A stretch of DNA of 64,000 nucleotides from assembly GCA_039545335.1 (NCBI GenBank), contig BCIN01000006.1, forward strand, positions 1,178,001 through 1,242,000, given 5' to 3'. The notes under the pieces are model-generated. The model did not search any database, had not been told where the DNA came from, and worked only from the letters and a program-made list of their open reading frames with translations. Positions 1-64,000 of the stretch are shown here, in pieces (within the stretch, counting starts at the first letter, position 1; every line of letters starts with the position of its first letter). The position numbers and the translations under genes were made by a program. This DNA comes from Kondoa subrosea (Eukaryota).

Positions 1-562
1 AGCCTGGCTATATCTACGCACTAGAAATGGCTCCTATTCATCCAACGAAATATCAAACCAAAACATTATTGAAAATAGGAAGATCCGTCAGACCTGTGGC
101 AAGGCATAATCAGTGGAAACGGCAATGTCCTTCTAGAACACCTCTAGTCCGCGATTTCTATCCTTTACATCCTTCTCACCCTTTATTGCATCGTCCAAAT
201 TCACCTTACTCAATTTCTTCCCATCATCAACCTCAGAACCAATATCAAGGATCGAGACTAAGAGGAGCTTTTATGGTCAATGAACATGGCTGTCCATACC
301 ATCATCGATTAGAAAGGTTGATTTTGATCGAATGTGCCGGACGAGCTGCTATGGAATCTGCTGGCTATGAGAGAACGGCTTGCGCAGATTGCGGGAAAGT
401 GCATGTTGAGCTGTTTGAAGTCAATGTGTGAGTGTACGATTCGTTCTTGATCTTTGTTGATATACTGACATAAGTCGTTATTGTAGCGGAGCATATGAAG
501 CATGGGTCTCGGAAATGATTCTCAGGTGGATCATGTTTTGTGAGAAAGTATTGGCAGCATGA
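1..562 (+). CDS. T5orf172/MUG113-type (GIY-YIG superfamily) protein, 3' part; 5' end outside window
   Basis: Reads PGYIYALEM...LLKIGRSVRPVARHNQWKRQC...HRLERLILIE...CADCGKVHVELFEV; intron 428-486 (gtgagt..tag) restores WVSEMILRWIMFCEKVLAA*. Confidence 0.8.
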
Positions 563-591
563 AAAATACAAGTCATGTAAAGAATGGAGGT

Positions 592-1536
592 TTACAATAT
601 CGCTCGAAGTACAGTGATATCCGCTACTTCATAGTCGCCGATCAACAGATGCTTCAAAGTTACTTCTGTCAAAGTTCCATGACTATCTTCCCAGAGCGAA
701 TACACTCGAACGTTGTTGAAGGAAGATACGACTGAAGAGACCACAGCAAAGTGAGGGCTTGGAAACCGAGGCTTAGTTTTGCTATAATACTCCAGTGCGA
801 CTATATCCCCTTCTTGCACGATCTTCCGCAGCGCTCGAGGAATACGCGTCTTGTCTCCCTCTTTTCTAACAATCGGAATCCGCTCGAAAGTCGAAACGTC
901 GTTACAGACGCTTCTTAGTAGCTTCATTGTATCCAGTGGACCCGGTGTATTTGTAGCAAGGCAGTATCGTCCAGCCAAGTGAGCTCTCCGATAGTCGTTC
1001 TCGAGCACTACCAGTAGTGCTTGCAGAACGGCGCCGAAACAGTTAATTTCCGCTCGAGGAGACAAAGCCAAAGCAAGGTCAAGCGAGCCACCAGTCCGTA
1101 CGAGCTTGTTGCAATAATATCTGAGATCTGGAGAATTGTGCCGCCAGGCCCAATGGAAGCAATGTAGCTGTTGTCTGAGTAGAAGCGCCAAAGGATGTTC
1201 CTTTGTTGTGTCTTTGAAAGGAGAATCTTGAAATATAGCTTTCGCCGCCAGAGACAGCCTTGCCGCGATTGGCAGAGGTTTCAGGTCCTGAGAGTCTAGA
1301 CTTGAAGGTAATAGCACATCGTGCTGGCCAGCTTTCACAGCCTGCTTGTCCTTCAAAACGAGACTGTCTCTGCTTTCGTAGGCTGGAGGCTGATCTTGAC
1401 TGGTCCAGGAGTTGGCTCGTACGATAGAAGTAATCACTCCAGAGTCTTCAAGAAAGATCTCCTTATAAGCGAGGCTGTTCTTTTCAAATTTCTTGAAAGA
1501 CATTTGTTCGCTTCCAGCGCGAACTTCGGAACTCAT
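592..1536 (-). CDS. Intronless 314-aa hypothetical protein, possible NlpC/P60 papain-like C-terminal fold
   Basis: Long uninterrupted ORF with pyrimidine-rich leader; motif order INCFGAV...EGDIVAL...HFAVV...VYSLW. Confidence 0.55.
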   Translation of the reverse strand: MSSEVRAGSEQMSFKKFEKNSLAYKEIFLEDSGVITSIVRANSWTSQDQPPAYESRDSLVLKDKQAVKAGQHDVLLPSSLDSQDLKPLPIAARLSLAAKAIFQDSPFKDTTKEHPLALLLRQQLHCFHWAWRHNSPDLRYYCNKLVRTGGSLDLALALSPRAEINCFGAVLQALLVVLENDYRRAHLAGRYCLATNTPGPLDTMKLLRSVCNDVSTFERIPIVRKEGDKTRIPRALRKIVQEGDIVALEYYSKTKPRFPSPHFAVVSSVVSSFNNVRVYSLWEDSHGTLTEVTLKHLLIGDYEVADITVLRAIL

Positions 1537-1695
1537 AGCTTTAGAAATGAGGGAATTGAGAAAGAGAAAAAGAGAAGAAGGGAACAGATATAGTAGGAAA
1601 AATTGGGAGAGAAAAAACAGCTAGCTGAAAAGCGATGAAAGGGCTAGATCGAAGATGACTTCTGATGGCTAACAACATCAATAATACTTCAATAG

Positions 1696-4572
1696 CTACC
1701 TACAAACGTTGCGTTGTGCCATTCTAGCCATGACTTGCTGTCGTAACGCATCTTCAGTTGCTTGATCCACCTGATCATCCTCTTCTCCGTCATAATACAG
1801 ATCAACATCTTCTGCCTCTTCCTTCTCCTCTTCTAGTCTAGCTATTAGTGCTGCTCTCTTTTCTGGACTGAACGAAACGCCAACAGGCGGCGAAGAAGGG
1901 CTGTTTTGTAACTTCTCGATAGCCAGACGCTTCCGAATTCTAGCGGCTATATCTGGATTCTGGCTGGCAACAACGACTGGTGGTACTGGAACAGAGGCAG
2001 CTCTTTCTTTTGCCAAACGTTCTTTCAGCGACATAGGTGTTCTCACTGAATCTGTCGTGTCTTGATCGATGATCGGAACTGAAGCTGCCTTTTCCCTGCT
2101 TAGCTTGAACCGCAAAGCAGACCGTCTTGCATCTTCTTTATTCGACAATAGTCCTTGAGCTGAAGGGCTTGCTTTCAGCACCGCTTCTGGTACATTAAGA
2201 GCTTCCACCGATAGCGGTTGAATGTCAGGTTCTGGTTGAACAGCTTGAACTTTCTTAGCTAGGCCAGCAATCTGAATACCTCGACTTCTAGGTGCGCCTC
2301 CTTTCAAATGCGCATTCAAAGTATCGAGCGGTGTCAAACGAATGCGAGGCTGCTTGCGGGCTGGGACTCTTTTCGCTTGTGGTATTTCAGGTACTCTCAT
2401 ACTTTCATTTGACTCAGGCGTGCTGTTGGCACAAGAGTCTTGAGCAAGTGGCGGATGTTGCTCTTCCTCCAGCTCCGACTCATAACCTCCCAGCGAGATG
2501 ACCTGAATCGAGGATGAACTCCAAACATTGAAGGTAAGATGTGCGCAAACTTACCGGATCGTCATCATTGTCATCTCCTGCTCTATCTTGCTCGACTTCC
2601 GGCTGTTCTGTTTCAGCAGATTGTTGGGATGGCAAGATATCATCTACTTCATGCATGTTGCTGGCTGAGGAAGGTGAAGATATGCGAGCTGCCAGGTTTG
2701 CTACCTTTTCGGTATTAGGTGTAGAGGAATAGTGCAGATCAATAGGTTGGCGCGGAGGAGAATTGCGACGAGCTGAAGAAGAATACCCTCTATCCTGTCG
2801 AGGTGGCGAGTATCGATGTGAGCGTCCATACTCGCGATCTCGGTCTTGATAGTTTCGATATCTACGAGTTGGAGGATCTATCGAGCGGTTATTAGGTCTT
2901 CTATCATCTCTTCTGTCATTAAAGCGTCCGTTCGGTGATGGAGGGCGCTGAGGAGGTAGAGGTCGCCTGTATTGATCATAGCCTTGATCTCGTCGTCGGT
3001 CTTGGTCGTGACCTTGATCCCGCTGTCTATCTTTTCCATTGTTATACGAACGATTTCCTTCCCGCGACCTGCTTCTAGGTCTCGGAGGTGGATTATAATG
3101 TGAAGTTGAAGCTGCAGGAATTGCAGGCGAAGGAGGTCTGGGAGGTAACGATGCTTGAACATTTATTGGAGCTGTTTCGGCTACAGGTGAAGAAGGGCCA
3201 GCGATGATATCTTCTTCGCAAGGTGGTCTATCGTAGGCAGCGACTCGATCGTAGTTTCGCGGATCGCTGTCTGCTCAGTCTGTTTTGAGCATTTGTCGGC
3301 TGTTAGACGAGTTCTACTTACAAGGCGATCTTGCAAAGCAGTACAGTTCACTTGACTGAGTTAGCCTTGAGATTATATAAGAGGACCTGAATGCTCACTC
3401 TGTACAACCAAGATCAGTATATTGTGCTATGGCGGATGAAAACAATACTTACGTGCAAAGTGTTCTGCATGTTCGCCTAAGAATTCTTGCAATAAACGTA
3501 CAGCGCCGTCGCTTCGTAATTCGAGCTGAGACATGACCGAAATTACGTAGGTACATAGAAACTCTGTGTCTGCTTCAGGAAAGACCAATAATTCTCTGCG
3601 GACAAAGCGAATGACACGAGTCTTGAATTCATGATTAGCAGCGAATTGAGCGACAGTGTATGGTCGATAGCGCGAGTAGCTGAACAACTGGGATCAGAAA
3701 CATTCGATACGGCGACAAGGAGTCAAACCTATTACTACCAATATGCTTGGCAAAGAGCTTCTTGCTATAGATGAATTTACGTTTCTGAAGAGCCAACTCG
3801 GCGTCATCTACTTCGTTCACTTCAGTGCGCGCTCGTTTACTACTCGATGCAGCCCAAGTATCCGGAAAACGCAATCGTGGCTGTATATAGTCAACAATGC
3901 TTAGTATCAGAGCTTCCGCCTTACAGAAGCTGATTTACATGCGTATGCCTTTGATTCAGCTGAGCTCGAATTGCTTCCGCTGATGATCTTCGAGGCCGCG
4001 ATTGAGCAGGAACCGAAGCTTCCACAAGAGGTAGTAAGTAATGTTTCTGATAGTCAGTGTCAGACCTGACGTGTGTAGCCAAAAGCTCGACCTAGAAGTC
4101 CTAATCGTCAACGTTGTTCAAGCGAAAGAAGAGCAATGTAGCCGTACATTGGAGTTGCAGAGAGGACAGCGTCTTGATAGAGAGCACCAGCTTGAGATAC
4201 AGTTGAAGCAGAACTCTGTACATCTCACTGTTAATATTGGTACATCTCAAATACTTAACCTGACTTACGATTGTGTTCGCAAGGCCTATGTCAGCTGCAT
4301 CAGCATGTCTACACACAAAGAAGAGCTGTCTGTCGCTGGACTGACAATACGCAGGCCTTATTCTCTATTTCACCTAGACAGATACTGCAAGCGTAGGGGC
4401 TGCTCAACGACTTAGCGCAAGGGCGGACGCCGCGAGAAGCCGAGGTAGCTTACTCTAGCTCCTCTTCTTCATCGCTGCTCTCGTCCAGCTTGTTCTTGCC
4501 TTTGCCAACTGGAATACCTGGTTGAGTGCTAGCAGATGATTTGCGTCGCTTGGCCGGAGGGTCTGGAGCCAT
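1696..4572 (-). CDS. C3HC4 RING-finger E3 ligase (Topors-like), multi-exon
   Basis: Spliced RING CSIC-LGEIENKACVLP-CEH-NQF-CFNC-ISSW-CSLSRR-CPLC; central RVIRFVRRELLVF...FLGEHAEHFA block; R/D/S-rich tail; ends in ORF 1696-2400. Confidence 0.75.
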
Positions 4573-4817
4573 GAGCCAAGCCCGTCGAAGTATTGCGCAA
4601 GGAGTTAGGCTAATGTCGAGGTGCCAGTACAGGTTGCGGATCAACACACAAAATGATCTCAGGCGGCCACAGGGGGTCGGAAGGCGGACAAAGATTAGAT
4701 GCTAGTGTACATTTTCTGTATGCAAGGTAAAGATGCTAAAGGAATACTAATGGCCCAAGAATACGAATGCGGTTTGTATTTTGTTGCGCGAAAACCCAAA
4801 TGATGATAAGATTACAT

Positions 4818-7800
4818 TCAACGCGTAGACAGTCGATGCGCTGATCCGGTAGATTGCGGCAGAGATGATGCTGTATAGCGCGTTCGAGCTACAGGTGCGG
4901 TAAATGCTGGATTGCTATAAACGAAGGCAGTCGCAGTTGAGGGAGTAGAGGTAGCTGCTGACTTGCGAGGCGTAGAGATTGATGTCACAGCAGAGGAGGT
5001 CCGCTGACGTGGTTGCCGAGTGCTGCTGATTGAAGGAGCAGGCGATGTGAGGTTTCGACTTGCCATCAATTGGCGGCAGAATGGCTGCGAAAGCATTCAG
5101 CTTTCGACGCAGGAGAATAAAGAGTATGCTTACATGACGTAAAGCAGCTTGAGCCTTGAGTCGTCGATCAGGATCAAAGGTCAAGCATTTTGAGATGAAG
5201 TCGATAAATTGTTCATCGTCAGATTTGATGACTTGTGCGAGCGTTTTGCTTCCAGGCTTTCGTCTTCGACCTTTCGAATTGACCACGGGGCGAGGCGCTC
5301 CTGTGCTGTCTGCAACGGACGACGTTAAGCGACATTTGTGATAACTTGATCGACACGTACCGAAGAACAGCTTTCTCCGCGAACTTCGATCGATGAGATA
5401 CTTTTCCGGCATGCCAAGAACTTCAATTATGCAAGCAAGCTGCTCTTGTTCGTTCTAAGATTCGAATCAGCCAATAGCAACTCCTTGAAACCGAGAGAGA
5501 CTCACTTCGCCAGGAAACAAAGGCATGCCAGTATACATTTCGGCCATAATACAGCCGAGAGACCACATATCGATGGCCATGTGATAGTTCATGCCTAGGA
5601 TCACTTCTGGCGAGCCTGACGATGCAACAACGATTAGCGACTGACGAATCCGTCAAAATGACGATACTAACGGTAGAAGCGACTCTGGATGTATGTATAC
5701 ACTGCAGACAGTGCTAGTTGAGCAAACGACTATAGTAATCGGAGAAAAGTCACCTTTCTCGTTTTCGAAACATGAGCTGCCAAAATCAATGACCTGAATT
5801 GCACTCTTGCATGGATGTTTGAGCAAGATGTTCTGCGGGGCATCTGAGCGCAGGTCAAAGTCCCAAGCTGCGCGAACTTACCTCGGGCTTCAGATCGCAA
5901 TGCACAACTCGGTGGTGTCTGAGAAGAGTCAAAGATTGTAAGATTTGGACCGTGAAGCGCCGGATCAAAGTGGTAGTAAAGCCGGCAAAGCTATTTGCCT
6001 TGATCAGCTCGTAGAGATTGATGCTGAGTAATTCGGTGACGATGCAGAGATGATTCCGAAAGGTGAAGTTTTCAGTCATCTTGACAACGCAATGTTTTTC
6101 TTCCGGATCCCATTTGCGAAGGTTTTCAAGTACTTTGATTTCGATTAGAGCTTGATGATGGAATCTCTTCTTGTTTCGGATGATTTTTATAGCGACAGAT
6201 TCACCTGTGCAGTGGTCCCGACATTGAACAACTTGTCCGAAGGAGCCTTTTCCAAGCAGACCAGTGACTTCATAGCGGAAAGTGATATGGTCGTGTTTGA
6301 TGATGTTGTAATCACCTCGATCATCGTCGTAGCCATGGTTGTTGGTCGAATTAGACATTGTTGCCATGTTCTTGTCCGAATCTTGGCCAAGATAATAGAC
6401 ACGATCGTAGTCCAGTATCTCTTGACGTTCGTATTCGCTCAAATCAGTACGATATAGATTGAGAGCATCTGGTACCGCAGGTCAGCTGTATGCAATGCCT
6501 AGTATGCTGGAACTGACCTTTAGCAGGCATGCCCGAGATTGGCGGAATGGGATCGGGAAACTCAAACATTTTCTTGATATCGCGCGAAGATGTTCCAGCA
6601 GCTAATTGCTTCGATTGTTGCCTTCGGACGTAGGCTGCCATTTCTTGATCTGCCTTGACTTCTTCTTCGTCTACTGGCGTATGTACACGAGAGGACGATG
6701 CTGATCGATCAGAGCTTGGTGTCCCGGCCAAGGAACTCAATGATGGGGAAGTAGTGGACTTGCTCATTCGTGATGTAGAAGTGACACCAGGTACAACTAA
6801 TTTCGCTGCTAGAGTTCGACTGCTCTTGGAAGCGGTCAGGACTTCAGACTGCCTGCGAGACGCAGCTACAGGTGCAGGCACGTCTACTTTCGAAACAGAT
6901 CGACGAGCTGAAGATGAAATGCGATCTGTCAGAGTTTGCCTTGTTGTCGTACTTGTTCTCGGAGTGCGCAAGGAGAGTATATCAGGCGCTTGAGCGCCGA
7001 TTAGTGACAGCCTTTTCGTGCTTCGCGGCAAAGCAGACTTGCTTGAACTAGCTGGACTCGAAAGATCTTCCGGGCGTGAAACTGGTTTGCGATCGTCTGG
7101 TTCCAAAGAAGTGATTGTGCTTTGGCTTCTAGGTATACTGGAGACAGAAGCTGAGGAGCCTGTTCTCCTGGCGACTGGAGGTCTTTTCGAAGCAGCCAAT
7201 AGTTCGTCCAAGATAGGTTTGTTTTCTGACCTAGCCAAAGCAGCTAGGACCGAGCTCTGTGATGGCGCAGAAGTGGAAAGTGTTGACGGTGTTCTGCGAG
7301 TCAGATCTCGTTGCGTAGAGACAGATCCAGATGGTGAGCTTTGCCTCACTTGCACGCCAAACTCAGAAACCTGAGGTTGCGGACTGGAACTTGCGCCAGG
7401 CTGTCGACGAGGAATTCTGGTTGGGGTAGCTGAAGATGAAACTTCTTGATGAGAAGAGAGATTATGTACTGAGGGAGATCCAGCGATAGTCGGCAGTCCC
7501 GCTTTGGTTTCGTGAAAGCGAGATGATCGGCTAGCAGCCATCATGGGTCGCGCTGGCTTGTCTGAACTGTCGAGAATTGCTCTTGACGGTCTTGATTGAC
7601 CAGACATGCTATCTATCCTCTTTGACGTTGACTGAGGCAAAGCTGACATTTGTATTGGTGGTAAGCTGACAGGTTCAGCCTTAGGCGGTTCGGAGGATGA
7701 TGGTAGAGTCTGTCATTCGCCTTCGTATCAGCATTGTATATCGCAATAAACCGAAAGCACTGACCTGACCGCGCTTTCTACTCGAGGACATAGCAGAAAC

Positions 7801-10662
7801 TTTTGAGGAGATACTTTCCCTTTTCGCATGACCCGGTTTGAAAGCTTGCACAGGAGCATGTTCGCCAATTTGAGGACTCGATAGAACCATAGACTTTCGT
7901 GCGCTGTTCCGACCCAAGAAATTCAATCCAAGGATTGACTTTCGACCCGTTCTATCCTTGTCTTTGGAATCGATTGATGAACGTTCTGAAGTTTCTTGCG
8001 TTCCATCCGATGCGACACTCTTTGCGGAATTATTGGACCCTCTGCGATTGAAGAAAGGTATTCCTGAAGAGGGAGTACGACGAGGACTGAGCAGGTTGTT
8101 ATTCCTGCTTTGGTGTGGACTAATACTGCCAGCAGCCGACATTCGAGGTCCATTAGAGGAGTTCGAGGCAATGCTAGGTGGTCTTGAGGATCTTTTGCCA
8201 TTCGCCAATGTAGCAATATCATTAGTTGAAACAGCTTTACGACTGTTGACCAAAGCACCTTCTGGCTGAAGGGATCGTTTAGAATCAGCTACGCTTGAAG
8301 GTCCAAGTAAATCATTGAAAGATGAAGAATGCTTGACGCTGGCAGGAACTGTCGGCTTGTTCATTCCCAGTGCTCCAGAAATGCTCCATTTCTTCGTCGG
8401 CGTTCTTTGCGGGTTCAAAGAAGGACTTAAAGAGGTGGTCACAGTCGGTGATATTTGAGCAGGAGACTTGGAACTAGGTTCTTTATCTTGATTCTGACGA
8501 GGGAAAACGATCTGGGTTTGCTGAGTTGCGAAATAGGAAGACGAGGCATCCTTAGTTGCGGAGGCTGGACTAGGCTGGATACCAGTGGATGGTCGATAGC
8601 TTTCCCAGTCTTTTGGCAGCGGCGGAACAGGCGGAACAGGTTGGCCATCGTTCACCATGGTGGCATCACCTGATAGTCTTCTCGAGGCGACCTCACTTCC
8701 AATCGAGCTAACATCACTGCTTGCACTTCCTCTTCGTGCTTTGTTTGTTGAAGAACCTCGTCCAGTGCCTGTGGCCGGTGAGGAAGTAGACATGGAAGTC
8801 ATGGAAGTCGAGTCTCTAGACCCGAGATTTAATGAGAAGTTCGTAGACATAGCCGAAGAGGTTGATCCACGCTGGGATAGACTTGCAGATGCAGGCAGAC
8901 TTTCCGCAGCTGAAATAGGTCTACCTTGGGAAGCTCTTCTACTTGCATGTTTTGGACTAGAAGCGGAAAGTGGTGATGCCAAAGGTGACCCGGAAGAGTA
9001 TGCTCCTAATGTGAGTGGCTTGAGTTGTAGCGGAGGCAATTCGTCTGCTTCGTCTTTTGGCGGCAAAGTGCTTGTCCTGCTTCTTGTCCTTTTCGTGCCA
9101 CTTTCATCTTTCGCCGGTGTCCCTGCTCTACTCCCACTCTTCTTCGCATCTGAATTGCTACGTTGGAGCGAAGCAGCACGACCAGAATTGCTCCTTTTCA
9201 ACTTGGGCGATTGACCTAATCCATCTAATTTGCGCAAAGCCTCTGCTGTTCCCTCATCTTCATTACTTTGAACAGCTTTCAAGATAGAATGCGCAATGTA
9301 TGAAGGAGAGGCATGATGATGAGCTGAATTTGGCCTTGATTTTAACGAAACAGATGCAGACTGTCTTCTCGACCCGCTTGAGGAATGAGGCGATCGACCT
9401 TTTGATGAAGAGGGTTCCATCTGTGGTGCAGAAGGCACTCCGACGTCTATCTCTTTGGATATTGGTGTATCTGTTTCTTTCGCTCTTGTGATCAAAGTAG
9501 GTTCGGCCGGAGTCGACTTTCTGTTCTTGGCAATAGTAGGAAAAGTGCTTGTAGTTCGAATGGAAGAGAATGTATCTGTTGAAGTAGCTGAAGGAGGTTC
9601 AGTATAAGGGCTCAATGGCTCTACATTCGACAGAAGAGGTGTAGTTGATTGTGACGTCGAAGCAAAAGGTACATCAAAACCCAGACCTATGTTGGGTAAG
9701 GTAGGAAGCTTTTGTTGTTCTGTTTGTGTTCGTTGTTGCGTTATAGCCATAGCAAGACGAGGTGAGACCTGCTCTTCCTGATCTTGCGGTGCATCGTCAA
9801 AAGCTTCCTCCTCTTGAGTTAGCAGATGATCAATTGCAGACATGGCACTCGAAGAAGTAGAGTAAGGTGAAGAGGTGCTGGAAGAGATTCCATGCTGCCT
9901 TCTTCGAGGTGACTGAAGTGTTGGCGAAACATAAGGCAATGGCGGCTGCAGCATCAATCATCAACTTCCGTGTTCCCAGTGACAGGGCGGTCAACTCACC
10001 TGATGACGCCCTTCTGACTCTGGCGAGAAAGCCCAGCGAGAGGCAGCAGCAGTCCAACGCGGCGTTGCTAGTTCACCCAAACCAATCAATTTTGATCTAT
10101 CTACTTGCACAGGTGAATGAGGTGAAGAAGCACTTCCGCTGATTGATCTTCTCGGTCCGAGAAGATCATCAGCCGATGAAGAATCGGTCAAGTAAGAAAG
10201 GTTGGATTCGGTTGACATTGAGTTTGGAAGAAAAGAACGTGTGGGTGCGACAGGGGTAGCAAAGATCCGTTGAGACTGTGTTTGATTCGCTGGAGATATA
10301 GGTATCGATGCTGAACGAGGCACGGAAGGGCTGCTAGGTTCTTGTCCATTGTATTTAGATGGAAATGATGAACCTTTTGGACTGTTCGGTGTGGAAGCTT
10401 GCAATGACAAAGCAGGAGGACCATTCTTTCTGCGACTTGTTTCCATTCTCGCATAAGGGTGACCTTCATGCGACCGTTCGGAGTAAGAAGAAAACGAGTA
10501 TTCTCCAGTAGAAGCTGTTGGTGCTTTGAATGTCGCTTGCCCGTCTCTGATATCAGGGGATGAATCCAGAGTAGAATCGCCAGATTGATTCATCGCAAGC
10601 GTCGAGCGTTGCCTAAAGCGTTCGTAAATGCTCGCCGAAGAGGGAGCTTCGAATCCAGACAT
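4818..10662 (-). CDS. DYRK-family dual-specificity protein kinase with long Ser-rich N-terminus
   Basis: DH box [65 protein letters not shown]; ORFs 9991-10662, 7681-9957 and 6444-7649 joined by GT-AG introns; true start could lie further upstream. Confidence 0.92.
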
Positions 10663-11025
10663 AGCATTCGTTGAGATGGTGCCAAGACAGCTTTGGATGA
10701 TAGATTAAGGTCGTAAGAGCTGTATTGGGGAGCCGCAGGGCTTGAATCCAACCACTCAATCAGGTAAAGAACAAAACAGGGTCCAAACGAATTGTCCTCT
10801 GGCAAGCGGTGAAGCTGGTTCTGCAGCAGAGGGTCTTGAGCTGGAACAAGCTGCGTTTATGCCCGTCAATTCGAACTTTCGTAGCTCGTACAAGAACGCA
10901 TAGCCATGCGTTTTCGTCGGTAGAAGGTGAGAGATGGGAAATTATATTGAACTGAATTACAATGTCTGATGCTATGCCTATTTACATGGATGCTGAACGA
11001 ATACTAGGACAAGGTACAAAGAGAT

Positions 11026-12156
11026 CTAGCGTCTTCTGGGAGGTGCCATGAAGATCGAATTCTTGTCGCGTGCTGGAGGCGACGATTGAATGATACGCTT
11101 GGCTGGCGGAGGTCGTGCTTTTGTATCATCAGCCGATAGTGTTCGCTTACGAGGTGATACAGAAGATGGAGCAGACTTGACTGGGATATTGACGATCGGG
11201 TTGGGTTTAGCTGGGACCATCCGAACGCGAACGATGCTTGCGACGCGTGTCGGTTCACTCATTGCAGCAGGCAGAGACGGAAGAGGTTGCTTAGACGTAG
11301 ATGCTTGGCTACTACTGGCCTGCAAAGCTATGGTTGAGCGAGCGGGTTCACTTGCGGCAGTCGCTTCAATTCGATATTTGCTAGCTACAGGTGTGCCGAA
11401 TCGTTGAGTATACTGAGCAGTCGAAGCTCTTGCTTTCTGTAGCAGCGTCTTTGGTTGACCTGAAGATGAACCCCTGTCAGCCAATGCCACCTCATTAGTG
11501 AATACGAGCTCGCCTGAGGGACGTTTCTTCATCACAGGAGGCGCATCTATGACCTCCAGCTTTCGGCCAGCTTTCTCTTCCTCTATACTGGAGTATTGTT
11601 TTCGCAATCTGTTCGAAAGATTTGCCAGACGCTCCTCTTCTAGAATAAGCTGTCTATGGTAGTACGTCCTCCAGGTCTCATTCTCTTGCTTATCTGAGGC
11701 TTTGATTGCCCTTGAATTGTCTTTGGATAGCTTGACTAGCATGGGAAAGCGTTGACCAACATGTAGGAGCCACAGCGCTGTAGCTCGATTAGTTGGTGTA
11801 GAGATATCATATAAGAGCACTCACAATCATCTTCGACTGCTATGTGCTGTGTATAGAGAGCTTGTGTCAGCCAAAATCGAGGTTTGCAGCTTGCCGACTA
11901 ACAGGACTGTTGGCTTCTATGGCCAGCAATTGCTCGACACTGAGCTTACGTAGCAAGGGAGCTACCATATCGTATGGAACAGAGCCCAAATCATTGATGC
12001 CTGTCTTCCAAATCTCAGTACGAAGTCAGCGAACTTGAATTGGAGAAATCACGATGAATATGGTGTTTGAGCACTGCAGTACCAGTCAGCATGGTTCTAC
12101 ACTCATACTGCGTCTGACCAACCTCTCAAACAAGCTGCCCGCAAGCCTTCTACCAT
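11026..12156 (-). CDS. ELA1: Elongin A-like protein
   Basis: Spliced MVEGLRAACLRVLKHHI..INDLGSVPYDMVAPLLRKLSVEQLLAIEANSP, then W...TWRTYYHR...EEERL. Confidence 0.8.
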
Positions 12157-12318
12157 TGTCGAAGTTGCTCTCCAAGCGACGGTTTCCCCGGACCGTCGAG
12201 GCGGACTTGCCTGTGCGCTCCTCACCTGCAGCACAGCGTTCTCTTCACTCTTTCCTCGTGACTTGCCTCTGCCTTTATCTTTTGTTTCCTACTCTTGCTC
12301 TCTCTTTCGCACATTGAC

Positions 12319-13742
12319 ATGCGATCTTTCGGTCCTGGCTGTTATACTCCAGTTCCTACGCCCTTCAAACAGGACCAAGAAGTAGACTATGCTGCTCTGC
12401 AGAAGCTAGTCGTACGCCTGGCGAAATGCGGCCAAGGCATAGTAGTGTCAGTTTCGCGACTCGTCTTTCCGTGGGGAATGCTGACGGTTTGTCATAGGAT
12501 GGGTACTACGGGAGAGTGAGTACTCTGACACTGCTCTGCGTCGGCGACTGAGTATTGCTGCAGAGCATCACACCTTACGGACGAGGAGCGGTCAAACGTG
12601 ATTTCTAAGGCGAGACAAGCTTTGGACAGCAATGGTCTTGGGGATCGGCCCCTAATGGCTGGTACAGGAACAGTACGCTTCACTCTACTTCCTTCTTGCA
12701 ATCAGTCTGATATTTGCTGCAGGGCTCAGCATATCATACTATCAAGTTGTGTAAAGAAGCCAAAGAAGCTGGAGCAGACGCATGCATCGTCATCTCACCT
12801 TCATACTTTGGTCAAGCTCTGGCCAAAGATCGAGAAGCGTTGAAAGCGCACTATATGGAAATCTTGGATAAATCGCCTTTACCTATCTTCGGTAGGTTGT
12901 TGCTTTTCCGACTTGAATGTATAGTGGATGATCGAGTTCTAAAAGGCTACAATTATCCCCAAATTACTGGTGGTATCGATATCGACTCTATTCTCATGAA
13001 TGAGCTTGCAGAACATAAGAATATGATTGGCTTCAAGGTAAACTTTGCTATTTCTATTCGTCCTTCCACTCTGACTATCCGCAGCTCACTTGCCAAAGCA
13101 TGTCCAAGGGCTTGCGAGTAGCGGCACACACGAGCAGTCCAGAATATTTAGCAAGACACGGCCCTTTCCTACTTTTACCCGTGAGCTGTCTCTAATTCCA
13201 ACTACATGCAGAAGTAACTAAAGCAATGTCAGGGCATGGCTGATTATCTTCTACCTGCTATGATCGGCAAAGCTCAAGGTTGCATAGCCGGAACAGGTTA
13301 GCTTTTGCCAGAGCTCACCCAAAGTAAGCTGATTCCAAGGCGTAAAACAGGAAATCTCCTCCCAAAGACTATTGTTAAGCTTTACGAACTATGTAAAGCC
13401 GGTTTGGCTGGAGATGCGGCGAAATTACAAGAAGCAGTCAAGTTGCAAGAACTAGGTCGGTTGATAGACAATGCCCTAACACTGCGCTGATCTCTTTCAA
13501 ACAGTTAGCGAAGCCGATTATCGACTAGCTCAAATCTCTATTCCAGGCATCAAAGCAATCCTCAACAAGCAGCACAACGGAGAAGGCGGTCATTGTCGGC
13601 TTCCATTGCGAGATTTCAATGAGGAAGCGCTTGGTAAGGTCTGGCTATTCAATCTACACTCTTCTGATTCCGAATCACAACAGAAAAGATACTGAGTGAC
13701 GTATATGTCAAGGAAGCTTTCGAATATGAGAATTCATTGTAA
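12319..13742 (+). CDS. DHDPS/class I aldolase-family protein
   Basis: GCYTPVPTPF, MGTTGE, MAGTG, AGADACIVISPSYF, YNYPQITGGIDI, IGFK; multiple short introns. Confidence 0.85.
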
Positions 13743-13778
13743 ACGCAGAGTAATCCGTTTTGCGATCTGAAATGTCAT

Positions 13779-15555
13779 TCACGTAGGACGTTCGTGTGAA
13801 ACAGTCGAGCTGTCGAAGTATAAGTAAGCTGAACTCTCACACATAGAGAAAAGACATACGTAGCAACAGCCCTAAATAGCTGGAACCAAAAAGGCGATGT
13901 AGGTCTCTCAGTCCATAGCTTTTCCAGAGTAGCTTGCTCGCACGAGATAATGGTCTATGTAGACTCAGCGTAGATCAATGGTATTCCGCTTGAGGCTTAC
14001 CCAGTGCTTGACACCATAGTCAAGCATTTCTGAGCGGATCTGGCATAGAATGAGAATCAGCAAACGACGGAAAGTATGGATCTTACCTCCGGGAATAGAG
14101 CCGCAAAAGAACCAGACGCCTCATCAAGAGCAATTGTAGGAGTCAAGCTGGCTAGAATTTGCGACTTGGACGCTTGCTTGAGATCGTCTAGACCCATTTT
14201 ATCCGCCAATCTACCACAAAATGAGTACCAAGCATTTGCAGAGAATCTAAAATACCTGAATATTGATTTCGGCGACACAGGACGACCTTCCCAAGCGCTT
14301 TCACAATTCAGGTATTTGGCTTTGCGGAGGTTGTGGGCAGCTTGAGTCTCTTGCTCTTTCATATCAGACCAATATTGACTGCTGAGAGGAGCGAAGCATA
14401 TCGATCCCAAGTGCAGGTATGCCAACATAGTGCCGTATGTGCTTCGTCGGAAGTCTTCAATTCTCACCGTTGTTCGAGTTCGTGTTTCAGATCTTTTCGC
14501 TTCGATTCCCTCGTCTTCAGTATCGGTATCGCTTTCGTCTTCCAATGTCGGTGGCGCATTTGTTGGTTGTGCAGAAACTCCGGATTCTGCATTGCTTTCC
14601 GAAAACCCTTGCGAGAACACTACGTTTTACGATTAGATATCAATAGATGCTTTCTAATGCAGGACAGATTCGATCTGAAATATTCGCAGCGCATGGTTAG
14701 GACTCATTTCAAAGCGTATATTTTCCGACCGCGCCGTGGAAAATGGAAAACTACATCGCTGTTGTCCGGGTCGTTGAGCAACTTTGCGAGAACATGATTG
14801 CGTTCTGCCGCTTGCGGATCAAGTTTGACCATTGCTGAAGTGCTAGCGTCGATGTTCTCTTGCAATGTCAATGTGATCTTGAGTTTGGCCTCTCTACATT
14901 TTAGAAACCCATATCAGATTTCCACATTCTGACAACCAGCTAACACATACGCATGGAACCTCCGAACTCAATTCCTTACGTAGTTGAGCACCCGATATGA
15001 ATTCATCCCAACCCCAATTGGAGTACTTAGACTTAAAATCAACAGCAGCCTCAAACCGAGGTTTGCCTGATGTGAGTGAAGACTATATTAGAAGCACGTC
15101 AGCGGTGCCACATTGCTTCCTGAACCAAACGTACTTGGAGAGAAAAGGTAGTGAAACCAGGCTGAGCACCTTCAATTGGCATGACGTTGTACAGGTAACA
15201 TTCGAGAAAGTCAGCATCAGCCAATTCCGACGCGGTACCCATTGTTACGCCGATCTGCGATGCGGCTTATTTCTAGCTGAGTGATGTATATCATTATCAC
15301 TCACACGTCATTTACCATGGAAAATTCGCGATCTGATTGCACCGGTTTGCAGCTTCTTGAGGATGCCGCCATCGAGTTGAACCAAATCGGGCGTTTCCCA
15401 AATGATTGTACGCTGCGTATTTTAGAGCCATGAATATACAGCTATATTCATGCATGCGGGCAATAGCCAACCTTGGGTACATGCGTTATGATCGTCTTCG
15501 TCTCTTCCAAGTGGTTGGCCAATGTGATTGAGCCTAGGCCGTCAGAAGAAGTCAT
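13779..15555 (-). CDS. BTB/POZ protein with probable MATH-like N-terminus
   Basis: DNSDVVFHFP, SRFYVVFSQGFSES/IEDFRRSTYGTMLAYLHLGSICFAPL, SPKSIFRLADKMGLDDLK; upstream WGWDEFI and TIIWETP; 5' splicing not fully resolved. Confidence 0.7.
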
Positions 15556-15912
15556 AACTTGCGAGATCGCGCGAATAGAAGCAGACAGATGAAGTCACAG
15601 CGTCGTAGAGGAGCGCAATGAGGCAGACCTAGAGCAAGAGATGTGACAGTTCTAGATGTCAATAATGGCAAATTGCGGCACTGGCAGGGCAAGGGATGAT
15701 CTGGGTAGCTGCAAGGAATGGAAGGTATAAAGAAACAGATATATGATGCCTGGATATTCAGCGCCCCGCGCAGACAATCAACAGACTGTTCGTGATCAAG
15801 CTTGTTTGATAAATTTGCGAAGTCTTCTGAATCATCCGCAACAACCGCAAGCTTGCTGCTATACCTGGTCTGAGCATAACCTGAACTTCTAGATTCCCTC
15901 AGCGCCAGCACA

Positions 15913-18543
15913 ATGCCTCCTCGTTCGCTTGACTTGTTATCCACGAATGATGCCAGTCTGAAAACCACATGATCTACAGAAGCAGAATTGCTCATCCGTA
16001 CATGTGCCGAGATTGTTTCCGAGCTCTTGAAAGCGCACGAAGAAGGTGCAGATGTTTCGCTCAATGCTGTTCGATCAAAAGTCGCAAAACGTAATAAACT
16101 GAAGACGATGCCTCGACTGGTCGATATTATCTCTGCTGTACCTGAAGGAGCAAAGGAATACTTGTTGCCCAAGTTGAGAGCGAAACCTGTCAGAACAGCT
16201 AGTGGGGTCAGTTACAAGCCCGACCTTCAGCTTGAAGCTGATGTAGGAGATGGTTTCAATTGACAGATAGCGTGCGCTCTCCCTCAACACGATGACGGCA
16301 AGTCTGATCATCCTACAGAGTCGTAGCTGTGATGGCAAAACCGCATCGATGTCCGCACATTGCGATGACAGGCAACATCTGCGTGTAAATACCTATCTTG
16401 TGATTGTCTTTACATCGCTCACAATTGATTAGATACTGTCCTGGAGGTCCTGATTCAGATTTCGAGTATTCAACACAGGTCAGTCGCTATTTGAAGAATA
16501 TTTGAGTGTTGATCATTGATAGTCGTCGAACGACAGTCCTATACTGGCTACGAAGTGAGCATACACTACTATGGCTGTATAATATCTGATGAAAGAGCAG
16601 CCAACGAGCATGCGAGCTATTCGAGCGCGATATGATCCTTATGAGCAAAGTCGAGGACGAGTAGAACAACTAAAAGGCTTAGGGCATTCGGTAGATAAGG
16701 TATGCACTTGATCTCTATCGTCGCGTTACATCTTCTAAATCAATCATCAGGTCGAGCATATCAGTCAGTCTGACGGCGGATCAATCATGTTTTCTTATGT
16801 TGACTGCAACGCCGGCTGACAGTCATGGGCGGTACTTTCCTCTCACTACCTGAAGACTACAGAAACCAATTTGTAGCGCAACTGCACAACTCGTTGAGTG
16901 GATGGACGGGAACAGATGTAGATGAAGCTGTTAGGTGAGCCAATTTAGAACATTCAGGTTCGTTGTGATTGAGCAATCATCTTGGGTAGATACTCTGCTC
17001 AATCTAAGACGAAGAGTGTTGGGATTACCATCGAAACAAGACCTGACTATTGTCTCAAACCACATCTGAGGTATGGAGACAGACAATAGGATTTAGCTTA
17101 ACAGCTAATTCGTAGAATGGTCCATCCTTACAGTCAAATGCTCCGGTATGGATGTACAAGACTAGAAATCGGTGTTCAATCAGTCTACGAAGATGTAGCG
17201 CGAGATACGAATCGAGGTCATACGGTTCGAGCTACATGCGAAAGTTTCCAAATGTCCAAAGATGCTGGTTTCAAAGTGATATCGCATATGATGGTCAGTC
17301 TTTCTGCGATAATTTCTTGCATAAAATCCTATTATTGAGCCGGCCTTACAGCCTGATTTACCAAACGTTGGCGTCGAACGAGATATCGAACAATTTCACG
17401 TGAGCAATAGAAGGATGACCCGCCCAAAGCTGATTCGTCTGACATGGTGTTCACAGGAATACTTCGAAAACCCTGCTTTCCGATCAGACGGTCTCAAAAT
17501 CTACCCAACGCTAGTCATTCGCGGTACTGGTTTGTACGAGCTTTGGCGGACGGGTCGATATCAGAACTACACGCCGAATGCTTTGATCGATATTGTTGCC
17601 CGAATTTTGGCATTAGTACCACCTTGGACGCGAATCTACAGAGTTCAAAGGTGCGCAGATCATGAGACAGCTGTTTTCAGAGCTTCCCTCATCGGTCTTG
17701 GTACAGAGATATACCGATGCCACTTGTCAGCTCTGGTGTAGAGAATGGTAATCTGCGAGAACTGGCGTTGGGTCGAATGCGAGATTTCGGTGCTGAATGT
17801 CGAGATGTGCGCAATCGAGAAGTTGGCATACATGAGATTCATCACAAGGTTCGACTGACAATCGATGCATTGAGCTTCAGCTCATGCGATTCATTCTGTT
17901 GTCGAACAGGTCCGACCAGATGAAGTTGAACTCATCAGAAGAGATTATGTAGCCAACGGTGGGTGGGAAACTTTCCTCAGCTACGAAGATCCAGAGAAAG
18001 ATATTCTTGTCGGTCTCCTTCGACTGCGCAAATGTTCGGAAGAAGGAACTTTCAGACCTGAGCTGCTCAAGGATGGTCAATCGAGTTTGGTTCGAGAATT
18101 GCATGGTAGGTAGCTAAACGACATTCGCAGAAAGCGTCCATTGATCCATACTTGCGCTACAGTATATGGTACAGCTGTGCCGATGCATAGCAGAGATCCA
18201 ACGAAGGTACGGGTGATGAAACCTTAACGCAATTCTGTAGATCGCTTAAGTTGTTCCATTCCGTACAGTTCCAGCACCAAGGCTTTGGTACTTTGCTCAT
18301 GGAAGAAGCTGAGCGGATAGCAAGGGACGAGCACGGCAGCAAGAAACTAGCTGTCATCAGTGGTGTGGGCGTGCGAAGCTATTATGCTCGTCTAGGCTAC
18401 TAGTGAGCTGCTGATATTACATTTTGATGTGCAGTACTAATGTATCTTTTCAGCTTGGAAGGTCCTTACATGGTGTATGTCTTGCTCCGTCTCTTTTCCT
18501 GGAATTAGAAAGGCTAACATCCGTCAACAGGAAAATGTTATAA
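15913..18543 (+). CDS. ELP3: Elongator complex protein 3 (radical SAM + KAT domains)
   Basis: [83 protein letters not shown]; many introns. Confidence 0.97.
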
Positions 18544-18725
18544 GCCTTCATAGTATAGATTCGCATGATTATCTGTGCATATTGTGATTTTTGGTCTATG
18601 CTTTGCGTGTGGCTTTTAAGATGACTATATTCTTGCTCATACCCTGACGATTTACTGTACACTTTGTTTTCCTTTTGACTGAATCCTGTTTAATACACCT
18701 AACTTTTCATGTTTAACGGCCAGTT

Positions 18726-20053
18726 TTATTTCCGTATTTTGTTCTTGGCTGTTCACCGCATTGTCAGATATGCTTATGCTTCTCCAAGCGAAAGATCGAC
18801 CATACCTCGGAATAAGGCAAATCTCATATCCACTTCGATTTTCCCCATAACATTACCCAATCCACTCTTATGGCTTGACAATTTATGTCTTTCAGGGTTA
18901 TCCAACGTAGGTACATAATCTGATTGAATTCTAACGACCGGTGGTTCTTCTTGTTCCGTTGTGCTAGAAAGTATAATAGAAGGTAAAGAAGGTTGTTTGT
19001 AGATCGTTGATTGGTGCTGATGAGAAGCAGAAGCAGGATTGAGGGATGAAGATCGATTATGTGCAGAAGTAGAAGACATATCGATCATGTTCGGGTCGGA
19101 AGCTGTAGAATTGTTTGATAAAGTTCTATTGATTCCTGGTCGAGAAGCGGAAGAAGATGCCCCGCCTCCGCTCGCTTTTGGCGCGGAAGTATTGCGTATT
19201 GGCGGTTTGTAAGTGAATGGCTGTCGAGTTGCTGTTGTTGGAATATATTGGTACGGATTATAAGCTGGCGAAATAGCTGAAGTAGCTGGAATAGGTTGCC
19301 ATGTAGTAGAAGATGGAGCGAGAGAAGGTGCCCGCATAGAGGAAGCTGTTCCGTTTGTTGCAGGTCGATTGGAAACATTGTCAGAAACGCTACGACCACG
19401 GCTAACGGAAGAAGCTTGTTTTGTATGATGTGAAGAAGGATAGAGACCGGAAGTCAGCTTCAGACGAGGTGTAGCTTCTTCTTCTATTGTATCGTAAATT
19501 GGGTTGGGCCGGCCGCCGCTGACTGAAACGCCCAAGGGTCCAGCAGAAACTCCAGGAGGTAATCCAGGCAGGACCAAAGCATTAGCGGCTTTACTGGCAG
19601 AAGGAGTTGCGTATTTTGCATTTGGCAGATCTGCATCTGACGCGGAAGAACTGGAAGAAGAAATGGAGGAAGCCCTGGACCGAGACAAATGCGAAGTCTT
19701 TCTTTGCCTCGGCCGATTTGATTGAAAGGACGTTCTACTTGCTGCTTGTTCGATATCTAGAGATACAAAGTCTAAGTACTCGATTTCATCCAGATGGAGC
19801 GAGCACAATCACATTCTGGATCATGCAAATTTCCGTCTTTGTCCCTGTAAAGGGAAGAAGTGTACTGATCGGATTCGCTGGAATTCCGTTTTGAAGATGT
19901 AAGCTTGTCCTTAAGCTTTTGCTTTTTGCTTGCTTTGCCATTTGATGCTTTGTAACCACTTTCCAGATTGACTCCATTCGCAGCCCATTCTTGCCTTAAC
20001 GAAGTCGTCTGACTTCCAAATTGTCCGTTTTGCCTAGAAGCGACCATGATCAT
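18726..20053 (-). CDS. Ser/Pro-rich hypothetical protein
   Basis: ORF 19772-20053 joins ORF 18774-19808 through a 41-nt intron (DGNLHDPEYF); last exon AKNKIRK*. Confidence 0.6.
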
Positions 20054-20272
20054 TCAGTCCGCGTGAGCAACAGAGTTCCGGGCGACGTGATGAATTAAAT
20101 AGACGTCAGTCAGCCCAAACAGCTGAATTTGGTAATTCGATTGATTTCTGGGGCGGTATATTCCAAGCCTAGGCCGTGGTTCACTGTCAAAGCAGGATTT
20201 TCCAGGACGAGAGTTCAAAGACAGGTCGAATGTCTTGTCTCGCCGTCTGAGGGCAGGCTGCGAATTTCAGTA

Positions 20273-21849
20273 ATGCAAAACAAACAGCCTTGTCCCTCGA
20301 CCAAAAACGAGACTGAGGAAGGAATGGTCAAAGGCAAGGCCAAACAGCTGACAAATGCTGAAGGGGAAGAGCTAGGTTTTGTGGTCGACGTCAAGCCTGC
20401 AAAAATACGCAAACATTTGGAATACATCCCTGTCTCTTCCTCTGCGTCAAGAGCTGGATCTCCTGTATTGGATACTGCTGTAGTTGAGCAGGAGAATGAG
20501 GTCGACCAAGTGATGCATGACAGCGAAGACAGCGTCTTGTCGGCAGCAAAAATCGAAAAGGGCAAAGCTAGGGAAGTTGAACCTACAGTAGAAGAGCTGG
20601 AGGCCTTGAAAGAGTTGCAAGCGGATCAACCTGAAGGGATTGATGTGAGTTCTTCTCTGAAATATGCATAATCGAAACTCATGTCGAATAATAGCGATAC
20701 TATGCAGAAACTGGCAAGCTAGACAAGACACATAAATGCAGTCTGTGCAACGAGTATGGTCACAGCATAAGAGATTGCACGCATCAGCAGTGTTCGACAT
20801 GCGGCGCTCTGGACGATCACTCGTACAAAACATGTCCATTCAATAGAACCTGCTATCGCTGTGGAGCCAAAGGTCATACGGATTCAACATGTCCTAATCC
20901 TCAATCATCACGCTCGATGTGTTGTACAAACTGCAAGAGCACTTCTCATACTGCTTTCGCTTGTCCGACGAATTGGCGCGTCTATACATACCGCTCATCG
21001 AAATCCGACTCTGCCAAACCTCAGCTGGTCAGCTGTTATAATTGTGGTGCATCAAGTACAGACGGATCCGGTCATTTTGGGTAAGCCCTAATTCTAACCT
21101 CACTTGAAATAGTACTGAATGGCAGTTGCAGGGCTGAATGCCCGTTACCTCGAGGTCATCCTTTGCATCACGTCGGACCTTCAGCTTTCACAAATGGAGA
21201 TGGTCCACCTGCTTCTGCTCAATCTCGTGCTCGCAACAATAATACTAAACCTGCATCTTTCAACGATTCTTCCTTTTCCAATCCGCCCACTCACGGAGCA
21301 CGAAGACCGAATATAGTCAATGGCGTCAGACAAAATCATCAACTACCTCTCAGACCATCCAACCGTGGTCCTCATCCGCCTCCATTCCGTCGACCAATTC
21401 AAGATGATTATTCCGATGAAGAGGAAGAAGAACCGGACATTTTCGCTCGGATATCAAAACGTTCTGGTCCTCCTCCTTTTTCGAATCGACCGAGAGATAA
21501 TGATCGAGCAGGAAAGAAACCAAAAATCGCTTTCTCCTTTAGACCACAACCTATGGATATGTTAGACCGGATAGATCGACGAGCTTCACCACCTCCTTCT
21601 TTCTCTACCAGAAGGGATAGGGAATGGGAAAGAATTAGAAGTCCTCCACCTAGAGAAAGAAGAGAGTATAGGAAACCTGCTTTACCTGAAAGAGAAAGAG
21701 ATTTTGGTAGTAGAGATAGAGAAAGAAGGGGGAATGCTGGAGGAATGGCTAGTGCACCTAATTGGCAGAAATTCAAGAAGGAACAGTTGAATGGACGTTA
21801 CGGTGGCAGTGAGGAACGAGATAGAGATAGATTCAGACTCAAGAGGTAG
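20273..21849 (+). CDS. AIR2: Air1/Air2-like zinc-knuckle RNA-binding protein (TRAMP subunit)
   Basis: Five CCHC-type knuckles (CSLCNEYGHSIRDC, CSTCGALDDHSYKTC, CYRCGAKGHTDSTC, CTNCKSTSHTAFAC, CYNCG..GHFGAEC) with linker NWRVY. Confidence 0.8.
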
Positions 21850-21903
21850 TCAGTCGTTCGGCATTCATCTTTGCATTTGCATAGTCTCCATTTGATCTCA
21901 GCT

Positions 21904-23119
21904 TTACTGGTGATGCAACACCTTTACACCTTCCTCCATGAGAAATGCCTTGACATTGGCCGGAAGCTCAAATTCAGCCATAGACATCGACACGTTCTTC
22001 CAGAAAGGATGATCTAGTAGCTGTTCAACTGTCGAGCTGAAGCATGCCATGACCGCGCTGTAGAAGCATGGATCGAGGTGCGTTTGAGTCGTCTTTAAAT
22101 TCGCGATATGGTTTCTGCTTGGGAATGCATGCATGGAGCCTTGACCGGTCTGTATACTTTAATCAATGCGAGCAACATACAGATGGATGAGACTCACCTG
22201 CATCAACCACAATAAGCTTGCCAGTCTGTTCATATCCTTTGCTTTCGATTCGATACTTGCTTCCTCTGCTGTACCGAAATCACAAATCCGAAGCGAGAAA
22301 TCTGGCATTATCAGGACATTGCCACTCTTCTGTCGTATGCTCAGCGCAGATTCAGCTGAGGAATTGCTAAGACATCGTGACTAACGAGATCACCATGCGC
22401 CAGACAAACTTCATTGTGCAAGTACTTCAAGCCAAGCAGTATTTGCCAGGAGAAGTACTTGACGAGAGGCAAAAGTATAGAGCTGGCAAGGCTTCAGCGC
22501 AATACGCAACGTCAGCGCGAAGAACTCGCCATTCGACAGCTGAGGCTACACTTTGGCGCAATTCTTGTTGTTCAGCCGGATCACTTGTAGCGATTTCGAT
22601 CCATCCAAGACCGGTCTCTGGCAGCTTGTCTGCCCAAACTTGCAGAAATAGCTGAAGGCTAGTGCATCCTTTCTCCAGTATAGCCATATCGTATAGATTA
22701 GGATGATCGGCAGTGTAAGATTTGATGATATAAGGGCTGTTCAGCTGGGCGAGCAGTCGTCTTTCCTTTTTTATAGCGCTCAAGCAGGAGTCCCTGGTCA
22801 GAGACATGTTCTTGTCTCTCCTAAAAGTGCAAGGCATCAGCTGTGGTCAGCTTTGGGAAACAATAACACACCAAATCTGGTAATCATGAAGCGCAACCTT
22901 GGCTGCAAATATCTGACCCTGATCATTCTGAATGGTATACAAGGTGGATGCACCACCCCCTCTAGACAACACGTCCGATAAGTGATAGCCGCTGTGTGAT
23001 TCATCAGCTTGTGCGTCTGTCCAGAAGGCGACGTACGCAAGATAGCAAGGCAGGCTATCGATAATTCGATCAGTGCGCAAGAAGTGCCTTTGAGGTATTA
23101 AGTGTGCTGATGAAGTCAT
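21904..23119 (-). CDS. Divergent non-RD protein kinase
   Basis: Spliced: LSRGGGASTLY, FAAKV, KKERRLL, KYFSWQILLGLKYLH, HGDLKSGNVLI, ICDFG, EQLLDHPFW; requires one GC-AG intron (gcgagt..ccag). Confidence 0.8.
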
Positions 23120-23715
23120 ACAGTGAAGTGAGAAGAGAAGACAAAGTCACAAAGAATCGAAAAGTGCGTTACGCAACACTAGAGCACTGACTAAGAGCAG
23201 TGTACTTGATGTACCGACTTTATGCAAATGCGGTACAGCACTGCAGAGAACGATCAATAAACCATATCGATGGATAGTACACAGCTTTGTGTTGCGAAAG
23301 AGTCAGCTCAAAGATTTCAGACGATATACTGTATCGGATCGAGAAGAATCGCCGCGTTGAGAAAAGATATCGCCGTGTGTGACTAGGTGTCAGTAGGTTG
23401 ATTGGACACTGATGGCATCGCATCGCATTGCATGCATTACATCTCTAATGATCTTTGAGGCAGAAAAGGTATGCTAGTAATAGCCTAGTATTATGTACAA
23501 CTGTAGAAAGCCATGACGAACAACGAGAGTAATAAATCAGACGGCTGAAGTGATGGTCTGTCCCTTAAGAGAGTGCCATTCGAAGTAGAAGGAGACAATA
23601 AAGCCAAGACCCATAGCGATGACAGGACTGTGCAAACAAAATAAGCAATGTCAAATACCGAATTGAATACACTCACATGATAAAGGCTTTTTTGAGATCT
23701 AGTCGGAATCTGGGA

Positions 23716-25937
23716 CTATAAATCCCTGTAGTGGTAGTTCGGCTTTGGATTACAATGCGGATGCACGCTGAAGAAGCTCACAGATAAGTCATCTTCTACC
23801 TCCTCTTCATCATCATCATCTTCTGATCTAACCTCCAAACCGTCGCGTCCTCTTCTTATTCTTTCACGGTTCTAGAGTAAGGGGTAAGTGTCAATTCAGA
23901 TGGCTCATGAGAGCAAATACCGAGGTATGAACAGCAGTAGGTGGCAGCATTTCATCCGAGGTTGAGGGAGGCGTTTGATCCAGTCGGCGCAACTATAATC
24001 GGGAGTGAGCCAACATGAAGTTTATGTTTTCCTGACACACACCTTTTTCTTGCCGGGCAGTTTCTTACCGCGACCGACTTCCTTAACGACCTCTACTTCC
24101 GAATCATCGCTCACAAGAGTTGTCTTGCGCTTTGTGGAAGCTCTGCGACCTTGAATCGTATTTGCCGTGCGGCCTGCAAAATTCGTCGCTTTCGCCCTTG
24201 AAAAGTCTCTCTCGAACGAGAGAGGGAGAGCTGACCTGTTCGCTCTACCTGCTTACCAACACCGACAATCTCAACGTCACTGGAATCAGCGACCGTGTGA
24301 ACCTCCTTCTTCGGTTGCACATTCGACTTGCTCTTTCCCTTCAATGAAGCTTTCTTTGAAGCTGCCTTTGGTTGCACTCTGCTCAAGATATGTCCAGTGG
24401 AAGATGAAGATTCTTGCGCTTGTCTGCCATCAGTGTTCTTGCCGAAGAAAGCTGTAATCTGTTTTGTACTATTTGCAATTGCTGATTTTGCTTTGATCTT
24501 GACCTTGCCGATGGCTGAAGTGGAGACAGCAGATTTGCCGTTATCGGCGACTGATATCAAACGGTCAGACTACTTGATCATGCAGGAAGGACCATCGAAA
24601 CAAACCCGGTTTCTCGGGATATTGGTCAGCGACATCTTCCACTAGTGAATGTGAGATGCTGAGCAGATCTTCATGATTGAAAGACATAAAACATACGTGA
24701 GTTTTGGTCAGTATCTTCATCTGCTGAGTCCTCTTCCTTCGCGATCTTCATCAATTCTTTGATGGCAGGTTTCTTCAACGCAAATTTCAAGCTTTCCTTC
24801 TCAACAGTGACCTGTTTGCCTCCGATTTCGAGGTGTAAAGATGAATCTCGGGCAAAGAGGTGCACTTTGCCTTTCGTGCAGGAATTGTATGAGCCTCCAG
24901 GTGGATGAACTCGAAGCGCAATAGATCGGCCCAGCATTTGAGTCTTGTCGTCCCAAATTTGAGTTCCGTTCTCGTCGAATTGAGCAATGTGGAAAGAAAG
25001 AGTGACCCTATCGTTCCCCGGCACCTTTAATGTATGATCGGCCTTCATCCTGTTCCATACAGCACCATCTATGACGCAGTCGAGGAAACTATGATAGCTT
25101 GCCGGCGAAGAACCTCGCAAAGTTGTAATTTGGCCAACACTTTGAAAGGCTATTGAAATAACCGTTAGAGCTTGTATCTGAACAGACTTGATTACTTTAC
25201 TTACAAGCCGGAATCGTCCCATTTTGCTTCAGAAGTTCCACCCACCTAGCAACGGTTCCGTCGTTACTTGGCATTCCTTTGGTTCCACTGCGGGTGCGTA
25301 TGCTCAGTTCTTGCGAGAACTGCATCTTTGCGAATACAGCCGGAAGACCTTGAGGGTAGGCCTCTACTAGATCTTTGTGGGCGATGGAATAACACCGGAA
25401 GCCATAAAAATCATCTTCCCCAGGAATGATTGCCTTTCGGTGGTGGCTAGATCACACGCTTAGATGAATTATGTTGGCCATAGACTCACTCACAATCGTA
25501 AGATAGCAGAATTACCAGTCCGCATCAGGTCGTCCTCTTCTAGCATGAAAACTTTTGTCATGTTCTTCGATTCATGTCAGCCAACGCCGCACCGGGTAAC
25601 TGTATTTACGACATACGTTGTCGTCTGAAGCGTACATCCGGATAGCCACCATCCCTTCCTCTCCGTACTTCGAAATTCGTCCAGTAACCAAGAATGATCC
25701 ACTAGGATCGAGTTGACTCGCTTCGGTCGGTAGCTGGTACAAGGCTTTGCTTCTAATCAGATAACATCATAGGGCGCAAACAGTTGACTGACTTTTATCT
25801 CGAGTTGTGCGCGTTTTCTTGATCCTTTCAACGGTTCCATCGCGAGCGCTTTTCCACCACCCATCAACCAGATTGCTGATTTCTGAGCCCGTGAAAGCAG
25901 CTCCTGGAGCATTCAATTCCACTCCACTTTCCTGCAT
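23716..25937 (-). CDS. Orphan multi-exon protein: globular N-half, K/E/D-rich C-half
   Basis: ATG at 25937 (MQESGVEL), open exons bounded by GT-AG sites including ORFs 24671-25222 and 24111-24560; no recognised family; 3' end approximate. Confidence 0.55.
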
Positions 25938-26190
25938 GATATAACAGGTGAAGAAAGGTAATGCGAACTGAGCGTCAAGATTGGCTAATGAAAAAAGAGC
26001 GAAAGAAACAGAGTAAGAAACAGCGACTAGTGAGGCAGCAGCACAGATAGAGATCAGTGCGATGCGAGAGCGAGAACTTCAGAGCGTATAGTGGCTGTCT
26101 TGCAAGAAGCGGATCTATCTGTTTTCAAGCTTGTTCTCGTACCAAACTCTTCTCTTGCTAGTACCTCTCAAGTCAGCTCCATCTCTGATA

Positions 26191-26505
26191 ATGTCGTCTA
26201 CGTCTTCAGAGCTTGCACCTTCGAGCGTCACTGCTGCTGCTACTTCTGGTGCAGACGACGCATGTTACATCACCATGCCTGTAGCTGAATGGCAGGCTGT
26301 GATGGACGATTTGAGGGCTCTGCAGACACTCTTTCGTAACCTACAGATTCAATTAGATGCTGCTGCGCCCGATGCTGCACTTGCTGGTCAGGGTTTGTTT
26401 GTTTATCTAAGTCTGCTGTCATTACTTCTCAGTCCTCTTTCTCTCTGGATAGGAGGTAACGGCAGCAATGGAGATGCTGAGGATGGAGTTACTAGCAGAG
26501 AATGA
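26191..26505 (+). CDS. Small orphan protein with a short coiled-coil-like segment
   Basis: MSSTSSEL...EWQAVMDDLRALQTLFRNLQIQLD; probable phase-1 intron gtttgt..tag; divergent from the gene starting at 25937. Confidence 0.45.
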   Translation: MSSTSSELAPSSVTAAATSGADDACYITMPVAEWQAVMDDLRALQTLFRNLQIQLDAAAPDAALAGQGLFVYLSLLSLLLSPLSLWIGGNGSNGDAEDGVTSRE

Positions 26506-27043
26506 AAAGAACTGGTCGGAAGAGTTCACCTTGCTTTTGCTGTCAGTGAAGTTTGCTTCCAACTGTTCGCCTTCCCTCACAGCTGATAACTCTTTACTGA
26601 ACAGAATACATGTTTTGCCGTCCATTCCTTCCCTCTCCTTCATTTCATCAACCCTCGCATTGTGTATGTCCTATTAGTCTCGCACTTCCATGATCGCAAA
26701 ATCTCTCGCCTGCTACCGCACTACCAACTTCCAGATCTCTTACTGGAGCAGCAAACAAGAAAGCTTTGATTACGCGTGTTCATCTTGCTTGTTCCAAACC
26801 GACACTTCCCTCATTCGTTCTTGTCGTGCTCGTGGTCAAGAAGATTTCGAGTACGAAAGCAATCGGTGGGGAGCGAAAGTAGGCAATCGAGTAATAGTAA
26901 TTGCGTAGCAGTAATGGATCAATCGTAGGAGTAATGGATCATCGTACATCACTTCGAGATGACACATTCGTCCCTTTGTTTCTGCATTTCGAAGTCTTTC
27001 TTTGAGTTGCAAGAGCAGCTCGACCTGAAGCGACCTATCTGTG

Positions 27044-29072
27044 ATGAAAATCTCCTATCAACCCCTCTTGCGAGCTATTGACCGGGCTCTGGGTAGCGCT
27101 ATCGCTGCTCGCCGCGCTTCTACACGTAAGGTCTGCGCAGCACAGGATTCCACCATCGTCTAATACTACGCAGACGCTACTCCCATCGCAGCAATTCCAG
27201 GCGCGCTGTCAGACAAAGATGATACAGATGCCCATTCAAAAAAAAGAGACAAAGGCAAAGGGAAAGCCAGGAGCTCAGAAGATGAGGGCGAAACCGACAA
27301 TGGTGTGTGCAGCTGAGCAATGTAATCTAGGCATCTACTCAGTGCAGTATTGCAGTATTCACTTTCGCAGAAGAAGATCTTATGGATGGTTTCTTCGCGC
27401 TTGAAGTAGATGAAACGGAAGACATGGCTACAGCTTCAAGACCAGCGACCGAAGCTCAATTAGCTGTACAGGAAGCCATCAGCAGAATCGACGCCATGGC
27501 TGATCGTTGGCAGGCTTTCAACGCTCTCTCAACCGACCAGGTGCTTTCCCAACTAGTAAAAGATGGCGTTGTTCCTTTGCCTGAACGGCTCATCCCACCA
27601 ACCATGTCTGCAGCCAATGTCCAAGCTTTCACTTTCTTCCTCAACCTCTACCAAAACCTTATTTGTGAGACCTTCGAAGGCCCTTCCAATCTTACTGCTA
27701 TTCTCTTGAACTGTATTGAAGATGACAAATGGGTGGAAGCTAGAAGAGTCTACGATCTCTTACACCAAGATCCCTTCACTGTCTTCGAAAATGAAATTCA
27801 AAGTGTTGTCAAATTTCTTCCTATCAACACCAAAGGGGCTATTTACGCTAGAGGTGCAACAAAATGGGCCTCGATAGAGGAACACATCCTGTTCGCTGAA
27901 GAACAGTCCAAAATTTCACCTTCTACCGCGGCTTTCTTTGCACCTTATCTAGTCTATTGGAAGAAACTGCGAAAGGATTATGGAAAGAACGCTTATCTAC
28001 CCGTGCGCTATGCGGGTTTTACCATCAACAAAGCTCAAGATCGCAAGAATGGAGATATTGGAATGGGGTTTACTGCGCACAAGAAGGGGAAACGTGCCAA
28101 ATCGGCTTTCCAATCTTTTATCGCTTTCATGTTCAAGCAAAATCCTGACATGACGGTACAAGAGGTCAAAGATGACTGGTCCTGCGCCGTACTGAACAAG
28201 CGGTTGCCCAATGACATCGACGCTGCTTTGCAAGAGGGCTTCTGGATTACTTTTCTCAAGTCCTTCCTGAACAAGAAGCTCATTGAGGCTGTATTGCCTC
28301 GTAAATTTCCTGCTTGGGTAACCGATCGGTTTGTAGGGTTGCCAAACGTGTTAGACCAGGTCAAGATCTCCCTCTTAGGAAGTTGATGTGTTCTAACTTG
28401 TTCAACAGGTTTTGGTAGTGGGTGCTGAACCTTCATCTCTCGCTACCGGTCAAATGGTCCTTGAAGGAAGATTAAACAGAGCCGTGCAGCCATTTGGTCA
28501 GCTTTACTGCAGTCTGCAGTCTACCGATCAGTCGACTGATGTAACTTGCAGGTTTAACTGCGTGGGCACCCTTCAAGATTGTCGATGTCAACCCTGATGG
28601 CTGGTCCAATGATTGGATCGTGAGAAGAGGCAGACCTTTGCCAGCGGCGTCTCGCATGTCAGAAAAGGCTCGCTCTGCGGTCCTCAAAGCAATCATCCCT
28701 GTAGCCGCACTTTACGTTCTGGGTTTTGCAGCATTGGCTGAACTGTACATTTTGCTTCAAGCCGCTGGTTGTCAGACACTGCGACCGTTCGAAGATCTGA
28801 ACTGGGGAGATACTCAAAGGGTCAAGGTTCAATCTTCTTGGGGAATGGGATCAGAGCGGATTTTAGTTCTTACGGTTGTTCCAAACCCGGGTACAATGCA
28901 AAAGAGATCAGACATCGCTGCAGGCGAATGGGCTTATCTGCTCTCTCTGGGTGTGAGTTTAGAGCGCTATCATCCTTGCCTCGCTTACTGATTAGTTTAA
29001 TAGTATATGTGGATGAGAATGGAAATGGACGTGACACAAGCTGATGCAGACGCACAAATGGATCAAACCTAA
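27044..29072 (+). CDS. Hypothetical protein; putative GIY-YIG-like nuclease domain fused to a MUG/UDG-like domain
   Basis: Exons splice in frame from ATG 27044 to TAA 29072; motifs GAIY..RYAGFT..R..QEGFWI..FLN, then VLVVGAEP..VDVNP..YVLGFAA..VVPNPG. The gene is well supported; the domain call is inference. Confidence 0.6.
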
Positions 29073-29318
29073 TAGCTTTGTACTGCTATCAAAAGTGCGC
29101 TCTTTCAATGTGGTCGGATACCCAAAGACTGATCCATCTCACAGTCTGTCTCCTTCTTCATCATCACAGACAATTCATGTATCAGAGCAACAGAGCAACG
29201 GAGTTTTGAAATTCCCCCCGCGCATGCGGTCACTGAATTTCGCAGATAACCGCAACGCAAAAAGTATATACTAAGGAGTTAAATTGCAAACTTTTGTTCT
29301 TCCTCACATCTGTTCTTT

Positions 29319-30750
29319 TCAAGCTCTCCAACTCCTCCTTTGCTCCACATTCAAACTCATCAAAGTTTCCAAAGCAGCAGCACATTGAAACTGGCTTAAC
29401 AAAGCTTCCGCTTTCCCAAATTTACACATTGTATCCCTTAACCATTCTTCAGGATCATCAGAAGGTAATCGAGGATGTACAGCATAACCAGGTTGCGGAA
29501 CAATAGGTGGTTCATCATCATCAAGAAGATCTTCCATAGGTGATTGTGAAGGTTTCATTCGTTTCTTTTCTCTTGGATTCGATGTCACTCTAGATCTTGG
29601 TTTGGAAGCTTTGACTGGTTTTTCGCTTACTGGTGAAGAAGTTGCTTTATTGCTTGAAGTTAGTCGGGTTGATCGACGAATACCTTCTTTAGCTACATTG
29701 GGTGGAGGTCGTTTCCGGATTGGCGCTGGATTAGGTACTGGTGCTGGAGGAGGTGCTAAAGTAGAAGTAGAAGGTTGATGTGAAGGTTCAGGCGTGAAGA
29801 GACCGGAAGAAGTTGATGCAGTTGGGAAATTAACACCGGGAGCTTGAGCAGAAGCAGGTCCGAAGAAGGATTCATCTGTGCTTGTAGAAGCGCCCAGGAA
29901 AGATGATTGGTTCATAGATGTACCATTAGCTTAAGGCATTGTTCCATCTAGTCTATAGCCAGGAGTATACAAAACACTTCCATCTGAAGTCATGGACGCA
30001 TTGACTGTTCCGTTCGCGAGATGATGACCATTGACCATTGGCTTGTGATCCTCGTCGAATTGGAGATGTTGCACAGATTGCAAATGGAAATCCGCATCTG
30101 GCGCTTTCCCAAGCAAACACAATCCTTCCCAAGCTTCCCAACACCACCAACATTCTTTCAAAGCCGCTTGGAAATAAGCTGCAGCTTTCTCTGATTTGTT
30201 CGCTTTGACTGCCATGTGAGCTAATTTGACTTGAAGAGCAGCAGCACTTGGTCCGACAGTAACAGGGAACTGCATTTCTTCCGGATTGATGACTCCATTC
30301 TTGGTCAATTTGTCCAAAGCTTTCTGCAACACCGCTTGACCTTCTTTGACATTCTCTATTCCTTCCTACTGCAGCACAAGCTTGAGAATACACCCAAGCG
30401 CATCTCAATGAAACTTGCTTTGCTGGTTTGGTAATTTGACTGGAACGATATTGAGTATGCCAGGATTTGATGTTATTAGCTGCTTTGGATTGTAATGCTT
30501 CAGGTTTCCTAATGTGTTGTCGTAAAGTATCCATTGCACCAACAGCGTTCCCATTTCGAAGTAAAGACAAAGCCAAGTAGTAAGCTGGTGCTTCATCTGA
30601 TGGAAGCATGATGTGTAGACGTTCGGCTAAGAAGAGAGCTGTTGCGTGCATCTCGCTTGAGAGGGATTTGATGATGAGGTCGGTCAAGTATTCGATCAGA
30701 GCGACAGAAGGGTTGCTCCTTTGCGTTGAAGGACCATTGGAGGTGCTCAT
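29319..30750 (-). pseudogene. CDC27: CDC27/APC3 5' fragment, disrupted
   Basis: Apc3 N-terminal TALFLAERL..YYLALSLL, ALKECWWCWEAWEGLC, LLSQFQCAAALETL; 10-bp duplication frameshift at 30336-30355, in-frame TAA at 29931-29933, C-terminal TPR array absent. Confidence 0.85.
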
Positions 30751-30980
30751 CTTGAGGTAACAGAAGTGCTAAGTAGCAGAATAGGAGCGGAAGTACAGCC
30801 TTCAAACCAACATATGAGCGCGAATCCAGATGAAAGCGAGGTGTTCTTCTTGTACAGACTCAATCCAGGTCCTCAAACGGCAACAAAGGGTATCACAGTG
30901 CTACTCCAGATATGTTCCAGCAGGTCTAAAGGCGAAAAACAAAGTCACGGTCACTGGTCAACCTCGCTCGACGAAAATCA

Positions 30981-31781
30981 ATGGCCAAGGGCACAGCAGC
31001 AGCAGTCTCAGGCGATGCTCTAGAGGATGACTTCCAGCTGGATGATATTCCAGATAGTCCAGCAGCTGAAGAGGCTCACTTGTCTGCTTCACCTGAACCT
31101 GAAGATTCAGCGAAACCTAGCAAAAAACGTAAATTAGAGGAAGAGCCCAAGCCCAAGAAGGAGAAAGTGTGTAACCGTGTTATAAATTCGGATTTTGCTG
31201 TAGCTCAGACTCGATATTGTTCAGAAACCCAAGCGAAGCAAAAAGCAAGCTGTGGAAGATGAAACCCCTACGATTTGTTTCGCAATTCCTGCAATGCAAA
31301 CGAATCATCTAGAAACGAAACTCCTGCAATGCAAACGAATCATCTAGAAACGAAACAATCCGCTGCATTGCGTAAAGCTAGTGATCTAGAGAAAGACGAA
31401 TTGCGTTTTCAAGGTAAGCCAAAAATCACGAAGATCTATCTGGAGCAGAAGATCTCATTGTAGTGCAGAGAGCCGGTTCTTGGATGTGTCGACGTACCCG
31501 CTGGAAGATCGAAAGACTATGTCTGCGTTTCTGAATAAAGGTATATTGTCTTTCAATTTTATGCTATCTTCGGAAGCTGATCTAGATGCTTGAGTACAGT
31601 TATACCTTCGCTAAGTCGTGTGCTGATACTTCGATTCTATCTATTTCAACAGCTAGCAGAGCACGAAAGCTACTGTTCCACGACGGCTTTCAGCGCAGCG
31701 ATAGGTACACGAGATCGTAAAGCGAAACTCATCGCTTCTTCTGCGTTGGCGTTTGATTCAACGAGATACCTTGTTCTGTGA
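30981..31781 (+). pseudogene. CMS1: CMS1/CMSS1-like fragment, disrupted
   Basis: GDALEDDF N-terminus, ASDLEKDELRF, AAIGTRDRKAKLI..ALAFDSTRYLVL*; 35-bp duplication frameshift, central conserved block apparently deleted, premature stop. Confidence 0.7.
31287..31356. repeat. Perfect 35-bp tandem duplication
   Basis: tcctgcaatgcaaacgaatcatctagaaacgaaac at 31287-31321 and 31322-31356. Confidence 0.97.
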
Positions 31782-31878
31782 TACCATGACATCCTGGAAG
31801 TCGCAAAGGCTTATCATCAAACAGCGGATGTGTTGTGTCTTTCGAGCCAGCAAATAATTGAATCATATATGCTTAAAA

Positions 31879-33013
31879 TCACTCGTAGACATCGTTTCGC
31901 TTAAAGTCTTCTACTGTTCGTAGTGTCATCCTTCGTTTCTTAGACCGTTCTTCTCCCTCGTTGTTTGCTTCCATCTTTCTTTTCGATAATCGTTGACCAG
32001 CCAACAACTTCTGCTGAATCACTTTGTCATCTTCAGCTTCGAACATAGGTTTGAGCCAATGTTCTGCGCATCCACAAGGGCTCGCTTCAGTAAAATATTC
32101 AGGGCCATATTCGATTAAAAGCTGATCATGAGCCTGAATGGGTTTGCCAAGACTGAAAAGGGAAAGGCTGCCATCCGTTTCTCTCTTCAACTTGACATTC
32201 GCTCTCTCGCAGGAAGAGTTGAGAAGCCGCAGAGGCCCGGTAATGACATAGACTGAAAGCAAGTAAGCATTTTTCATGGCGTCGAGCAAAGCTTCGCTTA
32301 CCTTTTTTATTGATACGGATGGTAGAAAAGGCATATCCATGCTTTATCATCAGACCTTCTTCCTGCCTATTCAGTTCAACTAGAGAGCTGAATCGGCTGA
32401 TGATTTTGCTATTCTTGTGAATATCGACTTGCGCCTTCACCTGGCATTGAGGGTTTCCGTTATGCAGGTGAGCTACGTCGTCTACAGTATATGTCTGCTG
32501 TGAGACATGATCTAATGCGCGATCGCCATAGATCCATTTACGCCAATCTCGAGAATACCTACCAACGAAAGTAAGCTCAAATTTCGAGGTGAGAGCGACG
32601 ACTCACTTTGACACCCATTTAGCTACTTCAACTTCGTCTTGGCCTATCTTAAAAGTCCCTCCCTTCGCATCTTTTGTCCAGAGACATTTCTCACTCATGG
32701 CTTCTGACATGATGATGAAATATTGCTCTAAAGCTGTAGTAGATGCTATTCGAGCAGCATATTGTCGTGCAATCTTCGGCTCCAAGAGCTTTGCATCACA
32801 TTGAGGTCGTGTTTCGAAGAGCCGAGTGGTTTCCGAAGTGTCTTGCTTCTTCGTGTTGTGGAAGACTTGGAAGAAATTAGATTCTACAGCCAATCCAGTC
32901 CATTTTTTCCGGGTCAAGCTCGCACAGAAGCTCTTCTGCTTTTTTGGCATTCTGGTAAGCAAATTTTGGCAAATTTGAGAAAAAGGTTTGCTTTCACATT
33001 CAGGTGCGTACAT
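31879..33013 (-). CDS. Divergent SET-domain protein, Set9/KMT5-like
   Basis: Three exons splice to LVELNRQEEGLMIKHGYAFSTIRINKKVYVITGPLRLLNSSCERANV...IQAHDQLLIEYGPEYF...PCGCAEH. Confidence 0.75.
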
Positions 33014-34103
33014 GGTTTCAAATGACCCAGAACTAAACTCTTACGGTATTCTGACACAGTGGGAGCACACTATATCTGGTCCGAGCGACAACAGAATGCA
33101 CGAAAATTCAGTCTTCTCTCCTTGCTCCTCTACTCTCTCTCGTCAACGATCTTGAAGACTAGAACTGGTCAGAGCTCTGCTGTATGCCATGATGAGCATC
33201 ACACAATATGCTTTAGCCTACGGTATCTGTTGTCCTAGCTAGATTACCTTCAATCAGTCATGGCAATTCCTTCAATTCTCTGAATTGAAGGATTTGGGAA
33301 AGAAACGCGTAGCCCTTTTGGGACCACCTGATGAAATCGTTTTGCTATTCTCTTTGTTGGAAGGCTTATTCAATGGCTAGCTCTCCTGTTACAAAAATCA
33401 ACTTAGCTGAATCTCTGTTCTTTCAGGTTTGATAAAGCCATTTGATGCCACACCTGCCTTTCTGGCAATCTTCACTCCCTTCTGCGATCTTGTGTCAACA
33501 AAGAAGGACCAGCAAGCATTTAAATCAGTTCTTCACGCGCTTTACAGATCGCTCAAAGACTGTTCTCTTTGTCGCTCGAATCCATTTGCTGTTTTGGATA
33601 AGGCTGCTTAAGCGATGGAACCCCGAGATCTTAACAAACTCCTTCACAAAGACCATCAAATGCCCTTCGCCAATGAACGATATCTGTCGTGCAGGAACAG
33701 CTAGCTTGTTACTCAGTTCACCTACTTCAATTTTTCCTTCGCTATTACCAGATTGCTTAAGACCAACTTTTGGGTGTGCTGCAAAGCTAATATTGGATGA
33801 AGTTCAAGACATAGACCTAGTCAGGCCGCTCGACTTCCACTATATGAATTACTGAGTAGTCATTTACGCAGTTTGCCAATCTGAAGGTAGCTGAGGTAGA
33901 GAAGCGGCTATGAAGAGGCGTCTGTTGAATGCCAACCTCTCAGTGACGGATCGAAAGACAGCCTGTCTCTGTAGTCTAGCTCTTATTGGGTCGTGCTATG
34001 TGGCTCATGCACATGTACCTCTGAGTATCTGTCAACAGCATGGGATGTGTCGTCGTAAGAGACAACCATAATACAAGCTCAACTACAAGCTGGTATCTAA
34101 TGG

Positions 34104-36096
34104 TCAGAGCACTTCCTGTGCTTGAATGTGCACCTCTTCACGAGAATTCAACTGAATTTCATACAGCCGGAGCGAATGATCTATTGCACAATCGGTCAAT
34201 CTTGCGCTCACTGAGAAGTCCTGACTTACAAAGCAATTCATCATAGCGGATCAGATCTGCTGCTTCATTGTCCGTTCGAACCCTTGCTGTCCTCTCTTTT
34301 GCTTTGACTTGAACAGCGTTGATAGGTACGAAATCCATAGCGACCTTCAAGCAGTCGGTGTGATTTGTGACCTAAGATTGGTGATAATCCGTTTGGTAAA
34401 GAATCGAAAGTGCGTGAACACTGACCTGATGAAGACTGCCACTGCTCGACACTTGAGCTCCCGATCTGGACGTCGAATTGAGTGACTTACGTAGGAATAT
34501 AGATCATGTCGCCTTTCTTCTGCTCTGCATATATTGGATGTACATCCCTGAGTGCTAAAGCGTCGATTATTTCTTGATTCACTTCGATCTGAAATGAGTA
34601 GGGCGAGAGCTCAGGCCGCAGTCGACAGCAGACTTCTTCCACTGCGTGCTGATGTTCGGGTGCGAACAAGATCCACTTCGCGAGCTCGCCAGCTACCTGC
34701 ACTGAATCAGCTGTTAGAAGCCAGTTTTTTTTGGAAGGGGCAAACTAGTAGATTCTGTCGAGGATCCCAATGAGGATGTGAGATTGCCACATAGATGCAA
34801 ACGAGCTTACCACAGCAGGTGCAGGATCCGCATGGAGAGGCGTAGATGTAGGTTTCTCCGTAGCTGTTGCCGTGTTGCCAGCGTTAGCCTGATATATTTT
34901 CGGTCCAATGTCTGGTACAAGTCCCTCCAGCGGGAGATAAGCTATCCCAGGCGAGTAATAGTAGTTGGAGAAAACATACAGAAGTAGGGAATGCAGAAAC
35001 GAGATTGTGCGATCCATTTCGTACTATCCATTTTGCAAACTTGTATTCCGATAGTGCTGTATACTGCCTAGGCAGAGCTTCCGCAAAATGAGCTGTAGTT
35101 GGCCAGTCCTAAACTCGGATAAGCTGACTCTACCATGGGCGATAGGCAGAAATCCGAACCTTCAGTCTGGCAAAAGCGATATCTCTTGATTTGCGCGATG
35201 ATCCGAAGGAACCCATATACTCAGCAAGCTCCATACTTTTAACTGCATGATTGGTTGTGTAGATTTGGACCATCTTCTCGTGAGCTCGCATGTCCTCAAT
35301 CAGATTCGCTAGTTTCCAACAATCTGCATTCAAAGGACATGCGGATAGAACGAAAGGAACGTCTTGCTCTATCAGGGATTGAAAAGCGTCTTCTGTACAC
35401 TCTGCATAAGAGATGGTGGTAATTAGGCCTAAACGTTTCGAAGAGATTGAAGACTTCGAGGTGAGAAGGAGTGGCAGAAAGGCTATATAGCTAGGAATCC
35501 GACTGAGAAGAGAAGAGAGCACTTTGGTGTTGATGCGACTTATCGGTAGATAGAAATGTGTACCGTTGAAGGAGTTGCAAAGCGGTGATGTTTGACTGAG
35601 TGCGGGATGACAATCGAGACATACCAGACTATGAGAAGAGTATGAGTATGAGTAATCACAGCATTCGCATTAGTACCCGAACATACTCGTTACATTTGTT
35701 ACATCTGAAGAAGCACAGAGTCGAGCTTGAACAGCGGTCGCAAGAAAAGATGGTAGATTGTAGCGATGTATAATTCCGAGCATTCGGTAGTGATGAGTGT
35801 AGCAGCCAAGCATCCAGCATCGGCCGAGCAGCCCTAGCAAGAATAGCGAGATGTGCTTTAAGTTCTGCAGTTGACATGCTGCCAGTAAACGTGTTGCGAT
35901 ATAGGACAGCACTCTGAGCAGATGATTTATTACTATACTTCGCTTGCTGTCCTGCTGTCAATTCTCCCAAGGGCACCTGCTTCTGCAGGCCTGAATGCTT
36001 CCTTCCTCCTCTCTTGTTCTTCACAGTCACAGTCTTCTCTGACTTCTTTTCAGTGTCAGCGATAGCCTGCTTGCGTTTGCTGGACTTGCTGGTCAT
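34104..36096 (-). CDS. JmjC protein of KDM3/JHDM2 type with N-terminal Cys-rich zinc finger
   Basis: CDRC..CNKC..CLDC finger; DWP..F; PDIGPKIY; TPLHADP; QKKGDMIYIPTGSLHQVTNHTDCLKVAMDFV across intact splice sites; last exon uncertain by ~25 nt. Confidence 0.85.
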
Positions 36097-36345
36097 GTGA
36101 ATGAGCTGCTAGGGTATCGTTTGAAAAAAACAACAATGCGTTATGAAATGCAAGACAATAATCTCATTTGCTCAAGTACTGTCTATCCGGAAGGGGATCG
36201 AGTGCCCGACTGTTGTTATTGTTTTTGTTCTTGCCTTTCCTTCTGCTTTTACTTCAATACTATTGTATCGCTGCTCTTTCCCAATTCTCTCGCTCTTTCT
36301 CAATTCTCTCATGTACCTTCTGCTCTGATGTTACATGGCCCGGAC

Positions 36346-36469
36346 GCTCTTCATTGCTGGACTTCGGTCCTCTGCAGCCTTGAGTTTGTCGGATCGTAAC
36401 TGCCACAATGTTTCGAAATGCTCTTCATTGCTGGACTAGTTCCTTTGCAGCTTTGAGTTTGTCGAATCG
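36346..36469. repeat. ~50-bp imperfect direct repeat upstream of the JmjC gene
   Basis: gctcttcattgctggact..cct.tgcagc.ttgagtttgtcg.atcg at 36346-36396 and 36420-36469. Confidence 0.9.
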
Positions 36470-37299
36470 CGGCAGAGCAAGGGGAATGATAGAGATGACA
36501 GAGGCGAGAGAATAAGGATCGTTCATTGCAAAGTAAGTATCACCAGTCGTAGCAGAGAGCTACCTTAATTGATTCTTTTATCGTTAGATCCAAGCGATGA
36601 AGTCTGATTGTTTTGTCTTCTCTGTATCCACCCGTGCTCTTCTGTTATAATCTATCGGTCGATATTCTGTTTGAAAAGGAAGCTGTCATTCTTTCCTCAT
36701 ACTCGAAGAGATTGTGGGACATACCGACCTGTTTGCTCGCGGCTGATGCTCTGCTGGAAAGACCAATCGATTCCCTCCCATGCTTCAACTCCGACAGCTC
36801 TGGCGCAAGTTATTCAACAGATTCATTCGCCGATTGGCAACCTGCGAAGCGTTTTGTCAGACTTGCTGCTGCCGATCAACTCTGTCAAAAGGTCCAGCAC
36901 TCACGCGCATGATACCATTGAATCTCGAACTGATCATCACCGTATCGGCGTGACGTTGCATCAATCTACTGATCACAGGCTGGTGCTTGATTCTGCAATG
37001 GATTGAAGGAGAAAGAACTTCGACTATTGGTGCTCTAGAACCACGAGAAGTACTACAATCTGGTACGAGGTTCGTCGTAGGCCCGCTAAGAGCATCATAG
37101 CCAGTGTCGCAGGTCAGGTACAGGTTCAGAGCGGCAGATTGGGCTATAGATTTTGAATGAAGTAGCCTGATGTTGCTTCGGTGATCTCAAGATTCATGCA
37201 GAGGTGGGCATGAGGAGCACCAGATGACAGCCGTTGATCAGCGGCTGTGCTGAGGAAAATCTTGCAGCTTGAAGCCAATCAGCGGGTTGTCAAGACACG

Positions 37300-37912
37300 A
37301 TGATCACAAGCCTGTTATATCGACCAGCTCTATCTTGCCAAAGATGCAGCAGCTTCCGATATCTGACTACTGGAGTACCAGAGGCATTGGTAGGCTCACG
37401 AGAAAGGATAGCTCAAAAACGGCAGCAGTATGAACAGAAGTATGGGCAGGCGCTTGAGGCTGCAGCTAAGGCGTAAGCGACTCGATCTTTGTCTTCAGTT
37501 CTTGTTCATCTGGATGCCAGAAAAGGAGTAGACTTGCAAACGTTGAAGGACAAGGCTCGTCGAGCTGAAAGATTGAAACCAATCAAGCCATTCACTCAGC
37601 TCTCAAGCTATCAAGCAATTCATCTACGCAACAGATACCTTCTGCTGTTGTAGCTCCTTCATTACCGAGCGGGATAGATCAAGCGAGGAGCAAAAGCGGC
37701 ATCAAGGTCAGCAATCCTCTCTTCAGTTTCAGCCGAGCTCAAGGTATGTATAGCCTCTTTCGGACATCATAGACCTACAGAAGCTTCTCACAAGGCATCC
37801 TGCACCTCCAGCTGAGGAGATCTCTGCCCTTTGGAAAGCTTACCATGCGTCAGCCAAATCAACAACGAAACTAGGCGCCGTCATCCCAGTCGAAACCTAC
37901 AGACGAATGACT
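37300..37912 (+). pseudogene. ATP11: ATP11 (F1-ATPase assembly chaperone) 5' fragment, disrupted
   Basis: Presequence-like start, KYGQALEAAAKAKGVDLQTLKDK, GIKPLSDIIDLQKL..EISALWKAYHA..GAVIPVETYRRM; exon 2 frameshifted (TAG at 37651); truncated at a splice donor. Confidence 0.75.
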
Positions 37913-37941
37913 GTAAGTCTCGGCGCCTGCTTAGTGAGTGA

Positions 37942-38440
37942 TCGAGAATGCGGCACACGCGAGATAACACCAGAAGCCAGTCAGTAAGCCAGCCAAGAGT
38001 ATGCTGCGTCAGCTTCAAGGAGCGCAGCATCATGCAATCTTGCGAAAGAAAACACTGCAAGTGATCATATTGTAATCCAAGGTACTTTCGAAACCTTGTG
38101 CATGGTCCCGGGTGAGCGTATGGATCCCAAACTGATCCACAGCACGAGAAGGTGGTTTCGAGCGGTCGAACACGTATAAAAATATAAAAGCGGTCCGACA
38201 TAACTCATGAGACGAAGCGCATCCCTGACCAGCGAAGAACGACTGGTATAAGGAAGATGATTATGTCCTGGCGAAAGTTGCAATCTGTTTGCCAGATGAA
38301 GTAAGGTTCATTTCATTGTCGCGCATCCGGCTCAATGTATGGAGAAACGGCCTTAACACAGCAGCCAGCAAATGGAATTACTGCTCCACTTTCCGCCTTT
38401 CAATGATTGATGATCGCTCTCATACTAGAAGAATGGACTC
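37942..38440 (+). pseudogene. MOT1: Decayed composite copy of the MOT1 upstream region and an internal MOT1 segment
   Basis: 37942-38195 aligns by eye to 40599-40865 (shared atgctgcgtcagcttcaag, agcacgagaaggtgg); 38205-38440 aligns to 42845-43097 (shared tgtttgccagatgaagtaaggttcat, agcaaatggaattactgct, atactagaagaatgg). Confidence 0.92.
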
Positions 38441-38448
38441 CTCTCGCA

Positions 38449-40466
38449 TCATATCTTTTGAAAGATCTTGTAATTCCCCTGAATCTTGAATTTTGCTTGA
38501 AGGAGGATGAAACCCGCTATAACGAAGCAAGCTCCTGTAAATCCGACTGCAGACAAATAGATAGCGACGCTATTGACTGAGATCAGAGTTCGACTCTGGA
38601 TTTTTCAAGTAAAAAAACATACCCCATTCGCCCGATGCCTCGTTCGCTATGCACAGAGTTCATTAGCTCGTGTAATGTGATATCACACAGTCCGCTTACT
38701 AGTCCGCTAGAGCTGCCGCAATTGGCGAACTGAACAAGCAGGGAACAACCACAGACAACCATAGGATAGCCAGACTATCGACATGTCAGTATTGCCTGCT
38801 GAGAACGAGGAAATATCCTACGCTGAACCCAAATGCTGCAGACCAACGCATTCCGCAGTTACAGGGGCACTTGCTCCCCTAAAGATTGATATGTTAGGTA
38901 GGAGCGGCTATCATATGAATTTCGCGTACCAGAAAGCTCCTCCCGACATACCTGTGAAAGAATCAGACGGGATCAATAGAGGCAACATCGAAACTAACCA
39001 TTGACAACAGCGAAGAAGATCATTACACCATAAGACCGGTTATTGAGCCTGCGTAAAATAAGTGATGCCCAGGGAGTATAGACTAATGACACGTACCAAA
39101 TGATCAGGATCTCCAGACCGCTGACGATGGTGAAAAAGGCAGCCATATTGATCCGTCCAAATCGATCCAATGCAAACCCAATCATGGGTCTTCCAACCAT
39201 TTGGCCAGCACTGAATACAGCTTGCAAGATCGATCACTGAGATTGAGTGAAACCGAGAGCTTGAGTTCCAAAGGTCGGGATTGTGTCTGCGAGCAGGGAT
39301 ATTCAGCGTAGCTCATTCGTACAGGTATTATGACTCACAGAGACAAATGACATATGCAAACATTGAGAACACGCCCCAGAGCCAAACCCAAGTGAAAGAC
39401 GGATGAACCAAAAGCGAAAGCTGTAAAGGCTCGAATTTGGCAGAGATGGTTTTCGTGCGCGCTAGATGCACTGTGAGGCGGCAGTCAGAGAGATGCAAAG
39501 GACTGCTTACATTTGGAAAAGATTGTGACTGGTATCAGGATAATAAGAGAAATGAGCCCATTAGCGATGAATGCCCATTTCTAGAGTCTCACTTGAGCCA
39601 ATTTTCATGCGACAAGATCTTGACTTACCAAGCTATGCCTTTCGATGATAATGCGGGTAGTGATGGAAAAAACGAAACCGCCAAAACCAGAGCCTCTGTT
39701 AATCGGAATGATTAGCCAGAATAGTAGCATATCAAGTGACGACAGACGCTACCGCGATACCAGCCGCTAGAGCTCTTTTTTTGTTGCTGGTGTACACTGG
39801 ATAAGCGTGAAGCAGGGCAAAAGCATTTATGACTCACAACCATTGCTGAGTCAAAGGCTGGGTAGGCACCATCAATAAACCCAACCCGAATCCGAACATA
39901 ACTCCAATGGTAAGAAACAGTTGCCAGATTTGGATCGTAAAAGCAGCTGCTATTTGAGATCCGCTGTAGAGACAAATGCCGATAACCATAGGTACTTTCT
40001 GGATCACCTAATAAGCAGAACTTCAAGCCGCAGATACAAGCACGGACAAAGTGAAAGCGCTTCGAGAGATAGTTTGCCAAAGGTGCAATCAGTAACGCTA
40101 GACCTATCGACATCCCTCCGGCAAATGTGTATTGCAGACTTGTTGCTCCAGGGTAGTAATCATTGGCAATGAAGAAGGATAGAAAGACACCCCATGTTGT
40201 GTTGATACCCTATGAAGATCGTTAGTCGGAGGAGTTTGAGTTGATGCAAGTGGAACAAACCCATGTTGCTGTAAATAAGTTAGTCAATGTACCGCGTTGG
40301 AATAAAGAAATGCTATACCTGCATTGTTCATGAACAGACAAGCCAAAATGACCCAACCATATCCACCATCAGGAGCAGGAGCAGGTGTCGAAGATTCTGT
40401 AGGGATCGCATCGTCTTTGTCCTCTGGGCGTATTGGAATCTCTGTGTCGGCAGAAATCTTGTTCAT
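38449..40466 (-). CDS. MFS transporter, monocarboxylate porter (Mch-like) family
   Basis: PDGGYGWVIL, ATWGINTTWGVF, GRPMIGFALDRFGRINMA, multiple hydrophobic exons; ends KIFQKI*. Confidence 0.88.
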
Positions 40467-40932
40467 GTTCACAACCACGGACGCTCTTGGTATCAATCAG
40501 GATAAAGAAGAAGAAGGGAGAGGGAGTGCAAAAAGCAAACATTGCGTGAACGGAAGATGGATTCTCATTTCGCGCGTCAGTCCTCGGCGACTCTTAGCTC
40601 GAGAATGCGGTGTATGAGGGATGAGAGAAATACAGTAATCAGTGACCAGCCGAGAATGCTGCGTCAGCTTCAAGCAAAGCAGTACATGGTACCAAGGAGG
40701 AGGCATCATGCTGAGTCTTCGCAACAACAAACACAAGTAATATAATCTCAATCCAAGGCAATTGGACGCTTTCGAGAGCTTGCGATGGTTTCGAGTGAGC
40801 GTACAGATCACAAGCACAAGCACGAGAAGGTGGCTTCGAGTGGTCGAACACTATAAAAGCAGCTCGTTCTGAACCATGTAGGGAAATGTAAGGGCCACTT
40901 TCGTGTAGCCTGAATTTATACCATAGCCTTGT

Positions 40933-43900
40933 ATGGCTACCCGTCTTGATCGCATCCTCAATCTACTCGCGACAGGATCTAATGCATCCGTGAAAGCGAC
41001 TGCAGCCCGTCAATTAGGTTCTATAGCTGCTGCTGCTTCTAGGAAAGAGGAGGAAGGCTGGATAGAAGTCATTCAGCTCCTCACTCGTCTGATACCTTAC
41101 TTGCATCACAAACAATTGGAAACTCGCGTTGCTGCTGGAAAAGCTGTCGATAGCATTTGCTCGCAATGCGGGATCTGGTCGTACTCTTCTGGACTCAAGC
41201 AAAATCCTGGATCAGCACTGGATGCATTTGATCTCGTTGCTTTACTAGCAAATAGCAATTCCTTACTCGCTAGTTCTGGGAATGAATACAAAAACCTCTC
41301 TACAGATGCTATCAGCGGGAAAGGCAAGCAAGAGATGCTGTCGAATCTAGGCTTGAGCGGTATAGGCGACGATTCTTCTTTCTTGGATGATGAACTCGGA
41401 ACGGAAGTTGATGTCAAGCCTGTTGTAAACGTCAAGAAAGAAGCTCCCTTTGTTGCTCCTATAGAGGCTGAGCAAGACCTATCCAATCTCAGTGCAAGAG
41501 AGCGCAACGCACTAAAGAGAAAGCGGAAGAACGATGCTAAAGGCCCGCCTGCAACGAAGTCAGTGCTTTCTTTCTTCTTCATCCCTACCTAATGTTATGA
41601 ACTCTGCGCTCTGTAGACCACGTCTAGCCGAAACTGCACCAACTCCTGCGGCGTCGACGTCTGCTTCTGAACCGGTCGTTGTTGCACACAAACAAGCTAC
41701 GAAAGTAGACCCTACCATTGCTCGTCCTGAGCTGGATCTTTACCTTCCTTCTGATCCGAGCGAATGGCCATTCACTAAACTCGTCCAGTACTTTTCAACT
41801 GAATTGCTCAACATGGGTTGGGAAATTCGGCATGGTTCTGCTCTCGCTTTGTTAGGCATCCTCAAATCTCAAGGATCAGCTTGTCTAATAGTGCAGCAAG
41901 TCACGACTCAAGTTCTCCAAGTTCTTTGTTTGGATCGATTTGGCGATTATGTTGGTGATTCAGTCGTTGCTCCAGTAAGGGAACAAGCGTCCATGTTGCT
42001 TGGATGTTGTATTCGATATTTGGATCAAGCAAGTTCAGAGCAAGTCTTGAGAGTGCTGATGAGCATGATCAAACAAGAAGCGACAGGAAAGTATATTTGG
42101 CAAGTTCGTCATGCTGGTTTGGTCGGTTTGAAGTACCTTGTTGCTGTAAATGAGGATGTCGCCAAGAGCAAGCAGGTCTTGCTCGAGATTGTTGAAGTTG
42201 GGAGATTTGGGTAGGATGAATTCGCGGTTGCAAGAGAGAAAGAGCTAACGCGTCCGACAGGCTCAAGGATATGGACGACGACGTGCGGTCTGCGGCAGCA
42301 TCAGCTTTGACACCTTTGATCCCTTCCATCGTTGAAGAGCTTCCGGATCAAGTGGATGACCTCTTAACAATCCTATGGAGTACTCTAGCAGATCTGAAGG
42401 ACGATTTGTCGCACTCTGTTGGTGGTATCATGAATCTACTTTCGGCACTCTTAGGTCATCCAGCTGTCTTGGCCAAGCTTGTCAATTCCCTTCCTACTCT
42501 CAGTCCATCTCTATTCCCTTACTTCAGACATACACTGTCTAACGTCAGACTGCAAGTATTGAAGACGTTGCAAACTTTCTTACTACTCGATTCAGCTTGG
42601 ATTGACCATCGCTTGCTGTGTCACTTATTTCAGAACATCATTCTAGAAGAGAAAGATGAAATAAGGCAAACATCCTTAGAGACGTTCAACAATGCAATAG
42701 GATCAATATCTGGCGACTTAGTCTTGCCTCTTGTTATCAATTGGCTCAACATTTTACTGACACCTCTTGGGACACCTTTCAACGAAGCTCTGTTTTTAAA
42801 AGCCGACGGTATTTTCACGGCTGGCGGAAACTTGGACAAAGCGGTCATGAGACAAGATGCATCCCTCATCAGCGAAGATCGACTGATGAAAGGAAGATTA
42901 GCTGCTGCTCATGCACTGGCCAAAGTTGCAATATGTTTGCCAGATGAAGTAAGGTTCATCGTTTCATTCTCGCGCATCGCTCAGTGTATACCAGCATCGA
43001 GAAACGGCCTTGACGCAGCACCTAGCAAATGGAATTACTGCTTCACCTTCAGCCTTTCAACGATTCATGATTGCTGCTATACTAGAAGAATGGGCTCTGT
43101 TGTCGCCAGCACCTTTAGTGCCGAACGAGGTCAGGTCAATAGTCTGTCAACAACTACAGATCGCTCTTGAAGCTCCTCCATTAGTTGCTTATACTGAAAC
43201 TGCTACTCTCGTTGCCTCTATCCAAACCGATTGTCAAGCTCTGTACACCGGAATGTACAATGCCGTCCCGTCTGTTCAGCAACAAATGCCTCATTACGCT
43301 GAAGTCTTCTCTGCGACTGATTTTACTATTGCGATGGCTCAAACGATCGTTGGGCCCACATATGCGAAATTATTGAAATTACTAAACGATGGAGCCAAAG
43401 GCAAAGCGAAAGCACAAGTGACCCAGATTCTGCCAAGACTGGAAGAGAAAAAGAACAAGATAACAATCAGTATACAAAGGTATAGCAGTCTGAAAGAACG
43501 ATGGGATACTCAGCTTGCCGCTTCACTTGCTGCTGTTTTGGTTGCGCATAAAGCCATCCCTAACAAGCTGAATCCCTTGATCAAGAGCATTATGAACAGC
43601 ATCAAGGTTTGTGCCGATTTTGAATCTTATATGATGGCTAAGGTGTGTGTAGTTCGAAGAAAACATTGATCTACAAGTGCGATCGGCAAGAACGCTTTCT
43701 CTCTTCATCGATACTTGTTCGGCACCTGGATCGACTGTCCGTGTAAATCCAAGTGACAAATTGATCAAAAACCTATGTGTCTTCCTCTGCCAGAATACTA
43801 TTGAAACGCCTTTGTTCGCGGAAGCGAAAATTACTACCAAAGCTATTCTATCGGCGCCAGATCCAGTTGCTGGTAATGAAAGTAGTAAATCAGGCAAGAA

Positions 43901-46691
43901 ACCGGCTGCAGTAGCTGAAAGTGCGGAGTCATTGAGAAACAAGCGCACGAGACGAGGTGGGGAAGCTGCTTTGTCAATGCTATGTAAACATCTCGGATCG
44001 TCAGTGCTGTCAAGATTGCCTCGGCTATGGAGTTGCATGTCGGAAGCTGTTCTTGCGAATTTTCAACTAGGTATGCTTCGTCGATTTTGGCGCTCAATCC
44101 TCACTAATGAGGGTGCAGGAGAATTGGACGGACGAACCCTAAGTGATCAGAACGGACAGGATATACTTGACAACCTAACTGTTCTTGCCGCCGTCGCCCC
44201 TCAGCTGGATCTGACATTGCACGCCCAAATCGAAGGATTGCTGCCTTGTCTTGCGAAAGCAGTCCGATGCCCTTTCGCCGTCATTCGACAATCTGCCGCA
44301 AGATGTGTCAGTAGCCTCTGCAATGCCATGCCAGTCCTTGGTCTGAAGCACGTGGTGCTCGATATGCTGCCTTTTATGGGTGATCCATTGCACAACGACT
44401 ATAGACGAGGCATGATTGAATTGATATCCTGTGAGTTCAAGTATACTATCAATAACAGTCACTCAGAAGGATGCACAGGTCTCGTTAACCAACTTGATAT
44501 TCGTATCTTACCATATGTAATATTTCTTGTTGTGCCGGTTCTTGGTCGTATGACCGATGCGGACGAAGACGTGCGAGCACTCGCTACAAGCACTTTCGCT
44601 ACCCTAATCCGTTTGGTACCGCTCGAGGTGAATTGTCGTCACCGTAAAACAGACGCGGACTAACAGTTGCGCAGGCCGGTATTCCTGATCCTCCTGGCTT
44701 CTCTGAAGACATTTTGAAGAAGAGGAATGAAGAACGGCTATTCCTGGTGCAACTTCTAGACGGGACCAAGATTGATAACTACGAAATCTCTGTCCCTATC
44801 AAGGCCGAGCTTCGCAAATATCAGAAGGAGGGCATCAGTTGGATGGCTTTCTTGGCCAAGTTCCAGCTTCATGGTATTTTATGTGATGGTGCGAATGATC
44901 GTATCGGTTCTCCTCCCTTGATATTGACGAATGCTGCCCAGATATGGGGCTCGGCAAGACGCTGCAGACGATCTGTATCCTTGCGAGTCAGACACATGAC
45001 CGAGCAGAAGCCTATAAGCGAAACAAATCACCAGAGAATATCCATCTGCCCTCGCTGGTCATATGTCCGCCTACTCTAACAGGACATTGGGTTCATGAAA
45101 TCAACACTTACTCGGAGACGCTTCGCCCAATGTTGTATTCAGGTGACAAGGCACAAAGAGCTAGAATACTCGCTTCTCGCGACAAAATTGACGTGCTGAT
45201 CATGTCCTACGATGTGGCACGAAACGATATTGCAAATGTTCAGAAATTCAAATTCAACTACTGCGTTCTGGACGAAGGTCATATCATTAAGAACGGCAAG
45301 ACCAAACTTTCTCAGGCTCTGAAAACAATCCAAGCAAATCATCGCTTGATTCTCTCTGGCACGCCAATTCAGAACAATCTACTTGAGCTCTGGAGTCTCT
45401 TCGATTTCTTGATGCCTGGCTTCCTCGGTACAGAAAGATCCTTCACTGAGCGTTACAGCAAACCTGTACAGGCAAGCCGTGAAGCCAAAAGCTCCTCGAA
45501 AGAGCAAGAAGCAGGTGAGCAATTACCTCACACCCTTACTAGAAAGTGCTGATGCTTGCCTAGGCACTTTGGCTTTGGATGCTCTTCACAAACAGGTTCT
45601 GCCATTCTTGCTGCGACGTCTCAAAGAAGATGTGTTGGATGACCTGCCGCCAAAGATCATACAAGATTACCATTGCGATCTATCACCTCTTCAGATAGCT
45701 CTTTACGACGAGCACTCGAAGTCCGACAGCGTGGGAGGTAGCGAAGAAACGCAGCATGTCTTCCAGTCGCTGCAATATCTTCGAAAGCTTGTCAACCATC
45801 CTCTGCTGATCATCAAGCCAGACCAATCAGCACATCAGACGATCTTGCACAAATTCCAATCCCAGGACAGCGCTTTCAATGTACGCGATGTGGCCCATGC
45901 CCCAAAGCTGGTTGCTTTAAGGTGAGTTATGCAGTCGATTAGCATGCCCTGTGCTGATGGCACTTGCAGACAAATTTTACAAGATTGTGGTATCGGCAAA
46001 ACGGAAGACATTCAAGACGATGCAATAGCACCTCATCGAGTCTTGGTTTTCTGCCAAATGAAGCAAATGCTCGACATTATCGAGAACGATTTGTTCCGGC
46101 AGCTCATGCCATCAGTCACGTATATGCGAATGGATGGTGCTACACCTACAAATAAGCGACATGCGGTAGTGCAGACCTTTAACGCGGATCCCTCGATCGA
46201 CGTTCTTCTCATGACGACCCATGTTGGCGGGTTAGGCTTGAACTTGACTGGTGCAGACACGGTCATCTTCGTTGAACACGATTGGAATCCGATGAAGGAT
46301 CTGCAAGCAATGGATCGCGCTCACAGACTAGGTCAAAAGAGAGTGGTCAATGTTTATCGCTTGATCACGAGAGGAACCCTTGAGGAGAAAATCATGGGGT
46401 AAGCTTTGCATCTAAGGGCATCGAAATTGTCCTCATTGCATTTTGCGTAGCCTACAACGTTTCAAGCTGAATATCGCATCAAGTGTGGTCAATCAGCAGA
46501 ATGCCAACCTCGCTTCGATGGAGACTGATCAAGTTCTGGATCTATTTGATGTTACTTCGCAGTCAGATAAACCAAAAGAAGGAGGCAAGCAGAAGAAGAT
46601 TTCTCAAAAGGAATTGTTAGAAGGTTTGGGCGAATTGCAAGAAGACGAGTATGGCTTCGAAGATGCTTCGCAGTTTGCAGCCGGCCTGTAA
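40933..46691 (+). CDS. MOT1: TBP-associated SNF2-family ATPase Mot1/BTAF1
   Basis: MATRLDRIL, LDRFGDYVGDSVVAPVRE, DDMGLGKTLQ, LDEGH, LSGTPIQNN, WNPMKDLQAMDRAHRLGQ. Confidence 0.97.
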
Positions 46692-46846
46692 ACTAGATTT
46701 GGCTAGACTAGTATTGTCACACATGTATATAGTGACTGTATTTGATATGTCAACCAGAGCACTGTTGCATTGCTTCCCACAAACAAATGTCCCTCTTCGA
46801 TGCTCGGTCCAGCCTCACATTGTATCCCCTCTGTCCATAACCTCAT

Positions 46847-48062
46847 TCACAGCATGTATAGAGCCAAGACCGCTTTTAGCCAACATTAATAGTGGTCTGT
46901 CGACACCAAAAGTAACGACTTACACATCAAACCCAAGATAGCATTCAAACGCAGTTCATCGCCATTTGATGTGTTTCCCGGTACCACTTTAAAAGTAGGT
47001 ACAGCAGTTTCAGAAGGTACTTGACTGGATTTAGCCATTCTGGATTTTGTAGAAGTTTGGATCGTCATCTTCCCGCTTTCGCCTACAGTTCGAGCAATAG
47101 TTGTAGTCGGTTTACCTGTGAGAGGCATTGGATCACAACTTGCAGAGTCTTCTTCCTCGCCAGCATCACCTCCATCAGCTGCTTTGACAGTAGGCTTTTC
47201 GGAAGATTTAGCTTCTCCAGCTTTCTTGGCAGAAGAAGTAGAAGTAGCTTCCTTGTCACTAGTAGCGCTAGAAGTAGTTTCAGCAGGTGATGTATTGCCT
47301 GCTGCAGCTGCTGAATTGGCGACTTCTTTGCTGAGATCGATTGCTACTGCGCTGTAAGCCAGATCATGGTATGCCTTAGTACTGTACCAGGCTATATTAG
47401 TTCAATATATGTTAATAGCTGAAAAAAAGAACGTACGCAGATGCATCTGCAGAACCAGGATTTACTGAACTCCTAGCATAAACAAACATTTGACCCGCTG
47501 CAGCTTTCAGAACAGCTTTGATCGTTGAAGGAACTTTGTAAGTATGTGCCATTGGTCTGAGGAAAGCGACTTGAGTGTCGGTGCAAAGATTCTTGACTAA
47601 AGAGATACCGGTTGATAAGCCTAGATCGGGAGGTGAAGCATACGCTGAAGGCTGTGTGTGTGAAAGAGTCCAGCTAATTTGATAAAAGATATCAGGGATG
47701 ACTAAGGATGCCGGCAAAGAGATGATACCTTCCGTCTGTTGGCCATGCAATAATTTGATCCGAAGCCAACATGTTACCGCCAACTCCTACGTGGTGGCGA
47801 AATCAGAGAAAGCATGTTACTAGAAAGAGAAGAACTTACCCAAACCAACCCAACCGATTGGCTTACCATCAGTGACTTCGATAACGCTAAGCAGCTGTTT
47901 CCCATCAGTGTACAATTCAGTGTCGAAAGCTTTTGGTAAAGTGTTCTTCCCTCCAGTAAGTTTGGTAGCTGATGGGAAAACAGAAGCGATTTGAGCTTCT
48001 GTCAGAGCTGCTGAAACTAAATGAGAAGCGAGGGCAAGAGATAAAAGAATGTTGATGTACAT
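46847..48062 (-). CDS. Secreted, probably GPI/TM-anchored DOMON (CDH-cytochrome-like) protein
   Basis: Signal peptide; spliced GWVGLGVGGNMLASDQIIAWP..WTLSH and NPGSADASATKAYHD (candidate Met/His heme ligands); S/T-rich stalk; hydrophobic C-terminus. Confidence 0.7.
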
Positions 48063-48545
48063 TGCTTGAAAAGAGAGACGGATACTGTAGATGATTGTAC
48101 GAGTACAAGAAAAAAGAGATGACAGGAATGTAGCATGAGAAGGTAACTTCATGAACAGGTACAAGCTGAGATTGTAACTTCTGTTCAATTGAACAGCATC
48201 TTAATATATTTAGACTCTTCCCGTGAATAGAAGTACCCGAAGAGAACAAAGTAGTGGAGCAGCCTGAGATAGGCAAGCGAAACATTTTCCGGACTTTTGG
48301 CAGGCCTTCTAGCATAGATCGCGTATTGGCAGGACATGATTCAACAAGTAAGAGTGAAGAACAGCAAGAGTGAGAGCAGGACACGTGAGCAAAGCAGACG
48401 AGCACTTGTCTAACCCAACTTGTGGCCGCGTCATTGTTACGGGTCGAAAGCTGTTTGTCTCAACCACGACTAAAGTACTTATAGCTTGGAGCATACCATA
48501 CGTTCCAATCTAGCCAATCATCTATATCCCTTCCAGTGAACCAGA

Positions 48546-50341
48546 ATGGTTAGTTATAAACTCATGCCTTGAGAGATTGGCAACAGAACTCATATCTCTG
48601 GCCTTATTAACAGAGCGATGATTACAATATGGTAGCAGACTCAGACGACGAACCTTTCTATGTCGATTCAGATGATGAAGACTTGGAAGAAATCAGACGA
48701 GAAGCAGACCGACGCAGACAAGCAGCAGCTCAACAACCGCCTGCTAGACCTGTTCCTCAGCCTAGAGCTTTACCTACTCGTGGTGGAATCTTTGGAGGTC
48801 GTAATGCAGCAGCTGCAGCAGCAGCGAATCAAATGCCTGGTTTCGGTATGGCTGGCGGACCTGGACCTATTGCTAGAGGAAATCCGTTTGGTGACATGGC
48901 TCAAGCTATGTTTGGACCTGGAGGAATGCTGGGAGGTGCACATCATGCCAGTGCATCTGCTTTCCGAATGGATCTCAAAGCTTGGTCGGTCTCAATTCAT
49001 GAAGCTGGAGAAGGGAGGATGGAACGCATCAATGGAGGTCGACAGAATGTCATGTTTGGGGGCAGTAGTGAGTCAAGACGCTCCTCGTGCACACAAATGC
49101 TGATGTTGGCCATGTTTCTGCTTACAGTTCTCATGCCGGCTGAAGCATTAGATCTTCTCAGTAGGTTATTCCTTGCGTAATGATGCTCAATTGACCTGTG
49201 ATCCTCAGCTCGACTCGATATTGAGTCGCCTTGGACTTTCGAACTCATCAATCCTCGAGACCAAACACGTCGAACACATGCTGGTGTACTTGAATTCACT
49301 GCACCCGGGGGATCAGTTTATCTACCACAATGGGTTCGTCTACATCGAGTTCTGCCGCATACGCGACTGACTTTCATGGTGTACTTCGAACAGATTATGG
49401 ATCAGCTCGGTTTAACAGAAGGCGATTCCATTCGAGTACATGGCGCAGCTTTACCAAAAGGCAAATTCGTCAAGCTCCAACCTCAAGAACTGACTTTTCT
49501 TGAACTTTCCGATCCTAAAGTAGTTTTGGAGAAGGCTTTATCCAATTACACTTGCTTGACTGTAGGCGATATGATCGAAATCTCTCATCAACACATTAAC
49601 CTCAAATTTCAAATTCTGGAAATCAAACCTGAAGATGCAAAAGGAATCAATATCCTCAATACGGATATTGAAGTCGATTTCGCTCCTCCAGTGGGTTATG
49701 TTGAACCGGAAAAGAAACCTAGAGAACCTGCTCCTACTATGGCGAGCAAGATGAAGATTAATATAGAGGGAACGAATGAAGTAGGTGGAGAGAGTGGAAA
49801 GAAGTTTGATGCGTTTTTGGGTCAAGGGAATTCATTAGGTGGGAAAAGAGTGAAAGGGAAAGGAACGAAAGTGAAGAAAGTTGATGCTGTGGATCCTGAA
49901 AGCAGAATTCGACGAACAGAGTCAGTTAACTTCCCTTGGTAAATGCCTTTCTTGAGCTTGTATGCTGATCCTTCGAAATGATTCAGTCGACAGACTTTCA
50001 TCAACGCTAATGCGGATTCAGCTACTCGAACTGTTCCAGCTGCTTTACATTTACCTTTTGGTCATCTTTTCTTCGGTTACAACCATGTTCCACTACCAGC
50101 TAGCAACCCTACTTCAGATATAGCAACAGCAGAAGGTTCACAGCCTGCTCCTTCTTTTGTTGGTAATGGAGCAACTCTCAGTGGTAGAATGCGAAGGCAA
50201 CCACAAGAAACATCTTCTGCGACTTCAAGTCAGGTGAAGAAAGAAGTGAAAGAGGAGAAGAAGGAGAATCAGGCGTTCTCTGGGCAAGGGAACTCTCTTG
50301 CACCGCCGAAGAAGAAGAAGGAAGTGATTGAGATTGATTGA
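48546..50341 (+). CDS. UFD1: Ubiquitin fusion degradation protein 1 with extended N-terminus
   Basis: THAGVLEFTA..VYLPQWIMDQL, LPKGKFVKLQPQ, DPKVVLEKALSNYTCLT, VDFAPPVGYVEP, F-x-G-x-G-x-x-L SHP-like boxes; probable ATG-only first exon. Confidence 0.93.
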
Positions 50342-50650
50342 GATTTTTTTAACTTTTCGGATGCCTTGATTGTACAAATGGTCAGTCTCCAATCCACTCA
50401 ACGTCATTATTCGACCGTCTGACTTTTGCAGCAGCATTATTTCGCATAGGTTTCTGCTGGGCACTTAGAATCGTTCTCCTGTATTCCGGACGTGCTTTTG
50501 TGCTCACCTCTACGCTTCGAATCTCTGATTTTGCCAGTTGTCTGGCTTTCTGCTTTTTACATCTGACGCGGACAGCGAGAATAGAGCGAGAGCGTATGTT
50601 CTATTGTCCGCCTCAACACCTTCATTCTATCTACAAAATCCCTATCTATA

Positions 50651-52123
50651 TCAATCGCAATGAACGACACCATCCTGTCAGGGAGTGAGAATGCTGTGCA
50701 CGAGCGAGAAGAAAGAGACTTACTGAATGCGTATGGCATGAAGCGTTTGCCGATGCCGTAGGAGTAGCTCCCCCAGTTGTAGCTGCACCATCGCAGCCAT
50801 GCACCACACCTATTAGAGTATATGAGGTCTTGTGCAATGTACAGCTAAGAGGAACTTTACCGTCAGCATGAGTGTGACATGCACCAGCAGCTCCTGCGGC
50901 AGGAACTCCGGCTGAAGTCGGCGTAGCCAAGGCCGAAGAAGTTACAGGAAGGGTTGCAATAGCATCTGATTCGCTGATTACGCAACCTTCATTTGGATTA
51001 GCGATGTCCCGAGCGTAAGCATCAATAGAGTAGTACTGAGTAACATGATTGAGTGAAGATGAACCAATTGTATGAAAAACGACATACGGCGAAAGTATAC
51101 TGGTTGAAAGCAGCTTGAGTATTGTTTGTGGCAGCAAGCTCCAGAACTGCTGCGTAGGAATCGGCAACGTGACCAACAGTCTCGAACTACGCCAAGATAG
51201 TCAGAGATTATGTTTCAGCTTATTTGTGCAAGCCCATACGAAGATGCTCGGGATGTGAGTCATGCGATCTGAATTATGGAATAAGCAAAGAAGATCGGAG
51301 CAGAACGAGTACATACGCATGAGATCGGTAGCGACCCAGCTGGCAACTGGAGCCACACCCTGAGACCCATTGATGAGCCTCACACTGTGCTGGATAGTAT
51401 AAGACTCACTATAGTGTTGCCATCCTTGCAAAGATTCTCGAGCGACCAGCGTACATGGTAGGTAGGCTCGCAGATGACAGTCTCTAAAGTGCCATTCTCG
51501 CCCCTCCAGTGCCCAGACCAAGGGCCAGCAGCTGTGACTTCATTGCCTGCCGTCATTAATCAGAACTGGGCTTGAATTTAGAGGGAGCGGAACACACAGT
51601 TGCCATCTGGGTTATCACAGCGAAGCAAGACACCAGTTTTGTCACCGTACATCAGTTGGGACTAAGCTTTAGGTCAGAAGTTACAAAGCAAAGTTGGACA
51701 GGAGCCGACGTACGTAATAGCCAACGACGGCGCTCGCAGGCGCGGCACCGAAATACTTAATGTACATAGGATCATAGGCACCAAGACGCAACACTCGATC
51801 AGCAGCGTGTCTTGCTATAGCTTTCATTTGATCCAAACCTATTATAAGTGTCACCTACAGCTCAAAGACAGAAGGCAACAACGCTACCATCGGCAAGGAA
51901 AGCTCTCTGAGTAGCATTGCACGAAGAGCTACGCATCTCTTCAGCATATGCAGGACATTTGACAGAAGAAAGGCACTCACTGAATCTCAATCTGCTGTGT
52001 GAACTCAGTGGAATTCCATGCAGAAGCGCTAGTAGTCGCTTGACGGGCAAAAAGACCAGTAGGACGAGGTGCAGCGGCAACAGTGCCGAGCAAGAGAAGA
52101 GACGTAGTGATTTGGCTGAGCAT
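50651..52123 (-). CDS. PRA1: Secreted zincophore, Pra1/Aspf2 family
   Basis: Signal peptide; IHSSCNATQR, KYFG, GDKTGVLLRCDNPDGNC, WAGHWRGEN, ETVIC, DLMHRMTH; C-terminal CHTHADGVVHGC and CHTHSDGVVHC. Confidence 0.92.
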
Positions 52124-52196
52124 AATAGTGTATGCAGAGGGAATAGATGAGAGCGAAAGTCATGACTTTTCGCTTTATCATTGAAAGTTGAAGAGT

Positions 52197-52207
52197 ACCT
52201 TGACGGT
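52197..52207. promoter_or_regulatory. Candidate zinc-responsive element
   Basis: ACCTTGACGGT, one mismatch from the Zap1 ZRE consensus ACCTTNAAGGT, in the 399-bp PRA1-ZRT1 divergent intergenic region. Confidence 0.55.
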
Positions 52208-52522
52208 CCTCAACTACAGCTCGGAAAGTTCGCGGTGCGCGCATGCCACGTTGATGTTAGCACGCCAAGGCTAATAAAATTTTGCTTTCGCGGGGTGATG
52301 GAACAAATATCGAGAAATGATTGGATAGCAGAGAAATTGTAGCGCATATCGAAGCAGACCAGTACCTCCGGAAGCAGTCATTATCTTTGCCAGTCAGACT
52401 TTGTCTCGATATACACAGCTGTGAATTTGCCAAGATGAGAACCCATAGTGAACCGGTAAACAGTAGTTATGAGGCTAGAGGTGTACAAATTTGCATGTGT
52501 AGACTCTTGCAGGGCATCCAAC

Positions 52523-54628
52523 ATGAAGACCGTTCAAGCACTTTCGATCGCATTGTTTTCTGCTGGATTTGCAACTGCAAGACCTTCTTTTGGTACGGTG
52601 ATCAAGAGACAATCATCCAGTGTGACGAAAGAAGGATGCGTAGCAGAAGGAACTGGTAAGCAATGCGATCAACTCGAGGCAGAGAGTTAGCTAAAGCTGG
52701 CAGTGGCAGATCGTTATGATTGTAGTGGAAGTGCGGATGGAGGATTCTGCGAGCTCTATCAAGGGAGCTGTAAGGCGTTTCGCATCACAATGCGACTATA
52801 GGCTGATAGAGATGTGAAGGGGAGTGCTTTGACCAGAATAACAATCGCCAGGTCATTTTGGGTCAAGCCTTGCATTTCGCCAATTGATGAGTGCCACTAG
52901 AATCCGGATGGAAGCGCAGTAGCAGCTCCCGTGACCAAGGAGGGCTGCGTCGCACACGCAGATCACTACGATTGCACCGAGTGAGTTTGTCTATGATGAG
53001 ACTGATTACATAAGCTGACTTTCTTTTCTGCAGCGGCGGCTATTGCGAGCAAGAGGCAGATGGAGCATGGTTCTGCTACGATGCGCAAAGTAACAAGCAG
53101 AATCCAGATGGGACTGCCTTATCAAGTAGCTCTGGCGAAAGTTCGGAGACGGAATTATCAGGCGATACTTGCGTCGTACATGGAGGTCATACTCATGGTG
53201 ATTGCTCTAACTCGTGTGAAGGCCTGGACACCGGTGTTTACGATCAGAGACTTCATATCGGGTCTATCTTTGTGAGTATCACTTCACAATGTCGTCTTGC
53301 TCGCTGATTCGCGTCTATTAGATCCTGCTGGTCGTCTCAATCTTAGGTAGTTATGAACCCAAGTCGGCTGACTGTATGCTGAATGAATGTCGTCTCAGGC
53401 GTGGGTCTGCCACTGGTTCTAAGTAGCAAGCTCGCTTCGCCGGCTTTCTCTCTCTTCTTCTTTGTCACACGGCACTTTGGAACAGGAATCATCATTTCAG
53501 TCGTAAGCTTGTCATTCATTCTGACGGGAACGAACTCCATGACTCGGCTAGGCATTTGTTCATCTCCTCTACCATGCTTTCGTCATGTTTGCGAACGAAT
53601 GTACGTCTTGGCTTGCTCCCCTGATTTACTACCGTGGCTGATCCTTCGATTCAGGTTTGGGAGACAAAGCATTTGAACCCATAGCTCCTTCGATAGCGTT
53701 GGGTAGCGCTATCTTCACATTGTAAGTCGCCCATAGTTTGTATGCATTCATCTCTGATGTTCAGGCAAAGTCTGGTCGATTTCTTTGCAATGAGATGGAT
53801 TTCTACTCGAAACGGAGCGCATAGTCCAGCATTGTCAGATGAATCCGTCAACCCGGTAGAGAAAGGCATCACTCACAGCCACGCTCATGGATTGGCCAAA
53901 CGCAACTTCGCAACGGACTACTCGTCAGATCAAGCTCATTTCGACGTCTATTTGCTCGAAGCGGGTATCATTTTCCATAGCATCATGATCGGCGTCAGTT
54001 TGGGCGCAACGGGAGGTAGCGAATGGGTTCCTCTCCTCTGCGCAATCGTTTTCCATCAATTCTTTGAGGTAAGTGGTCCCGCTGCATGAAATTGCTATCG
54101 TGCTAAACATGTGCTAGGGTCTCGCGCTAGGATCTAGAGTCAGTTTATTGATCTTCAAGCAGAATGGAAATCTGCGCAAGCTACTTATGGCCACTGCTTT
54201 CTCTGTCGGTCTTTCATCCTAATGTATCGCTTCGTGCTAAAGTAGCCTTACAGGTCATTACACCTATCGGTATTGCAATTGGTGTAGCCGTTCACTCTTC
54301 CTATAATGTCAACGGGCGATCTGCACTCATCTCTATCGGAATTCTCGATTCGATCTCTGCTGGTATTCTGCTCTATGTTGTAAGCGCACCGTTGTCGTCG
54401 AAAAATTGACCTAGCCTGACACAGAGGTCTTAAGGGTCTTGTCGAACTTCTGGCTCATGATTGGCTACATGGAGAATTGGCTGTAGCCGAAAAAAGTCAA
54501 GTTTTCATCGCAATTGTGTCACTTTTCCTGTAAGTCTTGTTGTCAATGGTACTCCTACAGTGAATTGACACTTCTGGCTTGCTTACAGTGGCTTGTTTGC
54601 CATGACTCTCATCGGAAAATGGGCTTAG
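52523..54628 (+). CDS. ZRT1: ZIP-family zinc transporter with long extracellular N-terminus
   Basis: Signal peptide; [14 protein letters not shown] loop, [40 protein letters not shown]. Confidence 0.95.
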
Positions 54629-54871
54629 TCATCAGAAACATGAAGGAGGACATGATCATCATCAGCTGTAAGGTGAAATGAGGATACGGAATAGATAAAA
54701 GTGTACATACGAACAACGTGCATGGTTATGCTATAGACCTAGTTGCCAGAGCATTGACCTAGATGGTTTGATGCTAGGCTTATACAATTCCTGATTTGTC
54801 TTGTCTTGTACCAACTTATCGCATTATTGCTCTGGCTTTCTCAAGTCGAAACCCAACAAAATTCAGCAATT

Positions 54872-56192
54872 ATGTCTGGCTCGACTACTGGAGGCTGCCT
54901 CTGCGGCGCGAACACGTACAGAATTTCAAAAGCGATAACACAAGGACGAGACGCAAGACACTGTCATTGCTCTGTATGCCGTCGGTGGACCGGTAGCTGT
55001 GTCTATTCTGCAATTGACTTCTCTATCGATGACTTTTCCCTATCTTCCAGCCAAGACCCCCGGCGACAATACTCTTTCAAAGATTTGCCTAATACTCTGA
55101 ACCTCTTTCATCGGAATGACGATTACCGAATCTCTTGCAGCATATGCGGCTCGTCTCTGTTCATCTGGTATCAACCTAACGATACGATCAATGTGATGCC
55201 TGGAACATTGGACGAGTGACCATCCTTTGCGCGAGACGTCTTTCCTAGCTTACTACTTTCTCTTCTTCAGACAATACCTACGCGATTTCCGCATTACGAT
55301 GCAGATCTTCTGCGAGAACGCTTTGGAGCACATTCCCATTGGGCCGAGAGAAGGTATTCCTCTGTACCAGCAGTCGGAGTACGTAGTGAAGTACACTGAA
55401 CGCAAGACGAAAGAGCTCATGCTTGTAACAGTGATTCAGAAGTGTCGAATTCTGTCAGCAAGTCCCGCGCCCCCAGCGAGACAGAAGTGTCTGGGTCATG
55501 TGTCTGTGGTGCTGTCCAATATTGTGTACCCAACAAGACTCTAGCAGACGGGAAAGATGTGGCCCATTGTCATTGCACTCAGTCAGTGCGAGCAGTATAA
55601 ATGCTAGATCATCCTGAAATTGTTGGGCCGCAGGTGTCGGAAATGGACAGGTAAGCTCGAACATATCATCGTTCTTCATTCTGACACTCACGATTCAGGT
55701 GCCCTGGCTTTGACTGTTGTGTCATATAAAAAGACCAATCTCCAATTCCGCACTCAAAATGGTCAAAATGCTGATTTCGAGACTTTCGCTTCTGCTTCCT
55801 TGCTGTCATATCAAAGCAGTCTGGATCACAGCAGGATGAGCTGTAAGGAATGTGGGAGCTGGGGTGTTCTGCTTGTTCTTAAGGTTTACTATTGCTGACT
55901 CTCGATGTCAACAGCATGTTCTGGCTTGATGCAACAACTAATAATGGTACGTTGACTTCCACCTGTTTAACTAGTCAGCTGAATATCAGGTAGTCGATTT
56001 ATTGGTCGGCTGTCTAAAAGATTTGACTGGTCTTCGGGTCGAAAAGGCAATGTAAGCTTCGCGCTTACTGATGACATGTATGCAGCTGAAGCGGTGTACA
56101 GATTCTGCGCCAAGGCTCTGCCTCAAATCACCTTTGGTCCGTTAGACGTACCTCAACTGCCAGGAGCAAGTGAAGGACCCCGAGGACAATGA
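54872..56192 (+). CDS. Tandem GFA/Mss4-like (CENP-V) domain protein
   Basis: GGCLCG..HCHCSVCRRWTG..CSICGSSLF; second copy GSCVCGAVQY..HCHC..CRKWTG..CKECGS. Confidence 0.85.
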
Positions 56193-56490
56193 CGGGACGA
56201 ATGTCGATGCTGTCTCGACGCGTTTATGATATATTTAAATGCCATCGACATGCGGATTTTGTGGTTCCTGTTCCCGCTCAAAGTTCCGACTTCATTGATT
56301 TGTCATTTTTCGTCGAGGTTTGGTTGTTTCGAAACAGCCATGAGCTGCTAGTAGTCAAAATACCTGATACTAGATGCCCACAGCTTTTGGTATACCTCTT
56401 CACGACCTCCACAAGCCTGCGCGCACTCGACATTCCTTCGGTTTACTACAGTAGACTATCTCTGAGCGGATTCAAAGAGGAGTCGCAAGA

Positions 56491-58228
56491 ATGGCAAGAT
56501 GGTCTCTCAGATCAGTGGTGCTACTTTTCATAGTGAGCAGGATCACATCTCTGTAGCCTTCCTTACATTGGTCTGAATCCGTATATCTAGTCCGTTATGC
56601 TCCTCTTTATGAGTCTCTCTTCCCTGTCTCGCTTTCACACTATGCCACGCCAGAAGCAGCTGGACGATATTCGAGCCTGGCGACCGTCAAAGCCAGATTG
56701 GCTTCCAGCATTAGGGTTTCAAGCTGAAAGTAGCAATAGTACAAAAGCAAAAGGACCGAGGAAAGCCATAACTCAAGGATTTGGCAGTATATCGGATCCG
56801 GACAATCCGTTTAGAGAAAGGTTCCTCGTCCCTTTGGTTGCTTGTAATGAGCAAGAAACATCTTCTCAAGTGAGTTAGCTCTATATCAGTCTTTGTCCGT
56901 TCTGATAATATGATCGCAGCGGCACATCAGAAGTCTGCTACATATGGCAGGAAATCTGGAGAGAACTTTGGTTCTCCCGAACTGGGGTACTGGATTACCT
57001 CAACTATCACCAAAACAGAAATATAGCTTCGATCAAATTTACGATGTGGAACCTGCAAATGGAGTCGGAATGTGGAACGTTCCTTATCCAGTCTTTGAGC
57101 GGTACGCAAAGCACGAAGACCAGGGCAATCGTCTAACAGCAAGGTATGTTGAGGATAGTCTCGGTTAGAACTCCTTCTCAGAGTCAGACAGATTGAGCAC
57201 AGTCTTCTGGAGGAAGGATGGAGCTTATGCTGGCGAACTAATGAGGAAGAGCGATGAGGAGGTGTTGAATCAACGCGGTGTTGCAGCGGAGTCGTTCGAT
57301 TTGGTTGGACCTGCTATCTACGTGCCCACGCAGTTGCATGACGATCTTTCCAGAGTGGTGCAAGCGCTAGAAGGATCACAAGATGTGGACGTTCTTTTCA
57401 TGATTTACACGCACGCTTCAACCTTACGCAATCCTGGATTTGTTGATTCTCAATTACAACGAAGACCACTTTGGGGCCTGTGGGCCGGCATACCGTTCCC
57501 TTGTACGTTATCCTACCTGAACTGACAAATAGGGCGCTAAATAATTATCACAGACTGGAACTATTCTCAACCTGTACATGACATTTTCGACAATGCTCGA
57601 TCGAGATTACCAAAGCGATATGCTGCTCTACAATGGAGAATGGAGCTCGTTCCGCCTGAAACGTTGGACAAGTGTTCAGAAATGTTTGCCAAAGCAGTGA
57701 TTGATGGCTGTCAAGCGAAAGACATTCAAAGCGTCTACGTTGCTACCGATATGCCTATGCCTGGCGATAAAAGAGCAAAATCCGCTTCATTCAATGCTCC
57801 AGAAGTAGCTCAAGCTATAAATGCGCTCACACATCTTCTTACGCGACTAAAATTGGAAGGCCTAAAGATCGTAACCTGGAACGATATTCGTCCAAAGGAA
57901 GGCAAAGAGAACGGATTTATTCCTGATTTGGCGGATGATGCGAGCGGAGTGTTTGACAAGCTTGTACTGGGAATGAGCGACTGGCTCTTTGCTGCAAATC
58001 CTCGCTGTGGATTCAAGTCTTCGTTTGTTGGAAGTTTGCAAACCGTTAGGCAGTCGGTTTTCGTTTCTCCTTAATTTGAAGAAAAGGCTGATCTGACATC
58101 ACAGAGATCGTATTGGAGATCCAAAAGAAACTGATTGGAACAAGCTTGGAATGACTTGGATTGGTCGAACGATAGCGGAGCCTTTCTGGTGGGATGTAGA
58201 GCCAGATACAGCGGCAGATTTAGAGTAG
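56491..58228 (+). CDS. Type II membrane O-fucosyltransferase-like glycosyltransferase
   Basis: N-terminal TM; NEQET, LERTLVLPN, YAALQWRME, VYVATD, DKLVL..CGFKSSF; start approximate. Confidence 0.7.
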
Positions 58229-58440
58229 TGCAAAGGACAATTGATTGGAAGTATCTTGGGTTACCTGGCTTTGGGGTGTTGTTCATTTTCATCATTGGCA
58301 TCATTGGCATTGTACATAGTATCTAGAGATTGATGCATTAGATGGTAGACGAAGTGTCCTTTGGCTATTCCGCTTCACATTCCTTTTTGTTTGTTGTTTT
58401 TCCCAATCCAAGTCATGTATGGTTCGGATGCGGCGCTACA

Positions 58441-60019
58441 ATGACAAATGTCCATAGATCAGCTCAAGACAAGCCTGTCCTATATCCCTTGGAGGCTCAT
58501 CCCCAGTCTAAAAGCGCAAATTTCTCAAAGTCCCATTTGGTCAGCGTAGCTTTAGGCTTCCTCTGTGCCGCGCTGCTATTGTCAACAAGTCTATCGACTA
58601 GTCTATCAAATCATGCGTCTTCTCTTGCTAATGCTGGTGAAACGCGAGTACGGTACTTGCTAAATGCGGCTAAGAAACCAACTCTTCATATCGTTGGTGA
58701 TTCTACGTGCGCTATCAACGGTATGTCATTCCGTCTTACTGTAGTAAGAGATCTCTGATACGAGAGCGCAGGCGTGAATATGGGTGGTTATACTAGTATG
58801 TACCCTTAGGACGTCACAGTATGCTGGCTTATGATGTTGCTCTGCAGGAGGCTGGTGTACGCTTCTCAATCATCTCATTTAAGCTATATTGAAGCACATG
58901 TTCAGGCGAATATGCCTGGCAATTTCTCAATGTACCAATCAACAACAAAGCGCTCAGCGGAAGGTTTGGTCTATGTCCATTGAAGATTAAGTACCGTATT
59001 CATTGTTTATATTAGATCTGCTCGAACATACACCACAGAGGGAGATTGGGATAGATTGAAACCGTTCATCAAGTGAGTTTAACAAATGTAAGGCAAATAG
59101 CAGGTGTTCACCACATCATTGCTAGGGCCGGAGATGTTGTTCTTATAGGTTAGTGACTTATAGAGTCAATAAACGACTGCAACCTTGCTGATTGATTTGA
59201 CATGATTGCTCAGAGCTTGGCCTAAACGACGAAGGCAATCCAGTAAGCACATTTGTATGCTAAATTATTGCCTACCGATGTCGTTGGCCAGGGTTTTGAT
59301 GCATTCCTCCGAAACGACCTGAGCAGCTGGGATTCTGAAGCTACAGTCGAAGTTATGAAATGGGATCAGCCCGAGACCGTTCACACCTATCAGTGGTCCG
59401 TCGCTAACATACCTCAGCCCTTCTAGATGTCATCTTCTGATTCTGTGTCAAGGTATGTCTCGAAATGGATCGCAGACATACGACAAGCCAAAGCGATACC
59501 GATCATCTCATCTTCCATCTCACTGAACCTATGGTCAGACGACCATCTCGAATTCACAGGCGCTCGATGGCTCTACCCGATTTTTGCTCGCAACACCGCA
59601 ACAGCTACAAACTCTACATTTGTCTCGCACAACTATGCTACGAAGATGTTATACCAGCAATTAGGGTACGCTAGGGTCCAAACTTTCTACCATGGAGGTG
59701 AGCAAGTTTTCTTCATTTATTACTGGATGCAGGTTGCAATCAAAAGGTTTACGTAGATATATTTCATCTATTGCCTGAAGCGGCTGAATTGGTCGCTGTC
59801 CAGTTCTTCCGAGCTTTCAAATGTGGTCCCAGTGAAGCTCTAGCTTTGCTGGAGCCTTACTTTACAGGTTCGGTAATGCGTTGAAGATGATTGGCCTTCA
59901 CTGATTCGCTGACATAGAGAGAGCACGGAACTTGGAACCACTGTGCGAGGTACGTCTTCTTTGCTGTGACATAGCTGTCTGCTAAACTCGCGATCAAACA
60001 GCCTGCGGAGTCAACTTAG
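58441..60019 (+). CDS. SGNH/GDSL esterase, rhamnogalacturonan acetylesterase-like
   Basis: IVGDST, NKALSGRSARTY, GDVVLIELGLND, DIFH (DxxH); N-terminal hydrophobic anchor; many small exons. Confidence 0.8.
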
Positions 60020-60219
60020 ACTAAGCGGGGCAAGACGAGACAAAGTACCTGTTTGTTTTCATGTAGGAGCATTTATAATGGGACTGTATATCTTCAATCT
60101 ATACCTGTACATCACTCTTCTGAATCAACCACCTTACCGATCAGCGGCGAAACCCTTGCACGATGGCTGCGGCAAAGGCGAGACTTAACTCCGTTCAGAA
60201 CCACCTTGCAACACCTAAC

Positions 60220-61963
60220 ATGGCTGGTGCGCTGCTCTTGCGCTGCTATTGAGATGCACGCGATGCTTAATGAGCGTGATTCGTTTTGATTCCAGGCATC
60301 TTCGACTCTGTTCAATTGGCACCCCTTGATGCTATTTTCCAGCTTACGGCTTCGTACAAGGCTGATACATACGATAACAAGGTCAATCTAGGTGTAGGCG
60401 CTTACAGGTCAGTCAATCGCAGCTGCCTATTCGTTTCACATGTTTGTCAATGCTGATTCGAAACCGTCATCACCAGAGATGACGATGGAAAGCCTTGGGT
60501 TCTGCCTGTAGTAAAGAAGGTGAGCTATGAGAAGAGGGCGGTAGAGTATGATATTGAGAATTATGCAGGCCAAAGATGTTATCGCCAATGATCCAAACAT
60601 CGATCATGAATATCTCTCAATCACTGGTTTAACCGACTTCACTTCCGCTGCTGCAAAGTTGATACTGGGAGGAGATTCACCAGCGATTAAGGAAAAGAGA
60701 GTAGCTTCTGCTCAAACTATTTCTGGAACTGGTGCAAATCATCTAGCTGGAGCTTTCCTAGCTAAACATTATGGACCATGGCAAGATGGATCAGTAGAAA
60801 AGACTATTTACTTATCCGATCCAACCTGGGCAAACCATAAATCCATCTTCGCTCAACTGGGTATCAAGACTGTCGACTATCCTTACTACGATAAGAAGAC
60901 TATCGGTCTGGATTTCGATGGATTCTACAAGACTCTTGAATCTGTACCTGAAAAATCTGTCTTTCTTCTACATGCCTGCGCCCATAACCCAACAGGAGTA
61001 GATCCAACAAGAGAACAATGGAAAAAGATCGCCGATCTTTTCATCAAACGAAAACTCTATGCTTTCTTCGATTGCGCTTACCAAGGTTTCGCTTCCGGTG
61101 ATTTGGATAACGATGGTTGGACAGTCCGGTACTTTGTAGAACAGAAAATTCCGTTATTGGTTTGCCAAAGTTTCGCCAAGAATGCCGGTTTGTACGGTGA
61201 AAGAATTGGAGCACTTCACGTGACTGGTAAAAATGAACATGAAGCAAAGAGCATCTTTTCGCAATTGAGTGTTCTGTCAAGATCGGAGATTTCTAATCCA
61301 CCTACTTTTGGTGCAAGAATTGTAACTCACTCCAGCCGAATTTACTTCAGGTGAATTGCTGATAAAGAACCACAGGTCTCTATGATTTTGAATGATCCCA
61401 AGATGTTCGAGTTATGGAAACAAGATATTCAGACGATGGCTCATCGAATTGTTTGTGCTTGTATTCTCTGCTGCGGGATCGTCATTTACAGACAAACAGA
61501 TCGATATGCGCAAGAGGTTGTATGAATTATTGACACAGAAGTACAAGACTCCTGGCAATTGGGATCATATTACTTCACAGATCGGCATGTGAGTCTTGAG
61601 CTGAAGCTTTCATGATTCAGCTGATGGGGTTGTCAAGGTTCTCTTTCACTGGGTAAGCTGATTGCGAATGCCGTTTCTGAGACTGTGCCTCATCGGATCA
61701 TTGCTGTTCGTTTACAGGTTGAATCGTTAGTCTTCCCAATATACGCTGATTAGACTCGCTAATGCTTGTGTGTAGCTGAACAAGTCAAGGCTCTCGTCGA
61801 ACGAGGTCACGTCTATATGACAGGGAATGGTCGTATCTCCATGGCCGGTCTGGTGAGTCTGCTTCGACCGATTCATGATCCACGCTAAGCCATTCCTCAG
61901 AACACAAAGAACATTGACTACTTCGCTGAATCGCTAGACAAGGCAGTTCGAGGTCAACTATAG
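60220..61963 (+). CDS. AAT2: Aspartate aminotransferase, cytosolic type
   Basis: KVNLGVGAYR, QTISGTGA, HACAHNPTGVD, DCAYQGFASG, SFAKNAGLYGERIG (PLP lysine), GRISMAG; no presequence. Confidence 0.96.
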
Positions 61964-62042
61964 CGCGTTAAGCGGGAGTATCAATTGTACATGGGGAATC
62001 TTGTTATTTTACAATGCATTGAATGCGACTTTATCTCATATG

Positions 62043-62931
62043 CTATCGATCTTTCTTGTTCTCAGTTGGCGCTTCTTCTAACTCTGCTAATCTGTCACTC
62101 TCTTCCTTCGCTGCTTCCTTCTGAGCCATTTCTAACTTGACCTCTCTTGCGAGTCTTTCTCGTTCAGCTCGTGCTTCCTGCAAGACCACTCAGTATTTAT
62201 CACAGCAGATCTAAGTCAGCCTACAGTAGACAAGCGATCATCTCGGATAGCCAACAGAGTCTGTTGTGTCCTCGCTTTCTCAGCCAGTTGCGCCGCTTTC
62301 CTATTCTTTTCCGCTTTCTCGCTCGCTTCCTTAATGACCATCGTCCGATTGATCAAAGTTTCGTTCGCCAATTTCAACTGATCCAATTGTTTCTTTGAAG
62401 GAGAAGAAGGGAAAACCATATGTTCTTCATAATTCTGAACTGATTTGGCCCAATAACATTTTAACAAAAGGTTCACAGCTCCTTGAACTTCAACAATCCT
62501 TCTCTTGATCTGTGCATTGCCTAATCGAATAGATCGTTTTTCAGGGATTGCTAAAGCGTTGGTAGTCAGGGTGATGAGTAAACCCAATGTATCCAAAGCT
62601 GTGGGACGAGGATTGCGACCTAAAATATCGTCGTCGATGATTTTGAGCTACGGCAGTCAAGCAGCATAGGCATGAGCAAACGGAGTTGCTGCTGAAGAGG
62701 CTCTCGACATACAAGAAGACGACGTTCGGCTGCTAGAGCTAGACGAGCTTGAGCTTGATCATTCGAACTCGAGGGTGCTGAAGAGCGGAGGAGGGCTGCT
62801 TCTGCTGCTCTATAGGGCCTGTCAGATATGGTCCATAGATAGTGAGAGAGAGCTTACGCGGATCTAGCTGGAGCTGTAGGTGATGCAGGGCCACCAATTG
62901 ACTGAGGGGAAGTTGGAACTTGGTCTTGCAT
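62043..62931 (-). CDS. PUB-domain-like protein with coiled-coil tail
   Basis: ALDTLGLLITL...KRSIRLGNAQIKRRIVEVQGAVNLL; exons splice from MQDQVPTSP. Confidence 0.6.
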
Positions 62932-63292
62932 CAGAGGATGAGATTCGTCCACGATTGATTGATTCACGTGCTAGAATACTGTTGCTGGGTATACGTGAGC
63001 TGTAAAGAGGTATCTTTTGACCAGGCTTCCCGTTGATGATCGATGACAAACAATTTGGGTCGATTCGCGAAGTGTAGTCTATCAATGTAGCGCTATTCCG
63101 TGCTCCTTCAGCCCACTCTCAGCGAGCTTCATGCGTGTAGTGCTCCTCTAAAGAACGTTTGATACAGCGTAACCTCATGGAAGTAAACCTAGACCTCAGC
63201 TACCTACTTTCTTGCTGTAACACATTGTCACAGAGCGGAGGCGACAGACAGAGAGCGCAATGAAAGATGTAGACAAAAATGATGAAAATGCA

Positions 63293-64000
<708 letters not shown>

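Follow-up and report, generated by a model that had tools for sequence, protein, structure and literature searches.

The gene at 27044..29072 (plus strand) of the window, the 64,000-nucleotide stretch of Kondoa subrosea contig BCIN01000006.1 that we analyzed, is predicted to encode a protein of 585 amino acids. We tentatively read this protein, with a probability of roughly 0.4, as a host-domesticated, fast-evolving sensor-nuclease in which a GIY-YIG nuclease is joined to a base sensor of uracil-DNA-glycosylase (UDG) fold. At present, the nuclease half alone is reasonably secure; the sensor fold, the target, and the compartment of the protein are matters that we infer.

Six exons (27044-27125, 27174-27302, 27371-28359, 28409-28496, 28552-28952, and 29004-29072) were spliced conceptually and join into an open frame of 585 codons with 0 internal stops. 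All five introns (48, 68, 49, 55, and 51 nt) have GT..AG ends, with the weakest splice signals of the gene at intron 2, and a codon score trained on eight housekeeping frames from the window placed the proposed frame at the top of the six frames in 6/6 exons. These data show an intact six-exon fungal gene with predicted splicing, situated in an 18.9-Mb, intron-rich host genome and in a window that carries fungal-type genes. Each of the nine motifs that the first-pass annotation had quoted was located in the spliced translation in the order given: GAIY (aa 226), VRYAG (282), QDRK (293), QEGFW (358), and FLN (369, with a second FLN at aa 160) in the first half, followed by VLVVGAEP (401), KIVDVNP (438), IIPVAAL (477), and VVPNPG (538) in the second.

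Residues 226–371 (27835..28272, plus strand) very probably constitute the GIY-YIG-like nuclease domain that had been proposed, with sequence-level support from profile placement, an alignment to I-TevI, and a pattern test, and none from structure. Our reference set of phage I-TevI relatives started from 71 fetched loci, 67 of which matched; 51 distinct domains were retained. Unguided alignment of the whole 51-domain profile to the full 585 residues placed its YxG, Arg, and Glu columns on Y284-A-G286, R295, and E359. This procedure permits long insertions; under its three gap settings it gave z scores of 4.5, 3.4, and 2.5, which were matched by 0, 0, and 6 of 300 shuffles and by 0, 0, and 1 of 66 unrelated real negatives, while a first run of the profile had given a z of 4.0 (0/300 shuffles and 2 of 197 overlapping negatives as good). 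The mean pairwise score to the 51 references was equalled by 2/300 shuffles and the best single pairwise score by 39/300. With blastp, aa 340-371 aligned to residues 56-87 of T4 I-TevI, placing E359 opposite E75 (pairwise E = 0.002). A catalytic-order pattern was found in this protein, in 46 of the 51 references, in 4/5000 shuffles, and in 0/116 unrelated pseudo-proteins; this pattern and its UDG counterpart were both drafted with the protein in view and are post hoc. Two tests were not significant: hmmsearch --max with the GIY-YIG profile returned -0.5 bits (50/1000 shuffles as good), and 31 and 62 of 300 shuffles performed as well in a block-chain test.

The candidate catalytic residues are Y229 (or Y266/Y274), Y284-A-G286, R295, E359, and N371, with a linker strand near W340. 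Five methods (blastp, hmmsearch, hhalign, MAFFT, and the profile) set E359 opposite the invariant Glu, and the YxG and Arg columns fall on Y284-A-G286 and R295 in the three profile alignments shown. MAFFT differs in register and matches YxG to G-M-G at aa 301-303. The C-terminal Asn that characterizes the UvrC/HEase lineage would be N371 by profile and pattern or N395 by MAFFT. For the first tyrosine, the profile alignment picked GAIY229 with cheap gaps and Y274 with dearer gaps. Y229 lies 55 residues ahead of Y284, compared with 9–12 in the reference rows shown, and the first motif requires a 54-residue insertion; core insertions are described in GIY-YIG restriction enzymes (PMC1564403). The GIY-YIG motif features and the roles of the Tyr, Arg, and Glu have been laid out previously (PMC3045582). 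Because candidates for the Tyr, Arg, Glu, and Asn of one-metal cleavage are all present, this domain, which appears to be of the I-TevI/UvrC type, probably nicks DNA. ESM features linked aa 206-400 to unnamed fungal clusters (0.90–0.91), and a cluster at 0.86 carries PF01541 on 12% of its members, which we treat as a lead only. The protein is not Slx1: the two PF01541 matches of the genome both lie on C8, and the gene is not among them. The two Slx1-like genes there (G000:C8:1016411 and 979391) are near-identical, 37 kb apart, and in opposite orientation, and each adjoins a related unannotated gene.

It is distinctly improbable that both resemblances, to GIY-YIG and to UDG, are chance, with the gene no more than an ordinary lineage-specific orphan that encodes some unrelated fold. 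Such an origin would accommodate the lack of any match for the protein in the family libraries (Pfam, PHROGs, NCBIfam, and PADLOC), the negative HMMER and block tests, and order patterns that were written after the protein had been seen. However, the profile, pairwise, and pattern tests converge on the same catalytic residues, and ESM lists a GIY-YIG cluster.

The C-terminal half (aa 401-563; 28409..28952, plus strand) appears to be an alpha/beta domain whose motifs follow the order of the UDG superfamily, as judged by pattern test and profile placement, and on balance we consider a uracil-DNA-glycosylase fold fairly likely. The motif residues are G405-A-E407-P408, D441, L486-G487, and N541-P-G, the last being a counterpart of the Mug/TDG-type motif 2 (N-P-S without His). 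Our UDG reference set comprised 78 given loci (70 from proteobacterial genomes, and 8 of 80 Mug loci), of which 71 were kept. A first order pattern missed the protein and fitted only 11 of these 71 references; a second, post hoc set matched aa 402-542, fitted 35–38 of the 71, and was found in 13, 14, and 35 of 5000 shuffles and in 0, 0, and 1 of 116 negatives. The best placement of UDG profiles began at aa 393 in 7/12 whole-protein runs, and a mixed-family profile brought motif 1, motif 3, the LG strand, and motif 2 into register.

The scores of these profiles were nonetheless low. Whole-protein z scores for three UDG profiles ranged from -0.6 to 1.1, within chance; a Mug profile reached 3.3 and 2.1, but in alignments that start at aa 200-245 and sprawl across both domains. 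With the C-terminal half alone, UDG profiles (z ≤ 2.2) did no better than a wrong-family GIY control (1.8–2.4), and neither hmmsearch nor hhalign matched a UDG profile to this half. In the UDG block-chain test, 126 and 207 of 300 shuffles did as well as the protein. The alignment of N541-P-G with the Mug PNP (E 0.32) was not significant alone, and similarity to the genome's own TDG was at chance level (22/300 shuffles as good). We also tried the LESPG/WNVVP UDG subfamily (7 members), which fitted poorly (z < 0.3). Of the UDG/MUG/TDG fold proposed by the first-pass annotation, the collinear motifs stand; the profiles were not significant. Its more specific label, MUG/TDG-like, is not borne out at motif 1, which reads G-A-E-P instead of G-I-N-P with its catalytic Asn, although the N-P of motif 2 matches. 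Of the two folds that it had expected to hit, hhalign matched GIY-YIG at E 0.037 on aa 340-369 and nothing on the C-terminal half, and AlphaFold models of single exons, made without an alignment, were uninformative (pLDDT 39 and, for exon 5, 44). Fold searches with these low-confidence models returned middling unrelated rows, with no GIY-YIG or UDG among the PDB structures listed; a viral GIY-YIG protein that ranked 17th (E 0.1, rmsd 18.7) carries no evidential weight.

These profile results leave some room, though we consider it doubtful, for a genuine GIY-YIG domain followed by something other than UDG, whether a different alpha/beta domain, TIR-like or of no recognized kind, or a membrane anchor formed by aa 473-491. 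That stretch (28680..28736, plus strand) has a 19-residue hydropathy of 2.18, above the maximum of all 71 UDG references (2.03); since no reference window is as hydrophobic, it may be a membrane helix, or it may be a buried helix-strand of a UDG-like fold. The top ten named ESM matches of exon 5 share the TIR clan (0.76–0.78, below the lead threshold), and the top PDB sequence match, at E = 1, is to a TIR-SAVED protein. Against the non-UDG reading, only 13–14 of 5000 shuffles reproduce the UDG motif order. Against its TIR version, a profile built from 29 of the 30 bacterial TIR domains fetched found nothing by hmmsearch, and nothing on the C-terminal half by hhalign. A TIR_2 domain was rejected, with no profile match and z scores of -0.5 to -2.2, below those of its own shuffles.

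If the C-terminal domain is UDG-like, its pocket residues suggest altered specificity and probably binding instead of excision. Motif 1 is G-A-E-P, and Glu occupies the third position in 0/66 reference motif-1 matches. This position holds the water-activating Asp in family 1 or Asn in family 2, and a Thermus UDGa mutant with Glu there is reported to be inactive, as 'data not shown' (PMC5387724). Furthermore, aa 409-428, which follow motif 1 and to which we mapped the stacking-aromatic column by inference, contain no F, Y, or W; the family 4 and Mug reference rows carry a Phe after motif 1, and in Brig1 and an archaeal UDG an aromatic stacks on the flipped base (PMC11078745). Because of the GAEP motif 1 and the missing base-stacking aromatic, we find a base sensor likelier than an active glycosylase. 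At motif 3, most UDG references have Asn where this protein has D441; an acidic residue at this base-reading position suggests a cytosine-like target rather than uracil.

Alternatively, and in our judgment unlikely, both halves could be enzymes, with the UDG-like domain excising a damaged or modified base, by means of water that E407 or D441 activates, and the nuclease domain cutting the abasic site, which would make the protein a one-chain base-excision or restriction machine comparable to that proposed for the archaeal EndoIII-GIY-YIG protein (PMC1564403). E407 does sit where Asp or Asn activates water in families 1 and 2 (PMC5387724), the N-P at N541 agrees with Mug motif 2, Brig1 has the UDG fold and is active although its essential base reader is an acidic residue, Glu (PMC11078745), and the archaeal fusion supplies a precedent. 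Weighing against two enzymes are the absent aromatic, a motif-1 Glu without parallel among the references, and the host's own glycosylases: besides the two Slx1-like genes on C8, the genome has one UNG-like and one TDG-like gene on C1, names that we read from motifs and Pfam.

The preferred reading, a sensor joined to a nuclease, implies a mechanism. The C-terminal domain would recognize and bind an odd base, a mismatch, or an abasic site in DNA and would no longer hydrolyze bases efficiently, two steps that are less certain than the fold itself. Once bound, it would position the non-specific GIY-YIG nuclease alongside, which would nick nearby using one metal ion on E359, and repair or destruction of the nicked DNA would then follow. 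The base-sensing nuclease or repair enzyme envisaged in the first-pass annotation holds in its nuclease half, by sequence, whereas the glycosylase half is plausible with profiles that are not significant.

The N-terminal 27 residues (27044..27124, plus strand) form a predicted basic amphipathic helix, with 5 K/R, 1 D, and the highest hydrophobic moment in the protein, and are weakly indicated as a mitochondrial presequence. Among 817 background 27-mers that begin with Met, 26 share these presequence-like features, as do 0/8 other N-termini, by a rough comparison of composition and moment. An acidic, lysine-rich linker follows (aa 46-90), and the lysines clustered at aa 50-60 are just as compatible with a nuclear signal. 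Between the linker and the nuclease domain, aa ~90-225 (27427..27834, plus strand) have no assigned fold and no match in Pfam, PHROG, NCBIfam, or PADLOC. We regard as quite unlikely the fullest version of the proposal, in which the protein is a nuclear-encoded, mitochondria-targeted nuclease of an undescribed basidiomycete family that uses a repurposed uracil-glycosylase fold to sense a modified or damaged base and cuts mitochondrial or foreign DNA. Were it true, fungi would have their own equivalent of plant MSH1 or of the modification-dependent restriction of bacteria, and import into mitochondria would make the protein a candidate factor in the repair or inheritance of mitochondrial DNA in fungi.

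The first-pass annotation had also suggested an anti-silencing role beside SET and JmjC genes, which our analysis does not support. Downstream of the gene come, in order, a Cdc27-like gene (ANAPC3, E 5.7e-9), a CMS1-like gene (E 0.00096), and then very divergent SET-like (31879-33040, minus strand; E 0.024) and JmjC-like (34487-36108, minus strand; E 0.058) genes, both under the Pfam cut-off. Because the SET and JmjC matches are weak and lie beyond two housekeeping genes, the link is unsupported, and no element ends were seen. We consider it very improbable that the gene travels with these two in a mobile anti-silencing cassette and acts on methylated or oxidized cytosine in chromatin. The idea draws on the distances of 2.8 and 5.4 kb to the two matches, on published fungal DNA transposons that carry TET/JBP genes (PMC12730594), and on several unannotated genes nearby. 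Three such open frames lie upstream, at 21904-23146 (minus strand; kinase-like by eye, no Pfam match), 24111-25766 (minus), and 26194-26505 (plus), and another is at 595-1620 (minus), the last three having a coding-like codon score or a long frame. Contrary to a cassette, the Cdc27-like and CMS1-like genes intervene, positions 21850-29320 match the genome once, at themselves, and are therefore unique DNA, no long inverted or direct repeats bracketing the gene were found, its GC3 of 0.46 is inside the range of host genes (0.36–0.53), and the CpG o/e of the window is 0.86. A genome search known to be insensitive returned no match to a DNA methylase or to TET/JBP.

Several other features of the window were noted. 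A CxxC..CxxC stretch is found close to the start of the JmjC-like gene, and beside that start lies a subtelomere-type repeat inside the chromosome (35990-37598), a 1.6-kb stretch that is 90% identical to G000:C1:3512-5120 and whose final 340 bases recur at 7 more sites, located at or close to the ends of contigs. Short direct repeats at 37997-38173 and 40652-40851, 70–94% alike and ~2.68 kb apart, suggest a small decayed duplication. Positions 3-431 hold the end of an ordinary T5orf172/MUG113 gene (GIY-YIG clan), 27 kb from the gene studied here.

Searches for relatives turned up no homologue in any collection covered. In a 5.8-billion set, the exon 3 frame gave 2438 candidates with none at E ≤ 0.01, and its longer forms gave 432 with none at E ≤ 10; longer forms of exon 5 gave 545 candidates, none at E ≤ 10, with lengths of 73–233 aa outside this search. 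A phmmer search with exon 3 over 1.84 billion representatives yielded 0 at 0.001, no homologues were found in metagenome or viral contigs, matches among phages and plasmids were only at E ≥ 2, and the best PDB sequences were at E 0.3 and 1. In its own genome, exon 3, exon 5, and the gene DNA each gave a single match, the gene itself. This search overlooked the T5orf172 gene recognized by Pfam at 3-428 of the window and is hence insensitive, so distant paralogues may exist. At the level of titles and abstracts, the literature searched yielded no protein combining GIY-YIG with a UDG fold and no fungal enzyme that couples a sensor to GIY-YIG; bioRxiv 10.1101/2025.10.29.685425 had 0 occurrences of GIY-YIG or 'fused'. 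Among bacterial sequences we noted a 429-aa frame (G022:C3:869100-869528, minus strand) in which an N-terminal UDG-fold domain precedes a C-terminal HNH-like motif, recognized by eye, so that a glycosylase fold is joined to a nuclease.

EndoIII belongs to the HhH superfamily of glycosylases. The nearest printed architecture, the Methanococcales EndoIII-GIY-YIG protein (COG1833; PMC1564403), likewise unites a glycosylase and GIY-YIG in one protein, but it is archaeal, and its glycosylase is N-terminal and from another superfamily. With homing endonucleases of the T4 I-TevI type (PMC1564403), the protein shares, by its candidate residues, the succession of Tyr, YxG, Arg, linker strand, Glu helix, and Asn; unlike them, it derives from a nuclear spliced gene, its nuclease is an internal domain with long insertions and is not paired with a NUMOD/HTH DNA-binding array, and there is no intron homing context. 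Compared with the UDG superfamily (E. coli Mug/TDG, family 4, and Brig1; PMC11078745), motifs 1 and 3, the LG strand, and motif 2 appear in order and with family-like spacing, whereas motif 1 is GAEP and not GINP, GEAP, or GQDP, motif 3 has Asp, the stacking aromatic is missing, the domain is fused to a nuclease, and the profile score is not significant. Plant EFFECTOR OF TRANSCRIPTION (PMC6585611) is also a lineage-specific eukaryotic GIY-YIG protein and is tied to repair and methylation, but it has zinc-binding ET repeats, whereas the present protein has 4 scattered Cys, no Cys cluster, and no ET repeat.

The closest functional analogies come from two further systems. Plant MSH1 (bioRxiv 10.64898/2026.06.11.731605) works in the way proposed here, pairing a lesion or mismatch sensor with a GIY-YIG nuclease in one chain, and possible organelle targeting is shared; in MSH1, however, the sensor is MutS with an ATPase and the nuclease is C-terminal, whereas in the present protein the nuclease precedes a putative UDG-like sensor. 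The wH-GIY-YIG modification-dependent restriction enzymes Ahi29725I and Apa233I (PMC11037411) fuse a modified-base reader to GIY-YIG, as proposed here, but are prokaryotic and read 6mA through a winged helix. The protein is not a member of the MSH1, wH-GIY-YIG, or MUG/TDG families, the last because that family's motif 1 is absent. If the fusion is real, it would represent a one-protein tool for cutting at a specific odd base and would point to an unrecognized DNA modification or lesion in fungi. Enzymes combining a sensor with GIY-YIG are already known from plant organelles and bacterial restriction.

Follow-up and report, generated by a model that had tools for sequence, protein, structure and literature searches.

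Structure of the locus

The window, meaning the whole stretch of 64,000 nucleotides that was analysed, contained two intact, co-oriented genes on the minus strand, a Set9/KMT5-like SET gene and a KDM3-like JmjC gene, with a gap of 1090 nt (~1.09 kb) between them. The original prediction of neighbouring, co-oriented SET and JmjC genes with intact splice sites, ~1.1 kb apart, was confirmed at the same coordinates. Each gene was single-copy in the genome and neither contained an internal stop. The predicted splice models were:

31879..33013, minus strand: Set9/KMT5-like SET gene, 3 exons, 345 or 324 aa; exons 33013 (or 32950)-32607, 32558-32302, 32252-31879
34104..36096, minus strand: KDM3-like JmjC gene, 9 exons, 523 aa; exons 1-4 at 36096-35687, 35628-35160, 35108-34980, 34924-34811; exons 5-9 at 34754-34746, 34696-34491, 34441-34426, 34371-34230, 34180-34104

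The JmjC model comprised eight GT-AG introns of 49-58 nt and a 9-nt micro-exon (34754-34746); with the last intron read through, the protein would have 521 aa and end at 34159. The two SET introns (48 and 49 nt) were also GT-AG. The SET start codon was uncertain, as a possible extra intron (33044-32991) would delete the first ATG. A single fused SET-JmjC gene was rejected: both JmjC end models stopped before 34104, and no strong splice donor was found in 33040-34110.

One contig spanned both genes, and read depth was even over the locus (141.8 vs 140.5 and 54 vs 54.8) in two DNA runs from one sample, possibly the assembly's own source, which argues against a collapsed repeat or mis-join only. 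The codon-usage scores of the two genes (-0.007 and -0.046) fell within the range of 30 non-coding controls (-0.086 to 0.033) and were therefore uninformative. The probability of any SET gene adjoining any JmjC gene by random placement was ~0.02. For the extra copies it was 0.0006-0.02, a value that varied with the assumed gene pool and was tested post hoc.

The JmjC gene

The JmjC protein consisted of a basic N-terminus, a six-cysteine finger (C119-C143) and a JmjC domain. The three CxxC pairs of the finger, at 119, 132 and 140, aligned with the canonical KDM3-like copy of the genome, with a phase-2 intron in common. As originally predicted, the Fe ligands and the lysine were present (H367-A-D369, H450 in SLHQV and K460 in CLKVA); together with T364, these residues aligned with those of KDM3B. 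We take T364 and K460 to be the 2-oxoglutarate residues and H367, D369 and H450 to be the Fe(II) ligands. The residues after HxD were P-A-P instead of V-S-D, and the later DP motif was missing; the V-S-D and DP residues may set substrate specificity.

The spliced protein scored 240 against canonical KDM3 (shuffle maximum 53; 0/300 shuffles reached the score), with 25% identity over 412 columns (E 2.9e-24). A profile in which the canonical copy predominated matched KDM3B/JMJD1C at E 1.4e-25. In the PDB, 7 of the 8 listed sequences had E<0.1 with the canonical-copy profile, all of them KDM3B or JMJD1C. Judged by sequence, the JmjC domain was closest to KDM3. The gene had two firm intron positions in common with the canonical gene, and one more that depended on the alignment. 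These common positions show a duplication at the DNA level, and a retrocopy origin was rejected on the same grounds. No relative was found among 1557 candidates when the JmjC profile was run against longer proteins, and none of 69 candidates matched in a search with exon 2; both are weak negatives. Single JmjC exons gave no JmjC match in the PDB.

The SET gene

Scores of the spliced SET protein exceeded the shuffle maxima both against canonical Set9 (86 vs 68) and against a third Set9-like gene, the C2 paralogue (87 vs 61), with 0/300 shuffles reaching the score in either case. Identity to canonical Set9 was 36% over 67 columns. A four-sequence profile that included window exon 3 had KMT5B/SUV420H as its best PDB family (E 1.6e-10; next 4.5e-6), and a profile of three clearer KMT5-like SET sequences gave the window SET 55.6 bits, compared with <=25.5 for eight other SET families of the genome. 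Among SET families, the domain was closest to KMT5 at the sequence level. The labels Set9-like and KDM3-like given in the original prediction were upheld by these profile matches to KMT5B/SUV420H and KDM3B/JMJD1C. Single SET exons gave no SET match in the PDB, and the predicted fold of exon 3 had a pLDDT of 48.4.

The SET protein retained F-S193, G-P, N212, C215, Y249, C260 and C262. S193 aligned with the Ser of the canonical D-F-S and was followed by a 2-residue gap; the active-site Ser is Ser161 of Suv4-20h2 (PMC3874154). The last predicted post-SET zinc ligand was His265 instead of Cys, giving a putative post-SET zinc site of C215, C260, C262 and H265 (Cys3His, as in the outside relative P0002) together with the SET-C Tyr Y249. 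The Phe switch site, numbered by spacing, was Leu222; Met occupied this site in canonical Set9, and Phe in P0002, P0004 and the C2 paralogue. The NH-motif His was replaced, with N212-S213-S-C215 (NSSC) in place of N-H-x-C, and the RFxNHxC pattern was not matched. Because this His is missing, the SET enzyme may be weak or dead. Active PR-domain enzymes without the NH-motif His exist. The residue is described as required for activity in excerpts of PMC12633793 and PMC12886896. Neither the loss of this His nor His265 was mentioned in the original prediction.

P0002 matched the SET gene at E 1.6e-13 with 38-40% identity, was colinear with exon 3 from its first residue to the C-terminus, and kept N-x-S-C and CxCxEHW; it came from a 1.8-kb contig. 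The NH change was common to P0002 and P0004, and the C2 paralogue had Q-S. Since P0002 has the same odd residues at this low identity, the SET lineage appears to be old. Another of the three matches in the representative search, P0003, was a chance repeat match and was dropped. The SET profile was also run against longer proteins, where 8000 candidates were scored and none reached E<=0.001, a weak negative.

In a phylogeny, the sequences nearest to the SET gene were foreign: it grouped with P0002 and P0004 (89/97, not starred) and not with the genome's own Set9. Support for SET + P0002 was 100/99. The tree was weak, with long branches and 1/10 inner branches starred, and monophyly of the five KMT5-like rows was neither shown nor rejected (p-AU 0.268).

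Canonical and further copies

The genome encoded a canonical Set9 at C5:1158110 and a canonical KDM3-like protein at C2:130788, so the window genes are extra copies, as had been proposed. Identities of only 25% (JmjC) and 36% (SET) suggest that the split from the canonical copies is old. The C2 paralogue stood alone between biotin-carboxylase and UBR-box pieces; the pairing did not recur there, as no JmjC match was found within 40 kb around it. The KDM3 motif pattern occurred in exactly two places in the genome (control, 0). The SET DNA pattern gave 10 matches compared with 8 in the control, the window gene being the sole SET among them.

Both window genes were absent from the genome's 14 SET and 5 JmjC matches. 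At E<=0.01, Pfam matched 0/9 SET and JmjC pieces (39 ORFs scanned); at a looser cut, SET appeared at E=0.038 and JmjC at E=0.072. Such genes escape Pfam in genome scans, so that fungal chromatin-enzyme counts are probably too low. In the protein search of this genome, divergent paralogues were missed (the canonical KDM3 query did not recover the window JmjC), and further hidden paralogues are possible.

Patchwork surroundings

The two genes lay among orphan genes and pieces of housekeeping genes:

21900..29300, no strand assigned: left island block with kinase-like and orphan genes
~22190-23000, minus strand: kinase-like gene, left block
~23500-25900, minus strand: spliced orphan gene, left block
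26092-26502 and 27331-28988, plus strand: orphan ORFs, left block
29320..30750, minus strand: CDC27 (APC3) copy cut down to its 5' half; identity with the intact gene (near C6:1061718) 92%
30970..31777, plus strand: decayed 5' part of CMS1, ending ~100 nt from the SET stop codon
33560..33729, plus strand: decayed 170-nt piece of COPA (coatomer alpha), between SET and JmjC
35990..37916, no strand assigned: C1-subtelomere-like stretch, 89% identical to C1:3512-5443
37981..38440, plus strand: pieces of a MOT1-like SNF2 ATPase gene and of the region upstream of it, in scrambled form (73-89% identity)

For the left-block genes, neither a family nor a second copy was found in the searches made for them. 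A GIY-YIG-like motif seen by eye in ORF 27331-28383 was unsupported by family scans, and the predicted fold of ORF 27385-28383 had a pLDDT of 37.9. The CMS1 and CDC27 pieces had been copied together with their common promoter. The CDC27 piece carried one 10-nt insertion and one stop, with dN 0.017 and dS 0.157 over 470 codons (dN/dS 0.11); by its sequence, it appears to have diverged mostly while functional. The COPA piece was 86% identical to C7:940739-940908, with two 1-nt indels. Within the C1-like stretch lay the region upstream of JmjC and the first 36 codons of the gene, the codons being only ~64% identical; the part of the stretch at 37260-37916 matched eight places near contig ends and contained an ATP11 piece. 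The MOT1 pieces derive from the adjacent MOT1-like gene and bound the patchwork on the right. For the short COPA, MOT1 and ATP11 pieces, dN/dS values were set aside because of alignment-end artefacts.

The housekeeping pieces originate from many unlinked host loci. Synteny was examined over 100 kb at the loci of canonical Set9, canonical KDM3 and the C2 paralogue, and a kinase (39% over 46 aa) was the one tblastx match. The island setting that had been proposed was supported: it is non-syntenic and a patchwork.

No transposase, recombinase or Rep/helicase family was found in the island ORFs scanned. A genome-wide Helitron search had no match, and nor did its control. Terminal repeats and target-site duplications were sought in 15 zone pairs; two 11-nt matches were found with ~1.1 expected, the island ends being approximate. 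One 11-nt repeat (31846 and ~38365) was rejected as an element end, being at chance level and inside the MOT1 copy. A second copy of the pair was not found in this genome. In a metagenome scan for a second SET-JmjC pair, 2/322 candidates passed, both of them bacterial off-frame or unrelated chance matches; viral scans gave 0/71 and 0/11. No such pair was found in full-text searches of open-access papers.

Decay and selection

The flanking gene copies carried stops or indels, unlike SET and JmjC. In simulations of neutral decay, the probability of both genes being intact was 0.03-0.09 at 0.017 changes/site and <=0.015 at 0.03 changes/site; at 0.005-0.01 changes/site, both were intact in 10-47% of runs. 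We infer that SET and JmjC have been under purifying selection now or until very recently.

Interpretation

With a probability of roughly 50%, we interpret the locus as two old, separately evolved spare paralogues brought together in a rearrangement-prone patch, as neighbours and not as a machine. One KMT5/Set9-family and one KDM3-family paralogue would have evolved apart over a long time, and the patch, gathering orphan genes and broken housekeeping copies, would have left them adjacent. Separate histories are suggested by the COPA piece between the genes, by the JmjC upstream region and N-terminus in common with the unrelated C1 locus, and by the third Set9-like gene standing alone without a JmjC. 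The JmjC protein is probably a working nuclear Fe(II)/2-oxoglutarate methyl-lysine demethylase; H3K9me1/2 as its substrate is slightly doubtful, since its sequence is changed just after HxD and at the later DP motif. For the SET protein, the balance tips a little towards inactivity: it would most likely still fold, bind zinc and dock on the H4 tail or nucleosome, with methyl transfer weak, directed at another target or nil. Alongside its canonical counterpart, each gene would serve as an accessory regulator of chromatin under particular conditions. If this interpretation is true, the fungus has retained three genes of the Set9-like kind and two of the KDM3-like kind. The His-less clade of Set9-like proteins (the window gene, P0002 and probably P0004) would then offer a natural experiment on what a KMT5 fold can still do once the NH-motif His is gone, be it catalysis or a role as reader or decoy.

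Against the separate-paralogue interpretation stand the low chance of adjacency, codon-usage scores in the range of non-coding DNA, the searches that gave no relative of the divergent JmjC, the foreign nearest kin of SET and the divergence of the CDC27 piece while functional. The last two fit arrival of the block or its genes from a fungal lineage related to this one, by horizontal transfer, introgression or hybridisation. In that case, the housekeeping pieces would be donor alleles cut at junctions, and the two genes would be mere passengers that do nothing together. The CDC27 piece favours such an arrival, its substitution values being those given above in a copy that is nonetheless truncated with one stop and one frameshift, as do the grouping of SET with P0002 and P0004 and a SET intron pattern unlike that of canonical Set9. 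It is unlikely, however, in view of gene-core GC and CpG that match the flanks (0.452 vs 0.46-0.47), host-like intron lengths and signals, the many unlinked host loci that supplied the pieces, the adjacent MOT1-like gene among them, and the long branches that weaken the tree. A slimmer chance is that both genes died recently and are silent, cut off from their regulatory context, as pseudogenes too young for lesions. Both are surrounded by debris, the region upstream of JmjC is a mosaic in common with a subtelomere, SET is without a residue described as required (excerpts of PMC12633793 and PMC12886896), and the lowest simulated divergences leave both genes intact in 10-47% of runs. Yet 10/10 modelled introns have GT-AG ends, both frames are open over ~2.5 kb, CDC27, the youngest dated neighbour, already has two lesions in 1.4 kb, and the odd residues of SET, which a deep relative has too, are not recent damage.

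The original prediction of a writer/eraser pair that could protect the island from heterochromatin was not supported in that form. The two marks differ (H4K20 vs H3K9), and the SET enzyme is possibly inactive. Excerpts of PMC10553808 describe the H4K20me3 deposited by Kmt5 as silencing in Zymoseptoria, the fungus examined there, so that an active Set9 would not shield the island. This silencing role would instead suit an anti-silencing cassette, cargo of a selfish or accessory island, in which JmjC erases H3K9me1/2 while SET, lacking the His, sits on H4K20 as a decoy and keeps canonical Set9 from it. We regard this as unlikely too, nearly on a par with foreign arrival. Its appeal lies in two adjacent, co-oriented genes intact amid decayed neighbours, an adjacency improbable by chance, the NH change in P0002 and P0004 with Q-S in the C2 paralogue, and precedents in excerpts of PMC12730594 and PMC4067079 (TET erasers on fungal transposons; SET genes on oomycete Harbinger, MuDR and proto-Helentron elements). 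The pair as a unit nevertheless showed no sign of mobility: it is single-copy, no transposase or terminal repeats were found, COPA debris separates the genes, no JmjC partner was found for the C2 paralogue in 40 kb, and no second pair emerged from the metagenome or viral scans. Least probable is the full form, in which a KDM3-like eraser and a crippled Set9-like decoy, of an old and conserved His-less clade, travel paired from one locus or lineage to another without a known transposase. If true, the cassette would keep the island or its neighbours out of H3K9me and H4K20me3 heterochromatin, as a histone-level counterpart of TET-carrying fungal transposons.

Comparison with known systems

KMT5/Suv4-20/Set9 enzymes (human KMT5B, PDB 7yrd; Suv4-20h2, PDB 4au7; PMC3874154) were the best PDB family of the profile with window exon 3, and the window SET shares with them F-S (the Ser161 site), G-P, Asn, Cys, the SET-C Tyr and two post-SET Cys. 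It differs from them in having Ser for the NH His, Leu at the Phe191 site, Ile and Leu at the Trp174 and Ala178 sites, a 2-residue deletion after F-S and His at the predicted last zinc-ligand site, and in being an extra copy in a patchwork island with another intron pattern. Like KDM3/JMJD1/JHDM2 proteins (human KDM3B, PDB 4c8d; JMJD1C; PMC2579438), the window JmjC combines a cysteine finger with a JmjC domain and has DWP, PDxGPKxY, Thr, HxD, the distal His and Lys; two to three of its introns are in common with the genome's canonical copy. Unlike them, it is only 523 aa long, with P-A-P for V-S-D and the DP motif missing, and five or six of its introns have no counterpart in the canonical copy, to which it is 25% identical.

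Transposon-borne chromatin enzymes, namely TET/JBP fungal DNA transposons (PMC12730594) and Phytophthora HarbingerS, MuDR and proto-Helentron elements with SET (PMC12730594, PMC4067079), resemble the locus, as far as excerpts of these sources describe them, in that genes for chromatin modifiers lie intact in non-core DNA, close to captured pieces of genes. Here, in contrast, the genes are KMT5-like and KDM3-like, not TET or Clr4-like, and no transposase, Rep/helicase, termini or second copy was found. Lineage-specific Suv4-20 duplicates of fungi (Paraphoma chrysanthemicola, Rhizopus delemar), as described in excerpts of PMC9692433, likewise give more than one Set9-like gene per genome, whereas the extra copies here diverge strongly, carry a changed NH motif and include one beside a spare KDM3-like gene, features that those excerpts do not describe.

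Gene models and family assignment

The two chromatin genes lie 1090 nt apart on the minus strand, in a genome of 18.9 Mb in 27 contigs; the window covers C6:1178001–1242000. Judging by its gene content and short introns, the genome is fungal, tentatively that of a basidiomycete.

31879–33013 (−): SET gene, divergent Set9/KMT5-like; predicted model of 345 or 324 aa with exons 33013 (or 32950)–32607, 32558–32302 and 32252–31879
34104–36096 (−): JmjC gene, divergent KDM3-like; predicted nine-exon model of 523 aa that includes an exon of 9 nt

The predicted models contained two introns in the SET gene (48 and 49 nt) and eight in the JmjC gene (49–58 nt), all GT-AG, with no stop codon in either reading frame. 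A branch-like motif was matched in seven of the nine introns listed and was lacking in two. The original prediction of a same-strand pair about 1.1 kb apart with intact splice sites was confirmed, and its interpretation was partly supported. Individual exons of both genes were near-undetectable with Pfam; the spliced proteins, compared with the canonical copies of the genome, scored above 300 of 300 shuffles. SET exon 3 was placed in SET clusters of the ESM Atlas (score 0.92, 148 shared features, 29 of 30 hits), which we treat as a lead only. The top match of a four-sequence SET profile was KMT5B/SUV420H (E 1.6e-10). With a separate profile from which the window gene had been omitted, that gene scored 55.6 bits, and eight other SET pieces from this genome reached no more than 25.5.

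Copies elsewhere in the genome

A genome search returned 14 matches for SET and 5 for JmjC, the latter spread over 4 loci; neither window gene was among them. Canonical Set9, with complete GPARFCNHDC and CxCxxC motifs, was found at C5:1158110 and the canonical KDM3-like gene at C2:130788, which bears out the claim that the window genes are extra copies of these types. The KDM3 motif pattern occurred in exactly two places, the window JmjC gene and C2:130788 (control: 0). A third Set9-like gene (C2:3296046–3297437, L036:6046–7437; 432 aa, open frame) carried A-Q-S-D-C, missing both Asn and His of the NH motif, and had two introns in phases 2 and 1, as in the window SET gene. Neighbouring biotin-carboxylase and UBR-box pieces appeared broken. 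There was no JmjC match within the 40 kb around this C2 paralogue. A Clr4-like SET at L018 was recognised by eye only.

Active sites and relatives

The window JmjC shared 25% identity with the canonical KDM3-like protein over 412 columns (E 2.9e-24). It retained three CxxC pairs, DWP and PDIGPKIY, as well as T364, H367, D369, H450 and K460, so that the predicted Fe ligands and Lys were all present. These five residues agreed with KDM3B in a PDB alignment, where we take them to bind iron and 2-oxoglutarate. Two intron positions were common to both genes, identical in codon and phase, and a third coincided in one of the canonical gene's two alternative end models. The window JmjC therefore arose via DNA duplication, and the low identity places this long ago. 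KDM3 enzymes are known to act on H3K9me1/2 (PMC2579438, available text). This substrate is plausible for the window JmjC but not a safe assignment, because P-A-P replaces V-S-D after HxD and a later DP motif is missing.

The NH motif of the window SET reads N212-S213, with Ser for His, and its putative zinc site is Cys3His by residues. Active PR-domain enzymes without this His exist. In the accessible parts of two papers, the His is described as needed for SET activity (PMC12633793, PMC12886896). Placing Suv4-20h2 sites from the available text of PMC3874154 by spacing, we found Ser161 and Tyr217 retained (S193, Y249), and Phe191, Trp174 and Ala178 replaced by Leu, Ile and Leu. Two outside relatives came from public contigs. 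P0002 (1.8 kb) was colinear with SET exon 3 end to end at 38–40% identity and kept the same oddities, N-x-S-C and CxCxEHW; P0004 (a 215-aa SET protein on 2.2 kb) had LLNSSC and a full CxCxxC. Since P0002 shares both altered motifs and P0004 the altered NH motif, the oddities are not fresh decay, and P0004 suggests that His-less KMT5-like SETs occur in other organisms. In a 13-row tree, in which 1 of 10 inner branches was well supported, the window SET grouped with P0002 (100/99), then P0004 (89/97), with the genome's Set9 outside.

The surrounding island and decay

The patch that holds both genes spans roughly 21900–38440 and is bordered by ordinary genes. A DNA search of 21800–39000 gave 14 matches, including:

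left of the SET gene (CDC27 at 29320–30750): CDC27 and CMS1, each reduced to its 5′ half, together with the promoter they share; 92% identity with C6:1061718–1063964
between the SET and JmjC genes: COPA piece, 170 nt, 86% identical, two indels
35990–37916: C1-subtelomere-like stretch, 89% identical to C1:3512–5443 (L039)
37260–37916: subtelomeric repeat with ATP11 piece, recurring at 8 places near contig ends (L022–L029)
right of 37916: scrambled MOT1-like pieces

The C1-like stretch was 87–99% identical upstream of the JmjC gene and only 64% across its first 36 codons; past this diverged basic N-terminus, the C1 copy continues as unrelated sequence. The region 31398–36195 formed one contig and had single-copy read depth (two runs, one sample). 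Searches of the island found neither a transposase family nor terminal repeats, nor was a second copy detected for any island gene tested.

Several other features were recorded. An orphan gene at 27331–28988 (+), single copy with a first ORF of 351 aa, has a Y-x-G-x-T motif that by eye looks GIY-YIG nuclease-like; a family search gave no match, and the predicted structure was too poor to use. A kinase-like gene at the left island end (about 22190–23000, −) was 39% identical over 46 aa to a kinase (L042:100–1201) that lies about 4 kb away from canonical Set9. This was the sole sign of a common neighbourhood. The ATP11-like ORF has long open frames at L022, L023 and L026; contig ends L025, L026 and L027 carry an unusual ~20-nt repeat, which is composed of two similar 10-nt units and is probably telomeric. 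Duplications included a 5.6-kb Set2-like region (C4:24314–30000 and C6:1323661–1329255, L066 and L067; 93% identity), whose copy near the C4 start has an apparently shortened SET domain, and a major-facilitator transporter region (38441–40495 and C6:583766–585818, ~81%).

The CDC27 piece, with one stop and one frameshift, had dS 0.157, dN 0.017 and dN/dS 0.11 over 470 codons. It therefore diverged mostly while functional and, by this estimate, died within at most ~0.017 changes per site. Under simulated neutral decay (1000 runs per gene and setting; 324-aa SET and 521-aa JmjC models), the SET and JmjC genes both stayed intact in 3–9% of runs at 0.017 changes per site; at 0.03 the share was no higher than 1.5%. 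Such intactness is modest evidence of selection, because the genes may have arrived after the CDC27 piece; codon usage was not informative. The CDC27 ratio hints that the debris derives from a second lineage or from a long-lived duplicate. Arrival of both genes from a related lineage is unlikely, if slightly less so than the cassette considered next; their recent death is also unlikely, and by a small margin the least favoured reading.

Origin of the pair

An anti-silencing cassette, with SET and JmjC kept as a unit, would draw on the low chance of their adjacency (~0.02 for any SET with any JmjC and lower for extras; the test was post hoc and relied on assumed gene counts). We consider it improbable: the families act on different marks, COPA debris separates the genes, their flanks have unlike histories, the C2 paralogue lacks a partner, and metagenome and viral scans yielded no second pair. 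In Zymoseptoria, moreover, the mark deposited by Kmt5 is a silencing one (PMC10553808, likewise PMC9963178, accessible parts). The suggested shielding of the island is not supported for a writer/eraser pair; it would require the SET to be a dead decoy, a role that its missing NH-motif His allows. Our preferred reading, with a probability of about 0.5, is that two old accessory paralogues became neighbours through rearrangement, the JmjC being probably active and the SET possibly inactive.

Within open-access literature, covered mostly at title and abstract level, no KMT5-like and KDM3-like pair was found. Parallels for the single components appear in the available text of several papers: extra Suv4-20-group genes in at least two fungi (PMC9692433), TET erasers carried by fungal transposons (PMC12730594) and SET genes carried by oomycete elements (PMC12730594, PMC4067079).
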